In this document: positions 1 to 64,000 of the stretch, one piece after another
How the letters are laid out: every line of letters begins with the position of its first letter
How positions within the stretch are numbered: the first letter of the stretch is position 1
Assembly (NCBI GenBank): GCA_963703575.1
Contig: CAVPEU010000008.1
Coordinates: 193,880-257,879 of the forward strand
Length of the DNA: 64,000 nucleotides
Source of the DNA: an uncultured Chloroflexia bacterium
GTDB taxonomy: Bacteria; Chloroflexota; Limnocylindria; Limnocylindrales; CSP1-4
Reading direction: 5' to 3'
Position numbers and translations under genes: made by a program
The notes under the pieces: model-generated
What the model saw: only the letters and a program-made list of their open reading frames with translations
Databases searched by the model: none
What the model was told of the DNA's origin: nothing

Positions 1-218
1 ATGGATCGATACAGAAAGGGCATATGCCGATATCGGGATGCCGCGATGTCCGCGCGCGGCCGTCCGCCGGGCCCGACCGCGGCGGCGGGATCAGGACGCC
101 GGCGGCAGCGCCGTATCGGTCCCGGGCGCGGACCCGCCGAACGTGGCGTCCACGGCGGCACGCACCTCGACGGGGACGCTCCGCGTGGGCATCTGGGCTC
201 CCTTCTCGTTCGCGGGAC

Positions 219-1937
219 TCAGGTCTTCGGGGTCAGCGGCCATGCGGCGCCCTCCGGGACGTCGGGTACCCGGCTCGTCGGCAGGTGGAGGAACGGGGTC
301 GTGACCGGCAGCACCTGCTGGGTGTGGCAGCGCGCGCAATAGACCGGCTGGTGGCAGTAGGCGCAGGCGGTGTTGCCCTGCGCGCGGATGACGGCCGCGT
401 GGTTCGTGGCCATGGTGTCGTGGTCGACGGTGACCGCACCGGTGGAGTGGCAGTTCACGCAGTAGTCACGGGCGTGGCATTCGCCACACGTCGTGCCGCC
501 CGGATCCAGGCTGGTGGCGACGCTCCGGTGGTTGAACACCCACAGCCTGTCCGAGGTGTGCGTGCTGGGCGGCTGTCCCAGCGGCAGGCTGGCGACCGCG
601 GGTCCGAGCTGCGGGAACGTGTGGCAGGTGTTGCACGTGGAGGGAATCGTCTTGCCGGTCACCGCGCCGTTCTCGACCAGGAAATGGCCGCCGTCGTGGC
701 AGCGGAAGCAGCCGGCGAAGTCCAGGTGCCCCAGGTTGTCCGGGTAGGTGCCGGCCGTGACCTTCATCTCCGGGGTCGCCGTGAGCCGGTACAGGACCTT
801 GATCTGCGCGATGGCCGTGTTGATCTGCGCGGCCTTGGTCTCGTACACGTTCGGGTAGCTCGTCTGGTAGAAGTTGCGGAGGCGGTCGATCGCGCTGTCC
901 GCGGCCGTGAAGTCCGGGTAGCTGTCCCACAGGATCCGCATCCCCTCGCGCTTGATGTACGGCAGGGTCGCGTCGATCGCGCCGGTGGACAGCTCATAGT
1001 CGAGACCCGTGCGCGGGTTCGGGATCCCGTGGCCCGCACGGTTGTGGCAGTCGTAGCAGCTCATCACGCGCATCGGCTCGGCGGCCTTGACGGCGTCGAT
1101 GTCCGGCTGCACGTCCTCGGCCACGGTGATCCTGTCCTGGGAGATGAACTCGTCGATCCCGCCGTCGGTCCGGGTCGCCGCGACGTAGTCGATCGAGGCC
1201 GCGTCCTTGCTCGTGGTGGAGTAGCTCACCTCGCGCAGCACGTGCCAGTGGACACTGCGGCTCACGTCGAAGGCGTCGCCGCCGCCGGGCCGGATCATGA
1301 GGCCCACGAACTGGCGGGTGTTGGTCTCGTCCTCGGAGAACAGGGTCTGGGTCTTGAGGCCCGTCAGGGCGCGCCGGAGCGGATCGTGGCATTTCGCGCA
1401 GGTATCGGAGGCGGCCGGCAGGTCGGCGTGGTCGGGGGGCGGGATCGGCGTCGGATACGTGCCCAGCACCATCTCGACCAGCTGGCGGGTGCCGTTGAGC
1501 TTGGACTTGATCCAGCCGGTGATTCCCGGCTCGACGTGGCACTCGGCGCAGGAGACGTCCTTGTGGGGGCCGGCGGCGTACGCGGCGAGCTCGGGCGCCA
1601 TGGAGTGGCAGCGGCCGCAGAAGTCGGCCGTCTCCGTCCAGTGGATCAGCGAGACGGCCGAGAACGCCGCCACGCCGCCCAGGCCGGCCAGGACGAGGAG
1701 CAGCGCGAACAGGCCGCCCCGCGAGCGGGGGAGCCGCGGCCGGCGCCCGCGCAGGTAGAACGGGGAACGATGGCCCGCGACGGGCGCCTCGGCCGGAGCC
1801 CCTTCGGCCGGAGCCCCTTCGACGGCGGTTGCGGCCGGCGCCGGGGCCGCCTCGCCGCCGGCGTCCGTCCCGCCGCCGGCGTCCATCGACGACGCGGGCC
1901 GGGGCGGCTCGGGGGCGGTCGCCGGGTCGTCCATCAA
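219..1937 (-). CDS. Membrane-anchored decahaem c-type cytochrome, NapC/NirT/NrfH-like N-terminal tetrahaem module plus six further haem sites
   Basis: Ten CxxCH motifs (CGRCH, CAECH, CAKCH, CYDCH, CFRCH, CNTCH, CGECH, CVNCH, CAYCH, CARCH). One N-terminal TM helix directly followed by CxxCH...CxxCH, as in NapC/NirT quinol dehydrogenases. Last gene of a minus-strand operon. Confidence 0.8.
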   Translation of the reverse strand: MMDDPATAPEPPRPASSMDAGGGTDAGGEAAPAPAATAVEGAPAEGAPAEAPVAGHRSPFYLRGRRPRLPRSRGGLFALLLVLAGLGGVAAFSAVSLIHWTETADFCGRCHSMAPELAAYAAGPHKDVSCAECHVEPGITGWIKSKLNGTRQLVEMVLGTYPTPIPPPDHADLPAASDTCAKCHDPLRRALTGLKTQTLFSEDETNTRQFVGLMIRPGGGDAFDVSRSVHWHVLREVSYSTTSKDAASIDYVAATRTDGGIDEFISQDRITVAEDVQPDIDAVKAAEPMRVMSCYDCHNRAGHGIPNPRTGLDYELSTGAIDATLPYIKREGMRILWDSYPDFTAADSAIDRLRNFYQTSYPNVYETKAAQINTAIAQIKVLYRLTATPEMKVTAGTYPDNLGHLDFAGCFRCHDGGHFLVENGAVTGKTIPSTCNTCHTFPQLGPAVASLPLGQPPSTHTSDRLWVFNHRSVATSLDPGGTTCGECHARDYCVNCHSTGAVTVDHDTMATNHAAVIRAQGNTACAYCHQPVYCARCHTQQVLPVTTPFLHLPTSRVPDVPEGAAWPLTPKT

Positions 1938-1941
1938 AGCC

Positions 1942-2538
1942 TCAGGGGATCAGGGCCGCGACCGCGCGGTCCATCTCGTCCCTGGGCAGCGCCCCGATCC
2001 GGATCTCGCGGATCCGGCCGTCGGCGCCGATGAAGAAGTGGGTCGGGATGCCCAGCGTCCGGTACGTGCCGGCGATCGCCGTGTTCTGGTCGACGACGAT
2101 GGGGAACGTCAGGCTGGCCCGCCCCGCGTACCCGGCGACGTCCGATGCGGGCTCGTTGATGAACACGGCCAGCACGACCAGGCCCTGGTCCCTGTACCTC
2201 TGGTAGGTGGCCTCCACGTCGGGCGCCTCGGCCCGGCAGTCCGGGCACCAGGACGCCCCGAACGTCAGCCACATGGGCTTGCCCGCGTAGTCCGCGAGCG
2301 AGACCGTCCTGCCGTCGTAGGTCGTGCCGCTGAAGCCCGGGGGCAGGGCGCCGACCGCCGGGGCGGTGCCTGCCACGTCGCCGGCAAGGTCCACCTTGGT
2401 GAAGCCGCTGGTGTCGGGGCCGCTGACCAGGAAGGCCACGACCCCGATCACGACGGCCGTGACGGCGATCACCACGATCGTCTGCAGCCGCCCAGCCCTG
2501 CGGCCGGAGGGCGGGGCGACGATGCCCGCAGCGCTCAT
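1942..2538 (-). CDS. resA: TlpA/ResA-family thiol-disulfide oxidoreductase (cytochrome c maturation)
   Basis: N-terminal TM anchor and thioredoxin fold with WCPDC active site. Sits directly between ccsA and the cytochrome gene. Confidence 0.8.
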   Translation of the reverse strand: MSAAGIVAPPSGRRAGRLQTIVVIAVTAVVIGVVAFLVSGPDTSGFTKVDLAGDVAGTAPAVGALPPGFSGTTYDGRTVSLADYAGKPMWLTFGASWCPDCRAEAPDVEATYQRYRDQGLVVLAVFINEPASDVAGYAGRASLTFPIVVDQNTAIAGTYRTLGIPTHFFIGADGRIREIRIGALPRDEMDRAVAALIP

Positions 2539-2566
2539 CCGGATCGCTCCCTTCGTCCCCGGGGGG

Positions 2567-3451
2567 TCAACCCAGGCCGGAGTAGCTGTGGAGCCCGCCG
2601 AAGAACAGGTTCCCGAAGTAGGTGAACAGCGTCGCCCCGAACCCGGCCACGAGCAGCCATGAGGCCCCCGACCCGCGCCAGCCGCGGACCACCCGCGCGT
2701 GGAGGTAGGCGCCGTAGATCAGCCACGTCACGAGCGAGGCGGTCTCCTTGGGGTCCCAGCTCCAGTAGCTGCCCCACGCGGTCTCGGCCCAGACCGCGCC
2801 GAGGATGATCGTGAGGGTCAGGAACGGGAACCCGACCACGACCGCGCGATAGCCGATCTCGTCGAGGATCTGCGGCTTGGGCAGGCCCCAGCGGCCACCG
2901 TCGGGCTGGGCCAGGTACAGCAGCGAGGCCGCGAAGGCGATCGAGAAGCTGCCGTAGGCGACGATCGCGACGGCAACGTGGACGGTGAGCAGCAGGTTGT
3001 TCTGCAGGGCGGGGACCAGGGGCTCGATGTCGGCCGGGATGGTCGCCGCGTAGAGCATCATCGCGAGCGCGACGGGCAGCGCCACCAGCGCCAGGAGCCG
3101 CTGGTGGTACGTGCGCTCGAACCACATGTAGGCGGTGAGGATCCCGAACCCGAACGCCATCGAGAACTCGTACATGTTGGCGAACGGGCCGTGGCCGGTG
3201 GCGACGGTGCGGAAGATCATGCTCGCGAGCAGCGCGAACACCGCCAGCCAGCCCAGGATCGTCGCGTAGCGCCCGATCGCGGCCGTGCGCGGGCCGGAGA
3301 TGAAGCCCATCGTGCCGCCGGTGGCCGGCATGCCGGCCGTCTGCAGGCGGGCGGCCCGGAGGCCGGACAGCGCATAGAACAGGTAGGCGATCGTCGCCAG
3401 GCCGGTGCTCAGCATGGCCGCGACGAAGGCGTATTCGGACATCTTTGCCAT
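2567..3451 (-). CDS. ccsA: Cytochrome c biogenesis protein CcsA/ResC (System II haem-handling subunit)
   Basis: Polytopic membrane protein with the tryptophan-rich WGSYWSWDPKE (WWD-like) motif. Confidence 0.85.
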   Translation of the reverse strand: MAKMSEYAFVAAMLSTGLATIAYLFYALSGLRAARLQTAGMPATGGTMGFISGPRTAAIGRYATILGWLAVFALLASMIFRTVATGHGPFANMYEFSMAFGFGILTAYMWFERTYHQRLLALVALPVALAMMLYAATIPADIEPLVPALQNNLLLTVHVAVAIVAYGSFSIAFAASLLYLAQPDGGRWGLPKPQILDEIGYRAVVVGFPFLTLTIILGAVWAETAWGSYWSWDPKETASLVTWLIYGAYLHARVVRGWRGSGASWLLVAGFGATLFTYFGNLFFGGLHSYSGLG

Positions 3452-3465
3452 GTCGTGGTTCTCCC

Positions 3466-5001
3466 TTAGGCCCGCGCGGGCGCCTGGAGCGCCGAGCGGA
3501 TGTCGTTCACGAGGCTCTCGAACTCGGTGCCGAGCGCCGCGTCGCGGCGCCCGAGGCTTGCCACCGCCAGCACCGCCCCACCGTTGGGCCGCGCGGCGAT
3601 CCGCGCCCAGACCCGGCGATGCGGCAGGAAGAAGGTGATGACGAAGCCGGTGAACAGGAGGAATGCGCCCAGCCAGACCAGCACCACGCCGGGATCGCGT
3701 GCGACGTTGAGGCCCGTGAACTTGCTCTCGCGGTCGAACGTGAACGTCAGGCCTGCGGCCGTGGCCGCCGTGCCCTGGTCCAGCACCTGGGTGGCGACCG
3801 GCGTGCTGCCGGTCGATCCGTACAGCTCCACTTGCACCTGGCCGGGCTTGATCTTGGCGTCGCCACTGCCCAGCGTCCCGACGACCCAGGCGACGTAGTC
3901 CGTGCCCGGGATGGCGATCGAGCCGACGGGCCGATCGTCACCGGTCGTGCGCCAGGCCAGCGGCACGCCGTCGGACAGGAGCGTGTTGCCCTTGGCGTCC
4001 TTGACCGTCATCACGGCCGCCGAGCCGAAGAAGGCCTGGTAGAAGCTCGTGTCGCCGTAGCGGAGCGGGTCGTTGACCCGGATCGTGTGGCGCGCGACCT
4101 CGCTGCCGTCCTTGTACAGGACGACCTGGCTCGCGTAGTCCTCGGGGGCGCCGGTGGCCGGGTAGTAGCTGTCCGTGAAGTCGATGAGCTGGAGGCTCAG
4201 CCCCTGCTCGGCCGCGACCGGAAGGGTGCTGCCCTCGGCGATCGTGAAGCTGCTGTCGCGGTAGCCGAAGGTGCTGCCGACGACCGCACCGGCGAGGATC
4301 ACGACCAGCGCGAGGTGGCCGGCCAGCGAAGCGAACGGCGCCCATCGGAAGCGGTCCGCGTACAGGTGGATCGTGCCGTCGTCCAGGCTCGCCGGCCGGT
4401 ACCGGCGACCGCGCAGGACGCCCTGGACGATCTCGAGCGTCTCGGCCGGCGTGTGCCGGACGACGATGGCCTCGTGCTGCGGCGCGTGCTCGAAGAAGGC
4501 CGGCCCGACGTCCACGCGGGGCTTCGTGGCCGTGCGCCACATGCCCGGCACGCGGTGGACGGAGCAGGCGACGAGGCTGATCGTCAGCGCCGCCACCAGC
4601 ACCCGGAAGATCACCGAGTTGAAGATCTGGAACAGCTGGAGCGCGTCGAACAGGCCGCTCACGTTGCTGTACCGCAGGTCGGGCGTCACCGCTCCGATCA
4701 CCGGCAGCGAGTGCAGCCAGCCCACGACCGGGACCGACATCGGCCCGATCTGCTTGAGCCAGCTCGACTTCGCGTCGGGATCGCTCATGACGCCCGGAGC
4801 CGCCTGGATGACCAGGGAGCCGACCAGCCCCAGCACCGCGAGGGCGAGGATGAGGACCATGGCGACCCGCATCGAGGTCAGGAGGTGCCACAGTCCTTCC
4901 AGCGCCCAGTCGACGCGGTCCATCAGGCCGTGGCCGGCCTCCACCGTCGCGGCCTGTGGGACCGTCGGCGGGAGCGGCCGGGTTCGAACTTCGTGGGCCA
5001 T
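3466..5001 (-). CDS. resB: Cytochrome c biogenesis protein ResB/Ccs1
   Basis: About 510 aa with N-terminal TM helices, a large soluble domain and a C-terminal TM segment. Immediately upstream of ccsA, the canonical System II pairing. Confidence 0.8.
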   Translation of the reverse strand: MAHEVRTRPLPPTVPQAATVEAGHGLMDRVDWALEGLWHLLTSMRVAMVLILALAVLGLVGSLVIQAAPGVMSDPDAKSSWLKQIGPMSVPVVGWLHSLPVIGAVTPDLRYSNVSGLFDALQLFQIFNSVIFRVLVAALTISLVACSVHRVPGMWRTATKPRVDVGPAFFEHAPQHEAIVVRHTPAETLEIVQGVLRGRRYRPASLDDGTIHLYADRFRWAPFASLAGHLALVVILAGAVVGSTFGYRDSSFTIAEGSTLPVAAEQGLSLQLIDFTDSYYPATGAPEDYASQVVLYKDGSEVARHTIRVNDPLRYGDTSFYQAFFGSAAVMTVKDAKGNTLLSDGVPLAWRTTGDDRPVGSIAIPGTDYVAWVVGTLGSGDAKIKPGQVQVELYGSTGSTPVATQVLDQGTAATAAGLTFTFDRESKFTGLNVARDPGVVLVWLGAFLLFTGFVITFFLPHRRVWARIAARPNGGAVLAVASLGRRDAALGTEFESLVNDIRSALQAPARA

Positions 5002-5013
5002 TCCGGCGACCTC

Positions 5014-5781
5014 CTACAGGCCGAACGGCGACCCGAGGGTCGCCAGCCGGCCGAGCGTGTTGGTGAGCATCAGCACGCCGACGGTCACGAGCAGCAGGCC
5101 CGTGACCATGGACACGGCATGGTTGTGGCGGCCGACCCAGGACAGCCGTCGGGAGACCCAGGAGGCGCCCAGGGCAACCGCCAGGAACGGGACCGCGAGA
5201 CCGGCCGCGTAGGCGACCAGGAGGACCGTCCCCTGGAGGACGCTCGCGGTCGCGGTGGCCAGCCCGAGGATCCCGCCCAGGATCGGGCCGATGCATGGGC
5301 TCCAGCCCGCCGCGAACAGCGTCCCGAACGCGAGCGAGCGCCCGTAGCCCGGTCTGCCGTTGCCGCCCGCGAGGGTGGCGACCGCGGAGCCCCCGTTGCC
5401 GCCGGCCATCACGAGCCCGCCGGCCATGGTGGGCATCAGGCGGGTGTCGCGCCACAGCGCCCGGACGTTTATCAGGCCCGCGACCTGGAGGCCGAGGAAC
5501 ACGAGGAGCGCGCCGCCGGCCATGTTCATCGTGCGCCGGTCGAGCACCAGGCCGATCGCGCCGACGGCGGCGTAGAAGGCGACGAACACCAGCGAGAAGC
5601 CGAGCACGAACGCGAGCCCGTGGAAGAAGGCGGTGCGGCGGCCGGCGGTGCCCTCGCCGGTCGCGCCGACCATGTAGCTGATGTACGCCGGCACGAGCGG
5701 GAGGCAGCACGGGGACGCGAACGACACCACGCCGCCGGTGAAGGCGATCGCGAGGCCGAGCGCGCTGCCCAGGTCCGTCAT
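5014..5781 (-). CDS. ccdA: Cytochrome c-type biogenesis protein CcdA (DsbD-like membrane thiol-disulfide transporter)
   Basis: Six-TM protein with paired Cys motifs (SPCCLPLVP, WSPCIGP). The real start is the internal MTDLGS methionine; the 5' extension of the reported ORF overlaps the upstream TPR gene in another frame. The start ATG overlaps that gene's stop (ATGA). Confidence 0.8.
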   Translation of the reverse strand: MTDLGSALGLAIAFTGGVVSFASPCCLPLVPAYISYMVGATGEGTAGRRTAFFHGLAFVLGFSLVFVAFYAAVGAIGLVLDRRTMNMAGGALLVFLGLQVAGLINVRALWRDTRLMPTMAGGLVMAGGNGGSAVATLAGGNGRPGYGRSLAFGTLFAAGWSPCIGPILGGILGLATATASVLQGTVLLVAYAAGLAVPFLAVALGASWVSRRLSWVGRHNHAVSMVTGLLLVTVGVLMLTNTLGRLATLGSPFGL

Positions 5782-6566
5782 GGCTGGGTGCTTGCCGCCG
5801 GGGAGGCCACGGGAGAGGGCGCCGGGCTGGCGGCGGGGGACGCGGCCGGCGAGGCTGCGCCCGACGGGGCACCCGACGCGTCCGGCAGCATCGAGGCGGC
5901 GGCCAGCGAGTCGAGGTGCGACTGTACGGTCTTCGCGAGCTGGGATGTCGGGTCGAGCGCGATGACCTTGTTCCACTCGCGCTGGACACCGGCCCAGTCG
6001 GGGGTCTGCTGGTTCAGGTACAGGAAGCCGAGATCGTAGTGCACCTCGACGTTCTTGGGCTCGATGGCGACGACCTGCTGCCAGGTCTTCTCGGCCGACG
6101 TCAGGTCGCCGAGATTGAAGCTCACGGCGCCCCGGGCGAGGAGCGCCTGGATGTTTTTCGGGTCGATCGCGAGCGCCTTGTCCAGCCACTGGCCGGCGAC
6201 GTTGTACTGGGTGCCGGCGTAGTACTCGTCCGCGAGGGCGAGCAGGGTGGCGGTGTCGTTCGGGTTGGCCGCGAGCTTCTCCATCAGGCCCGCGACCTTG
6301 GCCTCGTCGATCGTCGGGGCAGAGGGTGACGCCTGGGCGGCGACGGCGTTCGTCCCCGTCGCACCGCCGCCGCCGAGCGTGAAGGCGGCGAAGGCGATCC
6401 CGAGCACGACCGCGATGGCCGCCCCGCCCAGGACGATCTTCTTCCACGGACCGCCGTCCCGCGCCCGGGAGGCGGGTTCCGGGGCGACGGCTCCGGCGAG
6501 CGGCTTCGCCCGGTGCGCCCGCTCCTTCGCGTCGGACCGCATGTCCCGGTGCGCGCTGGGGGTCAC
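5778..6566 (-). CDS. Membrane-anchored TPR-repeat protein (CcmH/NrfG-like cytochrome maturation accessory)
   Basis: Single TM helix (KKIVLGGAAIAVVLGIAFAAF), TPR-like repeats and a Pro/Ala/Ser-rich C-terminal tail. First gene of the ccs operon. Confidence 0.6.
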   Translation of the reverse strand: MTPSAHRDMRSDAKERAHRAKPLAGAVAPEPASRARDGGPWKKIVLGGAAIAVVLGIAFAAFTLGGGGATGTNAVAAQASPSAPTIDEAKVAGLMEKLAANPNDTATLLALADEYYAGTQYNVAGQWLDKALAIDPKNIQALLARGAVSFNLGDLTSAEKTWQQVVAIEPKNVEVHYDLGFLYLNQQTPDWAGVQREWNKVIALDPTSQLAKTVQSHLDSLAAASMLPDASGAPSGAASPAASPAASPAPSPVASPAASTQP

Positions 6567-6594
6567 GGACGCGTAGAGCGCCTCCAGGTCGTCG

Positions 6595-7062
6595 TCATCG
6601 GGCTCGAGGGCTCGGCTCGGTCTCGGACTCGAGCTTGGTCTCGGGCTCGGCCCCCGTCTCGGGAGCGTCAGCCACGGCCGCGGCCGTGGCTGCGACGAGC
6701 TCGTTCGGGCGCGCAGGTGCCGCTGGAAGGATGTCCCGGCGGGCCGGAGGTGTCGCCGGCCCGCCGGGATCGACCCTCGGCGGCCTCGTCGGGCTCCTGA
6801 GGGCTGAGCCCCCGAGGCCGACTGGGTCGGTCAATTGGAGATACGCCGCATCGAGCGCCGCCGCCTGGGCGTGGGCCCAGCCGCGGATGCTCGAGGGCGC
6901 CGCCGCGAGGTACTCGCTCACGGCTTCGTGGGTGGTGTCGACGTCTTCGGGCGCGGCGCTGGGCGGCAGCCCGAGTCGCGCGAGCAGCTCGTTCTCCGCT
7001 GCGGCGCGGCCGCTGGGGGGCAGGGTGGGCGCGGTCATCCGCGGGATTCCCCGGGGACGCAC
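6595..7062 (-). CDS. Hypothetical low-complexity protein
   Basis: ORF only, Ala/Pro-rich, no recognisable domain. Positioned upstream of the ccs operon on the same strand. Confidence 0.25.
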   Translation of the reverse strand: MRPRGIPRMTAPTLPPSGRAAAENELLARLGLPPSAAPEDVDTTHEAVSEYLAAAPSSIRGWAHAQAAALDAAYLQLTDPVGLGGSALRSPTRPPRVDPGGPATPPARRDILPAAPARPNELVAATAAAVADAPETGAEPETKLESETEPSPRAR

Positions 7063-7292
7063 GCGACGAGGTCGCGCACCGGCTGGCGTTTCATCGTGGA
7101 GCCCTCATTCCGTGCCGCGGGGGACCGCGGCGTGACACCTGAGGGCATTGTCCGGAACGGGCACCCCTGCGCCCATCCGTCGGGACGCACATTTCGGCCG
7201 GGACCGGGCAGGGCTGTTGGGGGGAGAGAATTGAGACCCCCTGTATCGGTCGGTACAGGGGGTGGTCCGGCGGGCCCGCAAGGATCAGGGCG

Positions 7293-8366
7293 TCACGGGG
7301 CGAGGACCGCCGCGCCGTCGTGGCCGACGCCGTGGCAGGTGAGCGTGCAGGTGCCGGTCGTGGCGTCGTAGGCGATCGGCAACCCGTTGTACTGCACCAC
7401 GTCCGGCGCGAACTTCACCAGGCCGCGGGTGTCGCCGCTGGTCCCGTGGAGGTTGGAGTGGCACTCCGCGCACAGGGCGTTCCCCTCGCCGCCACCAGGA
7501 ACGTCGATGTCGGTGCCGCCGCTGCCGTAGGCGCCGATGCTCTGCAGGTGGAAGCCGTGCTTCGGGAAGTTGGTCCCGGTCGAAGTCCCCGTCGTGTCCT
7601 CGATGGCGGCCTGCTGCGCACCCGAGTGGCAGCTGTAGCAGAGGCCGAAGTCGGCGGCGCGGTAGGCCTCCCCGCTGAGTCGCAGTGGGCTCGCCCGGTA
7701 CACGCTGGACAGCAGGTACGGGTTCGACGCACGGTGCGAGGCGTGACATGAGGCGCAGACGTCGCTGGTCAGGCCGCTGACGATGTGCGGTGATGTCGGG
7801 TCCACGTTGGCGGACAGGCCGAGCAGCATCGGCCCTGCCAGGGCCTCGGGTGATGGTGATGCGCCCTGGGCGGCCGGAGCGACGCTCGACGATGGATCCG
7901 GGGATCCCGACGACGGCGCGGAGGACGGCTGGTCCACGATCGCGCCCGGGTCCGGCGAGGGCGACGGATCCACGACCGGCGAGGGCGACGGATCCACGAC
8001 CGGCGACGGCGACGGATCCACGACCGGCGACGGCGACGGATCCACGACCGGCGACGGCGACGGATCCACGACCGGCGACGGCGACGGATCCACGACCGGC
8101 GACGGGGAGTCCGAAGCCGTCGGTTCGGGGGCCGGCGAGGGGGAGTCCGTCGGGCTCGCCACCGGCGACGTCGCCGAGGGATCCGGTGTCGGATCGGTGG
8201 CCGACACAGCCGGCACCGCAGGCGCGAACGTCGCGAGAGCGGCAGCCGCCACCAGCCACACTCCGAAGAGCGGGCCTGCGCGGCGGGTGATCCCTGCGTT
8301 CACGTTCGTGGGACGTCCTCTGGTGTGTGGGTTCGGACGGATCTCCCGGCTGGAGGCGTCCCCCAC
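7293..8366 (-). CDS. Secreted tetrahaem c-type cytochrome with Pro/Ser-rich (VDPSPSP)n linker
   Basis: Signal-peptide-like N-terminus (RRAGPLFGVWLVAAAALATFAPAVPAVSA) and a long PS-rich linker with six perfect VDPSPSP repeats. C-terminal domain has CASCH, CYSCH, CAECH and CTLTCH (CxxxCH). Confidence 0.7.
   Translation of the reverse strand: MGDASSREIRPNPHTRGRPTNVNAGITRRAGPLFGVWLVAAAALATFAPAVPAVSATDPTPDPSATSPVASPTDSPSPAPEPTASDSPSPVVDPSPSPVVDPSPSPVVDPSPSPVVDPSPSPVVDPSPSPVVDPSPSPDPGAIVDQPSSAPSSGSPDPSSSVAPAAQGASPSPEALAGPMLLGLSANVDPTSPHIVSGLTSDVCASCHASHRASNPYLLSSVYRASPLRLSGEAYRAADFGLCYSCHSGAQQAAIEDTTGTSTGTNFPKHGFHLQSIGAYGSGGTDIDVPGGGEGNALCAECHSNLHGTSGDTRGLVKFAPDVVQYNGLPIAYDATTGTCTLTCHGVGHDGAAVLAP
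7955..8101. repeat. Tandem repeat, 21 bp x 7, in-frame within the cytochrome gene
   Basis: Direct reading: ggcga(c/g)ggcgacggatccacgacc repeated head-to-tail; encodes the VDPSPSP linker. Confidence 0.9.
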
Positions 8367-8434
8367 CCGGGGGCTCGCTCCTGGCGGTCCGGAGGTGAAC
8401 CGGGACCGCCAGGAAGCCTGTTCTCAGTGGCTGG

Positions 8435-9833
8435 CTAGTTGCCGGGGGTCGGCAGGGGGCCGAGGTACGTGCCGGACGTCACGGTGCCCGTCGGGTCGTG
8501 GCAGAGCTGGCAGGTCCCACGGTTGTTGACCTTGAGCAGGCGGCTGTCGCTGGACACGACGCCGCTCGGGTCCTTGTACGTACTTGAGTTCGAGCCCGTC
8601 ATCAGCGCGTTCGAGCCGTGCTGGACATGGCACTGCTCGCAGCCGACGCGGGTCGTCCCGTGCTTGATCATGAACGTCGTGTCCGCGGAGTTGGCCGCGA
8701 GCGACGACGCCGTGAGGCTCTGGGTCGGGGCGGTTCCGGTGACCGTGCTGACGCCGTCGTACCGGGTGTGGCACTGGACGCACCACGCGGTCATCAGGCC
8801 GCCCTTGTTGCTCAGGCTGGACTGGGCGACCGGCAGTGGCAGGGCCGCCCCGGAGATCGGGTCGGTCGTCTTGCCGGCCGTCGCCAGGTCAGCGTTGTAC
8901 TGCGCGATCTCGGTGGTGTTGACCGGATACCGGAACGAGTACTGGAGGCCGTTGGCGTTGGTGTAGGTCTGGGTCTTGCTGATCCAGCCCGTGTTCATCG
9001 GGTCAGCGGGCGGGAGCGCGGCGCTGGTGGTCCAGGCCAGCGTGACCCCGGTCGGATCCCACTTGTAGCGCCAGTAGTCGCCATCGTGTTGCCCACGACG
9101 CCGGACGCCAGCCCGTCGGTGCTGGGCCGGATCGTGTAGTTGCGGAGGCCGGTGTACGCGGTGTCCTGGACCTGCACGCCACCGCTGTTGGTGACCTTGT
9201 AGGTCCCCGCCGTCGCCGTCAGGCTCGGAGCGGTCTGGAGGATCCGGTACTGCCCGTTCCCGTGCGGGTTGTGGCAGTTCGCGCACTCGAGGTCGACCGT
9301 CGCGCCGACGCCGCTGTTGACGGCGCCGTTGCCCCAGACCGTGCCGGTCCCGGCATGGGTCGAGGTCACCGGCTGACCCGGTGGGTGCCGGGGAGCGGCT
9401 GGACGTGGCCGATATTCCGGACGTGACCGCCGATCGTGTACGAGAGCCGCGCCGGGTTGGCGGAGTCGATCAGCGCGTAGCTGAAGCCGCCGCCCCGGAG
9501 TGCGCCCAGGACGGCGCCGGTGGCGCTCGCCGGGTCGTACTGCACGCCATGGACGACGTCGGCCGTCGCCTTGGTGCCGTTGTGGCAGTCCAGGCACAGG
9601 TTCGGCAGATCGTTCTTGAGCAGGCCCTCGGCCGTCGCCGTATGCGCTCTGTGGCATCCCGCACACGTGTCGGCGGTCAGCCCTGGGGTCCCGGTTCCGT
9701 TGTTGATGGCCATCTGGTGTGGACCACCGTCAGCGAGCACCGGCAGCGCGGCAACGAACAGCCAGAGGGCGCCGCCTGCAAAGAGGAGGGCGAATTTCCT
9801 CACTGTCATTACCTCAAGACGTGGCATGGATAG
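8435..9833 (-). pseudogene. Hexahaem c-type cytochrome gene broken by two frame changes (pseudogene or sequencing frameshifts)
   Basis: Three overlapping minus-strand ORFs (9366..9893, 8995..9666, 8435..9286) each carry CxxCH sites (CAGCH, CLDCH / CANCHNPH / CVQCH, CEQCH, CQLCH). The first has a signal peptide (MTVRKFALLFAGGALWLFVAALPVLA). Frames switch near 9375 and near 9085. Confidence 0.5.
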
Positions 9834-9894
9834 GATCGCCTGCGCTGCAGGCGTCATCGTTGTCCGCGGCTCCACCTCCCTCACTCCGTGCATG

Positions 9895-10956
9895 TCAGTA
9901 GCTCCAGACCTGGAGCCGGTCGTTGCCCCAGTCGGCGACGTAGACTCGGCCTCGGCCGTCGACGGCGATGCCGTTCGGAAATGCCATGAATCCGTCGTCG
10001 CTGCCCTTCAGGCCGAAGGCGTTGAGATACGTTGGACCCCGGTCGCCGGCGGCCATCGGGGCGTAGGCCTGAATCCGCGAGGCGCTCGAGTCAGCCACCA
10101 GGATGTGCCCGTGATCGTCGATCGCGACCCCCACCGGCAGGCCGAGATTGCCGGCTGCCTCGCCGCGCTCCACGATCCCGACCTTGGTCCCCGAGGCGTC
10201 GTACACCAGCAGCCGGCCGTTGGCCGTGTCGGTGACGTACACGTTCCCGCTGCCGTCCACGACGATCCCGTTGGGGTGGTCGAGGGAGTCACCGGCGCCG
10301 ATGTCGCGGAGCAGCTTGCCGTCGGGCGAGAACTCGTGGATCCGCTGGCTGCCGCCCCCGACGTCCGCGATGTAGACGTCGCCCTGCTGGTCGAACCCGA
10401 TCCCCAGCGGCTGCCAGCCGGCAAGGGCCGCACCCTGGTCGAAGACCCGCACGAAGGTGCCGTCGGCGGCGTAGATGAACACGCCGGAGTCGTAGCGGTC
10501 CGTCGTCCACACCTCGCCGGTGACCGGGTTCACCGCCAGGTACAGCTGGTGGGCCTGGGCGAGCTTCGTCGCAGGCGGCTTGAGCACGCCAAGCGTCGCA
10601 CCCTGCCGGTCCAGCATCAGCGTGTCCAGGGACGAGCCGTTCTGGGTCACGTAGATCCGCGACCCGTCGGAGCTGACGGCCACGCCCTGTGGCTTCGAGA
10701 GGTCGTACAGCGCGTACTGGTAGGTGGGCATGGCCACCGGGCCGATCGGCACCGGCAGCTCGGTGATCGGCTTGCGGAACAGCAGGTACCAGATCGACAG
10801 GGACAGGAAGACCAGCAGCAGCAGGAACAGGAACAGCAGCAACCACTTTCGGCGCCGGGCGTCCTCGCGCTCCTCGGCCGGCGGGGCCGGCTGCCCGGGG
10901 GCGTCCGGCTGGTCCGCGCCCGGACTCGGCTCGCCCGGCAGAGCGCCCAGCGTCAT
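9895..10956 (-). CDS. Membrane-anchored NHL-repeat (six-bladed beta-propeller) protein
   Basis: TM helix (WLLLFLFLLLLVFLSLSIWYLLF) followed by repeated motifs of NHL repeats (GVAVSSDGSRIYV, GDVYIAD, NGIVVDGSGNVYVTD, GVAIDDHGHILVAD, NGIAVDGRGRVYVAD). Start taken at the internal MTLGALPG. Confidence 0.7.
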   Translation of the reverse strand: MTLGALPGEPSPGADQPDAPGQPAPPAEEREDARRRKWLLLFLFLLLLVFLSLSIWYLLFRKPITELPVPIGPVAMPTYQYALYDLSKPQGVAVSSDGSRIYVTQNGSSLDTLMLDRQGATLGVLKPPATKLAQAHQLYLAVNPVTGEVWTTDRYDSGVFIYAADGTFVRVFDQGAALAGWQPLGIGFDQQGDVYIADVGGGSQRIHEFSPDGKLLRDIGAGDSLDHPNGIVVDGSGNVYVTDTANGRLLVYDASGTKVGIVERGEAAGNLGLPVGVAIDDHGHILVADSSASRIQAYAPMAAGDRGPTYLNAFGLKGSDDGFMAFPNGIAVDGRGRVYVADWGNDRLQVWSY

Positions 10957-10972
10957 GTCAGGGGAGTCCACC

Positions 10973-11956
10973 TCAGTTGCTCCCTTCCGCGCTCGGGGAC
11001 GGGACCACCGAGGGCACGGACGAGGCCGCCGCGTCGATGGCGCTGAGGCCGATCTGCGCCGACGCGTTGGCCGGATCGATGGCGAGCACCTGGCGGAAGT
11101 AGCTCGTGGCCGAAGTGTTGTCACCCTGCTGGGCCGCGATGAACCCGAGGCCGAGGAGGGCCTCGGACTTCATGGCGCCGGCGGTCAGCGGCCTGAGTGC
11201 GGCTGCCGCCTCATTCAGCCGCCCCTCGCAGAAGGCGGCCATGCCGGTCGCCCACGTGACGCCGTCCGGTTCGTGGAGGGCCGTATATGCCTCGGCGAGC
11301 TTCTGATACGGATCAGGCCAGCCTGTGGGCACGTAGGCGATGGCCAGGCGGAGCGCCGCGACGGCCTTGGTCGGGTCGCCCACCTTGATCTGCGCCGCGC
11401 CGAGCGAGTACAGCGCGTCGGCGTCGCCGGCGTCGATGGCGAGGGCCTTCTCAAGGCTCGTGACGGCGCCTGCTGCCTTGTCCTGTTGCAGCAGAACGGT
11501 CCCGAGCCAGTAGTACGCCTGCTCCAGCTGCGGGTCCGTGTCCGCGAACTCCCCCTTGCTGGCGGCGTCGATGAACTTCTGGAGGTCCGGGACCGCCAGG
11601 TCGGCCTGTCCGGACTGGACGTAGGCGATCGCTCGCCCGAGCAGCGCGGCCCGATCCCCTGCGTCGATCTTGAGCACCTCGGTGAACTGCGCGATCCCAT
11701 CCTCGAAGCGCTTCGCCGTGACGTAGGCCGCCGCGAGATGGTCGCGAGCCGCGATGTCGTTGGGGTTGGCCTGGACGGCCGCCTCCGCGGCGGTGACCGT
11801 GCGATCAGCGAAGGACGCGCCCGGATCGACGTGGCGGTCGTTCCAGTAGACGAGCACCATGGCCGGGATCCCGACGACGAGCGCGAGCCCGCAGATCAGG
11901 ATCAGCCGGTTCAGTGTTCGGTTCGAGATGGTCGTGGGACGAGCGACTCTCATCAT
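10973..11956 (-). CDS. Membrane-anchored TPR-repeat protein
   Basis: N-terminal TM helix (LILICGLALVVGIPAMVLVYW) followed by several TPR-like helical repeats. Start taken at MMRVARP. Confidence 0.6.
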   Translation of the reverse strand: MMRVARPTTISNRTLNRLILICGLALVVGIPAMVLVYWNDRHVDPGASFADRTVTAAEAAVQANPNDIAARDHLAAAYVTAKRFEDGIAQFTEVLKIDAGDRAALLGRAIAYVQSGQADLAVPDLQKFIDAASKGEFADTDPQLEQAYYWLGTVLLQQDKAAGAVTSLEKALAIDAGDADALYSLGAAQIKVGDPTKAVAALRLAIAYVPTGWPDPYQKLAEAYTALHEPDGVTWATGMAAFCEGRLNEAAAALRPLTAGAMKSEALLGLGFIAAQQGDNTSATSYFRQVLAIDPANASAQIGLSAIDAAASSVPSVVPSPSAEGSN

Positions 11957-12179
11957 GTGCGCTTCCTTGAGGCGGACGCCAGCGGGCGCGAACGCAGGCC
12001 ATCGGCGGACGCTGACGAACCTGAGCCCGGCTCCATGAGCAATCCTCGCCCGCGCAGGCGCGCGTTCCCATCCGTCAGGGGATAGAACTGCGATACAGGG
12101 CGGGGCGAGGACGCACCGGCGAGGCTGTATCGAGTGGCCCACGAAGGTCCCGTGGGACCGGGCCGGATGTCCTGTCGCG

Positions 12180-12704
12180 CTAGCTGCCCAGGCTCTGGCG
12201 AGGCGTCCGGAAGTCGCCGGGGACGTCCAGCTCGATCACGTGGCCCACTTCGCGCAGCGGGAAGCGGTCGAGGGGCCGGGGCGGCGGTCCGGCGAGGACG
12301 GTCCCGTCGAGCGCGAACGAGCCCTCGTGGCAGTAGCACCCGAAGCGGTGGTCGGCGGCCTCCCAACGGTAGGCGCACAGGGCGTGCGTGCAGCGCGGGT
12401 CGAAGGCGGTGACCTCGCCGCTGGCCTTCCTGACCAGCCAGGCCGAAGCATCCACGGAGCTGCCGCCCGACGCGAGCGTGAACTCGACCCTGGTCGGCGC
12501 GCCGACGACGAGCGTCGAGGGATCGAAGTCGACGGTGACGGTGACCGGCGGGGCGCTGCAGGCCTCGAGCAGCACGCCCAGGCCCCCGCCGCCGGCAAGC
12601 GCGCCGGCGCCCATCAGCAGCAGGACGCGGCGTCGCGGCAGCGGCGTCTCGCGGGGGTCAAAGGCCGGTTCGGGACAGTCGGGTCGGTGGTGGGCGTTTG
12701 CCAT
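12180..12704 (-). CDS. Rieske [2Fe-2S] iron-sulfur protein with Tat-type signal
   Basis: Twin-arginine-like N-terminus (PRRRVLLLMGAGALAGG). Rieske cluster boxes CTHALC and CYCHEGSF. No cytochrome b gene adjacent. Confidence 0.75.
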   Translation of the reverse strand: MANAHHRPDCPEPAFDPRETPLPRRRVLLLMGAGALAGGGGLGVLLEACSAPPVTVTVDFDPSTLVVGAPTRVEFTLASGGSSVDASAWLVRKASGEVTAFDPRCTHALCAYRWEAADHRFGCYCHEGSFALDGTVLAGPPPRPLDRFPLREVGHVIELDVPGDFRTPRQSLGS

Positions 12705-12770
12705 CGGGAAGAGCCTGGCAAAGGCGGGGGCTGTGGCCGCGGGGCCTGTGGGCTCCGGTTCGGTCTCCCC

Positions 12771-13205
12771 TCAGCCGGGCAGCACCGCCGGCTGCCGATC
12801 GGGATCGGAGGCGGAACGGTGATCCGCCTCGAGGCCACGATCCGCCTCGGGGCCGGAGCCCCGCGCGCCGCCTGCCACGACAGCCCTGATCTCGGCCAGG
12901 AAATCGTCGGGGCGACTGGACAGGCTCTCGCGTCGGAGCGCCCAGGCCCGGGTGGTGTTGATGTCCACGTCCAGGACCACCGCGCAGCTGGAGCGCCGCA
13001 CGATGTCGGCGGCGTCCACCCGGCCGCCCTCCTCGACGACGATCACCGCCGGCTCGTCGGCCAGCGCCTGGTCCACGGCCGCCTGTTCCGCGATGTCAAC
13101 CGCCTGTACGACGATGCCGCGCTCGGCGGCGAGCATCCGCTCCAGCCCTTCGCCCATCAGGGGATGGCTGTACAGGACGAGAACTCGCACCGGTTCGGGC
13201 GCCAC
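12771..13205 (-). CDS. Hypothetical protein, possibly a degenerate receiver-like domain
   Basis: ORF only. N-terminal VRVLVLYSHPLMGEGLERML resembles a receiver fold without the conserved acidic pocket. Confidence 0.3.
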   Translation of the reverse strand: MAPEPVRVLVLYSHPLMGEGLERMLAAERGIVVQAVDIAEQAAVDQALADEPAVIVVEEGGRVDAADIVRRSSCAVVLDVDINTTRAWALRRESLSSRPDDFLAEIRAVVAGGARGSGPEADRGLEADHRSASDPDRQPAVLPG

Positions 13206-13532
13206 CAGGGCTCCTCGTGGAATCGCGGGTCGCGGGTGCGGCCTGTACCGGCGATGCTAGGCGTGCCCTGCGCCGGCTCCAATCCCTCGCCCGGCACAGC
13301 CGGTTCCGGCGCCGCCTGTATCCGACGGGCTAGCGTTCTGCGCCCGACCCTGTGCCGACCGCGCCCGCGATGACCTGCCCTCGTGAGGACGCCCCGCGCA
13401 TCACCACCTCGGCTGATGCGGCGAGCCTGATCGCAGATGGGGGTGGTCCGCCCCCGCCGGGCGCGCCCGAACGGCGGCAAGGGCGGGGGCGGTGAGGACG
13501 GGGCGGGGTGACCAGGGCGAGCCTCGACCGCC

Positions 13533-14222
13533 TCAGTCGCGGGGGCGCTCCTGGGTCGCGAAGCCCTGGCGGACGGCATAGGCGGCGGCCTGCACCCGGT
13601 TCGTCAGGTGCAGCTTCTCGAGGGCGTTGTGGACGTGGTTCTTGACGGTGCCCTCGGTGATGGTGAGCTGGTTCGCGATCTCCTTGTTGGACATGCCGTC
13701 GGCGACGAGCTGGAGGATCTCCGACTCGCGCCTCGTGAGCACGCTGTCCTGCGCCGGCGCCGGGTGACCGTGCGTCGGGATGCCGCCGGTCCGGAGCGCG
13801 TCGAGCAGCTTGCTGGCGACGGCCGGGGCGATCGGCGCCTCCCCGCGCATCACGCCACGAAGGTCGTCGAACAGCTGCTCGGGCCGGACGTTCTTGAGCA
13901 GGTAGCCGTTTGCGCCGGCCTTGATCGACTCGAACAGGTCGTCATCGTCCTCGGACACCGTGAGCATGACGATCGGCGTCGTGATCCCGGCCTGCCGGAT
14001 CGCGTTGACACCGTCCACGCCCGAGGAGCCGGGCATGTTCACGTCCATCACGACGATGTCGGGGCGCAGGATCCGTACCTTGTCCAGCGCGTCCCGCCCG
14101 TTCTCGCCCTCGCCGATGACCGTCATGTCGAACTGCGCGCTGATCAGGGTCGCGAGGGCCCGCCTGAACAGCGGCTGGTCATCGACCAGCAGAACCCTCA
14201 GCCTGGGTGGAACGTGTGCCAC
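13533..14222 (-). CDS. NarL/FixJ-family response regulator (receiver + LuxR-type HTH)
   Basis: Receiver domain (RVLLVDDQPLFRRAL...DIVVMDVNMPG) and C-terminal LuxR HTH (LTRRESEILQLVADGMSNKEIANQLTITEGTVKNHV). Start approximate (GTG near 14222), overlapping the kinase gene end. Confidence 0.8.
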   Translation of the reverse strand: MAHVPPRLRVLLVDDQPLFRRALATLISAQFDMTVIGEGENGRDALDKVRILRPDIVVMDVNMPGSSGVDGVNAIRQAGITTPIVMLTVSEDDDDLFESIKAGANGYLLKNVRPEQLFDDLRGVMRGEAPIAPAVASKLLDALRTGGIPTHGHPAPAQDSVLTRRESEILQLVADGMSNKEIANQLTITEGTVKNHVHNALEKLHLTNRVQAAAYAVRQGFATQERPRD

Positions 14223-15999
14223 GCGTGTCCTCTGCCTGGAGGTGGACGACGACACGTGTCCCCTCGTTCGGGGCAGTATGCACGTCGAGCGTTCCACCGA
14301 TCTGTTCGACCCGTTCTCGCATGGAGGCGAGGCCGAAGCCGCCCTCCATCGAGCTCGCGACGGTCGCAGGGTCGAAGCCCACGCCATCGTCCTCGATCGT
14401 CAGCGTCGTCACCGGCCCGCCGCACTCGATCCGGACCGCGACCCGCTGCGCGCCGGAATGCTTGCGCGTGTTCGTCAGGGCCTCCTGCACGACGCGGAGC
14501 AGCTGGACCTCGCTCCGTGGCGTGAGGGATTGCCGGGTGTCGCCGTCGCACGCGAAGCTGGCCGCGATTCCCGTCTGGCGGCTGTACTTGCGCAGGTAGT
14601 CGCGCAGCGACCCCTCCAGGCCGGCGTCCTCGCGAACCGTCTCGCGGAGGCCGAGGATGGCCTCGCGAACGTCCCCGTACGCCTCGTCGGCGATCCCGGC
14701 GATGTCCGAGAGCTCTTCGGCCATCAGGTGGCTGGCCTCGTCCTTGGCGCGTCCCTCGAGGGCCCGGAGACGGAGGTGGATGACCCCCAGGACCTGGGCC
14801 AGGCTGTCGTGCAGCTCCCGGGCGATCCGGTCCCGCTCCGCGTGGATCGTCCACTGCTCCTCGGCCTCGTGGAGCCTGGCGGTCCGGACGGCGATGGTGG
14901 CCATGTCCGCGAGGGCCCCGAGCAGGGAGCGCTCCGTCTCGCTGAACGGGCGCCCGGTGCGCACGACGCACAGCTCGCCGAGGGTTCCGTCCGGGCCCCG
15001 GAGGGGGCGGGCGGCCCACGCGCGCTCGTGCTCGCGCTCGGCGATGAGCAGCGGGCAGAGCGGGTTGCGCGGGTGCTGGGCGCGGTCGGACTGGTGGGCC
15101 ACGAGACACACGCTGCCGTCGTCGGCCACCGCGAGCCGGTCGCGAATCCCTGCGCTGGCGGCCTCCGCCGCGTCCGACAGGCAGACCACGGCCCGCTCCG
15201 CCCCGAGCAGCTCCCGGGCGTGGCGGGTGATCGTGTCGAGCACGTCCCCCAGGTCGGTGCGGCTGGTCAGCTGGAGCGCGACCTCGTACAGGGCCGCGTT
15301 CTCCCGCTCACGCCGGTGGAGGTCCGTGAGGGTGAGGCCCAGCTGGGCGGCCCCCGCGATCTCGCCGGAGATATCGGTGAGGGCGGCCACGGAGATGTCC
15401 GGCTCGACGGGCGGGTAGAAGGCCACGCGCAGGTGCCCGATCCGGCCGCCACCGCGGATCAACGGGAGGTCCAGGATGCCGGTGTCCACGGCGGGCCGGG
15501 TCGTGTATCGCGGGACGTCGAGGCCGGGGTCGGCCGGCTCGTCCAGGATCGCGGCGAGCCAGGCGAGGCCCGGAGCGAGCGGTGCAGGCCGTCGGACCGT
15601 CAGGGGCTCGCCGCCGGTGGTCCGGATGGTGACGATGCCGGCCAGGGCGCCCGTCTGGGTCACGACGCGGTCCAGCGCCTGTTCCAGGAGGTCCGGCAGC
15701 ACGTGAGTGCCCCGGACGGCGGAGCTCACCTCGTGGGTGACGGTGAGATCCCTGTTCTGGGCAACGAGCTGCTTCTCGCTCCGGTCGAGGTAAACCGAGA
15801 CGATCGTCGCGAACACCACGATGGCGCCGCCCATGATCATGGCCGACAGGAGGTGCGCGGCGTCGCCGGTGACCTGGGGATCGAGGAACAGGAACCGGAC
15901 AAGCTCGAACACCCAGACGAAGACGACGGGCAGGATCATCGTCGCCCACTTCAGGCGATTCAGGTCGCGCGCACCCCTGGGCTCAGACATCCTCCGCAC
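14179..15999 (-). CDS. Sensor histidine kinase with TM helices, GAF domain, HisKA_3 and HATPase_c domains
   Basis: Two N-terminal TM helices and a GAF-like central region. H-box ERDRIARELHDSLAQ is typical of NarL-partner kinases; C-terminal ATPase motifs (DDGVGFD, GGFGLASMRER). Confidence 0.8.
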   Translation of the reverse strand: MRRMSEPRGARDLNRLKWATMILPVVFVWVFELVRFLFLDPQVTGDAAHLLSAMIMGGAIVVFATIVSVYLDRSEKQLVAQNRDLTVTHEVSSAVRGTHVLPDLLEQALDRVVTQTGALAGIVTIRTTGGEPLTVRRPAPLAPGLAWLAAILDEPADPGLDVPRYTTRPAVDTGILDLPLIRGGGRIGHLRVAFYPPVEPDISVAALTDISGEIAGAAQLGLTLTDLHRRERENAALYEVALQLTSRTDLGDVLDTITRHARELLGAERAVVCLSDAAEAASAGIRDRLAVADDGSVCLVAHQSDRAQHPRNPLCPLLIAEREHERAWAARPLRGPDGTLGELCVVRTGRPFSETERSLLGALADMATIAVRTARLHEAEEQWTIHAERDRIARELHDSLAQVLGVIHLRLRALEGRAKDEASHLMAEELSDIAGIADEAYGDVREAILGLRETVREDAGLEGSLRDYLRKYSRQTGIAASFACDGDTRQSLTPRSEVQLLRVVQEALTNTRKHSGAQRVAVRIECGGPVTTLTIEDDGVGFDPATVASSMEGGFGLASMRERVEQIGGTLDVHTAPNEGTRVVVHLQAEDTRGTRSTQAEGSAGR

Positions 16000-16153
16000 T
16001 GTGCCGTTCGATACATGCCCGGGCTAAGAGCCGTCCGGCCCGTGGGTGTTGGGGCCGTCCGGCCCGGAGCCGCGTGACAGGTCACGGGTGGGTGCACCGT
16101 CAGATCCGGTCCCGCACCACGTGCCGGCTATCCGCCCCGGCTTCGGCGCCTCG

Positions 16154-17197
16154 TCAGGGGCGCGGCCAGCCCTCGGCGTCGCCCTTCGGGCGCAGCTGCA
16201 CGAACTCGAACCCGAAGCGGCCCTTCACGCACAGGTGGCCGCCGCCAGCCGACGAATCGAGTGGCGAGGTCACCTTGACGATCGAGTTGTCCTGGACGTG
16301 GAGGGAGAGCGTGCAGCCCACGCCGCAGTACGGGCAGATCGTGTCCGTCGTCGTCTGGGCGGCTGGATCCCAGGTGCCGGCGACGCGCATCTCGTGCTCG
16401 GAGCGGAACATCAGTGCGCCGGTCGGGCAGACGCCGATGCAGTTGCCGCAGTAGACGCACGCCGACTCCGGGAGCGGGACGTCGAACTCGCTCGAGATCC
16501 GGGCGTCGAAGCCACGCCCGGCGACCGAGATCGCGAACGTGTTCTGGGCGTCCTCGCCGCATGCCTCGACGCACTTGTAGCAGAGGATGCAGCGCGAGTA
16601 GTCGCGGACGTACAGGTCGTTGTCCACCTTGACCGGCTGGGACACGGTCCGGGCCTCGGCCATCGCGCCCGTGGGCGCATGGTGGTGCCCGGGCTCGCGC
16701 GCGTCGCGCTCGCCCGCCGCCGCAGGTGCCGTCGCGGGACCGAACCGCGAGGCATCCGCCCCGTATCGGGCGGCGTACCGCGCCAGGTCTCCGTCCGGTT
16801 GGGTGGGCCCCGCCAGCGACAGGTCCACGGACGAGCCCAGCAGCTCGAGGACCATCCGGCGCGAATGGCGCACGCGCTCGCTGTCGGTCTGGATCTCCAT
16901 CCCGGGCTCCACGCGCCGCGAGCAGGCGGGGACCAGCACCCGTGACCCGGTGACCTCGACGACGCACACGCGGCACACGTTGACCGGGGTGAGGTTCTCG
17001 AGGTAGCACAGCGTGGGGGTGTCGATGCCGACGGACCGCGCGGCCTCGAGGATCGTGGAGCCGGCCGGGACGGTGACGGCCGCACCGTCGATGGTCAGCT
17101 CCACGTCCGGGACCTCGGGGGCGGGCGGCGGCTCGGGCACGCGTGTGGAGCGGGCCGGGGGCTGGACGAAGATGCGGCCGATGTCGAGCTCGGTCAT
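16154..17197 (-). CDS. Formate dehydrogenase alpha, N-terminal iron-sulfur module only (NuoG-like 2Fe-2S and two 4Fe-4S sites, plus the Mo-domain 4Fe-4S motif), ending prematurely
   Basis: 2Fe-2S motif CYLENLTPVNVCRVCVVEV...C; ferredoxin-type motifs CILCYKCVEAC and CVYCGNCIGVCP; then ICPYCGVGC...CVKGRFGFEFV, the FeS-0 motif of molybdopterin oxidoreductases. The ORF stops about 15 residues later. Start ATG overlaps the fdhB stop (ATGA). Confidence 0.75.
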   Translation of the reverse strand: MTELDIGRIFVQPPARSTRVPEPPPAPEVPDVELTIDGAAVTVPAGSTILEAARSVGIDTPTLCYLENLTPVNVCRVCVVEVTGSRVLVPACSRRVEPGMEIQTDSERVRHSRRMVLELLGSSVDLSLAGPTQPDGDLARYAARYGADASRFGPATAPAAAGERDAREPGHHHAPTGAMAEARTVSQPVKVDNDLYVRDYSRCILCYKCVEACGEDAQNTFAISVAGRGFDARISSEFDVPLPESACVYCGNCIGVCPTGALMFRSEHEMRVAGTWDPAAQTTTDTICPYCGVGCTLSLHVQDNSIVKVTSPLDSSAGGGHLCVKGRFGFEFVQLRPKGDAEGWPRP

Positions 17198-19227
17198 GCG
17201 CTCGATCCCGCGCCGCCCGCCGACGCCGTGCCGCCCGCCGACGGCGTGCCGCCCGCCGACGGCGTGCCGCCCGCGGAACCCGCGCCACCCTCGGACGCCG
17301 TGCCGTCGAAGTGGACGAGGCCCGTGCGGATCGCGCTCTCGATCGCCGACGACGCGGTCTGGCCGAGGCCGCAGATCGATGCGTCGCGCATCGCACGCGA
17401 GAGGTCGGCGAACCGGGTCATCTCCGCCGACAGGGAGCCCAGCGGCCGCCCGGCGACCAGCCGGGCAAGCAGTTCCTCCTGGCGGACGGTTCCCACCCGG
17501 CAGGGCACGCACTGGCCGCACGACTCGTCGCGGAAGAAGGCGGCGATCCGGCGGAGCACACCCGGCAGATCCGCCGTCTGGTCGAACACCAGCACCACTC
17601 CCGAGCCGAGCGTGGCGCCGGCGGCCCTCGTTCCCTCGAACGTGAGCGGCGTGTCCAGCCGGTCCGGGCCCACGAACGCTCCGGCGGCGCCGCCGAGCAG
17701 CACGGCCTGGATCGCCCGGCCGCCCGGGACGCCCCCGGCCAGTTCGATGACCTCGCCCAGCGTTGCCCCGAACGGCAGCTCGTACACACCGGGCCGGGTC
17801 ACGTCACCCGAGACGCAGAACAGCTTGGGCCCGGTGGAGCCCTCGGTGCCGATCCGCGCATACGCTTCGCCGCCCAGCCGCAGGATGAGCGGCACGTTAA
17901 CCAGGGTCTCCACGTTGTTGATCGCCGTGGGCTGGCCGAACAGGCCGAACTCCACCGGGAACGGCGGCTTGTTGCGCGGCTCCGGGCGACCGCCTTCGAT
18001 GGATTCGAACAGGGCGGTCTCCTCGCCGGCGATGTAGGCGCCGGCCCCGATGCGGAGCTCGATGTCGAACGACCAGCCGCTGCCGGCGACGTCGTCTCCC
18101 AGCAGGCCGGCCGCCCGCGCCTGGGCCAGCGCGCTCGCGAGGCGCTCCCGCGCCAGCGGGTACTCGCCGCGCAGGTACAGGTACCCGCGCGAGGCGCCGA
18201 CGGCGAACCCCTCGATCGTCATCGCCTCGAGGAGCGCGAACGGGTCCTCCTCCAGGATCGCGCGGTCCTTGAACGTGCCCGGCTCGGACTCGTCCGCGTT
18301 GCACACGACGTAGCGGGGCGTCGCCGGCTGAGCGGCCACCGCGGCCCACTTGCGGCCGGTGGGGAAGGCGGCGCCACCCCGGCCGACCAGCCGCGAGGCC
18401 GTGACCTCGGCGATGACGGCATCCGCGCCGATCGCGATGGCGCGCGCGAGGGCCTGGTAGCCGCCGGCGGCGCGGTAGGCGGCCAGGGAGGTCGGGTCCA
18501 CCCGGCCGACCCGGGCGAGGAGCCGCAGGTCCCCGGCACCGGCCTGGGGGGCGAGGCCCCGCACCCACTCGAGGGGCGCGGCGGCCGCGTCGCGCAGCTC
18601 GGCGCGGACCCGCTCCGGCCCGCCGTGCGCCACCTCCACGCACCAGCCGAGGGTGTCGGTCACGGCGTCCGCGCCGTCCAGCTCGCCGGCGACGAGAGCG
18701 CCCGCCTCCGGCCCGGCCACCGTCACCAGCATCGCGGGCGCACGCTCGCACTGGCCCAGGCACGGGCTCCGCTGCCACGTCCCGTCGCCGTCGTGGAGCG
18801 GCGTGCCGGGCGTCCCGACCGTCCGCTCCAGGTCCTCGCAGATCCGCTCCCCGCCGGCCAGCCGGCAGGCGATGTCGTCGCACACGTGGGCGACGACAGG
18901 CGGTCGCGGCGTCGTCGGCAGCAGCGTGTAGAAGGAGGCGACGCCATAGGCATCCGCGGGCGGCACCGACAGTCGGCGGGAGACGTGGTTGAGCGCCCCG
19001 CGACTCACCCAGCCGACCCGCGCGGCCGCCGCCTCCAGGGCCGGCAGCAGCAGGGTGCGTTGCGCCCGCGCCCCGTGTCCGCCCCGCGCGGCGCGCCCGT
19101 CCAGGGCGATGGCCCGGTCGCCGCCGTCCCAGCCGCCGCGCGCGGGCCCGATCTCCGGGTCGAGGACGGCGTCGATCGCCGCCCGCTCCTCGGGTGTCGC
19201 CGCGGGACCGACGACGTGGAGATCCAT
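17194..19227 (-). CDS. Formate dehydrogenase beta subunit, fused NuoE-like (2Fe-2S) and NuoF-like (FMN/NAD/4Fe-4S) domains
   Basis: NuoE-like thioredoxin-fold Cys motifs (CDDIAC...CLGQC). NuoF motifs (GRGGAAFPTG, CNADESEPGTFKDR, ESCGQCVPCR). C-terminal Gly/Ser/Ala-rich tail is encoded by a 21 bp x 3 tandem repeat. Confidence 0.8.
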   Translation of the reverse strand: MDLHVVGPAATPEERAAIDAVLDPEIGPARGGWDGGDRAIALDGRAARGGHGARAQRTLLLPALEAAAARVGWVSRGALNHVSRRLSVPPADAYGVASFYTLLPTTPRPPVVAHVCDDIACRLAGGERICEDLERTVGTPGTPLHDGDGTWQRSPCLGQCERAPAMLVTVAGPEAGALVAGELDGADAVTDTLGWCVEVAHGGPERVRAELRDAAAAPLEWVRGLAPQAGAGDLRLLARVGRVDPTSLAAYRAAGGYQALARAIAIGADAVIAEVTASRLVGRGGAAFPTGRKWAAVAAQPATPRYVVCNADESEPGTFKDRAILEEDPFALLEAMTIEGFAVGASRGYLYLRGEYPLARERLASALAQARAAGLLGDDVAGSGWSFDIELRIGAGAYIAGEETALFESIEGGRPEPRNKPPFPVEFGLFGQPTAINNVETLVNVPLILRLGGEAYARIGTEGSTGPKLFCVSGDVTRPGVYELPFGATLGEVIELAGGVPGGRAIQAVLLGGAAGAFVGPDRLDTPLTFEGTRAAGATLGSGVVLVFDQTADLPGVLRRIAAFFRDESCGQCVPCRVGTVRQEELLARLVAGRPLGSLSAEMTRFADLSRAMRDASICGLGQTASSAIESAIRTGLVHFDGTASEGGAGSAGGTPSAGGTPSAGGTASAGGAGSSA

Positions 19228-19337
19228 GGCTGCCGAGTGTAGACCGGCCGCGCGTCGCTCGTCCGGCGGCCCAACGGCACGCGGCCGGTGGTCCCGCGGC
19301 GCCGGCCCGCGCGGCGCGCCGGCCCGCGCGGGCGGGC

Positions 19338-20441
19338 TCAGAGCCTGATCGGCGGCCCGTACCAGACAGACGCGGCCAGGATCGCGTACAGCCCGAGCAG
19401 CATCAGGCCCTCGAGCCAGGTGGACTCGCCGTCGAACACGACGAGCGCACCCAGGATGGCGGCCAGGGCGAGGCCCACCAGGAGCGTCGGGGCCAGCACG
19501 AGCGTCATCGGCACGGGCGAGATGAGCAGGCTGGCCAGCATCAGCACCGGCGTCAGCGCGATCGCGACCTGGAGGCTCGAGTTCTGGATCAGGCTGATCG
19601 CGAGGTCGGTCCGGTTCCGGAGCGCCGCCTGGATGCCGACCACGTTCTCCACGGCGTTGCCGGCGATCGCGACGATCACGAGGCCGACGAACGCCTCCGA
19701 CAGTCCGAGTGTCGCCATCGCCGGCCGCAGCGCCTCCACGAACCAGTCAGAGACCAGCGCCGCCCCGATGCCGGCGCCCGCCAGCAGGCCCAGGGCAAGC
19801 CCCATCGGCCACTGGTGCTCGGGGACCAGCTCCAGGCTCGAGGCGCCCTTGCCGCCGCCCAGCGAGAAGGGGATCGAGGCGGCGAACACGACCAGCAGGA
19901 CGATGGAGACGAACACGGAGATCTCGACGGCGTGACCCTGGTCGGGGCCGCCCGGCGATGTGGAGATCGTCGGGATCGCGATCGAGGCAACCGCCAGCAC
20001 CAGCACGATCGCGATGTTGCGCACCGGCGCGGCCTGGAACGTCTGGGCGCCGTGCCGGAGACCGCCGGCCACGAACGCGAGCCCCAGCACCAGCAGGCTG
20101 TTGCCGAGGATCGAGCCGATGAGCGCGGTCTGGACGAGGACCACGAGGCCCTCGCGCAGCGCGAACAGCGAGATGAACAGCTCCGGGAGGTTGCCCAGCG
20201 CGGACTGGAGGACGCCCGTGGTCCCGGGCCCGAACCGGCTGCCGAGCTGGTCCGTCCCCTCGCCGACGAGCGCCGCCAGGCCGGCCAGCGTGACCGCCGC
20301 GACCAGGAACACCGCGACCTCGGACGCGCCTGCGAGCCGGAGGACGAACGTGAGCCCGACACCGGCCACGGCGACCGCCAGCAGGACGAGCACCTTGCGG
20401 CCGAGGAGGGTGGCGAGCGGCGGCGCCGCGGTGGATGTCAT
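19338..20441 (-). CDS. Ca2+/H+ antiporter (CaCA/ChaA family)
   Basis: About 11 TM helices with two alpha-repeat signatures (GNLPELF and GNAVENVVG). Confidence 0.8.
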   Translation of the reverse strand: MTSTAAPPLATLLGRKVLVLLAVAVAGVGLTFVLRLAGASEVAVFLVAAVTLAGLAALVGEGTDQLGSRFGPGTTGVLQSALGNLPELFISLFALREGLVVLVQTALIGSILGNSLLVLGLAFVAGGLRHGAQTFQAAPVRNIAIVLVLAVASIAIPTISTSPGGPDQGHAVEISVFVSIVLLVVFAASIPFSLGGGKGASSLELVPEHQWPMGLALGLLAGAGIGAALVSDWFVEALRPAMATLGLSEAFVGLVIVAIAGNAVENVVGIQAALRNRTDLAISLIQNSSLQVAIALTPVLMLASLLISPVPMTLVLAPTLLVGLALAAILGALVVFDGESTWLEGLMLLGLYAILAASVWYGPPIRL

Positions 20442-20565
20442 GCCTGCGACTCTCCGGGCTGTCCGTCCCCCGCGTCAACTCCATCCGTGCGCCCGCCCGG
20501 CGAGCAGGCGGGTGGCGGACCGATGGTGCCCCGGTGGCGGGGCGGCTTGTGCTACCATGTGCTAC

Positions 20566-20865
20566 ATGAGCGAGACCGGCGATCGTCCCTCACGCGTGGG
20601 CGTGCGCGAGCTCCGCCAGAACCTGTCCGTCTACCTGGACCGGGTGAAGGCCGGCGAGACGCTGGAGGTGACGGAGCACGGGCAGCCCGTCGCGCGCCTC
20701 ACGCCGAACCCGCCGCAGCGGCTGTCGCTCGTGGACCGGCTGATCGCGGAGGGGCGGATAACGCCGGCGAAGGGCGATCACCGGACGTTGCCGATGCCGC
20801 CGAAGATCCCAGGCCGTCCACTGAGTGAGATCCTGCGGGAGATGCGGGACGAGGAAGACCGGTGA
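20566..20865 (+). CDS. Type II antitoxin (Phd/YefM-like, VapB partner)
   Basis: 99-aa product (MSETGDRPSRVGVRELRQNLSVYLDRVKAGETLEVTEHGQPVARL...). Stop overlaps the start of the downstream PIN-domain gene. Confidence 0.6.
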   Translation: MSETGDRPSRVGVRELRQNLSVYLDRVKAGETLEVTEHGQPVARLTPNPPQRLSLVDRLIAEGRITPAKGDHRTLPMPPKIPGRPLSEILREMRDEEDR

Positions 20866-21254
20866 GCGAGCTCACCTACGCCGACGCATCCGCGCTCGTC
20901 AAGCTCGTCGTCGAGGAGCCGGAATCCCGGGCGATGCACCGATGGTTCGTTGAGGCCGGGCGGATCACGACGAGCCGGATCGGCATCATCGAGACCGTGC
21001 GCGCATCGTCGCGGCGCGATCACGACCCGGACCACCGGGACCGCGTCCTCAACGACGTCGAGGTGTTCGAGCTCGACGCCGCGATCGCCGGCGTCGCCGC
21101 ATCGCTGGAACCGTTCCTGCTCCGGACGCTGGACGCCATCCACCTGGCGACGGCGCTGGCGCTCGTGCCGGACCTCGATGCCTTCGTGACCTATGACGAT
21201 CGCCTCGCGGAGGCGGCGCGCGCGATCGGGCTTCCGGTGGTCCGACCGGCCTGA
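20862..21254 (+). CDS. vapC: PIN-domain ribonuclease toxin VapC
   Basis: 130 aa; PIN acidic residues in canonical spacing (DASALVKL...EVFELD...DAIHLATA...). Confidence 0.75.
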   Translation: MSELTYADASALVKLVVEEPESRAMHRWFVEAGRITTSRIGIIETVRASSRRDHDPDHRDRVLNDVEVFELDAAIAGVAASLEPFLLRTLDAIHLATALALVPDLDAFVTYDDRLAEAARAIGLPVVRPA

Positions 21255-21271
21255 CACAGGGCCCCGCCGGA

Positions 21272-21496
21272 TCAGTCCGGCGGCAGGTCCAGCCACCTCT
21301 CCCGGAGTTCCCCCGTCGCCAGCTCCGTCCGCGACGCGATCCCGAACCGCTCGAAAAGGCGAGCGAGATGCGTCTCCACGGTCCTGGCGCCGATCCCCAG
21401 CGCCGCGCCGATCTCGTCATTGCTGCGCCCCTCGGTCACGAGGCCGACCACCTCGAGCTCGCCGGGTTGGCGATCCGGCGCCGGCGCCCCGGCTGA
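21272..21496 (-). pseudogene. Start-less 3' remnant of a LuxR-family regulator gene (HTH domain only)
   Basis: Seventy-four sense codons plus stop, beginning immediately after the fdhA-C TGA stop and in its frame: SAGAPAPDRQPGELEVVGLVTEGRSNDEIGAALGIGARTVETHLARLFERFGIASRTELATGELRERWLDLPPD. Classic LuxR HTH, no ATG, no receiver domain. Confidence 0.4.
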
Positions 21497-23419
21497 TCAG
21501 CCGGTCGCGGCCGGGGCGCCGAGCTTCTCGACCCGGATCGCCGTCGCCTTGAACTCGGCCGTGCCGGACTTCGGGTCCGCCGCGTCGATCGTGAGGTTGT
21601 TGACCGCGACGTCGTCCTGGAAGTGGAGCGTCATGAACGCGAGGCCGGGCCGGAGCCCCTCGTCCACCCGGACCGGCGCCTCCACCTCGCCCCGGCGCGA
21701 GACCACGCGCACGCGCTCGCCCTCGGCCAGGCCCAGGCGCGCCACGTCCTCCGGTGACAGATCCAGCGTCTCGCCGCGGCGCCGCGGATAGCGGTAGCCG
21801 CCGGACTGGACGCCCGTGTTGTAGGAGTCCAGGTGCCGGCCGGTGGTCAGGCGGATCGGGAAGTCCGCGTCCAGCCGGTCCACCGGCGGGTCGTGCTCCA
21901 CCGGCACGAACGGCGCACGGTCGCCCGGGACCGGGTCCTCCCACAATCGGGAGTGGAGGAACAGCTCGCCCGGGTGCGTCTCGTCGTAGCACGGCCACTG
22001 GAGGCCGCCCTCCGCCTCCAGCCGCGCGTAGCTCATGCCCCGATGCACCGGGGAGAGGCTGCGGAGCTCGTTCCACACCGCCTCCGCGGACGGCTCACCC
22101 CAATCGTGGCCGAGGCCGCGCGCGATGTCGAAGATGATCGCCAGGTCGTCGCGTGCCTCGCCCGGCGGTGCCAGGGCGCGCCGCACCCGCTGGACGCGCC
22201 GCTCGGAGTTCGTGACCGTGCCCTCGCTCTCGGCCCACGCGGCGGCCGCCGGCAGTACGACGTCCGCCACCTCGGCAGTCGCGGTGAGGAAGATGTCCTG
22301 GACGACGAGGAAGTCGAGCCCGCGCAGCAGCAGCTCGGTCCGGTGGCGGTCCGCCTCGGACTGCATCGGGTTCTCGCCGATGACGTACAGGGCGGTCAGC
22401 TCGCCGCGCTCCATCGCGTCGAACATGCCGGTCAGGTGCCAGCCCTTCTTCGGCGGGACCTTGACCCCCCAGGCCGCGTCGAAGGGGGCCCGGAGCTCGT
22501 CCTGCTCCACGTGCTGGAAGCCCGGCAGCCGGTCCGGCAGGGCTCCCATGTCGCCGCCGCCCTGGACGTTGTTCTGGCCCCGCAGCGGGTTGATGCCGCT
22601 GCCGTACTTCCCGACGTGGCCGGTGAGCAGGGCGAGCGAGATCAGGGCGAGCACGTTGTCCACCGCGTTGTGGTGCTCGGTGATGCCCAGGGTCCAGCAG
22701 ATCATCGCGCGGTCCGCCGTCGCGTAGGCGTGGGCGGCCTCGCGGATGGCCTCCGCGGGGACACCGGTCTCCCGCTCCGCGTATTCGAGGGTGTATGGCT
22801 CGACGCCCGCTCGATACGCGTCGAAGCCGGACGTGGCGCGGGCGATGAACTCCTCATTCGCGAGACCGGCCGCGATGATCTCGCGGCCCATCGCGTTGGC
22901 GAGCGCGATGTCGGAGCCCACGTCGAGGCCCAGCCACAGGTCGGCCCACTGGGCGCTCGACGTCCGCCGCGGGTCCACCGCGATCAGCCGGGCGCCACGG
23001 TGCACCCCCCGGAGGAGGTGGTGGAAGAAGATCGGGTGCGTCTCCCGGGCGTTGCTGCCCCACAGGAGGACGAGATCCGTCTCCTCAGCCTCTCGATATG
23101 AGCTGGTACCGCCGCCAGCGCCGAACACGGTCGCCAGACCGGCGACAGAGGGGGCGTGTCAGGTGCGGTTGCAGCTGTCGATGTTGTTGCTGCCCAGGAC
23201 GACACGGGAGAGCTTCTGGGCCGCGAAGTTGACCTCGTTGGTCGACTTGCTGCAGCTGAAGATCCCGTACGTCCGGGAGCCGTGCGCCTCGCCAGCGGCC
23301 CGGAGCCCCGCGACCGTCCTCGCCAGCGCCTCGTCCCAGGTCGCGGGACGCAGGACGCCGGTGCTTCGGTCGCCGTCGCGGACGAGCGGCGTGGTCAGGC
23401 GGACATACTCCTTCGGCAC
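21497..23419 (-). CDS. fdhA: Formate dehydrogenase alpha, catalytic molybdopterin module; selenoprotein with in-frame UGA (Sec) at 23159..23161
   Basis: GTG start with AAGAGG Shine-Dalgarno and an in-frame stop two codons upstream. The two ORFs 23159..23419 and 21497..23128 are contiguous in one frame across a TGA: ...NIDSCNRT-TGA-HAPSVAGLATVFGAGGGTSS..., matching the fdhF ...CARV-U-HGPSVAGL Sec motif. The remainder is molybdopterin oxidoreductase plus C-terminal molybdopterin-binding domain. Confidence 0.85.
23105..23158 (-). promoter_or_regulatory. Bacterial SECIS element immediately 3' of the Sec-UGA of fdhA
   Basis: mRNA after UGA: CACG CCCCUCU GUCGCC GGUCU GGCGAC CGUG UUCGG. This gives a 4-bp lower stem, a 6-bp upper stem and a GGUCU apical loop, near-identical in architecture to the E. 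coli fdhF SECIS (loop GGUCU). Confidence 0.6.
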
Positions 23420-23763
23420 TGGTCACCTCTTGGTGGAGGGTCCGACTTGGGGAGTGTACTGCGCCGGAAATGTGCGCCACGTTCGGCGCAACGGATGCGG
23501 TCCCGTCCGTTGTTCGGTCGCGCGCTGCCGTGTCTGCAGGACCCGCCATCCGGCTCCAGGCTCCCATCGGAGCTGCCCGGCGGGCGGTTCCGGGTCCGTG
23601 AGTCACGAGATCGCGCCGACCGCGGTCAGCTCGGCTGCCTCGCCCCGATTCGCGGGTCTCCCAGGCACGCGCCGGCCACCTGCCGGCACGCGCCGCCCGC
23701 CTGCCGGAGCGCGACCGCGCACGCCCTGCACACGCCGCCCGCCTACCGGAGCGCGCCGCCCGC

Positions 23764-24819
23764 CTACCGGAGCGCGACGGCCGCCTCGCCCGCCTCCACG
23801 TTGCCGACCCGCCACGCCGCGACGCCCGCCGCCGCCAGGTCCGCCTCCACCTCCGCGAGCCGGTCCGCCGTCACGGCGGCGAGGAGCCCCCCGGATGTCT
23901 GCGGATCGTGGGCGAGCGCCACGAGCTCGGGCGGGACCCCGATCGCGACGTCCAGTGCGGGTGCCGTGAACCGCCGGTTGTGCCCCGCGCCCCCGGTCTC
24001 CACGCCGGCCCGCGCGAGATCGAGCGCGCCGTCGAGGGCGGGCAACGCGCCGGCCTCGAACACCAGCCGGACCCCCGACGCGCGGGCCATCTCGAGCCCG
24101 TGACCCAGGAGCCCGAACCCGGTCACGTCAGTCGCGCCGCGGATGCCGTGACGCACGAGGACCTCGGAAGCGGCGCGGTTGAGCGCCCTCATCTGGTTCA
24201 CGGCCGCGGCCAGGTCCGCGTCGCTCGTCCGGCCCTGCCGCCGTCCGCTGACCAGCAGACCCGTTCCCAGGGGCTTGGTGAGCAGGAGCGCGTCCCCGGG
24301 CCGCGCGCCGCCCTTGCGCAGCAGCCGGTCCGGGTGCGCCGCGCCGATCACGGCCAGCCCGTACTTCGGCTCAGGGTCCCGGATCGTGTGACCACCGGCC
24401 AGGATGCCGCCAGCCTCGCGCACCTTCGCCGCCGCCGCCTCGAGCACCGCGGTCAGCGCGTCGTTCGGGAAGTCCTCTGGGAACGCCGCGATCGAGAGCG
24501 CGAACAGCACCCGCCCGCCCATCGCGAACACGTCCGACAGCGCGTTCGCCGCAGCGATCTCCCCGTAGGCCGCCGGGTCGTCCACGAGCGGCGGGAAGAA
24601 GTCGAGCGTGCCGAGGATCGCGAGGTCGTCCGAGATGCGGTACGCGGCGGCGTCGTCGGGCGGATCGAGGCCGGCCAGGAGCGCGGGATCCGGGGCCGAA
24701 CCCGCGCCCAGCCCGGCCAGCGCCTCGGCCAGCAGGTCCGCGCCCAGCTTCGCCGCGCAGCCGCCGCAGTCGGTGAGGTCGGTCAGGCGGATCGGGGCGA
24801 GGTCGGGACGCGCCGTCAT
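23764..24819 (-). CDS. selD: Selenophosphate synthetase (selenide, water dikinase) SelD, Cys form
   Basis: N-terminal LTDLTDCGGCAAKLG motif; AIR-synthase-like fold motifs (GGHT, DVTGFGLLGH). Directly upstream of the fdhA selenoprotein gene on the same strand. Confidence 0.85.
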   Translation of the reverse strand: MTARPDLAPIRLTDLTDCGGCAAKLGADLLAEALAGLGAGSAPDPALLAGLDPPDDAAAYRISDDLAILGTLDFFPPLVDDPAAYGEIAAANALSDVFAMGGRVLFALSIAAFPEDFPNDALTAVLEAAAAKVREAGGILAGGHTIRDPEPKYGLAVIGAAHPDRLLRKGGARPGDALLLTKPLGTGLLVSGRRQGRTSDADLAAAVNQMRALNRAASEVLVRHGIRGATDVTGFGLLGHGLEMARASGVRLVFEAGALPALDGALDLARAGVETGGAGHNRRFTAPALDVAIGVPPELVALAHDPQTSGGLLAAVTADRLAEVEADLAAAGVAAWRVGNVEAGEAAVALR

Positions 24820-24887
24820 GCGCGGATCATAGGCGGGTCGGCCCGGGCGATCATCGGCGGGTCGGCCCGGGCGCTACCATCGCGGGC

Positions 24888-24984
24888 GGGAGCGGAGGGG
24901 TCCCGGTGGGCTCCCCGGTCTTCAAAACCGGTGGCGCGGCGCCCGGCGTCGCGCGGTGGGTTCGACTCCCATGCGCTCCCGCCA
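24888..24984 (+). tRNA. selC: tRNA-Sec (selC), anticodon UCA at 24922..24924
   Basis: 97 nt. Acceptor GGGAGCG pairs with CGCUCCC, then discriminator G and encoded CCA. Anticodon arm CCGGU-CUUCAAA-ACCGG (loop identical to E. coli tRNA-Sec), a long GC-rich variable arm, and T arm GGUUCGACUCC. Located between selD and selA. Confidence 0.75.
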
Positions 24985-24997
24985 TCCTCTTGAGGCG

Positions 24998-26158
24998 TCA
25001 GGCGGACGGCGTTCCGAAGCGGCCGGGATCGAGCTCGGCCGCGATCTCCGGTCCACGTCCCAGCACCAGGTCCGCGATCAGCCGCGCCGACGCCGGGCCG
25101 GTGGAGATGCCCCACGGCCCGTGCCCCGCGCACACGAACAGGTTGCGCCGGCCGGGGACGGCCCCGATCAACGGCCGCCCGTCCGCGCTCTGGGGCCGGG
25201 CGCAGGCGCGGACCCCGCGGATCGGCGCCTCGGCGATACCCGGCACGAAGCGGCTCGCGCGCACCAGGATCCGTTCCATCCAGGCCGCCGGGTCCGGCTC
25301 ACGCGGCAGGAACGTGGACCCGACGGCCGCCGCGCCCGGCAGGGGAACGAGGCTGGACTCGACCTCGTCGGGCTCGCCGGCATCGGTGTCGCCGCCCGGC
25401 GTGGGCTCGCCGCCGGCGTCGAGCACGGCCTCGATCCCTGCCTCCTCCAGGGCGTGGCGCGGTGGCGCCGCCAGCTCGGCCTCCACCACGACCCCCCAGC
25501 GCGGGGCGATCGGCGCCCACAGCCCCGAGGGATCGAGCAGCGCCGGGGTCCAGGGGCCGGCGGCAACCACGACGGCGCCGGCCGGGATCACCTGGCCGTT
25601 CACGCGCACGCCGACCACCGCGTCGCCCTCGACCTCGAGCGTCGCCCCATGCCCCAGGCGGATCACCGCGCCCCGCGACTCGGCCAGCGTGGCGTACGCG
25701 TAGGTGGAGGCGCCGGGCATCACCGGATAGCCGATGTCGACGCGGCAGGCCCACAGGTCCTCGCCGACCGCCGGTTCCAGCCGCCGCAGCGCCTCGCCAC
25801 CGACCACGTCGAGTGCCAGCTCCGGGAAGGGACCCTCGATCAGCGTCCTCTGGCGTCGCGCCGCCGCCTCCGAGGTCGAGATGTAGAGCATCCCGACCGG
25901 ATGCTCCGCGAACGGGAAGGCGTTCGAGATCGTCGCCAGCTCGCGGTACAGGCCGACGGTCTCGCGATAGAGGGCGGCCAGCACGGGGTCGAACGGATGC
26001 TGCACGACGCCCGAGTTGGCGCCCGACGCCCCCGACGCCAGGCCCTCTCGCTCGACCAGCACGACACGCGCCCCCGCCGCGCCCAGGAAGGCGGCCGTCG
26101 CGGTGCCCACGATCCCGCCGCCGACCACCACCACGTCCGGTGCCGCGCCCGTCCGCAT
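24998..26158 (-). CDS. FAD-dependent oxidoreductase (DAO family; glycine/D-amino-acid oxidase-like)
   Basis: N-terminal Rossmann motif (DVVVVGGGIVGTATAAFLGAAGARVVLVERE) and C-terminal CAGHGPWGIS. Start taken at MRTGAAPD; divergent from selA. Confidence 0.65.
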   Translation of the reverse strand: MRTGAAPDVVVVGGGIVGTATAAFLGAAGARVVLVEREGLASGASGANSGVVQHPFDPVLAALYRETVGLYRELATISNAFPFAEHPVGMLYISTSEAAARRQRTLIEGPFPELALDVVGGEALRRLEPAVGEDLWACRVDIGYPVMPGASTYAYATLAESRGAVIRLGHGATLEVEGDAVVGVRVNGQVIPAGAVVVAAGPWTPALLDPSGLWAPIAPRWGVVVEAELAAPPRHALEEAGIEAVLDAGGEPTPGGDTDAGEPDEVESSLVPLPGAAAVGSTFLPREPDPAAWMERILVRASRFVPGIAEAPIRGVRACARPQSADGRPLIGAVPGRRNLFVCAGHGPWGISTGPASARLIADLVLGRGPEIAAELDPGRFGTPSA

Positions 26159-26220
26159 CGCGCCTCCTCCAACCAACGCCCGGGCCATCGTAGTCTCGCC
26201 GGGCCTGCGATGATCGCGCG

Positions 26221-27657
26221 GTGAGCGTCGCCCATCGGCCCAGCCATAGCCCGGGCCACCCGCCCGGCCACCCGCCCGGCCACCCGCCCAGCCATCCGCC
26301 CAGCGTCGAACGGCTGCTTGGGCTCGTCCGCGAGCAGGTCGAGCCATCCGAGCCCGCGGCCCTGACCGCGCTTGCCCGGGCGGTGCTCGACGAGGAGCGC
26401 CGGCGGCTGGCCGCCGGCGCGCCGCCGACCCCGGAGCCCGAGCTGGCCGACGCGCTCCTGGCGCGCCTCGCCGATCTCGACGATCCACGGTCCACGATTC
26501 CGCCCCGCGTGATCAACGCGACGGGCGTGATCCTGCACACGAACCTCGGCCGCGCGCCCTGGCCGCGGGCGGCCCGCACCGCCGCGACGCTGGCCGCCGG
26601 CTCCTACGGCTACCTGGAGCTGGACGAGGCGACCGGCCGCCGGGGCGCCAGGTTCCGGGTCGCCGAGGAGCACCTGGTCGCCTTGACCGGCGCCGGGGAC
26701 GCGATGGTCGTCACCAACAACGCGGCCGCGCTGCTGCTCGCCGTGGGGCTCGCCGGGCGACGGGGGTCGGTCGTCGTGTCGCGCGGCGAGCTGGTCGAGA
26801 TCGGCGGCGGGGTGCGGATCCCGGAGGTCGTGGCGCGGGCCGGCGCGCGGCTGGTCGAGGTCGGCACGACGAACCGGACGCGCGCCGCGGACTTCGAGCC
26901 GCCGCTCGCCGACGGCCGGGCACGGGCGGTGCTGCGGGTACATCCGTCCAACTTCTCCATGCAGGGCTTCACCGAGACGGCGGACCTCGCGGAGGTCGCC
27001 GCGATCGCCCACCGCCACGGCGCGCTCGTGATCGACGACCTGGGCTCCGGGGCGCTGCTGGACACGGCGACATTCGGCCTCGTCCACGAGCCGATGCCGG
27101 CGGAGCGTCTCGCCGCCGGCGCGGACGCCGTCCTGTTCAGCGGCGACAAGCTCGTCGGCGGGCCGCAGGCGGGGCTGATCGTCGGTCGCGCCGACCTGGT
27201 GGCGAAGCTCCGGCGGGACCCGCTGGCCCGGGCGATCCGCCCGGACAAGGCGATCCTCGCCGGGGTTGCCGCCACGCTCGCGATCTACCGAGCCGGGCGG
27301 GCGGCGAGCGACATCCCCGTGTGGCGGCTGATCGCCCGGGAGCCGGAGGAGCTCCGGGAGCGTGCCGAGTGGATCCGGGGGCTGGCGGCCGCGGCCGGAC
27401 GGGCGGACGTCACGGTGGTGGAGCTCGAGTCGCCGGTCGGGGGCGGCTCACTGCCCGGCCAGACGCTGAGGTCCTTCGGCGTCTCCGTGCCGGCCGCCTC
27501 GCCCACGCGCGCGCTCGCCATCCTGCGCCGGGGCCCGGACCGGATCCTGGCCCGGATCGTGGATGATGCGATCGCGTTCGACCTGAGAACTGTCGAACCG
27601 TTCGAGGACGGTACGATCGCCCGGCGGATCGCGGACGTGCCGCCGCCCCGGCGATGA
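26221..27657 (+). CDS. selA: L-seryl-tRNA(Sec) selenium transferase SelA
   Basis: VINATGVILHTNLGRAP motif and the PLP-lysine region FSGDKLVGGPQAG; about 470 aa. Confidence 0.85.
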   Translation: MSVAHRPSHSPGHPPGHPPGHPPSHPPSVERLLGLVREQVEPSEPAALTALARAVLDEERRRLAAGAPPTPEPELADALLARLADLDDPRSTIPPRVINATGVILHTNLGRAPWPRAARTAATLAAGSYGYLELDEATGRRGARFRVAEEHLVALTGAGDAMVVTNNAAALLLAVGLAGRRGSVVVSRGELVEIGGGVRIPEVVARAGARLVEVGTTNRTRAADFEPPLADGRARAVLRVHPSNFSMQGFTETADLAEVAAIAHRHGALVIDDLGSGALLDTATFGLVHEPMPAERLAAGADAVLFSGDKLVGGPQAGLIVGRADLVAKLRRDPLARAIRPDKAILAGVAATLAIYRAGRAASDIPVWRLIAREPEELRERAEWIRGLAAAAGRADVTVVELESPVGGGSLPGQTLRSFGVSVPAASPTRALAILRRGPDRILARIVDDAIAFDLRTVEPFEDGTIARRIADVPPPRR

Positions 27658-29609
27658 GCGGCCCGATGAGTGGTCCCCTGAGCAGCCCGATGGGCGACCC
27701 GATGAGCGGTCCCGTGGGGTCGTCGCCGGCCAGCGTCGTCGTGGGCACGGCCGGGCACATCGACCACGGCAAGACAGCGCTCCTGCGCGCCCTCACCGGC
27801 ATCGACGCGGACCGGCTGCCGGAGGAGCGGCGCCGCGGCATCACGGTCGACGTGGGGTACGCCCACCTCGCGCTCCCGGACGGGTCGGTCGTGGATTTCG
27901 TGGACGTGCCGGGCCACGACCGGCTGGTGGGGAACATGCTCGTGGGCGCCGGCGAGATCGACGCCGCGATGCTCGTCGTGGCGGCGGACGACGGGCCGAA
28001 CGCCCAGACCCTGGAGCACCTGGAGCTGCTGGATGCACTGGGGATCCGCGACGGGCTGGCCGTGGTGACGAAGGCCGACCTGGCGCCGGACGACGGGCGC
28101 CGCGCGGAGCTGGTGGCGGAGGTTCGCGCGCTGCTGGACCGGACCGCCCTCGCCGGCGCGCCGGTGCTGGTGGCGTCGGCGGTGACGGGCGAAGGGGTCG
28201 AAGCCGTGCGGGCGACGATCGGGGAGGTGGCGCGGGACGTGGCGGCACGGTTGCCTGCCGGCGGTCCGCCGCGGCTCGCGATCGACCGCGTGTTCGCGGT
28301 CCGGGGCCGCGGGACGGTGGTCACCGGCAGCCTGCGGGGCGGACAGGTGACGGCCGGCATGACGCTCCGGCTGGTGCCCGACGATCACGGGGTCCGCGTG
28401 CGCGAGGTGCAGGTCCGCGGGGCGACCGTGAGCGACGCCCACGGCGGACGGACGGCGCTGCTGCTGGGCGGGATCGAAGCGGATGTCCTGCGGCGGGGCC
28501 AGGTCCTGACGGCGGACCCCGTGGTCGCCGCGACGTCCCGGGTGCTGGTCGCGGTCCGGCCGGTGGCCGCGCTGGAACCCGGCCGCCCGTCGCCGCCCGC
28601 GCCCGCCGATCGCGAGCGGCTGCGGCTCCATGCCGGTACCGCGCAGGCCGAGGCGCTCGTGGTGCGCGGGCCGCGCGAGGCGATCGAGCTGGCCGATGGG
28701 TCGTCTGTCGCGCTGCTCCGCCTGGACCAGGCGATCGCCGTGGCGCCCGGCGACGCGTTCGCCCTGCGCCGTCCGTCGCCGGGCTCCACGGCCGGCGGCG
28801 GCGTCATCCTCGATCCGGACCCGCCCCGCGGCGTCTCCCGGCGACGCCTGAGCCCGTCCCGGGCGATGGCCCTCGCGGCATCGCCGGTGGGTGGCGCGCC
28901 AGCGAGGCTGGACCTCCACGGCGCGTTGCGCGGACCCGCTGGCTGGGCGCTGGCCGCGGACGTCGCCGACGCGCTGGAGTCCCGCGCCCGCGACCTCGTC
29001 ACCGCCCACCACGACGCCGAGCCCGCGTCGCCGGGCATGCCGGCGCCCGCGTTGCGGCAGGACCTCGCGCTCGCGGCCCGTCGCCTGGTGACGCTCGGTC
29101 GGGCGGCCGCCGACGAGGTGGCGCGAGGCGTCGTGGACGCGCTCGTGGCCCGCGGCGCGCTCGCCCGGGACGGCGATCGGCTGCGGGATGCGGCGCGCGC
29201 GCCGGGGTTGCCCCGGGACACGCTCGCCGCGATGGACCGCCTGGAGCAGGCGCTCGCGGTCGCGGCGCCGCCGGGTCTCGCGAACGCCGCACGAGCGGCG
29301 GGGTGCCCGCCCGAGGGGATCCGCGCCCTGGAGGCTGCCGGCCGGATCGTCCGGCTGGAGGACGACCTCGCCTGGGCGGCGACGACGTATCGGGACCTCG
29401 TGACGCGTGCTCTCGCGATGGCCGCCACCGGGCCCCTCTCGCCGGCCGCGTTCCGCGATGCGACCGGCAGCAGCCGCCGCTACGTGCTCGTGATCCTCGA
29501 GGACCTGGACCGGCGAGGGCTGTTGCGGCGCACGGACGCGGGCCACGTCCTCGGCCCCACGACGCTGGCCCGGACGCGCGAGCGGGCGGCCACGGCGGCC
29601 TCCGAGTGA
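27654..29609 (+). CDS. selB: Selenocysteine-specific elongation factor SelB
   Basis: GTPase motifs (GHIDHGKT, DVPGH, TKAD) followed by a long winged-helix C-terminal extension. Start overlaps the selA stop (ATGA). Confidence 0.85.
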   Translation: MSGPMSGPLSSPMGDPMSGPVGSSPASVVVGTAGHIDHGKTALLRALTGIDADRLPEERRRGITVDVGYAHLALPDGSVVDFVDVPGHDRLVGNMLVGAGEIDAAMLVVAADDGPNAQTLEHLELLDALGIRDGLAVVTKADLAPDDGRRAELVAEVRALLDRTALAGAPVLVASAVTGEGVEAVRATIGEVARDVAARLPAGGPPRLAIDRVFAVRGRGTVVTGSLRGGQVTAGMTLRLVPDDHGVRVREVQVRGATVSDAHGGRTALLLGGIEADVLRRGQVLTADPVVAATSRVLVAVRPVAALEPGRPSPPAPADRERLRLHAGTAQAEALVVRGPREAIELADGSSVALLRLDQAIAVAPGDAFALRRPSPGSTAGGGVILDPDPPRGVSRRRLSPSRAMALAASPVGGAPARLDLHGALRGPAGWALAADVADALESRARDLVTAHHDAEPASPGMPAPALRQDLALAARRLVTLGRAAADEVARGVVDALVARGALARDGDRLRDAARAPGLPRDTLAAMDRLEQALAVAAPPGLANAARAAGCPPEGIRALEAAGRIVRLEDDLAWAATTYRDLVTRALAMAATGPLSPAAFRDATGSSRRYVLVILEDLDRRGLLRRTDAGHVLGPTTLARTRERAATAASE

Positions 29610-30283
29610 ACCGCCCGCCCGACGTCACGGCAATCGTGCTGGCGGGTGGTGCCTCGTCCCGCTTCGGCGGCGACAAGCTGGCCATCGACCTCGGCGGCCG
29701 GCCGCTGCTGCACCACGCGCTCGAGGCCGTCGCCCTGGTCGCCGACCGCATCGTCGTCGTCATCGCTCCCGGGGCCCCCGAGCCGGCGGCTCCGCCATCG
29801 CTGGTATCGCGCATCGCGATCGCCCATGACGCGGCGGCCTACGGGGGCCCGCTCGCGGGCCTGGCCGCGGGCCTGGCAGCCGTGGGTCTGGCGGCCGTGG
29901 GCCCCGCCGTCCGCGATGACCATCCGCGCATCGTGCTCGTCGTCGGGGGCGACATGCCCGGTCTCGTGCCGGCGGTGCTCCGGCTCCTCCTTGACCGCCT
30001 GGGCGCGGAGGATGGGCTCGCCGCGATGACCCTCGACGCATCGCCGCCGTCGCCGCTGCCGCTGGCGATCCGGCCAGGTGCCGCGCGGGACGGGCTCGCG
30101 GCCTGCCTGGCGAGCGGCCGGCGCAGTCTCCGCTCGCTCCTCGAGGCCGTTCCCTCGGCGATGGTTCCCGCCGCCGACTGGCGGGCCATCGATCCCTCGG
30201 CCGCCACCCTGCGGGACATCGACACGCGGGGCGATCTCGATACCCGGGGCGATCTCGACACCGGCGATCTCGACCGTCGTTGA
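29606..30283 (+). CDS. mobA: Molybdenum cofactor guanylyltransferase MobA
   Basis: AIVLAGGASSRFGGDKL motif. GTG start overlaps the selB stop (GTGA). Bis-MGD cofactor is required by formate dehydrogenase. Confidence 0.75.
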   Translation: MNRPPDVTAIVLAGGASSRFGGDKLAIDLGGRPLLHHALEAVALVADRIVVVIAPGAPEPAAPPSLVSRIAIAHDAAAYGGPLAGLAAGLAAVGLAAVGPAVRDDHPRIVLVVGGDMPGLVPAVLRLLLDRLGAEDGLAAMTLDASPPSPLPLAIRPGAARDGLAACLASGRRSLRSLLEAVPSAMVPAADWRAIDPSAATLRDIDTRGDLDTRGDLDTGDLDRR

Positions 30284-30543
30284 CGGGGCGTCACGCCGGC
30301 AGGTATGCCGGGGAAGCCGTGCAGCGGATGACCGTGCTCGAAGGCGCGGGACTGGAGGTGGCCGACCGCGGTGCGGCCGGCATCCGCATGGCGATGTCGT
30401 TGGCCGCCCGCCATCGACTGTCGGTGTACGACGCCACCTACCTGTGGCTGGCCATCGATACCGACGGGGAGCTCGCGACGATGGACAAGGCGCTGGTTCG
30501 GGCCGCCGGTGCTGAGGGCGTGCCGCTCGCGCTCGAGCCGTAG
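30280..30543 (+). pseudogene. Possible C-terminal fragment of a PIN-domain (VapC-like) protein
   Basis: LSVYDATYLWLAIDTDGELATMDKAL resembles the last helix/strand region of VapC toxins. No N-terminal half and no partner antitoxin. Confidence 0.3.
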
Positions 30544-30655
30544 GGCGGCAGCCGCCAGGACGCCCGGTTCCTGGGAGGCAGCCGGGAGCTTCGCCGGCCG
30601 GGGACGCCTCCGGAGCCCCTTCGCCTGGCCGGCGATCTCCGGGGCCGGCTGACCG

Positions 30656-32341
30656 CTACCCGCCGAGCGCGGGCGCCTCGTACACGGCGTCGCCCCCGAC
30701 GAAGGTCGCCAGCACGCGCGTCTCGCCGATCGGGCCGGCGCCGATGTCGAACAGGTCGCGGTCCAGGATCGCGAGGTCGGCGAGGCGGCCGACCGCCAGC
30801 GTCCCCGTCTCGTCGAGGTGGTTGGCGTACGCGGAACCGGCCGTGAACGCGGTCAGCGCGTCCACCAGCTCCAGGCGCTCCTCCGGCAGGAACGGTGGCT
30901 GCTCGCCGCGCGCCTCGTCGCTGATCCGGGTGACCGCCACCTCCACCTGGAGGAGCGGGTCCGGCGTGGAGACGCCCCAGTCGGAGCCCATGACGAGCGT
31001 CGCCCCGTGGCGGCGGAGCGAGCGCCAGGGGTACTGGCGGCGGGCGACCTCGGGTCCCAGGACGGGCAGCGTGAGCTCGTCCATCTGCGGCTCGTGGACG
31101 GCCCAGTAGGCCTGGACGTTGGCGAGGGTGCCGAGGCGCCGGAACCGCGGCAGGTCGTCGGGGTGGACGACCTGGAGGTGGGCAAGGTGGGGCCGCGTGT
31201 CGGACCAGCCGTTGGCACGCCGCGCGGCCTCGACCGCGTCCAGCGCCTCCCGGACCGCCCGGTCGCCGAGGGCGTGGAAGTGCGGCTGGAACCCGAGGGC
31301 ATCGATGCGGACGACGGCCTGCTCGAGGGTCTCGGGGTCGATGAAGCTGAGGCCGGCGTTGCCGGTGACCAGGCCGTGGGCGTCGAAGTAGGGCTGCAGC
31401 ATGGCGGCCGTGTGGTTCTCGACGATCCCGTCCACCATGAGCTTGACGCTGGTGGCGGCGTAGCGGCCCACGTGCCCGGCCGCCCGGCGCTCCACCAGCT
31501 CCTCGATCTGCTCGAGACCGCGCGTCCGGTCCCACCACAGGGCGCCCACGACCCGCGCCGTGAGCTCGCCCGAGCCGGCGAGGGCGAGATAGGCGGCCTG
31601 GTCCGCATCCGTGATCCAGGCGTCCTGCCACGCCGTGATGCCCAGCGAGTGCAGGTAGCGCTGGCTCGCGAGCAGGGCCTCGCGCATCTCGGCGGCCGTC
31701 GCCGGCGGGACGTGCCGCTCGACGAGGTCCATCGCGCCCTCGTGCAGCGTCCCCAGGGGCGTGCCGTCCGGGTCGCGGGCGATCCGCCCGTCCTCGGGGT
31801 CCGGGGTGTCCTTCGAGATGCCGGCGAGCTCGAGCGCCCGGCTGTTGACCCACGCGTCGTGGACGTCGCGGTTGGGGAGGAACACCGGCCGGTCCGGGAC
31901 GATGCGGTCAAGGTCCTCGCGCCTCGGCAGGCCACCCGGGAAGTCCGCCAGCGACCAGCCGCCGCCGAGGATCCACTCGACCTCGGGGTGCGCGCGGGCA
32001 TAGGCCGCCACGATGCCCAGGTAGGCGTCCAGCCCGCGGGCGCCGTGGAGCTCGCACCGGATCCGGGCCAGCCCCGCGTGGGTGGGGTGCACGTGGGCGT
32101 CCTGGAAGCCGGGCGTGACGGTGCGGCCCGCGAGCTCGATCACGCGCGTCCGCGGCCCGATCCGCCGCCTGACGTCCCGGTCGCCGCCGACCGCGACGAT
32201 CCTCTCGCCCGCGACCGCCAGGGCCTCGGCCCAGGTCTTCGCGGGGTCGGCCGTGAAGATTCGTCCCCCGGTCAGGACGAGGTCGGCGTGCTCGGCGTGC
32301 TCGGCGTGCTCGGCGTGCTCGGCGTGCTCGGCGTCGGTCAT
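30656..32341 (-). CDS. Amidohydrolase-family metal-dependent hydrolase (YtcJ-like)
   Basis: Metal-ligand motifs (TPGFQDAHVHP, HFHALGDRAVREA). N-terminus carries (AEH)x4, encoded by a 9-bp x 5 tandem repeat at about 32281..32330. Confidence 0.7.
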   Translation of the reverse strand: MTDAEHAEHAEHAEHAEHADLVLTGGRIFTADPAKTWAEALAVAGERIVAVGGDRDVRRRIGPRTRVIELAGRTVTPGFQDAHVHPTHAGLARIRCELHGARGLDAYLGIVAAYARAHPEVEWILGGGWSLADFPGGLPRREDLDRIVPDRPVFLPNRDVHDAWVNSRALELAGISKDTPDPEDGRIARDPDGTPLGTLHEGAMDLVERHVPPATAAEMREALLASQRYLHSLGITAWQDAWITDADQAAYLALAGSGELTARVVGALWWDRTRGLEQIEELVERRAAGHVGRYAATSVKLMVDGIVENHTAAMLQPYFDAHGLVTGNAGLSFIDPETLEQAVVRIDALGFQPHFHALGDRAVREALDAVEAARRANGWSDTRPHLAHLQVVHPDDLPRFRRLGTLANVQAYWAVHEPQMDELTLPVLGPEVARRQYPWRSLRRHGATLVMGSDWGVSTPDPLLQVEVAVTRISDEARGEQPPFLPEERLELVDALTAFTAGSAYANHLDETGTLAVGRLADLAILDRDLFDIGAGPIGETRVLATFVGGDAVYEAPALGG

Positions 32342-32386
32342 GGCGGGAGGATGCCACCGCGGTCACCGGGCCGCTACCCTGCGCGC

Positions 32387-32935
32387 ATGACGACCGTGCA
32401 CCTGCTCCACGCCGGCTACGCGGGCGACCACGTGGGCTCGTCCGTCGTCCTCGTCCGTGACGCGGACGCCCTGATCGTGGTGGACCCCGGGATGGTCGCG
32501 CGACGCTCGCTGATCCTGGACCCGATTCGCGACCTCGGCCTGGCGCCGGAGGCCGTGACCCACGTGTTCCTCAGCCACCACCACCCGGACCACACCGTCA
32601 ACATCGCCCTGTTCCCGAACGCCGAGGTCGTGGACTTCCGGGCCCGGTACAGGGACGACCTGTGGCTGGATCACGATGGCGACGGCTACCACCTCTCGCC
32701 CGGGGCGGAGCTGTGGCTCACGCCCGGGCACACCGAGGAGGACGCGACGCTCGTCGTCGAGGCCGACGACGCCGTCTACGCGATGACCCACCTGTGGTGG
32801 CGCGAGGACCGCACCCCCGAGAAGGATCCGCTCGCGTGGGACCAGTCCGCGATCGAGCGGAACCGCGCCCGGGTGCTGGGGGCCGTGGACATCGTGATCC
32901 CGGGGCACGGCGGCGCGTTCCGCGTGACCCGCTGA
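32387..32935 (+). CDS. MBL-fold metallo-hydrolase
   Basis: HHHPDH motif plus downstream His/Asp ligands; 182 aa. Confidence 0.7.
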   Translation: MTTVHLLHAGYAGDHVGSSVVLVRDADALIVVDPGMVARRSLILDPIRDLGLAPEAVTHVFLSHHHPDHTVNIALFPNAEVVDFRARYRDDLWLDHDGDGYHLSPGAELWLTPGHTEEDATLVVEADDAVYAMTHLWWREDRTPEKDPLAWDQSAIERNRARVLGAVDIVIPGHGGAFRVTR

Positions 32936-33025
32936 GTCAGCCGGTCGAGCACATCCGCACCCCAGCGGGCCATCGGGCCGGCGATCCGGTCGCAGGTCCC
33001 GGCGTCCCGGTCGCGCGAGCGGTCG

Positions 33026-34618
33026 TCAGGCAACGTCCGCCCCGGCCGCCTCGCTCGCGTCGGGCCGTTCCCGGAGCCCGACCCAGTTGGTCGCCGCACC
33101 GGCCGCGAACAGGGCGGCGCACACCATCGCGGCCAGGTGCAGGGCCGAGGTCGATGCCTCGCGGGCGGCGTCCACGATCTCGGCCGGCGTCCCGGGCCTG
33201 GGCGGGTTCAGCGGCTGGACCATCGCCCGGATATCGGCGCCGTTCGGGTCCAGCCCCGGGACGGCCCCCGCCAGCGCCGCGTAGAAGGAGCCGCTGACGA
33301 CCACGAAGATCAGGGCCGACAGGATCGGCTGCCCGATCCGGCTGACGGCGTTGTTGATCGCGGATGCGACGCCCGCGTTGCGGACCGGCACCGACGACAT
33401 GAGCGTGGACGTCAGGGGCGCCACCACCAGCGACAGCCCCACGCCGAGCAGCAGCACGAACGGCAGCACGTCGACCAGGACGGCCGCCGGTGGCATGAAC
33501 GTGGCGGAGTCGGCGGGTGCCAGCCGCCACGGCTCGGACGAGGCGGGGATCCGGGCCAGCCACACGAGCCCGGCCGCCATCAGCAGCGGCCCCACCACCA
33601 GGAACGACCTCGCTCCATGCCGGCCGGCCAGCGCCCCGACGCGGGCGGACAGGACGGTGAGCAGGATCCCCGTCGGCAGGCTGACCAGGGCCGCCGCGGT
33701 GGCCGAGTACCCCAGCACGCCCTGGAGGAACAGGGCCTGGAACGTGGAGGTGGTGTACAGGGCGCCGTAGATCAGCAGCGTGGACAGGTTGATCGTCGAG
33801 AAGCGCCGGCGCCGGAACAGCTCCAGCGGCACCAGCGGGTTCCGGCGCCGGGCCATGAGCAGCGGGAAGGCGACCAGCGCGATCACACCGGCGCCGAGTG
33901 CAGCCCACGCCAGCGGATCCTCCCAGCGCCGGTCCTGGCCCCGGATGGTGCCGAACGCGAGCCCGCCGACGGCGACCACGGCCACACCGGCGCCCAGCCA
34001 GTCGAAGCGGCCGCTCGCGCCCTCGGCTCGCGTCTCCGGCATGTAGCGCACGGTCGCGTACAGCGCGACCACGACCAGTGGGACGTTGATCAGGAACGCC
34101 GCCCGCCAGCTGACCGCGTCGACCAGCAGCCCGCCGATGACGGGCCCGATGAGCGTCGTCGCCGACGTGGCCGCGGCCCAGATGCCGAAGGCGCGGGCGC
34201 GGGCAGGTCCGTCGAACAGGGCGGTCAGGATCGCCAGCGAGCCGGGGACGAGGAGCGCGCCGGCGGCCCCCTGGAGGATCCGGGCCACGACCAGCAGCTC
34301 GAGCGTGGGGGCAATGCCGCACAGTACGGACGTCGCCCCGAAGCCGACCAGCCCGATCGTGAACACCCGCCGCCGGCCGTGGTAGTCGGCGAGCGCGCCC
34401 GCGAGCACGAGCAGGGCGGCCAGCGTGGCCAGGTAGCCGCTGACGGCGTAGGTCTGTCCCTCGAGCGTGGACACGAGGGTGGCCGGCAGCGTCGTGCCGA
34501 TCTTCGGCAGCGCGAGGTTCACGACCGTGCCGTCGAGGAACACCATCGACGATCCGAGGATGGCCGCCAGCATGGTCCAGCGCGTGGATGAGGTCACGGG
34601 ATCTCGGGGGGCAGACAT
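33026..34618 (-). CDS. MFS transporter, 14-TM DHA2 (EmrB/QacA-like) type
   Basis: About 14 predicted TM helices with MFS loop motifs; 530 aa. Confidence 0.8.
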   Translation of the reverse strand: MSAPRDPVTSSTRWTMLAAILGSSMVFLDGTVVNLALPKIGTTLPATLVSTLEGQTYAVSGYLATLAALLVLAGALADYHGRRRVFTIGLVGFGATSVLCGIAPTLELLVVARILQGAAGALLVPGSLAILTALFDGPARARAFGIWAAATSATTLIGPVIGGLLVDAVSWRAAFLINVPLVVVALYATVRYMPETRAEGASGRFDWLGAGVAVVAVGGLAFGTIRGQDRRWEDPLAWAALGAGVIALVAFPLLMARRRNPLVPLELFRRRRFSTINLSTLLIYGALYTTSTFQALFLQGVLGYSATAAALVSLPTGILLTVLSARVGALAGRHGARSFLVVGPLLMAAGLVWLARIPASSEPWRLAPADSATFMPPAAVLVDVLPFVLLLGVGLSLVVAPLTSTLMSSVPVRNAGVASAINNAVSRIGQPILSALIFVVVSGSFYAALAGAVPGLDPNGADIRAMVQPLNPPRPGTPAEIVDAAREASTSALHLAAMVCAALFAAGAATNWVGLRERPDASEAAGADVA

Positions 34619-34722
34619 GTGCGGGCGAGTGTCTCAGGCCGGCGCGCGACCGTCCAGCGGTGGCGAGGCCGTGTCCGGTCACGGGTCGTCCAATTCCGGA
34701 GACGTGCTCTAGACTGCGGCCG

Positions 34723-35445
34723 ATGTCCGGACCCGTGGCGCTGGTTGGCGCCGGTGAGTTCCTCGCCCCGATGGTCGAGCTGGATCGCAGCCTGCTCGAG
34801 GCGACCGGGCGCACCCGCCCGCGGGTGGTGATCCTGCCGACGGCGTCCGCGCCAGACGGCGAGGCGACATTCCGCACCTGGGCGGAGATGGGCGTCCAGC
34901 ACTTCGCGGCGCTGGGTGCCGAGGTGGAGCCCGTCATGGTGCGGACCGCCGCGGAGGGTCGGGACGGGGCGGCCCTCCAGGCGATCGGCGAGGCGGACGT
35001 CATCTACCTTTCGGGCGGGCATCCGCGCCACCTGCTGCGGGTCCTGCAGGAGTCACCGCTGGGTGCCGCGATCCGGGCGGCCAACGCCCGCGGCGCCGTC
35101 GTGGCGGGATGCTCGGCGGGCGCGATGGCGATCGTCGGGCGGTCGATGGACTTCCGGTTCGTCCCGAAGCTGCGACTGCCCCTGCCGTTCCTGGTGCGCT
35201 GGCCGGCGGCCCTGGCGCTGGTGGACGGCGTTGCCGTCCTGCCGCACTACGATGCCTGGCCGGAGCCATTCTCCGCATTGGTCGCGCTCCAGGCGCCACG
35301 CGGCGGCGTGGTCCTGGGCATCGACGAGGATACGGCGGCGGTGGGTCGCAACGGCACGTGGCAGGTGCACGGCCGGGGCCGCGTCACGGTCTGGAGGGGA
35401 CGCCACCGCGAACGGTTCCGTCGCGGGGATGCGTTCCGGCTGTGA
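34723..35445 (+). CDS. Peptidase S51-family protein (cyanophycinase / dipeptidase E-like class I amidotransferase fold)
   Basis: VALVGAGEF...VVILPTASA...VIYLSGGHPRHLL...AGCSAGAM. Start taken at the internal MSGPVAL. Confidence 0.6.
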   Translation: MSGPVALVGAGEFLAPMVELDRSLLEATGRTRPRVVILPTASAPDGEATFRTWAEMGVQHFAALGAEVEPVMVRTAAEGRDGAALQAIGEADVIYLSGGHPRHLLRVLQESPLGAAIRAANARGAVVAGCSAGAMAIVGRSMDFRFVPKLRLPLPFLVRWPAALALVDGVAVLPHYDAWPEPFSALVALQAPRGGVVLGIDEDTAAVGRNGTWQVHGRGRVTVWRGRHRERFRRGDAFRL

Positions 35446-35766
35446 GCTGAGGGCCTGACCCCGGATTGCTGGCGCGGGTTCGCGGCACGCGCGGGGGCGC
35501 GGCACGCGGGTGCGCGGCACGCGCGGAGGCAGGACACGCACGGGTGACGCACCAGTGGATGGGGTGGCCTGGATTGCCGCACGGTGATCCACGTGTGGAT
35601 CAGGACGACGAGTTCGCCGCACGGTTCAGCGACCCAACCCGGGGTACGGCCCCCGGGCCACGCTCGGGGATCACCCGGTTGATCCACAGGTGAATGAGGA
35701 CCCCGGGAGGATGGGGCCGGTGGAATGAGGGCCCCGGGGGATGGGGCCCTGGACCTGGGCCCGGGC

Positions 35767-36105
35767 TCAGTCCGGCTTGATCTGGCGGAAGCAGTCAGAG
35801 CAGTAGACCGGCTTGTCCATCCGGGGCTTGAACGGCACCTGCGCCTGGTTGCCGCACGACGAGCAGATCGCCACGAAGTACTCGCGCGGTCCGCGATCAT
35901 CGCTGCGCTCGTAGCCGCGGGGGCCACCGAGCGCGTGCGCGTCCGAGCCGCCGTCGCGGGTGGCGCGGCGATAGGCCCGGCATGAGGCACACCGCTTGGG
36001 GTCGGAGGTGAACCCCTTCTGGGTGTAGTACTCCTGGTCCGCGGCGGAGTGGATGAACTCGACCCCGCAGTCCACGCAAGTGAGGGTTCGATCGACGTAG
36101 GTCAC
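35767..36105 (-). CDS. Small double zinc-ribbon protein
   Basis: GTG start with GGAGGAG Shine-Dalgarno. Two CxxC...CxxC pairs (CVDCG...CASCR; CSSCG...CSDCF). Confidence 0.5.
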   Translation of the reverse strand: MTYVDRTLTCVDCGVEFIHSAADQEYYTQKGFTSDPKRCASCRAYRRATRDGGSDAHALGGPRGYERSDDRGPREYFVAICSSCGNQAQVPFKPRMDKPVYCSDCFRQIKPD

Positions 36106-36356
36106 TTGAAGTGCTCCTCCCGGGCGCGCGCTCGGACAGTTCATGGTGCGAGCACCGAACGGGACCTCACCTGCGGAGGCGGCCACGGCGGGGAGTCAGC
36201 CGGGGCCGCGTGACCCAGGTGCCGGTTCTCGGAGTCCCTAGCTCGGGGCGCACCGGTTGGACGAGGGCCCCAGCCTACACCGGTGCGCCGATCCGGGCGT
36301 TACACGCGCCTTGCATCCGGAGCCGGTCCGCACGATCGTCGGCGGACCGCTGCGAC

Positions 36357-36377
36357 TGTGACAGGCGACCTGTCACA
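36357..36377. promoter_or_regulatory. Perfect palindrome TGTGACAGG-CGA-CCTGTCACA upstream of the SbcD-like gene (candidate operator)
   Basis: Direct reading: 9-bp arms with a 3-bp spacer, about 200 bp upstream of the 36579 start, in a 470-bp intergenic region. Confidence 0.35.
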
Positions 36378-36578
36378 ATGCCCCCCGAGACTTGGCATGA
36401 CGAGCCGGGAGCGATGGGGGCGCCCGACTCGCCACCGGGTTCCGGGGGCGACCGGCCAGGCCCTGAGATCGCGCGAGACTCGCCAGGTCCCGTGGCGAGG
36501 GGGGCGGGGAGCGGCCGCTCGCGGGACCCGGTCCGCATGCCGGTCCAACTGCGTCGACGAGGGAGGCAGGCCCACCGC

Positions 36579-37754
36579 ATGCTCCGTTTGATCCATACCG
36601 CGGACGTTCACCTCGGTGCCCGCCACACGGACCTCGGCGACGCGGCGGCGTCCCAGCGGGGGCGCCAGTTCGCTGCCTTCCGCGCGAGCGTCGACCTCGC
36701 CCTTGCCGAGAAGGTGGACCTGTTCCTGGTGGCGGGCGACCTGTTCGACAGCAACGTCCAGCCTCGCAGGTCCGTGGAGGGCGTCGCGGCCGAGCTGGCC
36801 CGCCTTGCCCAGGCCAGGATCCGGTCGGTGCTGATCCCGGGCACGCATGACGTCTACGACCGCTCGTCCGTGTACCGCGCCTACGACCTGCCGGCGCTCG
36901 CGGGCACCCGGCCCGCCGAGGAGATGGTCACGGTGCTCACCCCGGAGCGGCCGTGGGTCCACTTCGCGGCCCTGGACGCCGTCGTGCACGGCCCGGTGTT
37001 CGCGACCAAGCGCGCGCCGCACAGCCCGCTGCTCGACCTCGCCGCCGTGGAGACGCCGAAAGCCAAGTGGAAGATCGGCCTGCTCCATGCCGCGATCGCG
37101 ATCCCCGGCCGCACCGATCACGACGAGGTCGTGGTGACCGTGGACGAGATCGCCGCCAGTGGCCTGGACTATCTCGCGCTCGGGCACTGGCACTCCGCGC
37201 AGTCGTCGAAGGCCGGGGGTGTGACCTATGCCTACGCCGGCGCCCCGGAGCCTGTCGCGGTGGACCAGGACCGTGCCGGCAAGGTCCTGCTGGTCACGCT
37301 CGACGAGCAGGACGGCAGGCGCACGGTCGAGGTGGAGGAGCGGGTCGTCGGGCGGACGACGTTCCAGCGCCTGGACCTGGACGCGGCCTCGGTGGTGTCC
37401 CAGCCCGCCCTCGTCGAGCGGCTCCGGGCGATGGCGAGCCCCGACCTCGTGCTCGACGTGCGGTTGATCGGGGTCCGGCCGGACGAGCTCGATCTCGAGC
37501 CGCTCGAGGTGGAGGAGGCGTTGCGCGGCGCGTTCCTGCGGCTGCGCGTCCGGGACGCCAGCCAGTCCGCCCTGACGGAGGGCGCGCTGCCGCCCGCCGA
37601 GACGATCGCGGGCGCGTTCCTCCGCAACGTGGAGGGGCGGATCGCGGACCTCGAGGCGTCCGGCGACGAGCCCGCGGAGCGCGAGGCGGCCGAGCTGCGG
37701 GACGTGCTCCGCCTGGGCAGGCTGCTGCTGGCCGGGCACGAGGTGACGCTGTGA
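36579..37754 (+). CDS. SbcD/Mre11-like DNA-repair exonuclease (calcineurin-like metallophosphoesterase; YhaO/SbcF-like)
   Basis: Phosphoesterase motifs (IHTADVHLG, LVAGDLFD, GTHD, GHWH). GAGGGAGG Shine-Dalgarno 13 nt upstream of the ATG. Confidence 0.75.
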   Translation: MLRLIHTADVHLGARHTDLGDAAASQRGRQFAAFRASVDLALAEKVDLFLVAGDLFDSNVQPRRSVEGVAAELARLAQARIRSVLIPGTHDVYDRSSVYRAYDLPALAGTRPAEEMVTVLTPERPWVHFAALDAVVHGPVFATKRAPHSPLLDLAAVETPKAKWKIGLLHAAIAIPGRTDHDEVVVTVDEIAASGLDYLALGHWHSAQSSKAGGVTYAYAGAPEPVAVDQDRAGKVLLVTLDEQDGRRTVEVEERVVGRTTFQRLDLDAASVVSQPALVERLRAMASPDLVLDVRLIGVRPDELDLEPLEVEEALRGAFLRLRVRDASQSALTEGALPPAETIAGAFLRNVEGRIADLEASGDEPAEREAAELRDVLRLGRLLLAGHEVTL

Positions 37755-39937
37755 GGATCACGCAGATCACGATCCGCGACCTGCGCCAGTATCGAGATGC
37801 CCAGCTGGACCTCGCCCCGGGCCTCACGATCGTCCGCGGCCCCAACGAGGCCGGCAAGTCCACGCTCCAGCGTGCCATCGAGCTCGCCCTCACCCGGAAG
37901 GTGACGAGCGCCGCGACGGAGCTGGACGGCCTGGTGCCGTGGAACGCCGGGCCCGACGCCCGGACGTCGATCGACATGGCCTTCACCTGGGACGACGAGG
38001 ACGGCGGGACGCACCTCGGCCGGCTCGAGAAGTCCTTCCGCGGCGCGAAGGGTCTCGTCCGGCTGGAGCTGGATGGCGAGGCCATCACGGATCCCGCGCG
38101 GGCGGACGAGGCCCTGGCGGCCCTCTCGGGTGTCCCGACCGAGGCCTTCTTCCGCTCGACGGCATCGGTCCGGCACCACGAGCTCGCGGGGCTCCAGCGC
38201 GACGAGGCCGCGCTGCGGGACCGCCTCCAGGCGTCGATCAGCGGTGCCGATCGCGGCACCAGCCGCGCGAAGAAGCAGCTGGACCGGGCGCTGCACGATC
38301 TCCAGGCCAGGGGCCCCAAGAACCCGGGCCGGCTCAAGGTCGCCGAAGACGCCGTCACCGACCTGACCGCCCGGCTCCAGGCAGGCGAGGAGAACCTCCA
38401 GCGGCTCGAGCGGGATCGGGACGCGCTCGCCGTGGCGAAGGAACGACGCGCCGAGGCCGAGACCGCCCTCCACGAGCGGCGGGCGATGCTGGACAAGGCG
38501 CGCCAGGCGGAGCGGCTCACCGCCGAGCGCGACGCCGCACGCGAGCGCTACGAGCGGTATCGCACGGCGGTCACCGTCCGCGACGAGATTGCGGCCCTGG
38601 ATTCGTCGCATCCATCGCCGACGCCGCTGCCCGTCCTGCGCTCGACCGTGGAGCGGCTCCGGACGGTGAGCACGACCATCGCCACGCTCAGGTCGGCGCT
38701 CGAAGGCGAGGTCCAGGTCAGCTTCGAGGTGCCGCCCGAGGTCAGGTGGCGGCCGCTCTCGCGGTGGTCGATCGGTCTCGTGCTCCTGGGCATCGTCATC
38801 GCCGCCGTGGCCTTCGGCCTCGACGCGGGCGGCGTCCTGGCCGTTGGCACCCTCCCGATCGCCGCGGGCGGGATCGTCGCCGCCGTCGGCCTGGTGCTCG
38901 CGATCATCGGCTTCTGGCTCCGGCGGAGCGACCGGGTCGACAGGAGCCTCCGGGATGTCGAGGTGGCCCGGCGCCTCCGCGGTCGCTCGGAGATGCAGCA
39001 GGAGCTCCGTGACAACGAGGCCGAGCAGGCAGACCTGCTCCAGCGCCTGGGGTTGGACGACGTCGAGGCGGCCGAGGAGCGGTTGCGCCTCGAGGCCGCG
39101 CACGTCGACGAGATCGAGCACCGCAGGGCGCGGCTGGATGGGCTGATCGGCGAGGAGCCGCACGACGTGCTGCCGGCGCGCCGGGATGCGGCCGCGCTGG
39201 AGATCGAGCAGAAGACCGCGGCGCTCGAGGCGCTGGGACCCATCGCGAAGGAGCCGCGCGCGCGGGAGCGGCTCGAGGTGGAGGTCGCGGACACCGAGGG
39301 GACGGTGAACAGGATGCGCGACGACGAGGCGAACGCCCGGGCGCGCGTGGAGCAGAACCCCGTGGACGCGGAGGCGGTCGCCGCCCTCGCGGAGCGGCTC
39401 ACCTCGGGCAGGGAGGATCTCGCCGCCCTCCGCCGGCGCGAGCGCGTCTACGGCCTCACGCTGCGGGAGATCAACGCCGCCGAGCAGGCGACGATGCAGC
39501 GCGCGACGCGGTACCTGGAGCGACGCATGGTCGGCGACGTGGCGCGGGTGACTGGCGGACGCTACCGCCGCGTGCGCGTGGACGACACGAACCTCGGGAT
39601 CGAGGTGTTCTCCCCCGATCGCCACGACTGGGTCGCCGTGAGCGACCTGTCGCAGGGCACGCTGGACGTGGTGTACCTCGCGGCGCGCCTGGGGCTCGTG
39701 CGGCTGGTCACCGGTGACCGGCGGCCGCCGCTCGTGTTCGACGACCCGTTCGTGACCCTGGACGCCGAGCGTGCGCCGCGCGCGCTGGAGCTGCTGCGGG
39801 AGATCGCCTCGGACTTCCAGGTGATCTACCTCACCACGTCGGACCGGTACGACGACATCGCGGATCGCGTCCTCGTGCTGCCCGGACCGGAGACCGTGGA
39901 CGACCACCAGCACGAGGCGGGAGCGGCTCCTGCCTGA
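37751..39937 (+). CDS. SbcC/YhaN-like AAA ATPase with long coiled coil and two central TM helices
   Basis: Walker A (GPNEAGKST) at the N-terminus; C-terminal LVFDDPFVTLD (Walker B/D-loop). Long Arg/Glu/Ala-rich coiled coil interrupted by two hydrophobic helices (WSIGLVLLGIVIAAVAFGL...AAGGIVAAVGLVLAIIGFWL). GTG start overlaps the sbcD stop. Confidence 0.7.
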   Translation: MRITQITIRDLRQYRDAQLDLAPGLTIVRGPNEAGKSTLQRAIELALTRKVTSAATELDGLVPWNAGPDARTSIDMAFTWDDEDGGTHLGRLEKSFRGAKGLVRLELDGEAITDPARADEALAALSGVPTEAFFRSTASVRHHELAGLQRDEAALRDRLQASISGADRGTSRAKKQLDRALHDLQARGPKNPGRLKVAEDAVTDLTARLQAGEENLQRLERDRDALAVAKERRAEAETALHERRAMLDKARQAERLTAERDAARERYERYRTAVTVRDEIAALDSSHPSPTPLPVLRSTVERLRTVSTTIATLRSALEGEVQVSFEVPPEVRWRPLSRWSIGLVLLGIVIAAVAFGLDAGGVLAVGTLPIAAGGIVAAVGLVLAIIGFWLRRSDRVDRSLRDVEVARRLRGRSEMQQELRDNEAEQADLLQRLGLDDVEAAEERLRLEAAHVDEIEHRRARLDGLIGEEPHDVLPARRDAAALEIEQKTAALEALGPIAKEPRARERLEVEVADTEGTVNRMRDDEANARARVEQNPVDAEAVAALAERLTSGREDLAALRRRERVYGLTLREINAAEQATMQRATRYLERRMVGDVARVTGGRYRRVRVDDTNLGIEVFSPDRHDWVAVSDLSQGTLDVVYLAARLGLVRLVTGDRRPPLVFDDPFVTLDAERAPRALELLREIASDFQVIYLTTSDRYDDIADRVLVLPGPETVDDHQHEAGAAPA

Positions 39938-40019
39938 GCTCCTCGGCCCGGGCACGGCGGTCATCGTCCTCGGCCTCGGGTCGGCCCTCGCCTGGGGTGC
40001 CGGCGACTTCGGCGGGGGG

Positions 40020-40799
40020 ATGCTGAGCCGTCGGGCGCCGTTGTTCGGGGTCGTCGCCGGGACGCAGCTGGTCGGCATGATCGCGGCCGTCGCGCTGGCG
40101 ATCCTCCGCGGCGAGCCCCTGCCGCAGGGCGCCGACGTCACCTGGGCGATCGGCGGCGGTCTCACCGGCATGATCGGCATCACCTCGCTGTACCGCGGGC
40201 TCGCGGTGGGCCGCATGGGCGTGGTCGCGCCGACGACGGGCGTGCTGGCCGCCGTGGTGCCCGTGGCCGTCGGGTTCGCGCTCGAGGGCGTGCCGCGTCC
40301 CGCGACCCTGGCCGGGATCGCGATCGCGCTGGTGGCAGTCGTGCTGGTGACCCGGGCGCCGGGTCACGCGGACGGCCGGCCGTCGGGCATCCGCTGGGCG
40401 TTGCTGGCCGGCCTCGCGATCGGGGGCTTCAACGTGTGCATCGGCCAGCTGTCCGACGCCGGGGCGTTCGCTCCGCTGGTGATCATCCGGCTGGTGCAGG
40501 CCGTGGTCATCGTGGTCCTTGTGGCGGCGTGGCGGCAGCCGTGGCGGCTCGAACGCGGCGTGGCCGGCCGCCTGGTCGTCGTCGGGCTCCTGGACATGAC
40601 CGGCAACGCCGCCTTCATCCTCGCTGCCCAGGCGGGCCAGCTCGCGATCGCCGCCGTCCTGTCCTCCCTCTACCCGGTGACGACGGTCCTGCTCGCGATC
40701 GTCGTCCTCGGGGAGCGGCTCACCCGGAGCCATGTCGCCGGCGTGGTGCTCACCGGGGCGGCCATCGTGCTGATCACGGCCGGCACCGCTACGCTGTGA
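40020..40799 (+). CDS. DMT-superfamily (EamA-like) transporter; true start probably about 70 nt further upstream
   Basis: Ten-TM EamA-like pattern. The in-frame upstream sequence encodes a further TM helix (LLGPGTAVIVLGLGSALAWGAGDFGGG) but has no ATG or GTG. Confidence 0.6.
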   Translation: MLSRRAPLFGVVAGTQLVGMIAAVALAILRGEPLPQGADVTWAIGGGLTGMIGITSLYRGLAVGRMGVVAPTTGVLAAVVPVAVGFALEGVPRPATLAGIAIALVAVVLVTRAPGHADGRPSGIRWALLAGLAIGGFNVCIGQLSDAGAFAPLVIIRLVQAVVIVVLVAAWRQPWRLERGVAGRLVVVGLLDMTGNAAFILAAQAGQLAIAAVLSSLYPVTTVLLAIVVLGERLTRSHVAGVVLTGAAIVLITAGTATL

Positions 40800-40801
40800 G
40801 C

Positions 40802-41116
40802 ATGACCGACATGGCCCCGGCCCACTCGCTCGAGCCCGTCTGGTTCATCGAGGCGACCTACGCCCCGGACGCTGCCGAGACGCGCGTCCCGTTCCGCGCC
40901 CGGCACCTCGCCCGGATGGCGGAGCTCGTGGCCGAGGGCGTCGTGGTCTTCGCGGGCGCCTTCACGGACGTGTCCGCGTCTGTGATCGTGCTCCGTGCCG
41001 CCTCGGAGGCGGAGGCGCTCGACATCTGCCGCCAGGACGTCTACATGCACAACGGCGTGTGGGTGGAGCTGCGCGCCAGGCCGTTCGCGCGCCTGCGGCT
41101 CGACGCCGCGGGCTGA
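40802..41116 (+). CDS. YciI-family protein (dimeric alpha/beta barrel)
   Basis: 104 aa; WFIEATYAPDAAETRVPFRARHLARMAELVAEGVVVFAGAF is typical of YciI-like proteins. Confidence 0.65.
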   Translation: MTDMAPAHSLEPVWFIEATYAPDAAETRVPFRARHLARMAELVAEGVVVFAGAFTDVSASVIVLRAASEAEALDICRQDVYMHNGVWVELRARPFARLRLDAAG

Positions 41117-41119
41117 CCC

Positions 41120-41770
41120 TCAGCCCGCGGCCGGCTCGTCCCCGCCCCGGCTGCCGGGGGCGGCTCGGCTCCCGCCCGCCGACCTGCCCGCTCGGCTCCC
41201 GCCCGCCGACCCGCCCGCTCGGCTCCCGCCCGCCGACCCGCCCGCACGTCGCCGCACGACTCGCACGGCGTCCAGGTCCTCGGGGCTCCCGAGGCGCACG
41301 ACGGCCGCGAAGCCCTCGGCGTCCAGCCCGGCACGCAGCGAGCCCCGGAGAGCGGCCAGCTGCCGATGGACCACGTCCTCCGGCACCGTGCGGCCGGGGC
41401 GCGCGGCGTTGCGTGCCACGACGACCGGTGGCGGCAGGTCGAGGACCACGGCGACCACCGGGATGCCCGCCCGGGCCGCCCGGCCGAGCAGGGCCCGGCG
41501 TGCCGGTGCCGTCACGTTCGTCGCGTCCACGACGGTGAGCCGGCCGTCACGGAGCCGGCGGGCCAGCGCCCGGTGCAGGGCCGCGAACGCCGGCCCCGTC
41601 GCGCGCTGATCGTCCGCGTCCCCCGAGATCGCCTCCCGCAGGGCGTCCGACGACAGCACCTCGTCCGGCGCGAAGTGCCGGGCCGCGAAGGTGGTCTTGC
41701 CGGCGCCGGCCGCGCCCACCAGCACGACGAGCGCCGGGTCCGGGATCTCGAGGACGACGGGACGGGACAA
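41120..41770 (-). CDS. P-loop kinase / AAA_33-family ATP-binding protein with C-terminal Gly/Ser/Ala repeat tail
   Basis: Walker A (LVGAAGAGKTTFA). C-terminal (RAGGSAGGS)x3, encoded by a 27-bp x 3 tandem repeat at about 41160..41240. Confidence 0.6.
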   Translation of the reverse strand: MSRPVVLEIPDPALVVLVGAAGAGKTTFAARHFAPDEVLSSDALREAISGDADDQRATGPAFAALHRALARRLRDGRLTVVDATNVTAPARRALLGRAARAGIPVVAVVLDLPPPVVVARNAARPGRTVPEDVVHRQLAALRGSLRAGLDAEGFAAVVRLGSPEDLDAVRVVRRRAGGSAGGSRAGGSAGGSRAGRSAGGSRAAPGSRGGDEPAAG

Positions 41771-42101
41771 CGCAGGTGCCCGGAACCGGTGGCCGCGTTC
41801 AGCCCGGGACGGGCGGTTGCGAGGCCGGGCTCACCGAGGAGGGCGGGCCCGGCAGTCGATCCGGAGCCCCGGCAGCCTCCCGATCGCGGCGGCGGGCACG
41901 GACCGGCCATCCTTCGCGCCGGGGGGCCCACGGGGTAGTCGGCTGGGACATCGCCGCCAAGCATGCGGTGCGACCGCAGGCCCCGCAACCTGCGCCCTGT
42001 CGCCCTGCCGCCGCGCGGTCGCCGGGTCACCGCGCGGTCGCGTGTCGGGCGCGTCGGGCGCGTCGGGCGCGTCGTCCCGTGGCGTCCTGTACCGTCGCCG
42101 G

Positions 42102-43436
42102 GTGAGCAGCCAGGTTCGCCAGCCGCCGCAGGACTGGCGCGTCATCGTGGCCGTGTTCTGGGTCACCCAGCTCGTGGAGGGGCTCGGCGTGAGCCAGGTG
42201 TTCGCGCTGATGCCGGCGTACCTCCGGCAGCTCGGCGTGCCGGAGGCGGACCGGTTGGGGTTCATCGGCCTGTACAGCTCGCTCGTGTTCGTGCTCGGCC
42301 TGCCGCTGGTGCCCCTGTGGGGCGTGTGGGCGGACAAGATCAGCCGCAAGGCCGTCATCGTCCGGAGCGCGCTCGTCGAGGCGGTCGTGTTCGGCCTTGC
42401 CGCGTTGGCGCGGGAGCCGTGGCAGATGGCTGTGGCGGTGCTCCTGATCGGGTTCCAGCTGGGGAACACCGGCGTGATGCTGGCCGGCATCCGCGACGTG
42501 ACGCCGCGCCGGCGGCTCGGGACGACGATCGCGCTGTTCGGTGCCGCCAGCCCGATCGGCAGCGCTCTCGGGCCGGCCCTTGCCGGCCTGCTCATCGACG
42601 GCGTCGGCTGGTCCATCTCCAACGTGTACGCGCTGTCGGCCGTGTTCTCGATCGGGACCGCCCTGCTCCTGGGGCTCGGCACGCGCGAGGTCAGACCCGA
42701 GGTCGTGCCGGTCGGGCCGGTGCTGAAGCTGGCGTTCGGGGCGGTCCGCGGCGTGCTCGCCGATCCGGCGGTGCGGCGGCTGTTCGCGGTGTACGGCGTG
42801 GTCTTCCTGGCCGGCCAGATGTCCCGGCCGTATACGCCCGTCCTGGTGGAGACGCTGGTCGGGACGGGGCCCGGCCTTGCCTCCGGGATCGCGCTGGTCG
42901 CGGGCGTCGCGGCCCTGATCGGCGCGATCGTGTCGCCCGGCGCCGGCTGGCTGGGTGACCGGATCGGCTTTCGGCCGGTGCTGGTGCTGTCGCTCGTCCT
43001 GGGCGGGGTCTCCAGCCTGCTGATGCCCGGGATGCCCGGCCTCGGCGCGCTCGCGGCGGTCGCCGTCCTCCTGGGGGCGGCCGTCGCCGCCATCGGGGCG
43101 ATGGTGTTCTCGCTGCTCGCGACCGAGGTGCCCCCGGAACGACGTTCCGCGACGCTCAACCTGGTCTACCTGCCCCTGTACATCGCCGGGATTGCCGGAC
43201 CGGCGATGGGCGGCGCGCTGGCGACGACCACCGGGGTGGGCGGACCGTTCGTCGCGGGTGGCGTCGTGTTCCTCGTTGGGGCGGCGGCGGTGGCCCTTCG
43301 CCGTCCGGCCGCGACGGCCGCAGCCACGGCGTCCGCGTCCATGCCCGGGTCTTCGCCGTCGTCGTCGGCCGCGGCGTCCGCGGCGTCGTCCGCGTCCGAG
43401 CCCGCGTCCACCTCGGGGCCCGACGGCGTGCGCTAG
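42102..43436 (+). CDS. MFS transporter (12 TM)
   Basis: Twelve predicted TM helices; Ser/Ala-rich C-terminal tail. GTG start approximate. Confidence 0.75.
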   Translation: MSSQVRQPPQDWRVIVAVFWVTQLVEGLGVSQVFALMPAYLRQLGVPEADRLGFIGLYSSLVFVLGLPLVPLWGVWADKISRKAVIVRSALVEAVVFGLAALAREPWQMAVAVLLIGFQLGNTGVMLAGIRDVTPRRRLGTTIALFGAASPIGSALGPALAGLLIDGVGWSISNVYALSAVFSIGTALLLGLGTREVRPEVVPVGPVLKLAFGAVRGVLADPAVRRLFAVYGVVFLAGQMSRPYTPVLVETLVGTGPGLASGIALVAGVAALIGAIVSPGAGWLGDRIGFRPVLVLSLVLGGVSSLLMPGMPGLGALAAVAVLLGAAVAAIGAMVFSLLATEVPPERRSATLNLVYLPLYIAGIAGPAMGGALATTTGVGGPFVAGGVVFLVGAAAVALRRPAATAAATASASMPGSSPSSSAAASAASSASEPASTSGPDGVR

Positions 43437-43881
43437 GAGCACCGGCGGCCGATCCTCGCGGCGCCATCACGTGGAGGTTCTGTCACCTGCCTCGGTGGCA
43501 GGTGGTATCGCGCTGCGGCACCGGACTTCCTGTCACCTGCCGGCCACGCGAGTGGTAGGCGTCTCCGAGCTCCGTGAGCGTCGCCGGGCCCGTTCGGGGT
43601 GCCCGTGGCACGCACGGTCGAGCCGTTCGTGGGGCCGCCACCGGCTGCACGGGGTGGCAGAACCCTGCCTTGCACTCGGCAGCGTGGTATGTGGCAGGGA
43701 TTTCGCCGCGCCGATGGCCGGCCGACGAGCCGGCGACCCGAGTCGGTCCCGCGCCGCCGGTGCGGTCGGACACACCAGAAACGCCGAGCCCAACCCGGAC
43801 CCCGCCCGACCCGAGCCGAGTCCGGACCGGCTGCCGAGTCCGGACCGGCTGCCGAGTCCGGACCGGCGTAGGGCCCGACGC

Positions 43882-45000
43882 TCAGGACGCCGGCAGTGAC
43901 CGCTCCGCCGCGCCCGTGTACCGCACGTCCGGGCGGATCAGCCGGTTCGCGGCACCCTGCTCGATGGCGTGCGCCGTCCAGCCCGCGTGCCGTGCGAGGG
44001 CGAACGTCGCCGGGAACAGGTCCGGAGTCAGGCCCACGCCCATCAGCACCGGTGCCGCGTAGTACTCCACGTTCGTCTTGAGCGGCCGGTCCGGGTACTT
44101 CTCCGCGAGCACGCGCAGCGCGACGTCCTCCACGGCGATCGCAAGCTCCAGCCACTCCGGGCGGCGCTCCATGCCCTCCGCCACCTGGCGCAGCGCCGCC
44201 GCGCGGGGGTCGTAGGCGCGGTACACGCGGTGCCCGAAGCCCATCAGCCGGTCGCCGCGCGCGAGCGCCTCGCGCACCCACTCCTCGGCTCGTTCCGGCG
44301 TGCCGACCTCGTGGATCTGCTCCACGACCTCGGACGGGGCGCCGCCATGGAGCGGGCCCTTCATCGCGCCGATGGCGCCGCACACCGCGGACGCGAGGTC
44401 CGACCGGGTGGAGGTGATCACGCGGGCCGTGAACGTGGAGGCGTTGAAGCCGTGCTCCGCGCCGACGATGAAGTACGCGTCCAGGGCCCGGGCCGTCTCG
44501 TGGTCGGGGCGTTCGCCGTTGATCTGGTAGAGATACCCCGCGACGAGATCGAGGTCCGGGTCGGGCGGGACCGGCTCCAGGCCGCGACGGAGCCGCGCGA
44601 ACGCGGCCAGCGCGGAGGGCGAGAACGCGGTCAGCGCGCGGGCCTGCTCGGGCGTGGGCGGCCAGGACGGGTCCGTCGTCGCTCCCCACACGGACACCGC
44701 GGTGCGCAGCGCGTCCATCGGCCGCGCGGTCCTGGGCAACGAACGCAGCGCGGACATCACCGGGTCCGGGACCGGGAGGCACGGCAGCGTGGCGTCGGGC
44801 CGCCACTCCCCGGTCCACAGCAGCTCGGCCACGGCGGCATACGACCCCGCACGCACGAGCTCCCCGATCGGGTAGCCGCGGTACAGCAGGCGGCCGGCCG
44901 CGCCGTCGATGAACGACAGGGTGGTCTCGCCGGCGATCACGCCTTCGAGGCCGGGGGAGTATGGACGGGTGTCGGCGGGGGCCGAAGCGGGCTCGATCAT
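43882..45000 (-). CDS. Citrate synthase / 2-methylcitrate synthase (small type II-like form)
   Basis: Catalytic His/Asp region motifs (GFGHRVY, GPLHGGAP). Start taken at the internal MIEPAS; 372 aa. Confidence 0.85.
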   Translation of the reverse strand: MIEPASAPADTRPYSPGLEGVIAGETTLSFIDGAAGRLLYRGYPIGELVRAGSYAAVAELLWTGEWRPDATLPCLPVPDPVMSALRSLPRTARPMDALRTAVSVWGATTDPSWPPTPEQARALTAFSPSALAAFARLRRGLEPVPPDPDLDLVAGYLYQINGERPDHETARALDAYFIVGAEHGFNASTFTARVITSTRSDLASAVCGAIGAMKGPLHGGAPSEVVEQIHEVGTPERAEEWVREALARGDRLMGFGHRVYRAYDPRAAALRQVAEGMERRPEWLELAIAVEDVALRVLAEKYPDRPLKTNVEYYAAPVLMGVGLTPDLFPATFALARHAGWTAHAIEQGAANRLIRPDVRYTGAAERSLPAS

Positions 45001-45026
45001 GGGTCGATGGTAGCCCCGGAGCCCGG

Positions 45027-45284
45027 TCAGCGGCTGCCTTCCACCGCCCGCAGGACCACGCGTACGAGAATCGCACCCGCGGTCGCCAGGACGAGCGCGC
45101 CGATGAAGCCCTGGACCTGGCCGAGGCCCATCTGCTCGCTCAGCCAGCCGCCGACGAGCCCGCCGACGATGCCCACGAGGATGGTCGGCAGGCAGCCCTG
45201 CGCGCTGCGCACGCCCACGAACCAGCCGGAGATGGAGCCGGCGAGGAAGCCGATGACCAGCCAGCCGATGACGCTCATGCTCAT
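45027..45284 (-). CDS. GlsB/YeaQ/YmgE-family small membrane protein
   Basis: 85 aa, three TM helices with the Gly-rich pattern typical of the family (GWLVIGFLAGSISGWFVG...). Confidence 0.65.
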   Translation of the reverse strand: MSMSVIGWLVIGFLAGSISGWFVGVRSAQGCLPTILVGIVGGLVGGWLSEQMGLGQVQGFIGALVLATAGAILVRVVLRAVEGSR

Positions 45285-45331
45285 GACCCGAGTGTCGCAC
45301 GCGACGGCAACCGCCGGCAGGGCCCGTCGCG

Positions 45332-46240
45332 CTACGCGTCGAGGAACGCCTCCACGGCTGTGATGAACGCCGCCGGGTGACTGTGGTGGGCCGCGTGCCG
45401 GGCGCCCTCGATGACGACGAGGCGGCCATCGGGCAGCCTGGCGTCGAGCGCCGCCGCGCCCTCGCGGAACGATGCCGGTGACTCCGACCCGACCAGCTGC
45501 AGCACGGGAACCCGGACCCCCGAGAGCGCGGGCAGGGAGATCGCCGGCGCCGCGTCCGCCGCCAGCAGCTCCCGGAGGATCGTGGGCGCGGCGGCCACGC
45601 GGAGCGGCCACACGGGGTCGGTGCGGAACCGGGCGAGGTCCTCGGCGGTCATCCCGGTGGCCTCGGTCATGAACGTGGCGAGCAGCGCCTCGAGCTCGCC
45701 CCGGTCCAGGTTCGCCTGGAGTCGATCGAGGAGGTCGTCGCGCGCGGGAGCACCGGTGCCGCCGTGGACCGGCCCGGCGGGGGCGGACGGCGCGCCCTCG
45801 TACGCCGCCACCCGCCGGACGTTCGGCGTCAGCAGGCTCGTGCCCAGCGCGATCCGGCCGCCCAGCGAGTGCCCGACGACGTCCACCGGGGCGCCGGTCT
45901 CCGCCGCGATCGCGTCCACGACGGCCGCCAGGTCCTCCAGCTCGCGCTCGATCGCGTACGCGGGCCCGTCGCCCGAGTCGCCCCGCCCGCGCCGGTCGAT
46001 CGCATGGAGCGTGTGACGCCGCGCCAGCTCCGGCGCCACCACGCGCCACGTCCGGTGGTCGCCGGTGGTCCCGTGGACCAGCACCAGTGCGGGCCCCGTG
46101 CCCACGGAGAACACGGCGATCCGCGCCTCGTCGCGGGACGCGACGAGGCGCGACGGAACCTCCGGGAAGCGGGCGACCACCGCGCCGTCCCCGGCTACCC
46201 GCGCGGGAGCCCGGCGGCTGCGGCCTCGTCCAGCAGCCAT
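45332..46240 (-). CDS. Alpha/beta-fold hydrolase
   Basis: HGTTGDHRTW oxyanion region and nucleophile elbow GHSLGG. Confidence 0.7.
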   Translation of the reverse strand: MAAGRGRSRRAPARVAGDGAVVARFPEVPSRLVASRDEARIAVFSVGTGPALVLVHGTTGDHRTWRVVAPELARRHTLHAIDRRGRGDSGDGPAYAIERELEDLAAVVDAIAAETGAPVDVVGHSLGGRIALGTSLLTPNVRRVAAYEGAPSAPAGPVHGGTGAPARDDLLDRLQANLDRGELEALLATFMTEATGMTAEDLARFRTDPVWPLRVAAAPTILRELLAADAAPAISLPALSGVRVPVLQLVGSESPASFREGAAALDARLPDGRLVVIEGARHAAHHSHPAAFITAVEAFLDA

Positions 46241-47037
46241 GTCGCGTTGCCGGTGCGCGCCGCCCGCAGCGGCAGCTCCCGGGCGTCCTCACCCGTCCAC
46301 GCCAGCGCGAGGACGTCCGCCTTCGACGCCCCCGTCGACACGACCAGCAGCCGCCGCGCGGCCGCCAGCACCCGCGGGTGCATGGTCACGCGCGGGACGT
46401 GCGGCTCCACGTGGGTCGGGGCGGGGACGCCGGCGCACAGACCCGGGTCGCCCCACACGGCCGAGCCCGGGAACACCGACATGATGTGCCCGTCCGGGCC
46501 GACGCCCAGCACCACCACGTCCAGCACCGGGACACCGGACGCGTCCGGGGCCGGACCCTCCGCGCGCAGCGCCTCCGCGTACCATTCGGCGGCCACGGCC
46601 GGACCGCCGCCGTGCGCGATCGCCGCGGCCGCCGGCACCGGGTGCAGATTCCCGGTGGGCATCCGCACCCCGGCGCCGGCGGCACGGACGTCGGAGCTCG
46701 TGGCCCCGGAGCCGGTTTCATCGCCGCCCGAGTCGAGCAGGATCTGGTTCAACGGCAGCACGTTGGACAGCGGGTGGTCCGCGGGCACGAACCGGTCGTC
46801 GCCCCACCAGACGTGGACCCGCTCCCAGGCGACGGTGTCGCGGAGCGGTGAGACCCGCAGGGCCCGGTAGATCCCCGGGGCAGCTGATCCGCCGGTCGTC
46901 GCCCAGTGCGCGACCCCGCGCTCCGCGATGGCGGCCGCCAGCAGGCGGGCGATCTCCCCGGCGGCGGCGGCGGCCACGGCCTCGGGTGTGTCGAGGACGC
47001 GCAGCTCCGGGAGGGTGGCGCGGGCGAGGGTGGGCAT
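46195..47037 (-). CDS. pgl: 6-phosphogluconolactonase
   Basis: HWATTGGSAAPGIY, WGDDRFVP and LGVGPDGHIMSVFP motifs. Last gene of the zwf-opcA-pgl group. Confidence 0.8.
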   Translation of the reverse strand: MPTLARATLPELRVLDTPEAVAAAAAGEIARLLAAAIAERGVAHWATTGGSAAPGIYRALRVSPLRDTVAWERVHVWWGDDRFVPADHPLSNVLPLNQILLDSGGDETGSGATSSDVRAAGAGVRMPTGNLHPVPAAAAIAHGGGPAVAAEWYAEALRAEGPAPDASGVPVLDVVVLGVGPDGHIMSVFPGSAVWGDPGLCAGVPAPTHVEPHVPRVTMHPRVLAAARRLLVVSTGASKADVLALAWTGEDARELPLRAARTGNATWLLDEAAAAGLPRG

Positions 47038-47127
47038 CTGGGCACCTCACGTGCGAAGGGGGGAGGACAGGCTCAGCCGGGCGGGGCCGGCGCGGACGGG
47101 TGGGCCGGCCCGGACGAGCGGACGGGC

Positions 47128-48426
47128 TCAGCCGGGCGGGTGTTCGTGGCGGGCGGGACCGATGAGCAGGGCGGCCATCCGGGTCGTGTCCACGGCGAGC
47201 TGGTCGTGCCCGCCGACCTCGAGCGCCTCGCCGAGCAGGTCCACGTCGTTACGGCGGGGCGCCCTGAACGTCCGGTCCATCGCCTGGACGCCGTCCAGCC
47301 AGGCGTGGACGTGGACGTTCTCGGCCTCGGCGGTGACGTCCGCGCGGAGCTCCGAGCCGCGCCGTGCGGCGAGGATCTCGACGCGCAACGTGGTCCCGGC
47401 CGGCATCCGGGACCCGAGGGGGCGGATGACGACGGCCACCTCGCCGGAGCCGCCCCGCAGCTTCGCCTGCAGACCGCGGTGCAGCGGGGGGTGCTCCCCG
47501 GGCCGGGGCCGCACCGGAGCGGTCGCGCGGCTCCTCGGCTCCACGGGCGCCAGCGGCGTGGCCACGGACATCCCCAGCCGCGAGGCCAGCCACGCGACGT
47601 GGTACAGCGGCTTGATGACGTTCGTCGTGCCGGGTGCGCCCATCTCGTCGTGGGTGGCGTAGGTGACCGCGATCCGCCGGATGTGCCACAGGAACGGCAG
47701 GAACTCCGGCATGTCGAACACGGCCGCGATCGCCTCCCGCCAGCGCGACTGGCGGACGAGGGCGAAGTCGCGGATCGACAGGCGGTCGAAGCGGTCGCAC
47801 AACGCGGCCAGCTGGCGCAGCCGCTCCAGCCCGTCGCCGGACCACGATGCGCCGTCCACCACCAGGCGGTCCGTCCCGTCCAGCAGCTCGTCCGTCGGCC
47901 CGGACCCGAGCTGGGGCTCGCCCGGCCACCACACCGTCACCGGCAGGTCGTGGATGAGCAGCGGCGCGACCAGCGCGGACAGGTGGCGCCCGGTCTCCCC
48001 GCCGGCGGTCAGGAAGATCATCTCGGTGCAGGTCTCCGGCGCGTCGGCACGCGGGAGCACGCAGTGCGCCTCGATCCGCGCGTCCAGCCAGGGCGGCCCG
48101 TCCGGGTCCGCGGACAGGACGATCAGCGTCCGGCTGGGGTGCCGGCCCGTGAGCCGGCTGATCGTCTCCGCGGTGCGCTCGCCGACCTCGGGCTGGCGCG
48201 CGACGACGACCAGGTTCATCACGCTGGTGCGCGCGGCGATGTGGCGGCCGCCCGGCTTGCCGTCCCCATCGAGCATCAGGTTCGGCTGGGCCCAGATCCG
48301 GGACAGCTCCTTCTCGATGTCCTCGATGCTGTGGGCGCGCGACTGCCAGCGAAGAACGGGCTCGCCCGGCTTCGGCGGCTCCGCCACCGCGACCGGACCC
48401 CCGTTCGCGTTCAGATCCTTCGCCAC
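47128..48426 (-). CDS. opcA: Glucose-6-phosphate dehydrogenase assembly protein OpcA
   Basis: LSRIW...NLMLDGDG...RTSVMNLVV motifs. GTG start overlaps the zwf stop. Confidence 0.75.
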   Translation of the reverse strand: MAKDLNANGGPVAVAEPPKPGEPVLRWQSRAHSIEDIEKELSRIWAQPNLMLDGDGKPGGRHIAARTSVMNLVVVARQPEVGERTAETISRLTGRHPSRTLIVLSADPDGPPWLDARIEAHCVLPRADAPETCTEMIFLTAGGETGRHLSALVAPLLIHDLPVTVWWPGEPQLGSGPTDELLDGTDRLVVDGASWSGDGLERLRQLAALCDRFDRLSIRDFALVRQSRWREAIAAVFDMPEFLPFLWHIRRIAVTYATHDEMGAPGTTNVIKPLYHVAWLASRLGMSVATPLAPVEPRSRATAPVRPRPGEHPPLHRGLQAKLRGGSGEVAVVIRPLGSRMPAGTTLRVEILAARRGSELRADVTAEAENVHVHAWLDGVQAMDRTFRAPRRNDVDLLGEALEVGGHDQLAVDTTRMAALLIGPARHEHPPG

Positions 48427-50150
48427 CGGCGACCCTCGCGGGCGAGCAGGTCGTCCGCCGCCTCCGGGCCCCAGGTGCCCGCCTCGTAGCTCGGAAAGCC
48501 CGGTGACGGCATCTCCGCCCAGGTGTCGATGATGGGGTCCACGATCGACCACGCCTGCTCGACCTCGTCGGCGCGCGTGAACAGCGACGCGTCGCCCAGC
48601 AGCGCGTCGAGGATCAGCGTCTCGTAGGCGTCCGGGCTGTCGGTCTGGAACGCGGAGCCGTAGGTGAAGTCCATGGTCACGTTCCGGACGTCGATGCCGA
48701 GCCCCGGGACCTTGGCCCCGAAGCGGAGCATGATCCCCTCGTCCGGCTGGATCCGGATCGCCAGCAGGTTGGCCTCGGGCTCCGCCCCGCTGTCCTTGAA
48801 CAGCTGGTGCGGGACCTCCTTGAACTGGATCGCGATCTCGGTCGCCCGCTTGGGCAGCCGCTTGCCCATCCGCAGGTAGAACGGGACGCCGGACCACCGC
48901 CAGTCGTCCACCGTGAGTCGAGCCGCGATGAACGTCTCGGTCTCGGACTGCGCGTCGACCGCCGGCTCCTGGCGGTAGCCGACGACCGGCTTGGCGGCCA
49001 CCCAGCCGGGCCCGTACTGGCCCCGGACCACGTCCCGGCGGACCTGCTCCGGGCTCAGCTCGGTGATGGCGCGGATGACCTTGACCTTCTCGTCCCGCAG
49101 CGCGTCGGCCTCGAACGTCGCCGGTGGCTCCATCGCGACCAGGCTGAGCAGCTGGAGCAGGTGGTTCTGGAGGAAGTCGCGCGAGGCGCCGGTCTCCTCG
49201 TAGAACGCGCCGCGGTCCTCGATCCCGATCGACTCGGCCACGGTGATCTGCACGTGGTCGATGTGGCGGCGGTTCCAGATGGGCTCGAAGATGCCGTTGC
49301 CGAACCGGAACACGAGGAGGTTCCGGACGGTCTCCTTGCCCAGGTAATGGTCGATGCGGTAGACCTGCCGCTCCCGGAAGACCTTGCCGACCTCCCGGTT
49401 GAGCCGGATCGCGGAGTCCAGGTCGTGGCCGAACGGCTTCTCGATGACGACCCGCCGCCAGCCGCCGTCGTGGCGCTCGTGGTCCAGCCCGACCCGCCCG
49501 AGCTGCGCCACGATCTCCGCGAACTGCGACGGATGGGTGGCGAGGTAGTAGATCCGGTTGCCGCGCGTGCCGCGCTCCTGGTCCAGCCCGTCGAGGCGCT
49601 CCACGAGGGCGGCGTAGGTGGCCGGGTCGCCGAAGTCGCCGCGGTGGTAGACGATCCGCCCGGCGAGGTCGTCCCACTCCTCGCGATCCACCGGCAGGAC
49701 CCGCGAGTACTTGTCCAGGGACGCCTTCAGCTCCTCGCGGAAGGCATCGTCCGTGTATGGGCGCCGGCCGATGGCGACGATCATGAACTCGTGGGGCAGG
49801 AGGCGGGTCCGCCACAGCTGGTAGAGCGCGGGGATCACCTTCCGATGGGCCAGGTCGCCGGTGGCGCCGAACAGCACGAAGGCGGCCGGGTCCGGGACGC
49901 GCTCCAGGCGGAGGCCCTCCCGGAGCGGGTTGTCGCTGGGCTTCGCCGGGGCCGAGCGCCGGCGGGATTCCGCGGCCAGCCGGAGGTCGCGCATCGTGCG
50001 CGGCGCGTCCTTCCTCGCGGGCGCGTCGGCGGGCGCGGCAGGGGCCGTCCCGAGCGCGGCCGACACCAGAGGCGCAGCAGCCGCGGGAGGCGAGGCGGAC
50101 GCCGGGGGCGCCTTGGCCGCCGCGCTCGCGGCGCCGGAACGCGGAGCCAT
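48411..50150 (-). CDS. zwf: Glucose-6-phosphate 1-dehydrogenase with Ala/Pro-rich N-terminal extension
   Basis: FGATGDLAHRKV, EKPFGHDLDSA, RIDHYLGKE and VQNHLLQLLSLVAMEPP motifs. Start taken at MAPRSG because the gnd stop (TAG) is followed 2 nt later by this ATG; alternative start MRDLRL at 49994. Confidence 0.85.
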   Translation of the reverse strand: MAPRSGAASAAAKAPPASASPPAAAAPLVSAALGTAPAAPADAPARKDAPRTMRDLRLAAESRRRSAPAKPSDNPLREGLRLERVPDPAAFVLFGATGDLAHRKVIPALYQLWRTRLLPHEFMIVAIGRRPYTDDAFREELKASLDKYSRVLPVDREEWDDLAGRIVYHRGDFGDPATYAALVERLDGLDQERGTRGNRIYYLATHPSQFAEIVAQLGRVGLDHERHDGGWRRVVIEKPFGHDLDSAIRLNREVGKVFRERQVYRIDHYLGKETVRNLLVFRFGNGIFEPIWNRRHIDHVQITVAESIGIEDRGAFYEETGASRDFLQNHLLQLLSLVAMEPPATFEADALRDEKVKVIRAITELSPEQVRRDVVRGQYGPGWVAAKPVVGYRQEPAVDAQSETETFIAARLTVDDWRWSGVPFYLRMGKRLPKRATEIAIQFKEVPHQLFKDSGAEPEANLLAIRIQPDEGIMLRFGAKVPGLGIDVRNVTMDFTYGSAFQTDSPDAYETLILDALLGDASLFTRADEVEQAWSIVDPIIDTWAEMPSPGFPSYEAGTWGPEAADDLLAREGRRWRRI

Positions 50151-50152
50151 GC

Positions 50153-51052
50153 CTATTCCGTCTTCACGGCGTGGCCGCCGAACTCGTTGCGCAGCGCGGC
50201 CAGCACCTTGGCGCCGTAGGACTCGTCCTGCCGGGAGCGGAGCCGGTTGAGCAGTGACAGCGTGATCACGGGCGCCGGGACATCCCGGTCGATCGCCTCC
50301 TGGACCGTCCAGCGACCCTCGCCGGAGTCCGCGACCCAGCCCTTGAGGTGCTCGAGGTCGTTGCCCTGTGATTCGAACGCCCGGACGGCCAGCTCCAGCA
50401 GCCAGGAGCGAACGACCGACCCGTGGTTCCACATCTCGCCGATGCCGCGGAGATCCAGGTCGTAGTCGCTGGCGTGCATGATCTCGAAGCCTTCGGCGTA
50501 GGCCTGCATCAGCCCGTACTCGATGCCGTTGTGGACCATCTTCACGTAGTGACCGGCGCCCGGTCCGCCCACGTGGAGATATCCCCCCTCCGGCGCGAGC
50601 GACAGGAAGACCGGCTCCAGCGGCTTCACGACCCCGGGTTCGCCACCGACCATCAGGCAGTACCCGACCTGGAGGCCCCAGATCCCGCCCGACGTGCCGG
50701 CGTCCACGTAGTTGATGCCCTTCGCCTGGAGCGCGGCATGCCGCCGGACGTCGTCGTGGAAGTTCGTGTTGCCGCCGTCGATGATCGTGTCGCCGGGCTC
50801 CAGGTGCTCCAGCAGCTCGTCGATCTGTGCCTCGGTCGCGTCGCCGGCCGGGACCATGACCCACACCGCGCGCGGCTTGGCGAGTTTCGCGACCAGCTCC
50901 TCGATCGAGAAGGCCGCCTCGGCGCCCTCGCCGGCGATCTCCTTCGTCTTCTCGGGGGTCCGGTTGTACGCGACGATCTCGTGACCGTCGCGGAGCAGGC
51001 GGCGAACCATGTTCGCGCCCATCCGGCCGAGTCCGATGAATCCGATGCGCAT
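50153..51052 (-). CDS. gnd: 6-phosphogluconate dehydrogenase (decarboxylating), short-chain (about 300 aa) form
   Basis: MRIGFIGLGRMGANM Rossmann start, preceded by a GGAGGGG Shine-Dalgarno. Confidence 0.8.
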   Translation of the reverse strand: MRIGFIGLGRMGANMVRRLLRDGHEIVAYNRTPEKTKEIAGEGAEAAFSIEELVAKLAKPRAVWVMVPAGDATEAQIDELLEHLEPGDTIIDGGNTNFHDDVRRHAALQAKGINYVDAGTSGGIWGLQVGYCLMVGGEPGVVKPLEPVFLSLAPEGGYLHVGGPGAGHYVKMVHNGIEYGLMQAYAEGFEIMHASDYDLDLRGIGEMWNHGSVVRSWLLELAVRAFESQGNDLEHLKGWVADSGEGRWTVQEAIDRDVPAPVITLSLLNRLRSRQDESYGAKVLAALRNEFGGHAVKTE

Positions 51053-51156
51053 GGAGCCCCTCCGTTGGGCTGGCGGGTCCAGGTCTGGTGGCTGCACCCT
51101 GGTGGCGGCAAGAGGATAGGCCCGGACGCCCGTCGGGTGCCGTCGACGCCGTCCGG

Positions 51157-51627
51157 TCAGCGGCCGCCCATGGACTCGGCCTCGATCGCGAGGACCTTGC
51201 CGAGGCGGCGGACGTGGCGCGGTTCGCCCGAGAACGTGGCGGCGAGGAACGCCAGCGAGCACTCGACCGCAGGCTCCACGCCGATGACCCGGGCGCCCAT
51301 CACGAGCACGTTCATGTCGTCATGCTCCACGCCCTGGTGGGCCGAGTACGTGTCGTGGCAGATCGCCGCGCGGATGCCCCGCACCTTGTTGGCCGCGATG
51401 GAGGCGCCCACGCCGGACCCGCAGACGAGGATGCCGCGGTCGGCGCGGCCGTCGCGGACGGCCTGAGCCAGCGCCAGGGCGAAGTCCGGGTAGTCGTCCT
51501 GCGGGTCGGAGCCGTCGCCGCCCAGGTCGACGAGGTCGTGCTCGCCGCCCAGCCCGGCGGCCAGCTTCGCGATCAGCTCCCCCTTGAAGGCAGCCCCGGC
51601 GTGGTCGGCGGCGAAGGCGACTCGCAT
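51157..51627 (-). CDS. rpiB: Ribose-5-phosphate isomerase B
   Basis: [18 protein letters not shown]...CHD...HDDMNVL...GARVIG. Confidence 0.85.
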
Positions 51628-51647
51628 CGTGTGCTCCTCGAGCGCGC

Positions 51648-53726
51648 TCAGTGCGCGCCGTGGGCGGGCAGGGTCGCGCCCACCCGGCCGTGGAGGCCGT
51701 CATGGACCACGCGGCGGGCAATGTCCGTGACGTTGTCGACGGTGAAGCCGAACGCCTCGAAGATCGTGCCGGCCGGGGCGCTGGCCCCGAACCGGTCCAG
51801 GCCCAGGATCGCGCCCTCGTCGCCCGCCCAGCGCTCCCAGCCCAGGGACACGCCGGCCTCGACCGTGACCCGCCTGCGCACGGACGGCGGCAGCACGGCG
51901 TCGCGGTAGGCCTGGTCCTGGGCCTCGAAGCGCTCCCAGCAGGGCAGGCTCACGACGCGGGTCGGGATCCCGTCCGCCTCCAGGCGCTCCGCCGCCGCCG
52001 CGCACAGCTGCAGCTCCGAGCCCGTCCCGATGAGGATCAGCGCCGGCGCCCCACCCGCGGCCTCGCGCAGCACGTAGCCGCCGCGCCGCACGCCCTCGCG
52101 AGCGCCTTCCTTCGTGCCGGGGAGCGTGGGCAGCTTCTGGCGCGTGAACGCGAGCGCCACCGGGCCCGACCCGGCACCCTCGATCGTCGGGCGCTCCACG
52201 GCCAGCGCCCACGCCGCCGCGGCCTCGTTCGCGTCGCCGGGCCGGACGAACCAGAGGTTGGGGATCGCCCGCAGGGCCGCGTAATGCTCGACGGGCTGGT
52301 GGGTCGGGCCGTCCTCGCCCAGGCCCACGGAGTCGTGCGTCCAGACGTACGTCACGTGGAGATCGGACAGCGCGGCGAGCCGGACGGAGCCGCGCATGTA
52401 GTCGCTGAACGTCAGGAAGGTGGCTCCGTACGGCAGGAATCCGCCGTGGCAGGCGATCCCGTTGACGATCCCGCCCATGCCGTGCTCGCGGACGCCGAAC
52501 CGCAGGTTGCGACCGGGGTGATCGGCGCCGAAGTGGTCGTGCCCGTTGACCTTGACGTCCGTCAGGTTGGACTCGGACAGGTCCGCCGAGCCGCCGAACA
52601 GCTCGGGGAGTGCCGCGGCCAGGGCCTGGATCGCGTCCTGGCTCGCGTTCCGGGTGGCGACCTCGGTGCCGGTCTCCCAGGCGGGGAGCCCCGCGTCCCA
52701 GCCGGCCGGGAGCGTGCCCGCGACGCGGCGCTGAAGCTCGGCGGCCTCGGCCGGGAAGGCGGCGGCATAGCGGTCCAGGCGGGCGTCCCACTCCGCGACG
52801 AGGTCCCTGCCGGCGCCCACGGCCCGCCGGAACAGCTCAGCCGCCTCCTCGGGCACGAAGAAGATCCTGTCCGGGTCCCAGCCGTAGGCCTCCTTGGTCA
52901 GCCGGACCTCGTCCGGGCCGAGCGGCGCCCCGTGGGCCTTCTGCGTGTCCTGCTTGTTCGGGCTGCCGAAGCCGATGTGGGTCCGGACCGCGATGATCGA
53001 CGGGCGATCATCCGCCTGCGCGTTCTCGATGGCGGCGGAGATGGCGGCGAGGTCGTTGCCGTCCTCGACCCGCTGCGTGTGCCAGCCGTAGGCGTCGAAG
53101 CGCGAGAGGACGTCCTCGCTGAACGCCCAGGCGGTGGGCCCGTCCAGCTGGATCCGGTTGTCGTCGTACAGCGCGATGAGCTTGCCCAGCTCCAGGTGCC
53201 CGGCCAGCGAGCACGCCTCGGACGCGACGCCCTCCTGGAGGTCGCCGTCGGAGCAGATGACGTACGTCCGATGGTCGATGACGTCGTGGCCCGGGCGGTT
53301 GAACTCCGCGGCGAGGCGGCGCTCGGCAATGGCCATGCCGACGGCATTGGCCAGGCCCTGGCCCAGCGGACCCGTGGTCGCCTCGACGCCCGGCGTGAGG
53401 CCGCGCTCCGGGTGGCCCGGGGTGATCGAGCCCCACTGGCGGAACGACTTGAGGTCGTCCAGCGAGACGGCGTACCCGGTGAGGTGGAGCAGCGAGTAGA
53501 GGAGCATCGACGCGTGGCCTGCGGACAGCACGAAGCGGTCGCGATCCGGCCACGCCGGCTGGGTCGGGGAATGGCGCAGGTGGCGGGTCCACAGCGCGTA
53601 CGCCATCGGGGCCATGCCCATCGGCGCCCCGGGGTGCCCGGAGTTCGCCTGCTGGACGCCGTCGATCGCGAGGGTGCGGATGGTGTCGACGGCAAGCTGA
53701 TCGAGGCGGTCCGTGGCGAGGGTCAT
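51648..53726 (-). CDS. tkt: Transketolase
   Basis: TPP-binding GHPG region, GDGDLQEG, and the pyrimidine-binding and C-terminal domains. Start taken at [13 protein letters not shown]; the longer ORF upstream runs through an intergenic tandem repeat and is not real. Confidence 0.85.
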
Positions 53727-53842
53727 GGGTGTCTCCGAGTGCGCGGGACGGGGGTTGTGCCGCCCGGTCATCGTACCCCGCGTGGCTCGATCCCCCGACC
53801 TCCGGCGCCCCGCGCCTCGCAGCCGCGGGCGCCCGGCGCCGC

Positions 53843-54110
53843 GCACCCGCCGACGCCTCGCCCCGCCTCGCACCCGCCGACGCCTCGCCCCGCCTCGCAC
53901 CCGACGACGCCTCGCCCCGCCTCGCACCCGCCGGCCCCTCGCCCCGCCTCGCACCCGCCGGCCCCTCGCCCCGCCTCGCACCCGCCGGCCCCTCGCCCCG
54001 CCTCGCACCCGCCGGCCCCTCGCCCCGCCTCGCACCCGCCGGCCCCTCGCCCCGCCTCGCACCCGCCGGCCCCTCGCCCCGCCTCGCACCCGCCGGCGCC
54101 TCCCGACGCG
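53843..54110. repeat. Tandem repeat, 27 bp x about 10 (cgcacccgccg[g/a]c[c/g]cctcgccccgcct), intergenic
   Basis: Direct reading; lies between the tkt start (minus strand) and the PfkB kinase gene (plus strand). Confidence 0.9.
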
Positions 54111-54418
54111 CCGGCCAGGCTGCCGGCGCGTCGGCTCACCCGCTGAGCGTCCCGATGAAGAACCCATCGTCGCGCCCACCTGACGAGCAGGACCATGAAG
54201 TTCGGCCCGCAACTCCATGGATCCGCTCCGTTGACGAGCGGACATCGCCGCATCTCCATCCATGCGCTCGTCAGGCGAGCGCAGCGACGCCCGGTCAGGC
54301 GAGCGCAGCGACGCCCGGTCAGGCGATCGCAGCGACGCCCCGGTCAGGCGATCGCAGCGACGCCCGGTCGGCGGGCTATCCTCGGTCCGTGGCCAAGTCT
54401 GCGCAACCGCCGCACGTC

Positions 54419-55321
54419 GTGGTCCTGGGCGACCTCGTCCTCGACGTCGTCCTGGCGCCCGCACGCCCGCTCGAGCGGGACACGGACGTGCCGGGCCGGG
54501 CGCTCCTCCGCCAGGGCGGATCGGCCGCGTCGACCGCTCGCTGGCTCGGGCGCCTCGGCGCGCGGACGACGTTCATCTGCGCCGTCGGGCGCGACGCGCC
54601 GGGCCGCGCGCTCGTCGCGGCCGTCGAGGGCGACGGCGTCAAGGTCCGCGCCCACCGTATCGCTGGCGCGCGGACGGGGCGGATCGGCGTGCTCGTGGAG
54701 CCGGGCGGGGAGCGCTCCTTCGTCGCCGACCGTGCCGCCGCCGACCGCCTGCGCCCGGAGGACCTGGACCCGGCATGGTTCGCCGGCGCAGACGCCCTCC
54801 ACCTGCCGGCCTACTCGCTGCTCGGCAAGCCCCTCGGCGATGCCGGCCTTGCGGCCGCCCGGCTTGCGCACGCGGCCGGCGCGCTCGTGACCGTGGACCT
54901 CGCCTCGGTCGGGCCACTGCTCGTGGGCGGCCGGCGCGCCGCACGCGCCCTCGTTCGCGGAGCCGCGCCGGACCTCGTCTTCGCCACCGCCGCGGAGGCC
55001 GAGGCCGTCGTGGGTCCGCGCCCCGACGCCCTCCTCGATCTCGCCCCGATCGCCGTCGTCAAGCGCGGCCGCAAAGGCGCCACGATCCTCGCGCGCGTCG
55101 GATCGGAGGTGCTCCGCCTCGAGGTCGCGACGACTCCGGTTGCCGCCATCGACACGACCGGGGCGGGTGACGCGTTCGATGCCGGCTTCCTGTTCGCCTG
55201 GCTTGCCGCGCGCGGCCGTGGCCTGTCCCACCCGGCGGCCCTCCGCCGCGGAGCCGACGCGGCCAACCGCACGGCACTGCGCCACCTGTCCAACCCGCCC
55301 GGCGAGCTCAGCCTGGGATGA
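54419..55321 (+). CDS. PfkB-family carbohydrate/nucleoside kinase (ribokinase-like; possibly pseudouridine kinase)
   Basis: N-terminal [12 protein letters not shown] and C-terminal DTTGAGDAF anion-hole motif. GTG start approximate. Confidence 0.7.
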
Positions 55322-55604
55322 GGTGAGGTCCCGGGGCGCGACCCTGCGCCTCCGCGCCCCGACGAACGGTCCCGCCCCGACGAACGGTCCCGCCCTGACC
55401 CTTGAGTCACGTGTGGTTCAGATCGGCCAACCCGGTGCGTGGCCCGGGCACCGAACCCCCTCCTGGACGGCCGAGCCGTGCAGCCGCATCCCGGATCTGA
55501 ACCACTGGTGCATCAGCACGACACCCGCGAGCGTGGCCTGATCCGCCCATGCATCAAGCGGCCCGCAGACCCGCCCGCGAACCGCGCGAAACCACCGTGC
55601 GCGG

Positions 55605-57668
55605 TCAGCGCGGGATGTGCCGGTCGAACCAGTCGAGGACGCGGGTCATCCGGTCGATCCGGCGGTCCGGCCGGCCGGTCGCCTGGTACACGTGGAACTC
55701 CTCGGGGTAGAGCACGTACTCCACCTCGCGGCCCAGCCACCGCAGCGCCACGAAGTACTGCTCGTTGTCCGCGGGCGGGCAGCGCCGGTCGGCCTCTGCC
55801 TGGAGCATCAGCAGCGGCGTGTGGACGTTCGCCACGTTGCGCAGGGGCGACTGGCGCCACAGTTGCTCGACGCCCTCCGGCGTCGTCGGGTCGCCCATCC
55901 GCGCCGCGCGGCAGTATTCCGGGCCCTCGTCGCTGTGCGCCCAGGCGGAGACCTGGTTGGTCACGCCGTTCTCGGACACGGCGGCCCGGAAGCGGTCCGT
56001 CGTCCCGACGAGCCAGTTGACCATGAAGCCGCCGTAGGACAGGCCGAGCACGCCGAGCCGTTCCGCGTCCGCCAGCCCGAGGCCGATGACGTGGTCCAGC
56101 GCCGAATGCACGTCCTGCGCATCCACGCCGCCCCAGTCGCCCAGCTGCGGCCGGATCCACTCGCCGCCGTACGTCGTGGACCCGCGGATGTTGGGGAGCA
56201 CTACGCGATAGCCACGGGCGCACAGCAGCACGACCTCGAGCGACGGGGCCGGCGACCACGCTCCGAGGGGTCCGCCGTGGACATCCACGATCGTGGGCAG
56301 GGGTCCGTCTCCGGCACCCTCGGGCGATGCGATCCAGGTCTCGATCGGGCCGCCGGCGCCGGGCGCCTCGACGACGCGCATCTCCGGCCAGGCAAGGCCA
56401 TCGGCCCACGAGGAGCCCATCGTGGTCAGCGGGCGCAGCTCCCCGTCTTCCCCGACCAGGCACAGCTCCGGCGGCCGCGCCCCCACCGTCGCGGTGACGG
56501 TCACGCGCCCACCACCCAGCGCGAGGGTGTTGGCCATGACGTCGCCGCGCGCCAGCCGGACCGGGTCACCGACGGGCCGGCCGGTCTGCGGGTCCAGCTC
56601 GAAGCGCCAGGGGTGCGTGCGTCCGCGGTCGGACACGAGCGCGACGACGGCGCCGGTCGCGTCCCAGGCCGGACCCGGCCGCGACTCCGCCTGCCAGCCC
56701 GCCTGGTCGGTGTCGGCCCAGTTGCCGACCGGCCGGTCGAGGTCCGGCGCCAGCGGAAGGGCGGGTGCCGATCCATCGGCCGGGCCGACGAACAGGGTCG
56801 GGGACAGGTCGTCGAAGTGGTCCGCGTCGTCCACGCCGATGCCGGCGATCCAGCGGCCGTCCGGGGAGTAGGCGGGCGAGCGGACGGGACCGGCCAGGGC
56901 GAGGATCTCGCGCGGCGCCGGAGCTGCGGCACGCCGGCGACCGTCGAACGGCACCTCCCAGATCGATGACCGCGGGTGCCGGTCCGCCTCCGCCCGGGGG
57001 TCGGCCACGAAGGCGATCGCCTGCCCATCGGGCCGCCACGCGATCCGTGACACGCCGCCATCGAGCCAGGTCAACCGCCGGGTGCCCCAGTCTCCGGCCG
57101 CGGCGACGACGTGCAGCTGGCTGCGACGATCGAGATAGCCCGCCTCGTCGTACCGCCAGTCCAGCTCCTTCACGTGCCGGGCGAGCGGCTGCTCGCCCTT
57201 GGCGACCGACCCGACGATGAACCGCTGCGGATCCACCTCCGCCGTGAACGCGATCCACCGGCCATCCGGCGACCACGCGAGCTCGCCCACCGACAGGCCG
57301 GTCGGGCGCCGGTCCGCCTCGCCACCGTCGAGGTCGATGACCAGCAGGGAGGCCTCGTCCGAGCCGGGCTCGCGCCGCGTGAACGCGACTCGCCGGCCAT
57401 CCGGGGAGATCGCCGGGCGCATGTCGCGGGCGGTGCCCCGGGTCAGCTGCCTGGGTCCCGGATGGCGGCTGCCGGTTCCCCCGATCCGCACCAGGTACAG
57501 GTTCGAGGCGTACGCGTTCCCCGCCACGAACCGCCGGCTGACGACCGCGAACGAGCCGTCGGGCGCGAGGTCGTGCTCCTCGAGGACCACCTGGCGGCGG
57601 ACGATGTCGGGGTCTGGACGGCGGAGCGGGCGGCGTGGCTGGTCTCGCATGTCGGGCAGCGTACTCAT
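55605..57668 (-). CDS. S9-family serine peptidase (acylaminoacyl-peptidase / prolyl oligopeptidase type) with N-terminal beta-propeller
   Basis: TolB/WD40-like repeats (ISPDGRRVAF, WSPDGRWIAF, YSPDGRWIA), then nucleophile elbow GLSYGGFM and downstream Asp/His. Confidence 0.75.
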   Translation of the reverse strand: MSTLPDMRDQPRRPLRRPDPDIVRRQVVLEEHDLAPDGSFAVVSRRFVAGNAYASNLYLVRIGGTGSRHPGPRQLTRGTARDMRPAISPDGRRVAFTRREPGSDEASLLVIDLDGGEADRRPTGLSVGELAWSPDGRWIAFTAEVDPQRFIVGSVAKGEQPLARHVKELDWRYDEAGYLDRRSQLHVVAAAGDWGTRRLTWLDGGVSRIAWRPDGQAIAFVADPRAEADRHPRSSIWEVPFDGRRRAAAPAPREILALAGPVRSPAYSPDGRWIAGIGVDDADHFDDLSPTLFVGPADGSAPALPLAPDLDRPVGNWADTDQAGWQAESRPGPAWDATGAVVALVSDRGRTHPWRFELDPQTGRPVGDPVRLARGDVMANTLALGGGRVTVTATVGARPPELCLVGEDGELRPLTTMGSSWADGLAWPEMRVVEAPGAGGPIETWIASPEGAGDGPLPTIVDVHGGPLGAWSPAPSLEVVLLCARGYRVVLPNIRGSTTYGGEWIRPQLGDWGGVDAQDVHSALDHVIGLGLADAERLGVLGLSYGGFMVNWLVGTTDRFRAAVSENGVTNQVSAWAHSDEGPEYCRAARMGDPTTPEGVEQLWRQSPLRNVANVHTPLLMLQAEADRRCPPADNEQYFVALRWLGREVEYVLYPEEFHVYQATGRPDRRIDRMTRVLDWFDRHIPR

Positions 57669-57729
57669 GCATCCGCCCGCGCGTGGGCCGTGGCGCGCGC
57701 GGCGCACCTGGCGGCGTACCCTCCGGAGC

Positions 57730-58662
57730 ATGACCCTCCTCGACCGCCTCGCCATCGATGCCGAGGTCGCCGACGCGCTCCGCGGTGGCCGCCCGGTCGT
57801 CGCCCTCGAATCGACCCTCATCAGCCACGGCCTGCCGTACCCCCGGAATCTCGAGGTCGCCGTGGCCTCCGAGCTCGCCGTCCGAGAGTCGGGCGCCGTC
57901 CCGGCGACGATCGCCCTCAACGATGGCCGGCTGCTGGTCGGCCTCTCGCCCGCGGCCCTCGAGGCGCTCGCGACGGCCCCCCACGGCACGGTCCGCAAGG
58001 TCGCCAGGCCAAGCCTGGGGGCGGCGATCGCCGGCGGCGGCCGGGGTGCCACGACGGTCTCGGCGACGATGATCGCCGCCCACGCGGCCGGCATCCGGGT
58101 CTTTGCGACCGGCGGCATCGGTGGCGTCCACCGCGGCGCCGTGGGCGGAGATCGCCCCTCGCTCGATATCTCCGCCGACCTCGAAGAGCTGGCTCGGACG
58201 TCGGTCAACGTGGTGTGCGCGGGCCCGAAGGCGATCCTCGACGTGCCGCTCACGCTCGAGTACCTGGAGACGCACGGCGTGCCGGTCGTGGCCGTGGGGA
58301 CGGACGAGATGCCGGGCTTCTACTCGCGCGGCAGCGGGATCCCGGCGCCGCTGAGCGTCCCGGACATCGCGGGGGCGGCCGCGCTCGTGCGCGCGCACAC
58401 CGATCTCGCCCTGGGCTCCGGGGTGCTGCTGTGCGTCCCCGTGCCCGAGGCGGACGCGCTGCCGGACGACGTCACTCGCGACGCGGTCGAGCAGGCCATC
58501 CGCGAGGCGCAGCACACCGGGGTCGCGGGCCCGGCGCTGACGCCCTGGCTGCTGGCCCGGATCGCGGACCTGACGGACGGCGCCTCGGTCGCGGCGAACA
58601 CCGCGCTGATCGTCAACAACGCGCGGGTCGCCGGCCGGCTCGCGGTGGCGCTCCGGGGCTGA
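57730..58662 (+). CDS. psuG: Pseudouridine-5'-phosphate glycosidase
   Basis: VALESTLISHGLPYP...FATGGIGGVHRG...VVCAGPKAILD motifs (IndA-like fold). Confidence 0.8.
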   Translation: MTLLDRLAIDAEVADALRGGRPVVALESTLISHGLPYPRNLEVAVASELAVRESGAVPATIALNDGRLLVGLSPAALEALATAPHGTVRKVARPSLGAAIAGGGRGATTVSATMIAAHAAGIRVFATGGIGGVHRGAVGGDRPSLDISADLEELARTSVNVVCAGPKAILDVPLTLEYLETHGVPVVAVGTDEMPGFYSRGSGIPAPLSVPDIAGAAALVRAHTDLALGSGVLLCVPVPEADALPDDVTRDAVEQAIREAQHTGVAGPALTPWLLARIADLTDGASVAANTALIVNNARVAGRLAVALRG

Positions 58663-58876
58663 CCGGCGGGACCACCTCGTCCCCCCGCCGTCGCTCCGGA
58701 TGCCACCGCGATGGTCATCGCCTTGTTTGCGACCGGGGCGCTCAGTACACTCGGGGCGACCGCCGTCTTCCGGGCGAGCGAGCGACGCGCCAGGGATCTC
58801 GGAGTGCTCGACCGGACCACCGGCTCGTAACCGCCGGGCACCGTCATTGGGCGGGCGCCGACACGAGGGAGCAGCC

Positions 58877-59389
58877 ATGCGGATCTACGACGGCAGCCCG
58901 CGGCAGGACTTCGAGGAGGTCTTCCGCTCGATCGGGGCCTTCCTCGACGCGCGTGGCACCCGGGACATCCTCCTGCTCGAGGTGCCGGACGGTTTCATCG
59001 TCCAGGGGCTGGTCGCGGCGGGTGCCGGCGGCGGAGCCTGGTCGGAGTCGGTCGGGTCGATCGACAAGGAGACCCTGACCTTCCTCGACGAGGACATCGC
59101 GAAGTTCATGGAGGAAGCTGCGGCCCGGCGGGGATCCGCAGCCGCGCTGGACGCCGCGCGCGGCGGTCCGTACGAGCAGGGGCTGCGGGTCATCGGTCGC
59201 TGGATCGACGAGCAGAAGCCCAAGGACGTGTTCCTGTTCGAGCAGGACGGCGCGTACGTGATCCGGCTCCTCGAGGGTGGCCAGGGCGGCTCGCACCACC
59301 AGATCGCGGAGTTCACGCGCGACGAGATCGCGGAGCTCGTCGCCAGGGGACCCACGCTGCGCGCCGGTCCCGTGTCGGCCGGGTCGTGA
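58877..59389 (+). CDS. Hypothetical protein
   Basis: ATG preceded by GAGGGAG; 170 aa with no recognisable motif. Confidence 0.4.
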   Translation: MRIYDGSPRQDFEEVFRSIGAFLDARGTRDILLLEVPDGFIVQGLVAAGAGGGAWSESVGSIDKETLTFLDEDIAKFMEEAAARRGSAAALDAARGGPYEQGLRVIGRWIDEQKPKDVFLFEQDGAYVIRLLEGGQGGSHHQIAEFTRDEIAELVARGPTLRAGPVSAGS

Positions 59390-59520
59390 CACCGGCCGGG
59401 TCCGGTGACACCGGCCGGGTCGCCACGGCAGCCGGGTCGCCACGGCAGCCGGGTCGTGACAGCCCGCCCCGTACCCGGCACAATCTCGCAAGTACGTCGT
59501 AACGAAGGAGGTCCCACCCG

Positions 59521-59676
59521 ATGAAGGCTCTGCGGACCGTTGCCATTGCGCTCGGGGTGACCCTGGGCGCGCTGATCGTCATCCCGCTGGTGGTGCTGGC
59601 CGGGTTGTTCGTCTGGCTGAAGCTGACCGAGGAGGACGACGAGGAGGCGCTCGATCTCGAGCAGGAAGGCGCCTGA
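59521..59676 (+). CDS. Small (51 aa) single-TM protein with acidic tail
   Basis: MKALRTVAIALGVTLGALIVIPLVVLAGLFVWLKLTEEDDEEALDLEQEGA, preceded by a strong Shine-Dalgarno (GAAGGAGG) 8 nt upstream. Not in the ORF track because shorter than 60 aa. Confidence 0.4.
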   Translation: MKALRTVAIALGVTLGALIVIPLVVLAGLFVWLKLTEEDDEEALDLEQEGA

Positions 59677-59759
59677 TCGACACGCCTCCGCCGGCGGATC
59701 GCCCGTCCGCCGGTCCCGGAAGCCCGTGTCCGACGCCCGCCGGCCCGGCGGGCGTCTCC

Positions 59760-60794
59760 GTGTCCGCGCCCGCTCGCCGTCACCCGCCGGCCGGCCCTGC
59801 ATCGATGGCGCCGGGCGGTGCCTCGATATCCCCCGGCGGTGCGTCGGGCGGCGCCCAGGTTCGCCCGGCCGTCACGCCCCGGGCGCGCCGGCTCGCGGAG
59901 CTGGGCGTCCTCGTGGCGGTCGCCGTGTGGTCGGCCAACTTCGTCGTGGTCAAGGCGTCCATCGGGGTCCTCGGGCCGCTGACCTTCACCGGTGCGCGGT
60001 ATGTCGTCGCCTCGCTGACGCTGCTGGCGATCCTCCACCACCGCCAGGGGACGATCCGGCCGCCCGCCGGCCAGACCCGCGTCCTGCTGGGGCTGGGCGT
60101 GCTGGGCTTCGGCATCTACCAGGTCCTGTGGACGATCGGGCTCACGCGGATCAGCGCCGGCGATTCCGCGCTGATCATCGCCGCGTCGCCGGTCCTCACG
60201 GCGCTGCTCGCCGGAGCCGTCGGCATGGATCGCCTCACGCCGCCGAAGCTCGCCGGGGGGCTCATCGCCTTCGCGGGCGTGGCAGCAGTGATCACGGCCG
60301 GCCACGAGCTGTCGCTGGGGTCGTCCCTGCTGGGGGACGGGCTGACGCTCGCGGCGGCCCTGCTGTGGGCCGTGTACACGGTCGGCGGGACACGTGTCCT
60401 GCGCTGGGTGGACCCGCTCGCCGCCACGACGTGGACCGTCGTGGCGGGCACCATCGTCCTGGTCCCGCTGGGGATCGGGGAGGCCGTCCTCCAGCCGCCA
60501 TCCGGCATCACGCCCCTGACCCTCGTCGCGATCCTGTATTCGGGTGCGCTGGCGGCCGGCATCTCGAACGTGCTGGTGTTCAATGCCATCCGCTTCGTGG
60601 GTCCCACGCGGGCCTCGTCGATCCAGTTCCTGACCCCGGCGGGCGCGGTGGCGCTCGGGGCGCTGTTCCTGCAGGAGCCGGTCGGTATCGCGCAGATCGC
60701 CGGCGGCGCGGTGATCGTCCTGGGCGTGTGGCTCACCCGGCGGCCGACCGTCGTGCCGGCGGCCGTGCGATCGCGACTGCCCACGACCCGATGA
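59760..60794 (+). CDS. DMT-superfamily transporter with two EamA domains
   Basis: Ten TM helices in a 5+5 arrangement. The true start is probably downstream of the annotated ATG. Confidence 0.7.
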   Translation: MSAPARRHPPAGPASMAPGGASISPGGASGGAQVRPAVTPRARRLAELGVLVAVAVWSANFVVVKASIGVLGPLTFTGARYVVASLTLLAILHHRQGTIRPPAGQTRVLLGLGVLGFGIYQVLWTIGLTRISAGDSALIIAASPVLTALLAGAVGMDRLTPPKLAGGLIAFAGVAAVITAGHELSLGSSLLGDGLTLAAALLWAVYTVGGTRVLRWVDPLAATTWTVVAGTIVLVPLGIGEAVLQPPSGITPLTLVAILYSGALAAGISNVLVFNAIRFVGPTRASSIQFLTPAGAVALGALFLQEPVGIAQIAGGAVIVLGVWLTRRPTVVPAAVRSRLPTTR

Positions 60795-61630
60795 CGCGGC
60801 CCCTGCCCCTGCCCCTGCCTGATCCCCCGCGCGCGGGCGGGGAGCGTCCGCTGCCGGTGCCGCCGCTCCTTGCCGGGCAGCCGCCGATCGCGATCCTCGT
60901 CGACTACGACGGGACGATCGCGCGAACGGACGTCTCGGACACGCTGCTGGCCGAGTTCGCGACCGAGGAATGGGAGGCGCTCGTGGCGGACTCCTACACC
61001 AGCCGGGTGGGTTCGCGGCGACTCATGGCCTGGGAGGTGGGACGCATCTCCGCCGATGAGGCCGCCCTGCTCGCCGTCGCGGCCGCGCAGCCCCACGACC
61101 CCTCGTTTCGCCCGTTCGCCGAGCGGGCGAAGGCGGCCGGGATCCCGGTCGAGGTGGTGTCGGACGGGTTCGGCTTCTTCATCGAGCCCGCGCTCCGCGC
61201 GCTCGGGGTGGGGGACATCTCGGTGGTCACCGCATCGACCACGTTCGGTCCGGAGGGTGCGCGGATCGCGTTCCCCAACGGCGCCCCGGACTGCTTCGTG
61301 TGCGGCACCTGCAAGCGCAACCGGGTGCTGGCCCACCAGGCGGCGGGTCGGGCGGTCGTGTTCATCGGGGATGGCGAGTCGGACCGCTACGCCGCCGGCT
61401 ACGCGGACGTGGTGTTCGCGAAGCATTCGCTGGTGCGGATCTGCCTGGAGAACGGCTGGGCGTTCGAGCGGTTCGCCGCGTTCGCCGAGATCCACGCCTG
61501 GCTGGAGGAGCAGCTGGCCACGTTCGCGGCTGATCCCTCGTCGCTGCCGGGGCCGCGCAGGCGGCCGCTGTTCTGCGGCGCCGAGGTGTGGGGCCCCGGC
61601 CGCTTCGATCCGGTGCCGCCCGGGGGCTGA
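60791..61630 (+). CDS. HAD-IB-family phosphatase (MtnX / phosphoserine-phosphatase-like) with C-terminal Cys cluster
   Basis: DxDxT motif (ILVDYDGTIARTDVSD) and GDGESD. ATG overlaps the upstream stop (ATGA). CFVCGTCKRN Cys motif present. Confidence 0.65.
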   Translation: MTRPLPLPLPDPPRAGGERPLPVPPLLAGQPPIAILVDYDGTIARTDVSDTLLAEFATEEWEALVADSYTSRVGSRRLMAWEVGRISADEAALLAVAAAQPHDPSFRPFAERAKAAGIPVEVVSDGFGFFIEPALRALGVGDISVVTASTTFGPEGARIAFPNGAPDCFVCGTCKRNRVLAHQAAGRAVVFIGDGESDRYAAGYADVVFAKHSLVRICLENGWAFERFAAFAEIHAWLEEQLATFAADPSSLPGPRRRPLFCGAEVWGPGRFDPVPPGG

Positions 61631-61652
61631 GGCCCGGTTGCGCTGGCCCTGC

Positions 61653-61772
61653 CTCGGCCGGGCGCGTGCCTGTGAGACCCGCGAAACGACGTCAAACCTG
61701 GCTCGCATCTCGGGGCGTGCCCACCCCCAGCCAGGCGCGTGCCTGTGAGACCCGCGAAACGACGTCAAACTC
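61653..61772. repeat. Two direct copies of a 37-bp motif (gcgcgtgcctgtgagacccgcgaaacgacgtcaaac); a third, inverted partial copy lies at 62798..62815
   Basis: Direct reading. The copies bracket the XRE regulator gene. Confidence 0.8.
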
Positions 61773-61832
61773 GCCGCTGCGCCCCGCACCCCGTGACCCA
61801 GCGCCCGCCAAGCCCTCTCGCGTGTCCGTGAG

Positions 61833-62684
61833 TCACGCAGGCGGGCCGAAGCGAGCGGGCGCACGCCATGGCCGAGGCTTGGGCTCGGCTTCGTTGACCC
61901 GGAGACACGCTCGTCTCAACGCCCCAGGCGCACCCCCGCGTGGTGGGCCGTCCAGCAGCCTCGCCCGTCCACGCTCCACGATCATCCACACGATCGCCGC
62001 ACCGGGCCACGGGACGAGCGATCCGGTGAGCGCCGCGACCGCGTCCCGACAGCGCGCCGGATACGCTGACTGCAGCGTCCCTTCGAACCGCTGCGCCAGC
62101 TCCCGGAGGGATCGAGTGGAGCGAAGCACGAGGAGCCTCGAGGTCATCGGCGCCTCCTCCGCCGGCGCGAAGCGCCACAGGTCGGCCGACGGCAGCGACG
62201 CCTCCTTCTCGCGGTGCCAGCGGATCTGCTGCTCCAGGCGTCGAAGCTCCGAGTTGAACTCCGACGCGACGATCACGGGCTCCTGCCTGCCGGACAGGAC
62301 GAGGTCGATCACGCCGCGGGCCGGGCGGTAGACGGGTACCTCCGGCGAGCCGATCCACCGCCGGTCGAGCTCGGACAGCAGCGCCTCGACCATCACCGCC
62401 TGGATCCTGTCGCGGATCAGGGGGCCCGTGGTCGGGTAGAGGCGGATCGACAGGTCGGCGCCGAGCACGGTCGCGATGGCCGAGAGCGACGCCAGGCTCG
62501 CCGCGCGCTGACCGGATTCGATGCGACCCAGGTGCGACCGATCGATGCCGGCCGCCTCGGCGACCGCCGTGCGCGTCAGGGCCTCGTCCTCACGCAGGTC
62601 GCGGATCGACCTGGCCACCGTCTCGCGGACCTTGCGGTCCTGCGCCCGGATCTGCCGCTGCAATCGCGTCTCGCCCACGGCCAC
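61833..62684 (-). CDS. XRE-family HTH transcriptional regulator with C-terminal uncharacterised domain
   Basis: HTH LTRTAVAEAAGIDRSHLGRIESGQRAASLASLSAIATVLG near the N-terminus. Confidence 0.65.
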   Translation of the reverse strand: MAVGETRLQRQIRAQDRKVRETVARSIRDLREDEALTRTAVAEAAGIDRSHLGRIESGQRAASLASLSAIATVLGADLSIRLYPTTGPLIRDRIQAVMVEALLSELDRRWIGSPEVPVYRPARGVIDLVLSGRQEPVIVASEFNSELRRLEQQIRWHREKEASLPSADLWRFAPAEEAPMTSRLLVLRSTRSLRELAQRFEGTLQSAYPARCRDAVAALTGSLVPWPGAAIVWMIVERGRARLLDGPPRGGAPGALRRACLRVNEAEPKPRPWRAPARFGPPA

Positions 62685-62894
62685 GCTCCCTGTTCGTCGA
62701 CGGGGTTCGCCCGGGCGGGGCGAGCGTGCCTGCCAGTCAACCAGAAGGGCCTCAACGGTGGCTTATCGGCGCCGCGACCGGTCCCCGACCAACATTCGGG
62801 TCTCACAGGCACGGCCGGCGGTCGGGCGACGGCAGCACGGCCGCTACGGCCCACCGGCGCTGCCTCACGGACACGCTCGACGACCTCCTCGCGT

Positions 62895-64000
<1,106 letters not shown>

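What the first reader, a model, noticed from the sequence alone, without database searches (positions are those of the whole stretch)
219..12704. Candidate extracellular electron-transfer/respiratory module: three multihaem cytochromes, orphan Rieske protein, NHL propeller and TPR anchors, with dedicated System II cytochrome c maturation genes
Twelve consecutive minus-strand genes encode, in order: a Tat-signal Rieske protein; a TM-anchored TPR protein; a TM-anchored NHL six-bladed propeller; a signal-peptide hexahaem cytochrome (frameshifted); a secreted tetrahaem cytochrome with a long Pro/Ser linker; then TPR-CcdA-ResB-CcsA-ResA; and finally a NapC/NirT-type decahaem membrane cytochrome. 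The arrangement suggests an electron path from a membrane quinol-oxidising haem module, through periplasmic/wall multihaem relays, to a linker-tethered surface cytochrome. A beta-propeller and a Rieske centre are attached, and there is no cytochrome b or bc1. This combination is not a described complex (not alternative complex III, Nrf, Nap or hydroxylamine-oxidoreductase layouts). The adjacent Sec-dependent formate dehydrogenase could be the electron donor.
Basis: partly seen in the sequence, partly recalled or inferred. Interest (0 to 1): 0.8.

Follow-up and report, generated by a model that had tools for sequence, protein, structure and literature searches.

The report
Conserved multihaem cytochrome respiratory gene cluster
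This is a real gene cluster shared by a whole class of uncultured soil and freshwater Chloroflexota (Limnocylindria): it combines many-haem cytochromes, their maturation machinery and scaffold proteins, it resembles known cell-surface electron-transfer clusters, and the cytochrome b complex reported as missing almost certainly lies just off the edge of the window.

Summary
The genes are there as described, and the arrangement is not chance. The order Tat-Rieske, TPR, NHL, multihaem cytochromes, TPR, CcdA-ResB-CcsA-ResA, decahaem recurs in about 50 species-level Limnocylindria genomes.

- **"No cytochrome b" is a window-edge artefact.** An 89%-identical relative and 20 other genomes carry Rieske + cytochrome b + a second decahaem directly after the decahaem gene. 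Window bases 1-26 carry the conserved element that precedes that operon.
- **The upstream Rieske is a Tat lipoprotein** of the PetC3 kind.
- **There are three frameshifts, not one.** Two are in the hexahaem gene. One is a 7-bp insertion that splits the TPR gene; a 99.65%-identical contig lacks it.
- **The formate dehydrogenase is an unlikely direct donor.** It is a cytoplasmic, selenocysteine, NAD-linked type. A conserved two-component system separates it from the cluster.
- **The combination has precedents.** A quinol-oxidising NapC/NirT cytochrome with secreted multihaem cytochromes, NHL and TPR proteins (and CcsBA) is described in Thermincola, Dethiobacter and the Tenderiales Uet cluster.

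Best reading: an envelope electron-transfer network wired to the quinone pool. This is a new variant of a known kind. Its function is untested.

The parts
1..26 (-). Conserved AT-rich element (ATGCCCTTTCTGTATCGATCCAT). In relatives it lies 110-260 nt upstream of the Rieske gene of the Rieske/cytochrome b/decahaem operon. It marks the start of the part of the cluster that the window cuts off.
   Evidence: 0 mismatches in the window, L058 and L055. At most 8 mismatches in 18 of 20 loci that have the bc operon, and at least 9 in all 30 loci that lack it. It is the only match in the 64-kb window.
219..1937 (-). Membrane-anchored decahaem cytochrome c. It has an NrfH/NapC/NirT-like N-terminal quinol-dehydrogenase module, a haem-poor central domain and six further haems.
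   Evidence: 10 CxxCH, all invariant in 68 homologues; NrfH-type CxxCHxM at haem 1. PF03264 at 39 bits. NrfH 2j7a at E 3e-6, and 3e-10 with a profile. TM helix at residues 72-100. No NCBIfam equivalog reaches its cut-off.
1942..2538 (-). ResA-type membrane-anchored thiol-disulfide oxidoreductase (WCPDC)
   Evidence: AhpC-TSA and Redoxin domains; TM helix at residues 15-44
2567..3451 (-). CcsA/ResC haem-handling protein of System II
   Evidence: PF01578 at 157 bits; WGSYWSWD motif
3466..5001 (-). ResB/CcsB of System II
   Evidence: PF05140 at 243 bits. Exactly the same protein is encoded on the Logan contig L056.
5014..5781 (-). CcdA thiol-reductant transporter
   Evidence: PF02683; conserved Cys in SPCC and SPC motifs
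5778..7038 (-). One gene in relatives: a cytoplasmic N-terminal domain, a TM helix, an external TPR domain weakly like CcmH/CycH, and a Pro/Ser tail. Here a 7-bp insertion at 6609-6615 splits it into two ORFs.
   Evidence: It is a single 417-aa gene in L056 (99.65% nt identity), 449 aa in L001 and 516 aa in L043. TPR Pfam hits.
7293..8366 (-). Secreted cytochrome: signal peptide, about 110-aa Pro/Ser linker, then a tetrahaem domain (3 CxxCH plus a conserved CT[LM][TV]CH)
   Evidence: Relatives carry an extra domain of about 250 aa, and up to 8 haem motifs in L043.
8435..9812 (-). Secreted hexahaem cytochrome (Paired_CXXCH family), interrupted by two 1-nt frameshifts at about 9378-9390 and about 9085-9095
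   Evidence: The gene lies in three frames. It is one intact ORF with 6 CxxCH in L009, L010, L012 and L043. There are 1063 database homologues; the best is 82% identical and intact.
9895..10956 (-). TM-anchored NHL beta-propeller protein
   Evidence: PF01436 NHL at 110 bits. TM helix at residues 35-64. An ortholog lies just upstream of the first multihaem gene in 43 related loci.
10973..11953 (-). TM-anchored TPR protein
   Evidence: Multiple TPR families; TM helix at residues 13-38; conserved in L003, L009, L010, L012, L013 and L043
12180..12704 (-). Tat-exported Rieske [2Fe-2S] lipoprotein of the b6f/bc type. It has both cluster boxes and the disulfide cysteines (CTHALC...CYCH). It resembles PetC3.
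   Evidence: PF00355. PDB hits 9rk3 at 1.5e-11 and 5cxm at 1.2e-10. The RRR motif and the L-L-[EAD]-[AG]-C lipobox are kept in 25 of 25 orthologs.
12771..13205 (-). Conserved 144-aa receiver-like protein of unknown function, always between the regulator and the Rieske gene
   Evidence: tblastn hits in 22 loci at the same position. No Pfam hit. Weak MctR-like hit.
13533..14387 (-). NarL/LuxR-type response regulator
   Evidence: Response_reg and GerE domains. NarL at 199 bits, below its cut-off. 80-88% identical at the same position in relatives.
14179..15990 (-). GAF + HisKA_3 + HATPase sensor kinase
   Evidence: conserved upstream in L013, L022, L025, L004 and others

Best explanation
The region is the larger part of a respiratory gene cluster conserved across the class Limnocylindria (Chloroflexota).

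**Shown**
- The cluster encodes about 20 c-type haem sites in three extracytoplasmic cytochromes.
- The System II machinery that attaches those haems sits in the middle. It forms a tightly packed unit, TPR-ccdA-resB-ccsA-resA-decahaem, with gaps of 4-28 nt.
- There are two single-pass membrane scaffold proteins (TPR and NHL propeller) and a Tat-exported Rieske lipoprotein.
- A two-component system lies upstream.
- In close relatives, a Rieske/cytochrome b complex with its own decahaem cytochrome lies immediately downstream.

**Inferred mechanism**
- The decahaem is anchored by one helix and keeps the NrfH-type haem-1 motif. It takes electrons from menaquinol at the membrane surface.
- Its six extra haems hand the electrons to the secreted hexahaem cytochrome and the linker-bearing tetrahaem cytochrome.
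- The membrane-anchored NHL and TPR proteins hold or assemble these in the envelope.
- The adjacent Rieske/cytochrome b/decahaem complex is a second, energy-conserving link between the same quinone pool and the same cytochrome network.
- The Rieske lipoprotein is an extra one-electron carrier at the membrane surface.
- The GAF kinase/NarL pair switches the set on in response to a redox or oxygen-related signal.

The end of the chain is not known. It may be an outside acceptor such as Fe(III) or humics, an outside donor such as Fe(II), or periplasmic oxidases and reductases. The layout is closest to the Thermincola-type wall-crossing pathway of single-membrane bacteria.

In this particular assembly the secreted branch carries three frameshifts. 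It is either mis-assembled or inactive in this strain.
For: - Gene identities.
- Synteny in 54 related loci: ResA followed by the decahaem in 51 of 51, NHL in 43, upstream Rieske in 26, and the kinase/regulator/144-aa gene upstream.
- bc operon: L058 at 89% nt identity; intact Rieske + 362-aa cytochrome b + 520-aa decahaem in L009, L012, L018 and L028; promoter-region element at window 1-26.
- Quinol module: NrfH similarity and an invariant CxxCHxM. Distant relatives of the first ~370 residues (33-43% identity) occur in Actinomycetes, Baltobacteraceae and Anaerolineae. One Anaerolineae protein is annotated as an octahaem tetrathionate-reductase family member.
- Export signals and TM anchors.
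- Published analogues: Thermincola ImdcA/PdcA/CwcA/OcwA, Dethiobacter clusters, Uet cluster, D. ferrophilus NHL proteins.
Against: - There is no expression, localisation or activity data for any of these proteins.
- The organism is uncultured, and its envelope type is assumed from other Chloroflexota.
- The cluster is present class-wide, including in lake genomes. That fits a core respiratory role as well as a specialised extracellular one.
- The hexahaem and tetrahaem proteins have no detectable relative among solved structures. Homology to Thermincola or Geobacter surface cytochromes is therefore not shown.
- Rieske centres of this type are usually high-potential, which fits poorly with classical low-potential Fe(III)-reducing chains.
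- The bc operon is absent at this site in 30 of 50 loci, so it is not obligatory.
- Three frameshifts in this copy.
Confidence: 0.6

Rival explanations
1. Housekeeping reading. The cluster is simply the lineage's complex III region plus its general cytochrome c maturation genes. The multihaem proteins are ordinary periplasm-side carriers that pass electrons from quinol oxidation to terminal oxidases or N-oxide reductases. Nothing leaves the cell.
For: - Class-wide conservation, with very high conservation of the decahaem (60-77% identity, all haem ligands invariant).
- System II is the normal maturation system of these bacteria, and only one ResB locus was found in 47 of about 50 genomes.
- A bc-type complex is adjacent.
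- The b6f-type Rieske carries the disulfide cysteines.
- The surrounding genes in the window are core metabolism.
Against: - The number and size of the secreted cytochromes vary strongly between genomes, from 1 to 4 genes and 4-8 haems, with Pro/Ser/Thr linkers and extra domains. That is typical of surface-exposed rather than core components.
- Membrane-anchored NHL and TPR partners are a hallmark of published extracellular electron-transfer clusters.
- No oxidase or reductase gene lies in or beside the cluster.
Confidence: 0.25
2. Decay reading. In this strain the secreted branch (the hexahaem gene and the TPR gene ahead of ccdA) is being lost. Only the maturation genes and the decahaem remain functional, so the module as drawn does not operate here.
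For: - Three frameshifts lie within 6.6-9.4 kb, while every other gene tested in the 64-kb window has full-length domain coverage.
- The 7-bp insertion is absent from a 99.65%-identical independent contig.
- No called protein for the hexahaem fragments appears in the database, as expected if the depositor's annotation marked it as a pseudogene.
Against: - Related long-read genomes of this class are full of frameshifts, for example L005, L046, L047 and L054.
- One of the shifts is consistent with the loss of one G from a G run.
- GC3 stays at 0.87-0.96 in all three hexahaem fragments, so any inactivation is recent.
- The TPR part keeps an in-frame GTG start.
Confidence: 0.25
3. This is a self-contained new complex, built around an orphan Rieske protein and a propeller with no cytochrome b, and fed by the neighbouring formate dehydrogenase.
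For: No cytochrome b gene lies within the 64-kb window. The Rieske gene at 12180-12704 has no cytochrome b neighbour in any locus.
Against: - The window ends 218 nt after the decahaem stop codon, inside the conserved upstream region of the bc operon.
- The formate dehydrogenase is cytoplasmic and NAD-linked. A conserved regulator pair separates it from the cluster.
- Its catalytic subunit is split and scattered over 7 kb.
Confidence: 0.05
4. Enzyme reading. The hexahaem and tetrahaem cytochromes plus the propeller form a catalytic multihaem enzyme for a nitrogen or sulfur compound, with the Rieske lipoprotein as its redox partner.
For: - Propeller-plus-haem enzymes exist, for example hydrazine synthase (own knowledge).
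- A distant relative of the decahaem module belongs to a protein annotated as octahaem tetrathionate-reductase family.
- The best Rieske matches include chains whose depositor names ('Similar to Rieske...') I take, from memory of that naming style, to be anammox proteins; their source organism was not checked.
Against: - There is no match to any catalytic multihaem family: NrfA, HAO, OTR and MccA are absent from the Pfam, NCBIfam and PDB searches.
- Conserved histidines suffice for bis-His ligation of most haems.
- The propeller is a separate membrane-anchored protein.
Confidence: 0.05

Closest known systems
Thermincola potens / T. ferriacetica wall-crossing pathway (ImdcA, PdcA, CwcA, OcwA) and the similar Dethiobacter and Carboxydothermus clusters
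   Same: - A membrane-anchored decahaem proposed to oxidise menaquinol.
- A secreted hexahaem cytochrome of about 400-450 aa.
- A further outer cytochrome.
- NHL- and TPR-repeat genes in the same clusters.
- A host presumed to have a single membrane.
   Different: - No detectable sequence or fold relationship to OcwA or OmcS-type proteins.
- This cluster also carries two Rieske proteins, an adjacent cytochrome b complex with its own decahaem, the System II genes and a two-component system.
- The host is a Chloroflexota class with no known metal respiration.
Uet (undecahaem electron transfer) cluster of Tenderiales and Gallionella
   Same: Multihaem cytochromes, NHL-repeat proteins, CcsA/CcsB and an NrfG-like TPR protein in one conserved block.
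   Different: - Uet has a beta-barrel porin, trihaem c7-type cytochromes, a cupredoxin, a peptidyl-prolyl isomerase and Bat proteins, in a two-membrane host.
- None of those genes is in the window.
- There is no Rieske or cytochrome b in Uet.
NrfH / CymA / NapC-NirT quinol dehydrogenases
   Same: - An N-terminal helix followed directly by the first haem motif.
- The CxxCHxM motif.
- Pfam PF03264 above its cut-off.
- The NrfH structure 2j7a aligns over residues 62-198.
   Different: - 572 aa and ten haems instead of four or five.
- The fourth haem motif is displaced by an insert of about 110 aa.
- A confidently modelled central domain (residues 235-400) has no structural match.
- Scores are below every NCBIfam equivalog cut-off.
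Rieske/cytochrome b complexes with multihaem c subunits (anammox R/b complexes from own knowledge; the PetAB plus multihaem cluster of RBG-1)
   Same: In relatives: a TM-anchored Rieske, a fused 362-aa cytochrome b and a membrane-anchored decahaem cytochrome in one operon, next to further multihaem genes.
   Different: - That operon is not inside the window.
- It is a presence/absence module, found in 20 of 50 loci.
- Its cytochrome subunit has ten haems and a C-terminal anchor.
PetC3-type Rieske lipoproteins of cyanobacteria
   Same: A Tat motif plus a lipobox cysteine, a small b6f-type Rieske domain, and no cytochrome b neighbour. 5cxm matches at E 1.2e-10.
   Different: - Only the cluster-binding core aligns.
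- The genomic partners here are multihaem cytochromes.
- The role of PetC3 itself is poorly understood.

Membership tests
NapC/NirT (NrfH/CymA) quinol dehydrogenase family | N-terminal TM helix immediately followed by the first CxxCH; Pfam PF03264 above its gathering score | tested here: met
   TM helix at 72-100; CGRCH at 107-111. PF03264 at 39 bits against 24.1.
NapC/NirT (NrfH/CymA) quinol dehydrogenase family | NrfH-type CxxCHxM haem-1 motif | tested here: met
   CGRCHSM; M113 is invariant in 68 homologues and aligns with CTSCHIM of 2j7a.
NapC/NirT (NrfH/CymA) quinol dehydrogenase family | Compact tetra- or pentahaem protein of about 140-390 aa that reaches a curated equivalog score | tested here: not met
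   Ten haems in 572 aa. NrfH scores 50 against 134, TorC 33 against 478, NapC/NirT 25 against 311.
NapC/NirT (NrfH/CymA) quinol dehydrogenase family | Quinol oxidation activity | not testable with these tools
   Needs the purified protein.
System II cytochrome c maturation (ResB/CcsB, ResC/CcsA, CcdA, ResA) | All four components with their motifs (WWD, CxxC, CcdA cysteines) | tested here: met
   PF05140 at 243 bits, PF01578 at 157 bits, PF02683, and Redoxin with WCPDC.
System II cytochrome c maturation (ResB/CcsB, ResC/CcsA, CcdA, ResA) | Dedicated to this cluster, meaning a second general system exists elsewhere in the genome | not testable with these tools
   Whole genomes were not available. 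One ResB locus was found per genome in 47 of about 50 genomes, by a search biased towards close relatives.
Rieske/cytochrome b (bc1/b6f-type) complex | Rieske protein with CxH...CxxH boxes and the disulfide cysteines | tested here: met
   CTHALC...CYCH. Best PDB matches are b6f/bc Rieske proteins.
Rieske/cytochrome b (bc1/b6f-type) complex | Cytochrome b gene in the same unit | tested here: inconclusive
   None in the window. It is present directly after the decahaem in L058 and 20 other loci, and the window ends inside the conserved upstream element.
Rieske/cytochrome b (bc1/b6f-type) complex | Rieske subunit anchored by an N-terminal TM helix | tested here: not met
   The window's Rieske has a Tat signal ending in a lipobox cysteine in 25 of 25 orthologs. 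It shares only 35% identity over 43 residues with the bc-operon Rieske.
PetC3-type Rieske lipoproteins | Tat motif, lipobox, small b6f-type Rieske domain, no cytochrome b partner gene | tested here: met
Single-membrane (Gram-positive type) extracellular electron-transfer clusters | Quinol-oxidising membrane multihaem cytochrome, secreted multihaem cytochromes and NHL/TPR proteins in one cluster | tested here: met
   The pattern is described.
Single-membrane (Gram-positive type) extracellular electron-transfer clusters | Homology of the secreted cytochromes to OcwA, CwcA/OmcS or Smh/OmhA proteins | tested here: inconclusive
   No PDB sequence, profile or fold match. The models were of low confidence (pLDDT 56), and the unsolved family members could not be compared.
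Single-membrane (Gram-positive type) extracellular electron-transfer clusters | Demonstrated reduction or oxidation of an extracellular substrate | not testable with these tools
   The lineage is uncultured.
Uet cluster (Tenderiales) | Multihaem cytochromes with NHL proteins, CcsA/CcsB and an NrfG-like TPR protein in one block | tested here: met
Uet cluster (Tenderiales) | Beta-barrel porin, trihaem c7 cytochromes, undecahaem cytochrome | tested here: not met
   Every coding stretch in 219-12704 is accounted for. None is a porin, a trihaem or an undecahaem protein.
Alternative complex III | ActB molybdopterin-like/FeS subunit and ActC/ActF membrane subunits with a pentahaem ActA | tested here: not met
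   No such genes in the cluster.
OmcS-type cytochrome filaments | Hexahaem subunit of about 400 aa with an OmcS-like fold and inter-subunit histidine ligation | tested here: inconclusive
   Haem count and size fit (6 haems, about 430 aa mature). No sequence or fold similarity was detectable, and the model was poor.

The most novel reading that the evidence does not exclude
Limnocylindria, an abundant uncultured class in soils and lakes, may carry a class-wide, energy-conserving electron conduit across a single-membrane envelope. In it, a Rieske/cytochrome b complex and an NrfH-like decahaem both feed a chain of secreted cytochromes. The roughly 430-aa hexahaem might polymerise through the wall like OmcS/CwcA, with the NHL and TPR proteins as assembly factors. 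These bacteria could then respire, or take electrons from, minerals and humic matter under control of a redox-sensing two-component system.
Probability: 0.2. Interest if true: 0.8.

Novelty: new variant of a known kind. Interest (0 to 1): 0.5.

Why it matters
Limnocylindria (Ellin6529) are common in soils, sediments and lakes, but have no cultured representative and no described respiratory peculiarities. The papers found that mention the class together with multihaem cytochromes or extracellular electron transfer do not describe this cluster.

A cluster kept in about 50 species-level genomes joins several parts:
- two decahaem cytochromes;
- secreted multihaem cytochromes;
- a Rieske lipoprotein;
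- a cytochrome b complex;
- the haem-attachment machinery.

This suggests the class handles electrons outside the cytoplasmic membrane in a way not yet studied. If the pathway reaches the cell surface, it would add a major soil lineage to the organisms that exchange electrons with minerals and humics. It would also give a second, independent example of wall-crossing electron transfer in single-membrane bacteria.

The decahaem's N-terminal module belongs to a large uncharacterised branch of NapC/NirT proteins: 392 clusters at 50% identity with E ≤ 1e-30. Members are found in Actinomycetes, Eremiobacterota (Baltobacteraceae) and Anaerolineae.

Tried and rejected
- **Finding the source contig.** Exact look-ups of the decahaem, ResA and NHL proteins found nothing. 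The ResB look-up and cluster members gave near-identical short contigs instead: L056, L057 and L058.
- **AlphaFold2 of the decahaem.** pLDDT 59.7. Only the NrfH-like start matched anything in the PDB. The confident central domain matched nothing.
- **AlphaFold2 of an intact hexahaem homologue.** pLDDT 56.3. No fold match. Profile searches of the PDB were also empty. The OmcS-like filament idea could be neither supported nor excluded.
- **Promoter and terminator scan of 1-16200.** Nothing above the shuffled background.
- **NCBIfam.** No cluster-specific protein reached a curated cut-off.
- **A ≥90%-identical intact copy of the hexahaem gene, to settle the frameshifts.** None exists in the protein database; the best is 82%.
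- **Considered and rejected.** Alternative complex III, Nrf, Nap and hydroxylamine-oxidoreductase layouts: no matching catalytic or membrane subunits. A porin-cytochrome conduit: no beta-barrel gene. A periplasmic formate dehydrogenase as direct donor: the enzyme is of the cytoplasmic type.
- **Corrected count.** An early notebook entry gave the upstream-element statistics as 23 of 24. The correct figures are 18 of 20 loci with the bc operon and 0 of 30 without it.

Full report
**What is in the sequence**

The window is about 72% G+C, so raw ORF lists are full of spurious frames. Third-position GC singles out one coding frame throughout 219-12704, all on the minus strand. Translation and Pfam give these genes, in the direction of transcription:

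| Coordinates | Product |
|---|---|
| 12704-12180 | Rieske protein |
| 11953-10973 | TM-anchored TPR protein |
| 10956-9895 | TM-anchored NHL propeller |
| 9812-8435 | Hexahaem cytochrome, in three frames |
| 8366-7293 | Cytochrome with signal peptide, about 110-aa Pro/Ser linker and a tetrahaem domain (3 CxxCH plus CTLTCH) |
| 7038-5778 | TPR gene |
| 5781-5014 | CcdA |
| 5001-3466 | ResB |
| 3451-2567 | CcsA |
| 2538-1942 | ResA |
| 1937-219 | 572-aa decahaem whose N-terminus matches NapC/NirT/NrfH |

Hydropathy confirms the single anchors and signal sequences.

**Corrections to the description**

- The hexahaem gene has two separate 1-nt shifts. One lies in a stretch with short C and G runs near 9378-9390, and its simplest repair restores one G to a G run. 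The other lies near 9085-9095, where relatives read ...GTSGDYW.
- In L009, L010, L012 and L043 the gene is one intact ORF with six CxxCH.
- ORF 6595-7062 and the TPR ORF 5778-6566 are a single gene in relatives (449 aa in L001, 516 aa in L043). They are also a single gene in an independent contig that is 99.65% identical to the window (L056, 417 aa). The window has seven extra bases (CCGAGCC) at 6609-6615.
- All three frameshifts fall within 6.6-9.4 kb. Twenty other genes of the window show full-length domain matches.
- Either this stretch is locally mis-assembled or the secreted branch is inactivated in this strain. No ≥90%-identical intact hexahaem exists in the database to decide between these.

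**Origin and conservation**

- The decahaem has more than 1,700 database relatives. The named ones are Candidatus Limnocylindrales or Chloroflexota MAGs.
- A scan of one genome per species with ResB returned 53 loci, all from this lineage.
- tblastn and a local HMM search over these loci and L001 show one syntenic block: Rieske, TPR, NHL, one to four multihaem genes, TPR, CcdA, ResB, CcsA, ResA, decahaem.
- ResA is followed by the decahaem in all 51 loci that reach that far. An NHL ORF lies just before the first multihaem gene in 43 loci. The upstream Rieske is seen in 26; in the others the 10-kb flank ends inside an enlarged multihaem region.
- The block continues upstream. A 144-aa receiver-like protein (12771-13205), a NarL-type regulator (80-88% identical) and a GAF/HisKA_3 kinase keep the same positions in relatives.
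- The multihaem part is the variable part. Relatives add a domain of about 250 aa and up to four more haems to the tetrahaem protein, or add whole genes.

**The "missing" cytochrome b**

- In L001 the decahaem is followed by Rieske, cytochrome b and two "unknown" ORFs. In unbroken assemblies these two are one 520-aa decahaem cytochrome with an N-terminal signal and a C-terminal anchor.
- Twenty of the 50 genome loci that carry the decahaem gene have this operon 0.25-1.0 kb after it.
- L058 is 89% identical in DNA to window 231-5320. It runs ResB, CcsA, ResA, decahaem, Rieske (157 aa), cytochrome b (362 aa), then a further multihaem gene cut by the contig end.
- An AT-rich element, ATGCCCTTTCTGTATCGATCCAT, lies 110-260 nt upstream of that Rieske gene. 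It is found with at most 8 mismatches in 18 of the 20 loci with the operon. It has at least 9 mismatches in all 30 loci without it. In random 500-nt segments, 189 of 195 had at least 9 mismatches and 6 had 6-8.
- The last bases of the window (positions 1-26, minus strand) carry the element without a mismatch. It occurs nowhere else in the 64 kb.
- The window therefore stops about 100 nt short of a Rieske/cytochrome b/decahaem operon.
- In L043 the operon is absent, and the genes that follow it in L001 abut the decahaem directly. It is therefore a presence/absence module.

**The individual parts**

- *Decahaem.* All ten CxxCH and eleven further histidines are invariant in 68 homologues, as is the methionine of CxxCHxM at haem 1. 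That is the NrfH-type motif, in which, in the D. vulgaris NrfH structure, the methionine rather than the histidine ligates haem 1 (own knowledge). A profile search gives NrfH at E 3e-10 over residues 62-198. The rest has no solved relative, and no curated family cut-off is reached.
- *Distribution of the decahaem module.* In a library of 50%-identity representatives, 392 clusters match at E ≤ 1e-30. Most align over residues ~70-445. Named examples come from Actinomycetes, Candidatus Baltobacteraceae and Anaerolineae. The Anaerolineae example is a 1,429-aa protein annotated as octahaem tetrathionate-reductase family. This fits a quinol-oxidising entry module that serves different downstream haem proteins.
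- *Upstream Rieske.* It has both cluster boxes and the two disulfide cysteines. Its best structural relatives are small b6f-type Rieske proteins, including 5cxm. The twin-arginine motif is followed by a lipobox-like L-L-[EAD]-[AG]-C in 25 of 25 orthologs. This matches PetC3, a Rieske lipoprotein on the outer face of the cyanobacterial inner membrane. It is only distantly related to the bc-operon Rieske.
- *Hexahaem and tetrahaem proteins.* They belong to the Paired_CXXCH and MtrC-domain-like families. They have no relative among solved structures.

**The neighbours**

The formate dehydrogenase is real and uses selenocysteine. There is a TGA at 23159-23161 in the context CNRT*HAPSVAGL, and SelD, SelA and SelB genes are next door.

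Its best structural relatives are cytoplasmic enzymes: FdhF, and the F420- and NAD-linked types. It sits with a NuoE/F-like fusion. Its N-terminal iron-sulfur part is a separate gene 4 kb away. It can feed the quinone pool only indirectly. The conserved kinase/regulator pair separates it from the cluster.

**Mechanism**

*Shown:* the composition, topology signals, conservation and adjacency.

*Inferred:*
- Menaquinol is oxidised by the decahaem.
- Electrons pass to the secreted hexahaem and tetrahaem proteins, which the NHL and TPR anchors hold or assemble.
- The neighbouring Rieske/cytochrome b/decahaem complex provides an energy-conserving parallel entry or exit.
- The Rieske lipoprotein acts as an added carrier.
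- The GAF/NarL system controls expression.

The scheme mirrors the Thermincola model: a membrane decahaem, a periplasmic decahaem, an OmcS-like wall hexahaem and a surface cytochrome. It also mirrors clusters in Dethiobacter that combine CymA-like, secreted multihaem, NHL and TPR genes.

The Uet cluster of Tenderiales even includes CcsA/CcsB and an NrfG-like TPR protein. An Mtr-type cluster with PetAB was described in RBG-1 and read as iron oxidation.

The direction of flow and the terminal partner remain open. A b6f-type Rieske argues for relatively high potentials. That would suit electron uptake or delivery to oxidases at least as well as Fe(III) reduction.

**Verdict**

It is an envelope multihaem electron-transfer module of a recognised kind. 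It is not a cytochrome-b-less novelty, and it is not fed directly by the formate dehydrogenase.
- It is a new variant: a new lineage, a new association with a Rieske lipoprotein, two decahaems and a bc complex, and class-wide conservation.
- No paper in the searchable library describes it.
- Interest is moderate (0.5). It would rise if surface exposure or polymerising cytochromes were shown.

Noticed in passing
window 1-26 (minus strand); L058 5270-5295; L015 14940; L016 15371; L028 14966: An AT-rich 23-nt element (ATGCCCTTTCTGTATCGATCCAT) in a 72% GC genome. It is conserved 110-260 nt upstream of the Rieske/cytochrome b operon across the class. It is probably a promoter or regulator site; its binding factor is unknown.
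   Followed up: partly
window 16154-17197, 17194-19227, 21497-23419: The formate dehydrogenase catalytic subunit is split. Its 2Fe-2S/4Fe-4S/Mo-Fe4S4 N-terminal part is a separate gene after a NuoE/F-like fusion. The molybdopterin part, with an in-frame TGA selenocysteine at 23159-23161, lies 4 kb upstream. A Na/Ca exchanger gene and a plus-strand PIN-domain gene lie between them.
   Followed up: partly
window 23764-24819, 26221-27657, 27666-29609: A complete selenocysteine toolkit (SelD-like, SelA, SelB) sits next to the selenocysteine formate dehydrogenase. No tRNA-Sec search was run.
   Followed up: no
window 6609-6615, 7046, 7069: Against the 99.65%-identical Logan contig L056, the window has a 7-bp insertion in a GAGCC-type repeat and two compensating 1-nt indels just upstream of the TPR gene start, alongside only 7 substitutions in 4.6 kb. 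That is an unusually high indel share.
   Followed up: partly
window 12771-13205: A 144-aa protein with no Pfam family and a receiver-like N-terminus. It is conserved in 22 related loci between the NarL-type regulator and the Rieske gene.
   Followed up: partly
window 14179-14387: The kinase ORF and the longest regulator ORF overlap by about 200 nt in different frames. The same overlap appears in L013. The true regulator start was not resolved.
   Followed up: no
L043 7664-9211: In a complete Limnocylindria chromosome, the TPR protein ahead of ccdA carries a C-terminal cupredoxin (amicyanin-like) domain. This hints that copper proteins join the same network in some members.
   Followed up: partly
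window 7293-7400; L003, L009, L010, L012, L043 orthologs: The last haem motif of the tetrahaem domain is an unusual CxxxCH (CTLTCH, or CTMVCH in L043). It is conserved in all the orthologs inspected.
   Followed up: partly
L045 67-4955 versus 7011-14642; L008/L030 and L040/L042: One genome has an inverted partial duplicate of the cluster (ResB, CcdA, TPR and multihaem genes). Two MAGs each yield two separate copies of the whole block. These may be paralogous clusters or strain mixtures.
   Followed up: no
P0302 (1,429 aa, Anaerolineae MAG): A distant relative of the decahaem's N-terminal ~430 residues forms the C-terminal part of a protein annotated as octahaem tetrathionate-reductase family. 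This may be a natural fusion of the quinol module with a catalytic multihaem enzyme.
   Followed up: no

What the first reader, a model, noticed from the sequence alone, without database searches (positions are those of the whole stretch)
7293..8366. Tetrahaem cytochrome tethered by a (VDPSPSP)n linker encoded by a 21-bp x 7 minisatellite
The linker (7955..8101) is a near-perfect in-frame tandem repeat. Such Pro/Ser/Thr linkers typically span the cell wall of Gram-positive bacteria or act as flexible tethers for surface-displayed domains. A haem domain on such a tether suggests a surface-exposed redox protein. The perfect repeat also makes the linker length prone to slipped-strand variation, so extension of the cytochrome could vary within a population.
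Basis: seen in the sequence. Interest (0 to 1): 0.55.

Follow-up and report, generated by a model that had tools for sequence, protein, structure and literature searches.

The report
Secreted four-haem cytochrome with repeat-built stalk
This gene encodes an exported four-haem electron-carrying protein with a floppy, acidic proline/serine stalk, partly made by a recent in-frame DNA repeat. It sits in a gene cluster, conserved in uncultured soil Chloroflexota and Actinomycetota, that looks built to move electrons outward from the cell membrane.

Summary
The repeat is real but was mis-measured. It is 24 bp x 6.4 copies (7952..8105), encoding (VVDPSPSP)x6, not 21 bp x 7. The gene most likely starts at GTG 8303, giving 336 aa: a 35-aa Sec-type signal peptide, a 122-aa acidic Pro/Ser stalk, and a 179-aa haem domain with three CXXCH motifs plus one invariant CX3CH.

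Every full-length orthologue has the same leader and a stalk of 70-131 aa with no sequence conservation. The closest relative (85% identical haem domain) lacks the array, so the array is a recent expansion in this lineage. In-frame tandem repeats recur in 26 of 30 family stalks.

The gene occupies a variable slot in a 12-gene cluster: two-component system, Rieske protein, TPR, NHL, hexahaem, [slot], TPR, CcdA-ResB-CcsA-ResA, and a NapC/NirT-type decahaem. The cluster is syntenic across Limnocylindria-like Chloroflexota and Actinomycetota MAGs.

An outward electron relay in a probably single-membrane cell is plausible. "Tethered" is not shown: the leader has a conserved AXA cleavage site, and there is no lipobox, LPXTG or second membrane helix. 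Copy-number variation within a population could not be tested. This is a new variant of a known kind, of moderate interest.

The parts
8199..8303 (-). Start codon GTG (8301..8303) and a 35-aa signal peptide, VNAGITRRAGPLFGVWLVAAAALATFAPAVPAVSA. It has an n-region with RR, a 16-aa h-region and a c-region ending V-S-A.
   Evidence: It aligns with Met-1 of the full-length homologues. The leader R[AS]GP[LI]FG...AXA|xDPTP is conserved in about 45 family members.
7833..8198 (-). 122-aa Pro/Ser-rich acidic stalk (P37, S30, V15, D13, A12; no K/R; net charge about -15). It begins with the conserved mature N-terminus TDPTPDPSA.
   Evidence: composition; GC3 0.84 in this frame. (every orthologue has a stalk of 70-131 aa, unconserved in sequence).
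7952..8105 (-). Tandem array of 24 bp x 6.4 copies. Six full VVDPSPSP units lie at 7953..8096. Units 1-4 are identical and units 5-6 share one synonymous change.
   Evidence: Absent from the closest relative P0170/L123. Corroborated at its 3' end by L124.
7296..7832 (-). 179-aa haem domain. It is homologous to the C-terminal four-haem module of octahaem cytochromes of Chloroflexota and Actinomycetota.
   Evidence: AF2 model pLDDT 72.
7743..7757 (-). Haem motif 1, CASCH. His+3 (H211 of the 357-aa ORF) is nearly invariant and is a candidate distal ligand.
7626..7640 (-). Haem motif 2, CYSCH.
7458..7472 (-). Haem motif 3, CAECH (family signature GNALCAECH), followed by an invariant His.
7332..7349 (-). 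Haem motif 4, non-canonical CX3CH (CTLTCH). Its two Cys and His are invariant or nearly so across 119 homologues.
   Evidence: CXXXCH was shown by mass spectrometry to carry haem c in MmcA (PMC11024163).
7293..7295 (-). Stop codon.
7236..7263 (-). 10-bp GC-rich hairpin downstream of the stop, followed by UCUCAAUUCUCU. It is a possible weak terminator.
   Evidence: whole-segment z = -0.57, not significant. Not flagged by the consensus scan.
8372..8418 (-). Strong stem-loop (about 14 bp) in the 131-nt spacer between the hexahaem gene and this gene.
   Evidence: MFE -62.3 kcal/mol, z = -3.0.
8435..9893 (-). Upstream hexahaem cytochrome, with its own signal peptide and no stalk. Here it is split over three frames by two frameshifts, near 9380-9395 and 9086-9112.
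   Evidence: Intact 476- and 475-aa orthologues exist in L001 and L123.
9895..11124 (-). Membrane-anchored NHL-repeat beta-propeller protein.
   Evidence: NHL, E = 2e-32. Synteny.
10973..12142 (-). Membrane-anchored TPR protein (TPR1).
12180..12704 (-). Small Rieske [2Fe-2S] protein with a twin-arginine-type leader.
13533..15999 (-). Two-component system: a GAF/HisKA_3 histidine kinase (14179..15999) and a LuxR-type response regulator (13533..14387).
5778..6566 (-). TPR protein (TPR2) with weak similarity to the CcmH/CycH TPR domain (below Pfam cutoff). It has a membrane anchor and a C-terminal Pro/Ala/Ser tail.
1942..5790 (-). System II cytochrome c maturation genes: CcdA (about 5014..5790), ResB/CcsB (3466..5001), CcsA (2567..3451) and a ResA/TlpA-like thioredoxin (1942..2538).
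219..1937 (-). Membrane-anchored decahaem cytochrome with a NapC/NirT N-terminal module. It is the putative quinol dehydrogenase.
   Evidence: 10 CXXCH; N-terminal TM helix.

Best explanation
**What it is.** The gene encodes a Sec-exported four-haem c-type cytochrome of a Limnocylindria-type Chloroflexota bacterium, probably a single-membraned one. The mature protein is a 122-residue disordered, acidic Pro/Ser stalk followed by a compact 179-residue bis-His-type tetrahaem module.

**Proposed role.** It is the distal, variable member of a conserved three-cytochrome relay. That relay runs from a membrane NapC/NirT-type decahaem (quinol side), to a hexahaem, to this protein. The relay is matured by its own System II (CcdA-ResB-CcsA-ResA) genes, accompanied by NHL and TPR scaffold proteins and a Rieske protein, and controlled by a two-component system. 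The most likely job is moving electrons between the membrane and an acceptor or donor in or beyond the cell wall.

**The stalk.** It is selected for composition and approximate length (about 70-130 residues), not for sequence, and it turns over by in-frame repeat expansion and deletion. The (VVDPSPSP)x6 array is the newest such expansion in this lineage. Each unit adds up to about 2.5 nm of contour length.

**Shown:** the repeat, the reading frame, the haem motifs, the signal peptide, the family architecture, the synteny, and the recurrence of repeats.

**Inferred:** export, haem occupancy, direction of electron flow, location in the wall, and the role of the stalk.

**Anchoring.** The signal peptide is probably cleaved. 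Any retention would then be non-covalent or through glycan or wall interactions of the stalk, not a membrane tether.
For: **Repeat and frame:**

**Start and signal peptide:** they align with Met-1 of the homologues, and the leader with its AXA site is conserved in about 45 proteins.

**Haems:**
- Four haem motifs, plus further conserved non-motif His residues, are invariant or nearly invariant in 119 sequences.
- PF09699 scores above its cutoff.
- CXXXCH binds haem in MmcA.

**Stalk:**
- Present in all full-length orthologues, 70-131 aa, acidic, unconserved.
- The closest relative, P0170 (85% identical), has the single motif SVDPSPSIHPSPSPVPSAIVDQPS where the window has the array.
- 26 of 30 family stalks carry TRF>=50 repeats, and every period is a multiple of 3. 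Near-perfect arrays occur in L042 and L078.
- The close relatives L014 and L015 differ in the length of a (TP)n tail.

**Cluster:**
- Searches identify its genes.
- Most or all of the gene order is kept in most of the 60 loci checked, including Actinomycetota MAGs.
- NHL and TPR proteins accompany EET cytochromes in Gram-positive Dethiobacter.
- P/T-rich amino-acid tandem repeats in extracellular multihaem cytochromes (MHCs) have a precedent in Borg elements.
Against: - Nothing shows localisation, haem loading or redox partners.
- No anchor motif was found, so 'tether' is unsupported.
- No terminal reductase or oxidase is encoded in the cluster, so the physiological donor or acceptor is unknown.
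- The assembly has two frameshifts in the adjacent gene, so the exact repeat count could be off.
- Within five clusters of >=90% identical orthologues the stalk length does not vary.
Confidence: 0.6

Rival explanations
1. Membrane-tethered surface cytochrome. The N-terminal hydrophobic segment is not cleaved and acts as a signal anchor. The stalk then spans the wall and holds the haem domain at the outer face, and repeat number sets the reach.
For: - The uncharged stretch PLFGVWLVAAAALATFAPAVPAV is 23 residues, long enough to span a membrane.
- The stalk always sits directly after the leader, in tetrahaem, beta-domain and octahaem relatives alike.
- Stalk length is limited to about 70-131 aa. 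As an extended chain that is of the order of a cell-wall thickness (inference).
Against: - The tripartite leader has helix-breaking Pro at -6 and -9, and a conserved small-X-small site at -3/-1 (VSA, VTA, ARA, VGA, AGA) in about 45 homologues. This is the type I signal peptidase pattern.
- No signal-peptide predictor was available to run.
Confidence: 0.22
2. Ordinary soluble electron carrier of the space between membrane and wall. It shuttles between the hexahaem or decahaem and some soluble-substrate enzyme. The stalk is a neutral low-complexity appendage typical of high-GC secreted proteins, and the repeat is selectively irrelevant slippage.
For: - Small tetrahaem cytochromes commonly act as soluble shuttles (general knowledge).
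- The stalk sequence is unconstrained.
- The genome carries many other short tandem repeats, some intergenic.
- No anchor was found.
Against: - The stalk is retained in every full-length orthologue and in most octahaem relatives. Its composition is constant (PST 0.5-0.68, 5-17 acidic versus 0-2 basic residues) and its length is bounded.
- The first residues after the cleavage site (DPTPDPS) are conserved.
- These features indicate selection on the stalk.
Confidence: 0.13
3. Annotation or assembly artefact. The real product is the 178-aa protein from Met-180, as in the public gene call (P0001), the Pro/Ser region is untranslated, and the repeat count is a long-read assembly error.
For: - The public call starts at Met-180.
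- The neighbouring gene has two frameshifts.
- Sister MAGs show similar breaks (L003).
Against: - A c-type cytochrome without a signal peptide could not receive haem.
- The upstream frame is open with GC3 0.84, and the only differences between units are synonymous.
- The leader and stalk are found in frame in dozens of independent assemblies, including short-read ones.
- L124 independently reaches the last repeat unit, and its break point implies a second unit upstream.
Confidence: 0.05

Closest known systems
Cell-wall and surface multihaem cytochromes of Gram-positive metal reducers (Thermincola potens/ferriacetica OcwA, TherJR_1122 and others; Carboxydothermus ferrireducens) - PMC6703420, PMC7911101, PMC7829351
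   Same: Both are Sec-exported multihaem c-type cytochromes in single-membraned bacteria. Both are proposed to relay electrons from a membrane quinol-oxidising cytochrome through the wall.
   Different: - No detectable sequence or fold relationship.
- Four haems rather than 9-11.
- A long N-terminal Pro/Ser stalk; I know of none reported for those proteins (from memory, not checked).
- Different phylum, and no experimental data.
Pro/Thr-rich amino-acid tandem repeats in extracellular multihaem cytochromes of Borg elements of Methanoperedens (PMC9879509)
   Same: - Perfect or near-perfect in-frame DNA tandem repeats create Pro-rich disordered regions in extracellular multihaem cytochromes.
- Unit variants differ by synonymous SNPs.
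- The repeats arise independently in related proteins.
   Different: - Bacterial chromosome rather than an archaeal extrachromosomal element.
- Ser/Asp/Val-rich rather than Thr-rich.
- Here the disordered stalk is ancestral to the family, and the repeat only renews part of it.
- Copy-number polymorphism was shown in Borgs but not here.
NHL/TPR-containing EET gene clusters of Gram-positive Dethiobacter alkaliphilus (PMC10376724)
   Same: Several multihaem cytochromes, including a CymA/NapC-like quinol oxidiser, co-cluster with NHL-repeat proteins, TPR proteins and regulators.
   Different: Here the gene order is fixed and includes a complete System II maturation operon and a Rieske protein. The cytochromes are not close homologues.
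OmcE tetrahaem nanowire subunit of Geobacter sulfurreducens (PDB 7TFS)
   Same: It is a small secreted tetrahaem unit, and it is the only solved cytochrome to appear in a sequence search of the family.
   Different: - The match is marginal (E = 0.034), involves an octahaem relative rather than the target, and covers only haem-motif stretches.
- No structural match.
- No evidence of polymerisation.
Pro/Thr/Ser linkers of secreted actinobacterial proteins, e.g. cellulase PT linkers and O-mannosylated M. tuberculosis Apa with mature N-terminus DPEPAPP... (own knowledge, not tested)
   Same: Acidic Pro-rich low-complexity segments directly after the signal-peptide cleavage site in high-GC single-membraned bacteria. 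These are often O-glycosylated and associated with the envelope.
   Different: - Attached to a cytochrome rather than a hydrolase or adhesin.
- Glycosylation was not tested.
- The Pfam PT-repeat model does not reach threshold.

Membership tests
Multihaem c-type cytochrome (doubled-CXXCH domain, Pfam PF09699 / TIGR01905) | Multiple CXXCH haem-attachment motifs | tested here: met
   Three CXXCH plus one CX3CH. The Cys and His positions are invariant or nearly so in 119 homologues.
Multihaem c-type cytochrome (doubled-CXXCH domain, Pfam PF09699 / TIGR01905) | Profile score above the curated cutoff | tested here: inconclusive
   PF09699 scores 30.3 against a cutoff of 20.6, which is met. TIGR01905 scores 20.6 against a cutoff of 25.2, which is not met.
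Multihaem c-type cytochrome (doubled-CXXCH domain, Pfam PF09699 / TIGR01905) | Export signal and an available maturation system | tested here: met
   Tripartite leader, read by eye and conserved in about 45 homologues. No predictor was run. CcdA, ResB, CcsA and ResA are adjacent.
Multihaem c-type cytochrome (doubled-CXXCH domain, Pfam PF09699 / TIGR01905) | Covalently bound haem at each motif | not testable with these tools
   Needs haem staining or mass spectrometry. A CXXXCH precedent exists in MmcA.
MtrC/OmcA outer-surface decahaem family (TIGR03507; PF22113 domains II/IV) | Profile score above cutoff; ten haems in a staggered cross | tested here: not met
   TIGR03507 scores 16.9 against 209.3. 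PF22113 scores 24.8 against 30. Only four haem motifs are present.
OmcE/OmcS-type cytochrome filaments | Sequence or fold similarity to a filament subunit | tested here: not met
OmcE/OmcS-type cytochrome filaments | Inter-subunit His-haem coordination and polymerisation | not testable with these tools
   There are more conserved non-motif His (H36, H95, H98, H132, H174 of the domain) than the four haems need. This is only suggestive.
Sortase-anchored wall-spanning surface proteins of Gram-positives | C-terminal LPXTG-type motif, hydrophobic segment and basic tail | tested here: not met
   The C-terminus is ...CHGVGHDGAAVLAP*. There is no LPXTG and no C-terminal hydrophobic segment.
Lipoprotein with disordered tether | Lipobox with an invariant Cys at the end of the signal peptide | tested here: not met
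   All eight Cys lie in haem motifs (positions 204-344 of the ORF); none is in the leader.
Tat-exported protein | S/T-R-R-x-F-L-K twin-arginine motif | tested here: not met
   The leader reads T-R-R-A-G-P-L-F. RR is present but the rest does not fit. c-type cytochromes are exported unfolded by Sec (established knowledge).
Variable-number tandem repeat (VNTR) / contingency locus | Near-identical head-to-tail units | tested here: met
   24 bp x 6.4 copies, 99% matches.
Variable-number tandem repeat (VNTR) / contingency locus | Copy number differs between strains or reads | tested here: inconclusive
   No second complete allele was found. L124 breaks inside the array. The closest species lacks the array. 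Raw reads are needed.
Variable-number tandem repeat (VNTR) / contingency locus | Unit length not divisible by 3, giving on/off phase switching | tested here: not met
   The unit is 24 bp, or 8 codons. Only length can vary, not frame. All 26 family repeats have periods divisible by 3.
Amino-acid tandem-repeat disordered regions in extracellular multihaem cytochromes (as in Borgs, PMC9879509) | In-frame perfect repeat, Pro-rich, outside functional domains of a secreted multihaem cytochrome | tested here: met
   Description of the class.

The most novel reading that the evidence does not exclude
The conserved leader (RRAGPLFG...AXA|xDPTPDPS) plus the ~100-aa acidic Pro/Ser/Thr stalk may be a dedicated wall-crossing or wall-docking device for the terminal cytochrome. 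It would belong to a previously undescribed 12-gene electron-conduit cluster shared by soil Limnocylindria-type Chloroflexota and Actinomycetota. One slot in that cluster is exchangeable between tetrahaem, beta-domain-tetrahaem and octahaem proteins. Stalk length would be tuned by in-frame repeat gain and loss, setting how far the haems reach through the envelope. On this reading the cluster is a single-membrane-cell counterpart of the porin-cytochrome conduits of Gram-negative bacteria.
Probability: 0.2. Interest if true: 0.7.

Novelty: new variant of a known kind. Interest (0 to 1): 0.45.

Why it matters
How single-membraned soil bacteria pass electrons through a thick wall is known only from a few thermophilic Firmicutes. 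This gene marks a strongly syntenic cytochrome cluster in two abundant, mostly uncultured soil phyla. Its distal cytochrome always carries a disordered stalk, and that stalk evolves by repeat turnover under a length limit.

If the stalk positions the haems in or beyond the wall, it gives a simple, testable structural rule for such electron transfer. The array would also be a natural marker for strain-level variation.

There is a practical point too. Public gene calls truncate these proteins at an internal Met, which hides their signal peptides and stalks from secretome and EET surveys.

Tried and rejected
- **First AF2 run.** With 21 sequences it gave pLDDT 46 and was unusable. The 119-sequence run gave pLDDT 72.
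- **PDB profile search with A1.** It hit only low-complexity circumsporozoite repeats, because stalk columns entered the profile. The same caveat applies to the count of 468 representatives, although the top hits cover the haem module.
- **Exact look-ups.** The window protein (P0001 and the 336-aa form) is not on record.
- **JGI metagenome scan.** It found nothing above 64% identity.
- **Cluster-mate P0258/L124.** It is the same species but breaks inside the array, so it gives no copy count.
- **Readings considered and rejected:**
  - Tat export: the motif does not fit.
  - Lipoprotein or sortase anchoring: the motifs are absent.
  - Frameshift-type phase variation: the unit is divisible by 3.
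  - Start at Met-180.
  - The plus-strand ORF 7783..8529 (GDGDGSTT repeats) as a real gene: it is a shadow of the stalk frame.
- **Other searches.** The consensus promoter and terminator scan found nothing relevant. Literature searches found no description of this family or cluster.
Full report
**Observation**

The minus-strand ORF 7293..8366 exists. TRF reports a 24-bp unit, 6.4 copies and 99% matches at 7952..8105, with score 294. In the gene frame this is six VVDPSPSP units at 7953..8096. Units 1-4 are identical in DNA. Units 5 and 6 share one synonymous G>C change.

The array is far beyond chance. Thirty Markov-simulated windows of the same composition reach TRF scores of only 53-90. In 1000 codon shuffles of the stalk, no shuffle produced two tandem identical 24-mers.

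An independent short-read assembly of the same species supports the array. Contig L124 (Logan ERR12036780) differs at 2 of about 690 bases and begins 29 nt inside the last unit. A k-mer graph would break there if at least two identical units precede the unique flank. It gives no copy count.

**Gene model**

The maximal ORF is 357 aa. The GTG at 8303 aligns with Met-1 of all full-length homologues (MNAGI[KR]RRAGPLFG...) and has AGAGGA 12 nt upstream.

The product is 336 aa, in three parts:
- **Signal peptide, 35 aa.** The n-region contains RR, the h-region is LFGVWLVAAAALATF, and the c-region APAVPAVSA ends in V-S-A.
- **Stalk, 122 aa.** Composition is P37, S30, V15, D13 and A12, with no Lys or Arg, giving a net charge of about -15. 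GC3 is 0.84 in this frame.
- **Haem domain, 179 aa.** It carries CASCH, CYSCH, CAECH and CTLTCH.

In a 119-sequence alignment, the Cys and His positions of all four motifs are invariant or nearly so. The same holds for five further His residues: domain positions 36, 95, 98, 132 and 174. That fits four bis-His haems. A CXXXCH motif was shown by mass spectrometry to carry haem c in MmcA (PMC11024163).

The public gene call for this protein (P0001, 100% identical) starts at Met-180. It therefore lacks both the signal peptide and the stalk. That call is almost certainly wrong.

**Family**

The target's haem domain reaches the Pfam doubled-CXXCH model (PF09699, 30.3 bits against a cutoff of 20.6). 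It stays below threshold for the MtrC/OmcA, DmsE and other named families.

A profile search of 1.84 billion representatives found 468 proteins at E <= 0.001, most of them 450-1300 aa. One caveat applies: the profile included stalk columns.

I inspected ORFs at 121 loci drawn from genomes, metagenomes and read assemblies. Most relatives are octahaems (seven CXXCH plus the same terminal CX3CH), and the target corresponds to their last four haems. Architectures seen:
- leader-stalk-tetrahaem (this gene and about 20 others);
- leader-stalk-beta-rich domain of about 250 aa-tetrahaem;
- leader-stalk-beta domain-octahaem;
- in some Actinomycetota, an octahaem without a stalk.

**Host**

The related loci come from MAGs labelled "uncultured Chloroflexia" (MFD bins) or Candidatus Limnocylindrales/Limnocylindria. 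More distant ones come from Actinomycetota. The best species-representative match is 80% identical (L005). The window is 73.5% G+C. Chloroflexota are generally regarded as single-membraned (my own knowledge).

**The stalk is ancestral; the repeat is new**

All full-length tetrahaem orthologues have a stalk of 70-131 aa (median about 110). In every one the PST fraction is 0.5-0.68, with 5-17 acidic and 0-2 basic residues, and no sequence conservation beyond the first residues (xDPTPDPS). The window's stalk, at 122 aa, is within this range even though 48 of its residues come from the array.

The closest relative (P0170/L123, 85% identical haem domain) reads ...SVDPSPSIHPSPSPVPSAIVDQPS... The window instead has (VVDPSPSP)6-DPGAIVDQPS. 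The array is therefore a recent expansion of a pre-existing motif in this lineage.

This is a family habit:
- 26 of 30 non-redundant leader-bearing relatives have TRF>=50 repeats in the stalk region.
- Every period is a multiple of three.
- Near-perfect arrays occur in L042 (48 bp x 5.5, 99%) and L078 (24 bp x 7.1, 97%).
- Others are visible by eye: (VEPSPS)n in L016, (PVADAS)n in L013, (SPSPSPSD)5 in the C-terminal tail of P0024, and (TP)n tails of different length in the close pair L014/L015.

Conversely, in five clusters of >=90% identical orthologues with non-repetitive stalks, all full-length members have the same length.

Taken together, the stalk is under selection for composition and approximate length, and it turns over by repeat gain and loss. 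Whether copy number varies within this population today could not be tested.

**Tether or not**

The stalk's N-terminal end joins only the leader. Across about 45 relatives the leader ends in a small-X-small site at -3/-1 (VSA, VTA, ARA, VGA, AGA, ASA), preceded by prolines and followed by the conserved xDPTP. This is the pattern cut by type I signal peptidase.

No other anchor is present. All eight Cys are in haem motifs, so there is no lipobox. There is no LPXTG or C-terminal hydrophobic segment, and no second membrane helix. The RR does not fit a Tat motif.

I therefore rate cleavage as more likely than a signal anchor, at roughly 3:1, although no predictor could be run. If the leader is cleaved, the stalk is a free N-terminal extension. 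Any retention in the wall would come from the stalk itself (glycosylation or charge) or from partner proteins.

**Context**

The gene lies in a cluster read entirely on the minus strand. In transcription order:

| Gene | Coordinates |
|---|---|
| GAF histidine kinase | 14179..15999 |
| LuxR-type response regulator | 13533..14387 |
| Small Rieske protein | 12180..12704 |
| Membrane-anchored TPR protein (TPR1) | 10973..12142 |
| Membrane-anchored NHL propeller | 9895..11124 |
| Hexahaem cytochrome | 8435..9893 |
| This gene | 7293..8303 |
| Second TPR protein (TPR2) | 5778..6566 |
| CcdA | about 5014..5790 |
| ResB | 3466..5001 |
| CcsA | 2567..3451 |
| ResA-like thioredoxin | 1942..2538 |
| Membrane-anchored NapC/NirT-type decahaem | 219..1937 |

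Most or all of this order is found in most of the 60 loci checked, including Actinomycetota MAGs. The family member in the slot between the hexahaem and TPR2 varies in architecture.

NHL and TPR proteins accompany EET cytochromes in the Gram-positive Dethiobacter (PMC10376724). I found no paper describing this cluster or family.

A strong hairpin (z = -3.0) separates the hexahaem gene from this gene, and a weaker one follows the stop codon.

**Mechanism proposed**

Quinol would be oxidised by the membrane decahaem. Electrons would pass to the hexahaem, which has a signal peptide and no stalk, and then to this tetrahaem protein. Its stalk would keep it in, or extended through, the wall matrix, and the NHL and TPR proteins would act as scaffolds. 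The direction of flow and the external partner are unknown, and no terminal enzyme is encoded in the cluster.

Each repeat unit adds up to about 2.5 nm of contour length. The whole stalk could reach about 38 nm if fully extended. Both figures are inferred from residue counts.

**Comparison and novelty**

The nearest functional analogues are the wall-associated cytochromes of Thermincola and Carboxydothermus. No homology to them was detected, and no stalk has been reported for them as far as I know.

The nearest precedent for the repeat is the set of Pro/Thr-rich amino-acid tandem repeats in extracellular cytochromes of Borg elements (PMC9879509).

The finding is therefore a new variant of known kinds. 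It is not a member of any named cytochrome family beyond the generic doubled-CXXCH domain. What seems new is the conserved leader-stalk module and the 12-gene cluster with its exchangeable slot.

**Caveats**

The assembly carries two frameshifts in the adjacent hexahaem gene relative to the intact orthologues in L001 and L123. Sister MAGs show similar breaks. The contig naming suggests long-read assemblies. The exact unit count should therefore be checked against reads.

Noticed in passing
window 8435..9893 (-): The upstream hexahaem cytochrome gene is split across three reading frames by two frameshifts, near 9380-9395 (in a run of C/G homopolymers) and near 9086-9112. Orthologues in L001 (476 aa) and L123 (475 aa) are intact. 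This is probably assembly error, but a real pseudogene is not excluded.
   Followed up: partly
window 219..15999 (-); loci L001-L060: The 12-gene cluster is HK, RR, Rieske, TPR, NHL, hexahaem, variable slot, TPR, CcdA, ResB, CcsA, ResA, NapC/NirT-type decahaem. Most or all of this order is kept in most of the 60 loci checked, in both Chloroflexota (Limnocylindria) and Actinomycetota MAGs. The slot holds tetrahaem, beta-domain-tetrahaem or octahaem relatives. No description was found in the paper library.
   Followed up: partly
window 8199..8303 (-) and about 45 homologues in the loci: The leader motif R[AS]GP[LI]FG, a hydrophobic stretch, AXA, then xDPTP[DA]PS is unusually conserved. Within the loci it is found only on cytochromes of this family. 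The conservation on both sides of the predicted cleavage site is unexplained. It could be a targeting signal, a processing signal or a glycosylation start.
   Followed up: partly
window 7296..7829 (public call P0001); window 7783..8529 (+); L001 9648..9950 (-): Public gene calls start these cytochromes at an internal Met, losing the signal peptide and stalk. In places they also call spurious opposite-strand ORFs over the GC-rich stalk. Secretome or EET surveys based on such calls would miss these proteins.
   Followed up: yes
L009-L016, L020, L021 (e.g. L009 residues about 210-440 of the ORF): Many relatives carry an extra beta-rich domain of about 250 aa (THTWVD...RFxVYRVRFQVxNxGD...) between the stalk and the haems. 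It has no Pfam match.
   Followed up: partly
window 53802..54373: Two further minisatellites lie just upstream of the transketolase start: 27 bp x 9.9 copies (97%, score 469, the strongest in the window) and 24 bp x 4.3 copies. In frame they read GRRVRGGAR repeats and so look non-coding.
   Followed up: partly
window 32283..32334 (-), ORF 30656..32362: A perfect 9-bp x 5.8 repeat encodes (AEH)n, read as MTDAEHAEHAEHAEHAEHAD, at the N-terminus of a 568-aa ORF.
   Followed up: no
window 8372..8418 (-): A strong stem-loop of about 14 bp (MFE -62.3 kcal/mol for the 131-nt spacer, z = -3.0) lies between the hexahaem stop and the start of this gene. It may be an attenuator or an mRNA-stability element.
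   Followed up: partly
window 17208..17305 (-), ORF 17194..19227: An 18-bp x 5.4 repeat lies at the 3' end of a fused NuoE/NuoF-like gene (2Fe-2S thioredoxin-like domain, 51K FMN-binding domain and NADH 4Fe-4S domain).
   Followed up: no
window 5778..6566 (-) and 10973..12142 (-): Both TPR proteins of the cluster also end in short Pro/Ala/Ser-rich tails (...ASPAASPAASPAPSPVASPAASTQP and ...SSVPSVVPSPSAEGSN). Low-complexity extracytoplasmic tails are therefore a theme of the whole cluster.
   Followed up: no

What the first reader, a model, noticed from the sequence alone, without database searches (positions are those of the whole stretch)
12180..12704. Stand-alone Rieske protein with Tat signal and no cytochrome b partner
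Rieske proteins normally sit next to cytochrome b (bc1/b6f), or next to the AioA or dioxygenase large subunits. Here the neighbours are TPR, NHL and multihaem cytochrome genes. This suggests the Rieske protein acts as a high-potential electron-transfer module of the cytochrome cluster, or belongs to an unrecognised oxidase whose catalytic partner is the NHL propeller.
Basis: inference. Interest (0 to 1): 0.5.

Follow-up and report, generated by a model that had tools for sequence, protein, structure and literature searches.

The report
Lipid-anchored Rieske protein without cytochrome b
This gene encodes an exported, probably lipid-anchored Rieske iron-sulfur protein that appears to descend from a subunit of a Rieske/cytochrome b complex; in dozens of soil and freshwater Chloroflexota it has no cytochrome b gene nearby and sits in a fixed place between a two-component regulator and a multihaem-cytochrome gene cluster.

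Summary
The ORF at 12180-12704(-) is a real Rieske [2Fe-2S] gene with a twin-arginine signal. It is the only Rieske motif in the window, and no cytochrome b gene lies anywhere in the 64 kb.

The gene belongs to a compact family in Chloroflexota class Limnocylindria. In 61 species-level loci the order is always GAF histidine kinase, LuxR regulator, pseudo-receiver protein, Rieske, TPR, NHL, multihaem cytochromes, cytochrome c maturation genes. None has cytochrome b within 10 kb.

The nearest relatives outside the family are membrane-anchored Rieske subunits, each followed directly by cytochrome b6. Two homologous clusters still hold cytochrome b. In L086 it sits exactly where the window has a 224-bp gap. 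In L088 a canonical Rieske/cytochrome b pair coexists with the lipobox-type Rieske.

The family's derived traits are an invariant lipobox-like cysteine in place of the transmembrane anchor, and changed cluster-loop motifs.

My best reading is a membrane-tethered one-electron carrier of the multihaem module. Its potential is probably low (below about +200 mV), not high. The role is inferred, not shown. No evidence points to the NHL propeller as a catalytic partner. I class it as a new variant of a known kind; the closest precedent is cyanobacterial PetC3.

The parts
12180..12704 (-). Rieske [2Fe-2S] protein, 174 aa, Tat signal plus lipobox-like cysteine; mature domain about residues 50-174
   Evidence: Pfam PF00355 E=1.1e-8. 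There are 271 homologues. AlphaFold2 gives pLDDT about 90 for residues 51-165, and Foldseek hits Rieske domains with TM 0.6-0.68.
12627..12635 (-). Twin-arginine motif R24-R25-R26 of the Tat signal
   Evidence: R24 and R25 are invariant in alignment A1. A hydrophobic segment spans residues 27-45.
12558..12569 (-). Lipobox-like L46-E-A-C49, with an invariant Cys at the end of the hydrophobic region
   Evidence: C49 is invariant. The motif [LIV]-x-[AGS]-C is present in all 57 complete family members and in none of the cytochrome b-linked relatives.
12375..12392 (-). Cluster-binding box I, C105-T-H107-A-L-C110
   Evidence: Read directly from the sequence. C105, T106, H107 and C110 are invariant in A1. 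Relatives next to cytochrome b mostly read CTHLGC.
12327..12338 (-). Cluster-binding box II, C123-Y-C125-H126, followed by E-G128-S-F130
   Evidence: Read directly from the sequence. The proline of the canonical CPCH is replaced throughout the family. Gly and Phe occupy the Ser/Tyr tuning positions (alignment; PMC12954380).
12771..13205 (-). Pseudo-receiver protein (144 aa), cytoplasmic, directly upstream of the Rieske gene
   Evidence: Present on the same strand in 59 of 59 loci. hhalign against the neighbouring regulator's receiver domain gives probability 71%, E=3.6e-5, with DD replaced by Y-S and the phospho-Asp replaced by an invariant Glu. It is fused to the Rieske protein in P0137/L086.
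13533..14387 (-). NarL/LuxR-type response regulator; the true start is probably near 14225
   Evidence: Pfam Response_reg plus GerE. Found in 54 of 54 loci, median identity 81%. The orthologue in L001 is 230 aa.
14179..15999 (-). Histidine kinase: two transmembrane helices with a roughly 16-residue loop, GAF, HisKA_3, HATPase
   Evidence: Pfam, hydropathy. Found in 49 of 49 loci.
11957..12179 (.). A 224-bp gap between the Rieske and TPR genes. In L086 this position holds cytochrome b, subunit IV::cytochrome c and further cytochromes. In other species it holds IS elements and toxin-antitoxin genes.
   Evidence: No promoter-like or terminator-like consensus site was found.
10973..11956 (-). Membrane-anchored TPR protein (327 aa)
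   Evidence: Pfam TPR families. Colinear with the L001 orthologue. Found in 52 of 54 loci. One transmembrane segment.
9895..10971 (-). Membrane-anchored NHL beta-propeller protein (358 aa)
   Evidence: Pfam NHL E=2e-32. Found in 47 of 47 loci.
8435..9893 (-). Six-haem cytochrome (MHCa), split over three reading frames in this window
   Evidence: 2+1+3 CXXCH motifs. Colinear with the intact 462-aa L001 protein in three frames. Intact as a 512-aa protein in the nearest relative L085.
7293..8366 (-). Cytochrome MHCb: signal/anchor, Pro/Ser-rich repeat linker, three CXXCH motifs plus one CX3CH
   Evidence: Found in 39 of 41 loci.
5778..7062 (-). CcmH/NrfG-like TPR protein. It is one 433-aa gene in L001 and lies in two frames here.
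   Evidence: Pfam TPR_CcmH_CycH. tblastn with the L001 protein.
1942..5781 (-). System II cytochrome c maturation genes: CcdA (5014-5781), ResB (3466-5001), CcsA/ResC (2567-3451), ResA-like thioredoxin (1942-2538)
   Evidence: Pfam DsbD_TM, ResB, Cytochrom_C_asm, AhpC-TSA/Redoxin.
219..1937 (-). Ten-haem, membrane-anchored cytochrome with an NrfH/NapC-like N-terminal part; candidate quinol dehydrogenase of the cluster
   Evidence: 10 CXXCH motifs. Pfam Cytochrom_NNT. NCBIfam NrfH E=2.6e-13. PDB NrfH 2j7a_C E=3.3e-6. One transmembrane segment.

Best explanation
The gene encodes a bc/b6f-type Rieske [2Fe-2S] protein. It is exported folded by the Tat pathway and is then most likely cleaved at an invariant lipobox-like cysteine (Cys49), leaving it lipid-anchored on the outer face of the cytoplasmic membrane.

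Origin. It descends from the iron-sulfur subunit of a menaquinol-type Rieske/cytochrome b6 complex that was already wired to a multihaem-cytochrome, NHL and TPR envelope module. That arrangement survives in relatives L086 and L088. In the Limnocylindria lineage of this window the following has happened:
- the cytochrome b genes are gone from the locus;
- the transmembrane anchor has become a lipoprotein signal;
- the two loops that normally dock on cytochrome b have changed (CTHLGC to CTH[A/G]LC, and CPCH to CxCH).

Proposed mechanism (inferred). The Rieske protein now works as a membrane-tethered one-electron carrier of moderate potential, predicted below about +200 mV. It would shuttle electrons between a membrane quinol-linked haem protein, with the NrfH-like decahaem cytochrome at 219-1937 as the candidate, and the wall-spanning multihaem cytochromes. 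The direction of flow is unknown. The neighbouring GAF histidine kinase/NarL-type regulator probably controls the whole set. The pseudo-receiver protein encoded just upstream is a dedicated cytoplasmic partner; it could be an export or assembly helper, or a regulatory link.

Shown: gene identity, motifs, fold, family, conserved gene order, absence of cytochrome b from these loci, and cytochrome b-containing homologous clusters.
Inferred: lipidation, redox potential, carrier role, partners, direction of electron flow, regulation.
For: Identity and fold:
- Rieske domain, conserved ligands and disulfide pair.
- Confident Rieske fold.

Family and gene order:
- The family is compact: only 15 clusters at 50% identity reach E<=1e-30 among 1.84 billion representatives. 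It is confined to Limnocylindria-type Chloroflexota.
- Gene order is fixed: pseudo-receiver 59/59, regulator 54/54, kinase 49/49, TPR 52/54, NHL 47/47, MHCa 43/43, all on the same strand.
- The order persists in the more distant lipobox Rieske clusters L088 and L089, about 40% identical.

Relation to cytochrome b:
- No cytochrome b in the window or in L001-L065, whereas 18 of 19 out-family homologues have cytochrome b6 immediately downstream.
- L086 is a homologous cluster: TPR 32% identity (E=2e-35), NHL 36% (4e-54), MHCa 41-48%, regulator 48%, Rieske 50%. It carries cytochrome b, subunit IV::cytochrome c and three more cytochromes between the Rieske and TPR genes.
- L088 has a canonical Rieske/cytochrome b/decahaem set and also the pseudo-receiver plus lipobox Rieske set. 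In that cluster cytochrome b has its own adjacent Rieske subunit.

Derived traits:
- The lipobox-like cysteine is present in 57 of 57 complete family members and absent from all cytochrome b-linked relatives. Box motifs are also altered.
- In an NJ tree the lipobox Rieske proteins form one clade, with the L086 cytochrome b-linked Rieske as sister (weak support of about 50%).

Candidate quinol-linked partner:
- An NrfH-like decahaem cytochrome lies in the cluster.

Precedents:
[quoted passage not shown] 2016).
- The Uet cluster of Ca. Tenderia combines multihaem cytochromes, NHL, TPR and CcsAB with a non-haem carrier, a cupredoxin (bioRxiv 10.1101/2022.05.06.490989).
Against: - No experiment or expression data exist for any family member.
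- The lipobox usually has Glu or Asp at position -2 (LLEAC, LLDAC), which is not canonical. Lipidation is therefore a prediction.
- IS elements and toxin-antitoxin genes, some on the opposite strand, sit between the Rieske and TPR genes in L014, L015, L021 and L062. The Rieske gene is therefore probably not co-transcribed with the cytochrome genes.
- The Rieske protein (median identity 61%) and the pseudo-receiver (65%) evolve at rates closer to the regulatory genes (73-81%) than to the TPR, NHL and cytochrome genes (42-52%). This fits a regulatory role at least as well as a carrier role.
- A centre near +100 to +200 mV among low-potential haems would be a thermodynamic sink. The window cluster holds no obvious class I cytochrome c to reoxidise it.
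- All loci were retrieved through the Rieske gene. Whether the cytochrome cluster also exists without it is unknown.
- A cytochrome b elsewhere in the genome is not excluded.
- In this window MHCa and the CcmH-like TPR gene are frameshifted.
Confidence: 0.45

Rival explanations
1. It is still an ordinary iron-sulfur subunit of a Rieske/cytochrome b complex whose cytochrome b genes lie elsewhere in the genome, as cyanobacterial petC is separate from petBD. Its place next to the multihaem genes would be a historical leftover.
For: - The closest out-family relatives are all cytochrome b-linked subunits.
- It retains the disulfide pair and the GPPPRPL proline loop.
- The best PDB and NCBIfam similarities are to b6f/bc subunits.
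- Homologous clusters L086 and L088 contain cytochrome b.
- The rest of the genome could not be searched.
Against: - The invariant lipobox-like cysteine replaces the transmembrane helix plus hinge that every cytochrome b-linked relative has.
- The docking-loop motifs are changed across the whole family.
- In L088, cytochrome b has its own canonical Rieske gene next to it, while the lipobox Rieske sits separately with the pseudo-receiver and TPR/NHL genes.
- All curated Rieske-subunit models score far below their cut-offs: PetC 36.9 against 250, proteobacterial 27.4 against 97.4, actinobacterial QcrA 18.9 against 275.
Confidence: 0.15
2. It is an extracytoplasmic redox sensor or feedback element of the adjacent two-component system. 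In this reading the kinase has almost no external loop. The Rieske lipoprotein reports the redox state of the envelope or of the electron chain. The pseudo-receiver couples to the regulator. The output is transcription of the multihaem cluster.
For: - Kinase, regulator, pseudo-receiver and Rieske form the most conserved, uninterrupted block (54/54, 49/49, 59/59; identities 61-81%), and mobile-element insertions fall just after the Rieske gene.
- The kinase has two transmembrane helices with a loop of about 16 residues, so it has no sensor domain of its own outside the membrane.
- The pseudo-receiver is homologous to the regulator's receiver domain and is fused to the Rieske protein in L086.
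- PetC3 has been linked to cell-envelope homeostasis rather than to b6f function (PMC12341915).
Against: - I know of no precedent for a Rieske protein as a co-sensor of a kinase.
- The kinase has cytoplasmic GAF domains that could sense on their own.
- After export and signal cleavage the Rieske domain and the cytoplasmic pseudo-receiver are on opposite sides of the membrane.
- In L086 the fused protein sits where the working subunit of a cytochrome b complex is normally encoded.
Confidence: 0.15
3. It serves cytochrome c maturation or envelope redox upkeep for the cluster, for example by keeping haem or thiols reduced. It would then not be part of the respiratory electron path.
For: - A complete System II set (CcdA, ResB, CcsA, ResA) and a CcmH/NrfG-like TPR protein belong to the same conserved cluster.
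- MHCb has an unusual CX3CH site.
Against: - No known System II pathway uses a Rieske protein (own knowledge).
- The Rieske gene lies at the opposite end of the cluster from the maturation genes.
- Its ancestry is respiratory.
Confidence: 0.05
4. This is the first reader's second idea: the Rieske protein is the small subunit of an unrecognised oxidase, with the NHL propeller or a molybdopterin protein as its catalytic partner, by analogy with AioB/AioA.
For: - NHL is a constant neighbour (47/47).
- The top Foldseek hit is AioB.
- A molybdopterin gene lies 9 kb away.
Against: - Sequence similarity to AioB is marginal (E=0.05) against 1e-11 for Rieske/cytochrome b subunits.
- The fold search does not discriminate between Rieske subfamilies.
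- The molybdopterin protein is a cytoplasmic selenocysteine formate dehydrogenase with NuoE/F partners.
- NHL propellers occur in multihaem clusters that lack any Rieske protein (bioRxiv 10.1101/2022.05.06.490989).
- A TPR gene separates the Rieske and NHL genes.
Confidence: 0.04

Closest known systems
PetC3 of Synechocystis sp. PCC 6803 (PDB 5CXM), a plasma-membrane Rieske lipoprotein
   Same: - It is a small Rieske protein of b6f ancestry.
[quoted passage not shown] 2016).
- Sequence match E=1.2e-10; structural match TM 0.65.
- It also lacks the Ser/Tyr pair (CPCHGAEF in the alignment).
   Different: - It comes from a different phylum and is only about 30% identical. Common origin of the lipoprotein state is not shown.
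- PetC3 keeps CPCH.
- PetC3 is not known to sit in a multihaem/NHL/TPR cluster or next to a pseudo-receiver and two-component system (own knowledge).
- Its measured potential of about +135 mV is from memory and was not checked here.
Iron-sulfur subunits of menaquinol-type Rieske/cytochrome b6 complexes (for example loci L067-L084, L086, Rieske 1 of L088; solved relatives Kustd1480 9RK3, Chlorobaculum 8HN2, Thermus 1NYK)
   Same: - They are the best sequence relatives (E=1.5e-11 to 9RK3; 31-50% identity).
- They share the disulfide pair, the proline loop, the Tat signal and the spacing of the two boxes.
- They are the likely ancestors.
   Different: - They have an N-terminal transmembrane anchor plus hinge and no lipobox cysteine.
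- Most read CTHLGC and CPCH.
- They are followed directly by cytochrome b.
- The window protein meets none of these three points.
Uet gene cluster of Candidatus Tenderia electrophaga (extracellular electron uptake)
   Same: The parts list is similar: several multihaem cytochromes, two NHL propeller proteins, CcsA/CcsB, an NrfG-like TPR protein, and one non-haem redox protein (bioRxiv 10.1101/2022.05.06.490989).
   Different: - The non-haem carrier there is a cupredoxin (UetF), not a Rieske protein.
- The Uet cluster has an outer-membrane beta-barrel and belongs to a Gammaproteobacterium.
- Homology between the components of the two clusters was not tested here.
NrfH/NapC/CymA family of membrane-anchored quinol dehydrogenases
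   Same: The ten-haem protein at 219-1937 has an N-terminal anchor and an NrfH-like haem domain. This gives the cluster a route to the quinone pool that does not need cytochrome b.
   Different: - Its scores are far below the equivalog cut-offs (50 against 134 bits).
- It carries about six additional haems.
- No known NrfH-type protein works with a Rieske protein (own knowledge).
AioB, the Rieske subunit of arsenite oxidase
   Same: It is a small Tat-exported Rieske protein that does not work with cytochrome b. It is the top structural match.
   Different: - AioB is encoded next to AioA (own knowledge), and no AioA-like gene is present here.
- Sequence similarity is marginal (E=0.05).

Membership tests
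Rieske [2Fe-2S] domain superfamily (PF00355) | Profile match above the curated cut-off | tested here: met
   35.3 bits against a cut-off of 20.3, E=1.1e-8.
Rieske [2Fe-2S] domain superfamily (PF00355) | Ligand motifs CxH ... CxxH | tested here: met
   C105, H107, C123 and H126 are invariant across the family.
Rieske [2Fe-2S] domain superfamily (PF00355) | Rieske fold | tested here: met
   The AlphaFold2 domain has pLDDT about 90. Foldseek gives probability 1.0 for many Rieske structures.
Iron-sulfur subunit of a Rieske/cytochrome b complex (PetC, QcrA, bc1 ISP) | Cytochrome b gene adjacent or in the same locus | tested here: not met
   There is none in the 64-kb window or within 10 kb in L001-L065, whereas 18 of 19 out-family relatives have one directly downstream.
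Iron-sulfur subunit of a Rieske/cytochrome b complex (PetC, QcrA, bc1 ISP) | Cytochrome b encoded anywhere in the same genome | not testable with these tools
Matching by ENA sample accession failed because those records are whole-sample assemblies.
Iron-sulfur subunit of a Rieske/cytochrome b complex (PetC, QcrA, bc1 ISP) | Uncleaved N-terminal transmembrane anchor followed by a hinge | tested here: not met
   The hydrophobic stretch ends in an invariant lipobox-like L-x-[AG]-C, which all cytochrome b-linked relatives lack. Cleavage itself has not been shown.
Iron-sulfur subunit of a Rieske/cytochrome b complex (PetC, QcrA, bc1 ISP) | Disulfide cysteines and proline loop | tested here: met
   C110 and C125 are invariant, and the GPPPRPL loop is present.
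Iron-sulfur subunit of a Rieske/cytochrome b complex (PetC, QcrA, bc1 ISP) | Canonical loop motifs CTHLGC and CPCH | tested here: not met
   The window reads CTHALC and CYCH. The proline is absent across the family.
Iron-sulfur subunit of a Rieske/cytochrome b complex (PetC, QcrA, bc1 ISP) | Score above the NCBIfam equivalog cut-offs | tested here: not met
   PetC 36.9 against 250; Rieske_proteo 27.4 against 97.4; actinobacterial QcrA 18.9 against 275.
PetC3-type stand-alone Rieske lipoprotein | Tat signal ending in a lipobox cysteine | tested here: met
   By sequence pattern only: RR is invariant and Cys49 is invariant. Position -2 is usually Glu or Asp, which is atypical.
PetC3-type stand-alone Rieske lipoprotein | Actual lipid modification and membrane location | not testable with these tools
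   This needs biochemistry.
PetC3-type stand-alone Rieske lipoprotein | Common descent with cyanobacterial PetC3 | tested here: inconclusive
   phmmer E=1.2e-10. In a first NJ tree built with only a partial PetC3 sequence, PetC3 fell near the family, but without support values. The family's supported sister is a Chloroflexota cytochrome b-linked Rieske, which suggests independent origin.
PetC3-type stand-alone Rieske lipoprotein | Low midpoint potential | not testable with these tools
   Only predicted, from Gly128 and Phe130 at the Ser/Tyr tuning positions (PMC12954380).
AioB (arsenite oxidase small subunit) | Adjacent AioA molybdopterin subunit | tested here: not met
   The only molybdopterin gene is a selenocysteine formate dehydrogenase 9 kb away.
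Rieske-type ferredoxin / dioxygenase component | Cytoplasmic, with no signal peptide and no disulfide pair | tested here: not met
   A Tat signal and the disulfide cysteines are present. PDB matches are E>=0.025.
Multihaem/NHL extracellular electron-transfer clusters (Uet-like) | Co-located multihaem cytochromes, NHL propeller, TPR and dedicated cytochrome c maturation genes | tested here: met
   The arrangement is conserved in 61 loci.
Multihaem/NHL extracellular electron-transfer clusters (Uet-like) | Demonstrated electron exchange with an extracellular partner | not testable with these tools
   There are no cultures or expression data. The organisms are known only as metagenome-assembled genomes.

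The most novel reading that the evidence does not exclude
A whole bacterial class would have turned the Rieske subunit of a cytochrome b complex into a free, lipid-anchored redox protein. It would work without cytochrome b in one of two ways. Either it is the link between an NrfH-type multihaem quinol dehydrogenase and wall-spanning cytochromes, which would be a new kind of quinol-to-outside (or outside-to-quinol) pathway in a likely single-membrane bacterium. Or, together with its pseudo-receiver partner, it is a redox-sensing device that reports electron flow to a two-component system. The homologous clusters L086, L088 and the window type look like stages of that transition, although the order of events is not established.
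Probability: 0.3. Interest if true: 0.7.

Novelty: new variant of a known kind. Interest (0 to 1): 0.55.

Why it matters
Rieske proteins of the bc/b6f type are textbook partners of cytochrome b. The few exceptions (PetC3, AioB) are poorly understood.

- This family is large, conserved and always in the same gene context. It offers a clean system for asking what a bc-type Rieske centre does once freed from cytochrome b.
- Relatives show what look like intermediate states: a fused, cytochrome b-linked form in L086, both forms together in L088, and a cytochrome b-free form in the window.
- The family belongs to Limnocylindria, a class for which many soil and freshwater MAGs were retrieved and whose respiratory and possible extracellular electron-transfer abilities are essentially unstudied.
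- The constant pairing with a pseudo-receiver protein and a GAF kinase/NarL regulator points to a testable regulatory or assembly link.

The literature searches found no description of this cluster.

Tried and rejected
- Looking up the window's own protein (P0001) in the contig index: not on record.
- Finding a cytochrome b elsewhere in the same genome by matching ENA sample accessions of canonical Rieske hits (P0309) with those of family members (P0062). ERZ25039500 holds contigs of several organisms, so the match means nothing, and P0309 belongs to an unrelated diderm.
- Nanowire-cytochrome idea for MHCa and MHCb (OmcS/OmcE-like): there is no sequence relative in the PDB, so it is neither supported nor excluded.
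- Promoter and terminator consensus scan of 11800-13700: nothing found.
- Rfam on the whole window: only tRNA-Sec.
- The molybdopterin gene as an AioA-like partner: rejected. It is a selenocysteine formate dehydrogenase with NuoE/F and NuoG-N partners.
- The fold search does not separate Rieske subfamilies. AioB, b6f, PetC3 and ferredoxins all score alike, so it was not used for classification.
- The P0137 fusion (pseudo-receiver::Rieske) is a singleton. It is used only as supporting evidence for a link. The ORF is identical in an NCBI and a Logan assembly, but these may derive from the same reads.
- The first bootstrap run timed out. A faster one gave weak support of about 50%, so the phylogeny is indicative only.
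- Literature searches for Limnocylindria respiration or multihaem clusters found no description of this locus.
Full report
**1. The observation**

The window has 73.5% G+C. The ORF at 12180..12704(-) encodes 174 aa and shows strong coding composition, with GC3 of 0.92. It matches Pfam Rieske PF00355 above the cut-off.

Its motifs are C105-T-H-A-L-C110 and C123-Y-C-H126. These are the four cluster ligands plus the two disulfide cysteines typical of bc/b6f-type Rieske proteins. The N-terminus carries R24-R25-R26 followed by a hydrophobic stretch.

Pfam scans of every credible ORF of the 64 kb found no cytochrome b. A six-frame motif scan shows that this is the only Rieske motif in the window.

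**2. The surroundings**

On the minus strand the order runs from about 16000 down to 219:

| Gene | Notes |
|---|---|
| Histidine kinase | two TM helices, about 16-residue loop, GAF, HisKA_3 |
| NarL/LuxR regulator | |
| 144-aa protein | no Pfam match; a pseudo-receiver |
| Rieske | |
| 224-bp gap | |
| TPR protein | membrane-anchored |
| NHL propeller | membrane-anchored |
| MHCa | six-haem cytochrome |
| MHCb | Pro/Ser-rich linker, 3 CXXCH + 1 CX3CH |
| CcmH/NrfG-like TPR protein | |
| CcdA, ResB, CcsA, ResA-like thioredoxin | System II cytochrome c maturation |
| Ten-haem cytochrome | membrane-anchored, NrfH-like N-terminal part |

Upstream lie a selenocysteine formate dehydrogenase with NuoE/F-like and NuoG-N-like partners, tRNA-Sec, and SelD, SelA and SelB. 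This molybdoenzyme is cytoplasmic and is not an AioA-type partner for a Rieske protein.

**3. The family**

The protein has 271 homologues at E<=1e-3. The best 120 are 58-100% identical and 146-204 aa long.

A scan of species-representative genomes assigns the family to Chloroflexota annotated as Candidatus Limnocylindrales or uncultured Chloroflexia, many of them from one MAG series. A profile search of 1.84 billion representatives finds only 15 clusters at E<=1e-30, so the family is compact.

Within it the twin arginine, the six cluster and disulfide residues, and Cys49 are invariant. Cys49 closes a lipobox-like motif (LLEAC, LLAGC, LLDAC and similar) in all 57 family members with a complete N-terminus.

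**4. Conserved gene order**

I ran tblastn with the window's proteins against 61 species-level loci. Each count is given over the loci with enough flanking sequence, and every hit is on the same strand as the Rieske gene.

| Neighbour | Loci with it |
|---|---|
| pseudo-receiver | 59 of 59 |
| regulator | 54 of 54 |
| kinase | 49 of 49 |
| TPR | 52 of 54 |
| NHL | 47 of 47 |
| MHCa | 43 of 43 |
| MHCb | 39 of 41 |

Median identities to the window fall into two groups. The regulator (81%), kinase (73%), pseudo-receiver (65%) and Rieske (61%) are well conserved. The TPR, NHL and cytochrome genes are only 42-52% identical.

Where the Rieske-TPR distance is enlarged, the insert is an IS30- or IS110-type transposase, PIN or HipA-type toxin genes, or an extra seven-haem cytochrome. 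The Rieske gene is therefore probably transcribed with the pseudo-receiver rather than with the cytochrome genes. Its position has nonetheless been kept throughout the class.

**5. Origin**

Of the 19 out-family homologues found in the same scan, all 19 have a Tat motif followed by a transmembrane helix and hinge without a lipobox cysteine, and mostly read CTHLGC/CPCH. They come from Dehalococcoidia, Desulfobacterota, Fervidibacterota, Acidobacteriota and others. Eighteen of them have a cytochrome b6 gene starting within about 100 bp after the Rieske gene.

The representative search turned up P0137, in which a pseudo-receiver domain is fused to such a canonical Rieske protein. Its locus L086 has 70.8% G+C and is a homologue of the window cluster:

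| Component | Identity to window | E-value |
|---|---|---|
| regulator | 48% | |
| kinase | 36% | |
| pseudo-receiver | 36% | 5e-11 |
| Rieske | 50% | 5e-28 |
| TPR | 32% | 2e-35 |
| NHL | 36% | 4e-54 |
| MHCa | 41-48% | |

Between the Rieske and TPR genes, L086 carries cytochrome b6, a subunit IV::cytochrome c fusion, two further c-type cytochromes and a decahaem cytochrome. This is exactly where the window has a 224-bp gap.

A second relative, L088, has both arrangements in one cluster. A canonical Rieske, a full-length cytochrome b and a decahaem cytochrome sit between the kinase and the regulator. Further on come the pseudo-receiver, a lipobox Rieske, TPR, NHL and cytochromes. A third relative, L089, has the window's arrangement with a Rieske protein only about 40% identical.

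In an NJ tree of the Rieske domain all lipobox proteins form one clade, with the L086 protein as sister. Bootstrap support is only about 50% on 106 columns.

Taken together, the lipobox Rieske proteins look like derivatives of the iron-sulfur subunit of a Rieske/cytochrome b complex that was already coupled to the multihaem/NHL/TPR module. L088 shows that the derivative is not simply the subunit of the neighbouring cytochrome b, which has its own.

**6. Properties**

AlphaFold2 models residues 51-165 with pLDDT of about 90 as a compact Rieske domain; the N-terminal 50 residues are disordered or helical, as expected for a signal. Foldseek matches Rieske domains of all subfamilies with similar scores, so the fold does not classify it further.

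By sequence the best solved relatives are:
- Kustd1480 (9RK3, E=1.5e-11);
- PetC3 (5CXM, 1.2e-10);
- the Thermus Rieske (1NYK);
- b6f subunits.

AioB and dioxygenase ferredoxins score only E>=0.025. All curated NCBIfam Rieske-subunit models score far below their cut-offs.

The Ser and Tyr that raise Rieske potentials by hydrogen bonding (PMC12954380) correspond to Gly128 and Phe130 here (alignment). The cytochrome b-linked relatives share this state. According to PMC12954380 this goes with low-potential quinones and Rieske potentials below 200 mV. I therefore predict a moderate potential. 'High-potential' holds only relative to typical multihaem cytochromes, and that comparison rests on general knowledge.

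**7. The pseudo-receiver**

The 144-aa protein aligns by profile-profile comparison with the receiver domain of the neighbouring regulator (probability 71%, E=3.6e-5). The acidic pair DD is replaced by Y-[S/T/D], and the phospho-acceptor Asp by an invariant Glu. NCBIfam gives weak NarL/NarP-type hits.

It has no hydrophobic segment, so it is cytoplasmic. Its constant adjacency to the Rieske gene and its fusion to the Rieske protein in L086 argue for a direct functional link. Because the mature Rieske domain is outside the cell, that link must act either before export (assembly or Tat proofreading) or through regulation. Both are speculation.

**8. Mechanism**

The best-supported reading is a membrane-tethered, one-electron carrier that belongs functionally to the multihaem module. 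The NrfH-like decahaem protein would provide the connection to menaquinol that cytochrome b provides in L086 and L088. The GAF kinase/NarL regulator pair would control the system.

Precedents for the parts are:
- PetC3, a Rieske lipoprotein (PMC12341915);
- the Uet cluster of Ca. Tenderia, where multihaem cytochromes, NHL proteins, a TPR protein and CcsAB are joined by a cupredoxin (bioRxiv 10.1101/2022.05.06.490989).

Weak points are the separate transcription unit, the evolutionary rate closer to that of the regulatory genes, the lack of an obvious oxidant for the Rieske centre in the window cluster, and the absence of any experimental data. I give this reading 0.45.

The main rivals are a conventional subunit of a cytochrome b complex encoded elsewhere (0.15) and a redox-sensing role with the two-component system (0.15).

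**9. Novelty**

Searches of the paper library found no description of this cluster or of a Rieske protein in Limnocylindria. Stand-alone Rieske lipoproteins are known (PetC3), and Rieske/cytochrome b complexes with multihaem subunits are known (for example in anammox bacteria, PMC12954380).

The new points are:
- a class-wide, cytochrome b-free, lipobox-type derivative;
- a fixed gene context with a pseudo-receiver partner;
- apparent intermediate states in related clusters.

I therefore classify it as a new variant of a known kind, with moderate interest (0.55).

**10. Caveats**

- All loci were retrieved through the Rieske gene.
- The organisms are MAGs.
- In this window MHCa and the CcmH-like TPR gene are frameshifted, whereas they are intact in relatives. 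The nearest relative, L085 (Rieske 83% identical), has an intact MHCa. This may be assembly error.
- The rest of the genome could not be examined for cytochrome b.

Noticed in passing
window 8435-9893 (-) and 5778-7062 (-): The six-haem cytochrome gene is colinear with intact orthologues (462 aa in L001, 512 aa in L085) but is split over three reading frames, with junctions near 9379-9392 and 9083-9085. The CcmH-like TPR gene, a single 433-aa gene in L001, lies in two frames here. These are either assembly indels or recent decay; the Rieske gene itself is intact.
   Followed up: partly
window 21497-23419 (-), 23764-29609, tRNA at 24888-24980 (+): A selenocysteine formate dehydrogenase has an in-frame TGA at 23159-23161 within the motif CNRT-U-HAPSVAGL. 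Next to it lie tRNA-Sec, SelD, SelA and SelB. The enzyme's N-terminal Fe-S domains form a separate gene (16154 to about 17200) downstream of a NuoE/F fusion (17194-19227).
   Followed up: partly
window 20862-21254 (+) and 21272-21451 (-): A PIN-domain toxin gene and a small neighbouring ORF are inserted within the formate dehydrogenase gene group. L001 has an RraB-like gene at the corresponding place.
   Followed up: no
L078, L080, L082, L083 (Desulfobacterota) and L081 (Leptospirales), Rieske ORFs ending near locus position 10219 (1771 in L081): An SdhB-like iron-sulfur domain is fused to the N-terminus of a membrane-anchored Rieske protein (421-446 aa). A cytochrome b6 gene follows directly.
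   Followed up: no
Representative proteins P0165, P0175, P0195, P0210, P0217, P0225, P0233, P0243, P0246, P0258, P0264, P0269: These are proteins of 250-305 aa with two Rieske domains in tandem and a lipobox-like cysteine. They look like a separate group of double-Rieske lipoproteins. Their taxonomy and gene context are unknown.
   Followed up: no
L066 (Bacillota MAG), 5005-11385: A membrane-anchored canonical Rieske gene has no cytochrome b in the 2.3 kb downstream. Its neighbours are a multicopper-oxidase-like protein, a NapH-like Fe-S membrane protein and two anchored monohaem cytochromes c.
   Followed up: partly
L086 7433-9696 (-): Two radical SAM genes lie between the two-component system and the pseudo-receiver::Rieske/cytochrome b operon. 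They are absent from the window cluster.
   Followed up: no
window 7293-8366 (-), residues about 90-135 and 340: MHCb carries six tandem copies of DPSPSPVV, a plausible wall-spanning linker, and an unusual CX3CH site (CTLTCH). The CX3CH site may explain the dedicated NrfG/CcmH-like TPR protein in the cluster.
   Followed up: no
L037 10552-11625 (-) and L048 10593-11837 (+): In two species an extra seven-haem cytochrome, a paralogue of MHCa, is inserted between the Rieske and TPR genes, once on each strand.
   Followed up: partly
L088 14403-18434 (+): A 1343-aa protein has a long Pro/Thr/Ala-rich linker and seven CXXCH motifs, but no Pfam hit on record. It sits where MHCb lies in the window.
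   Followed up: no
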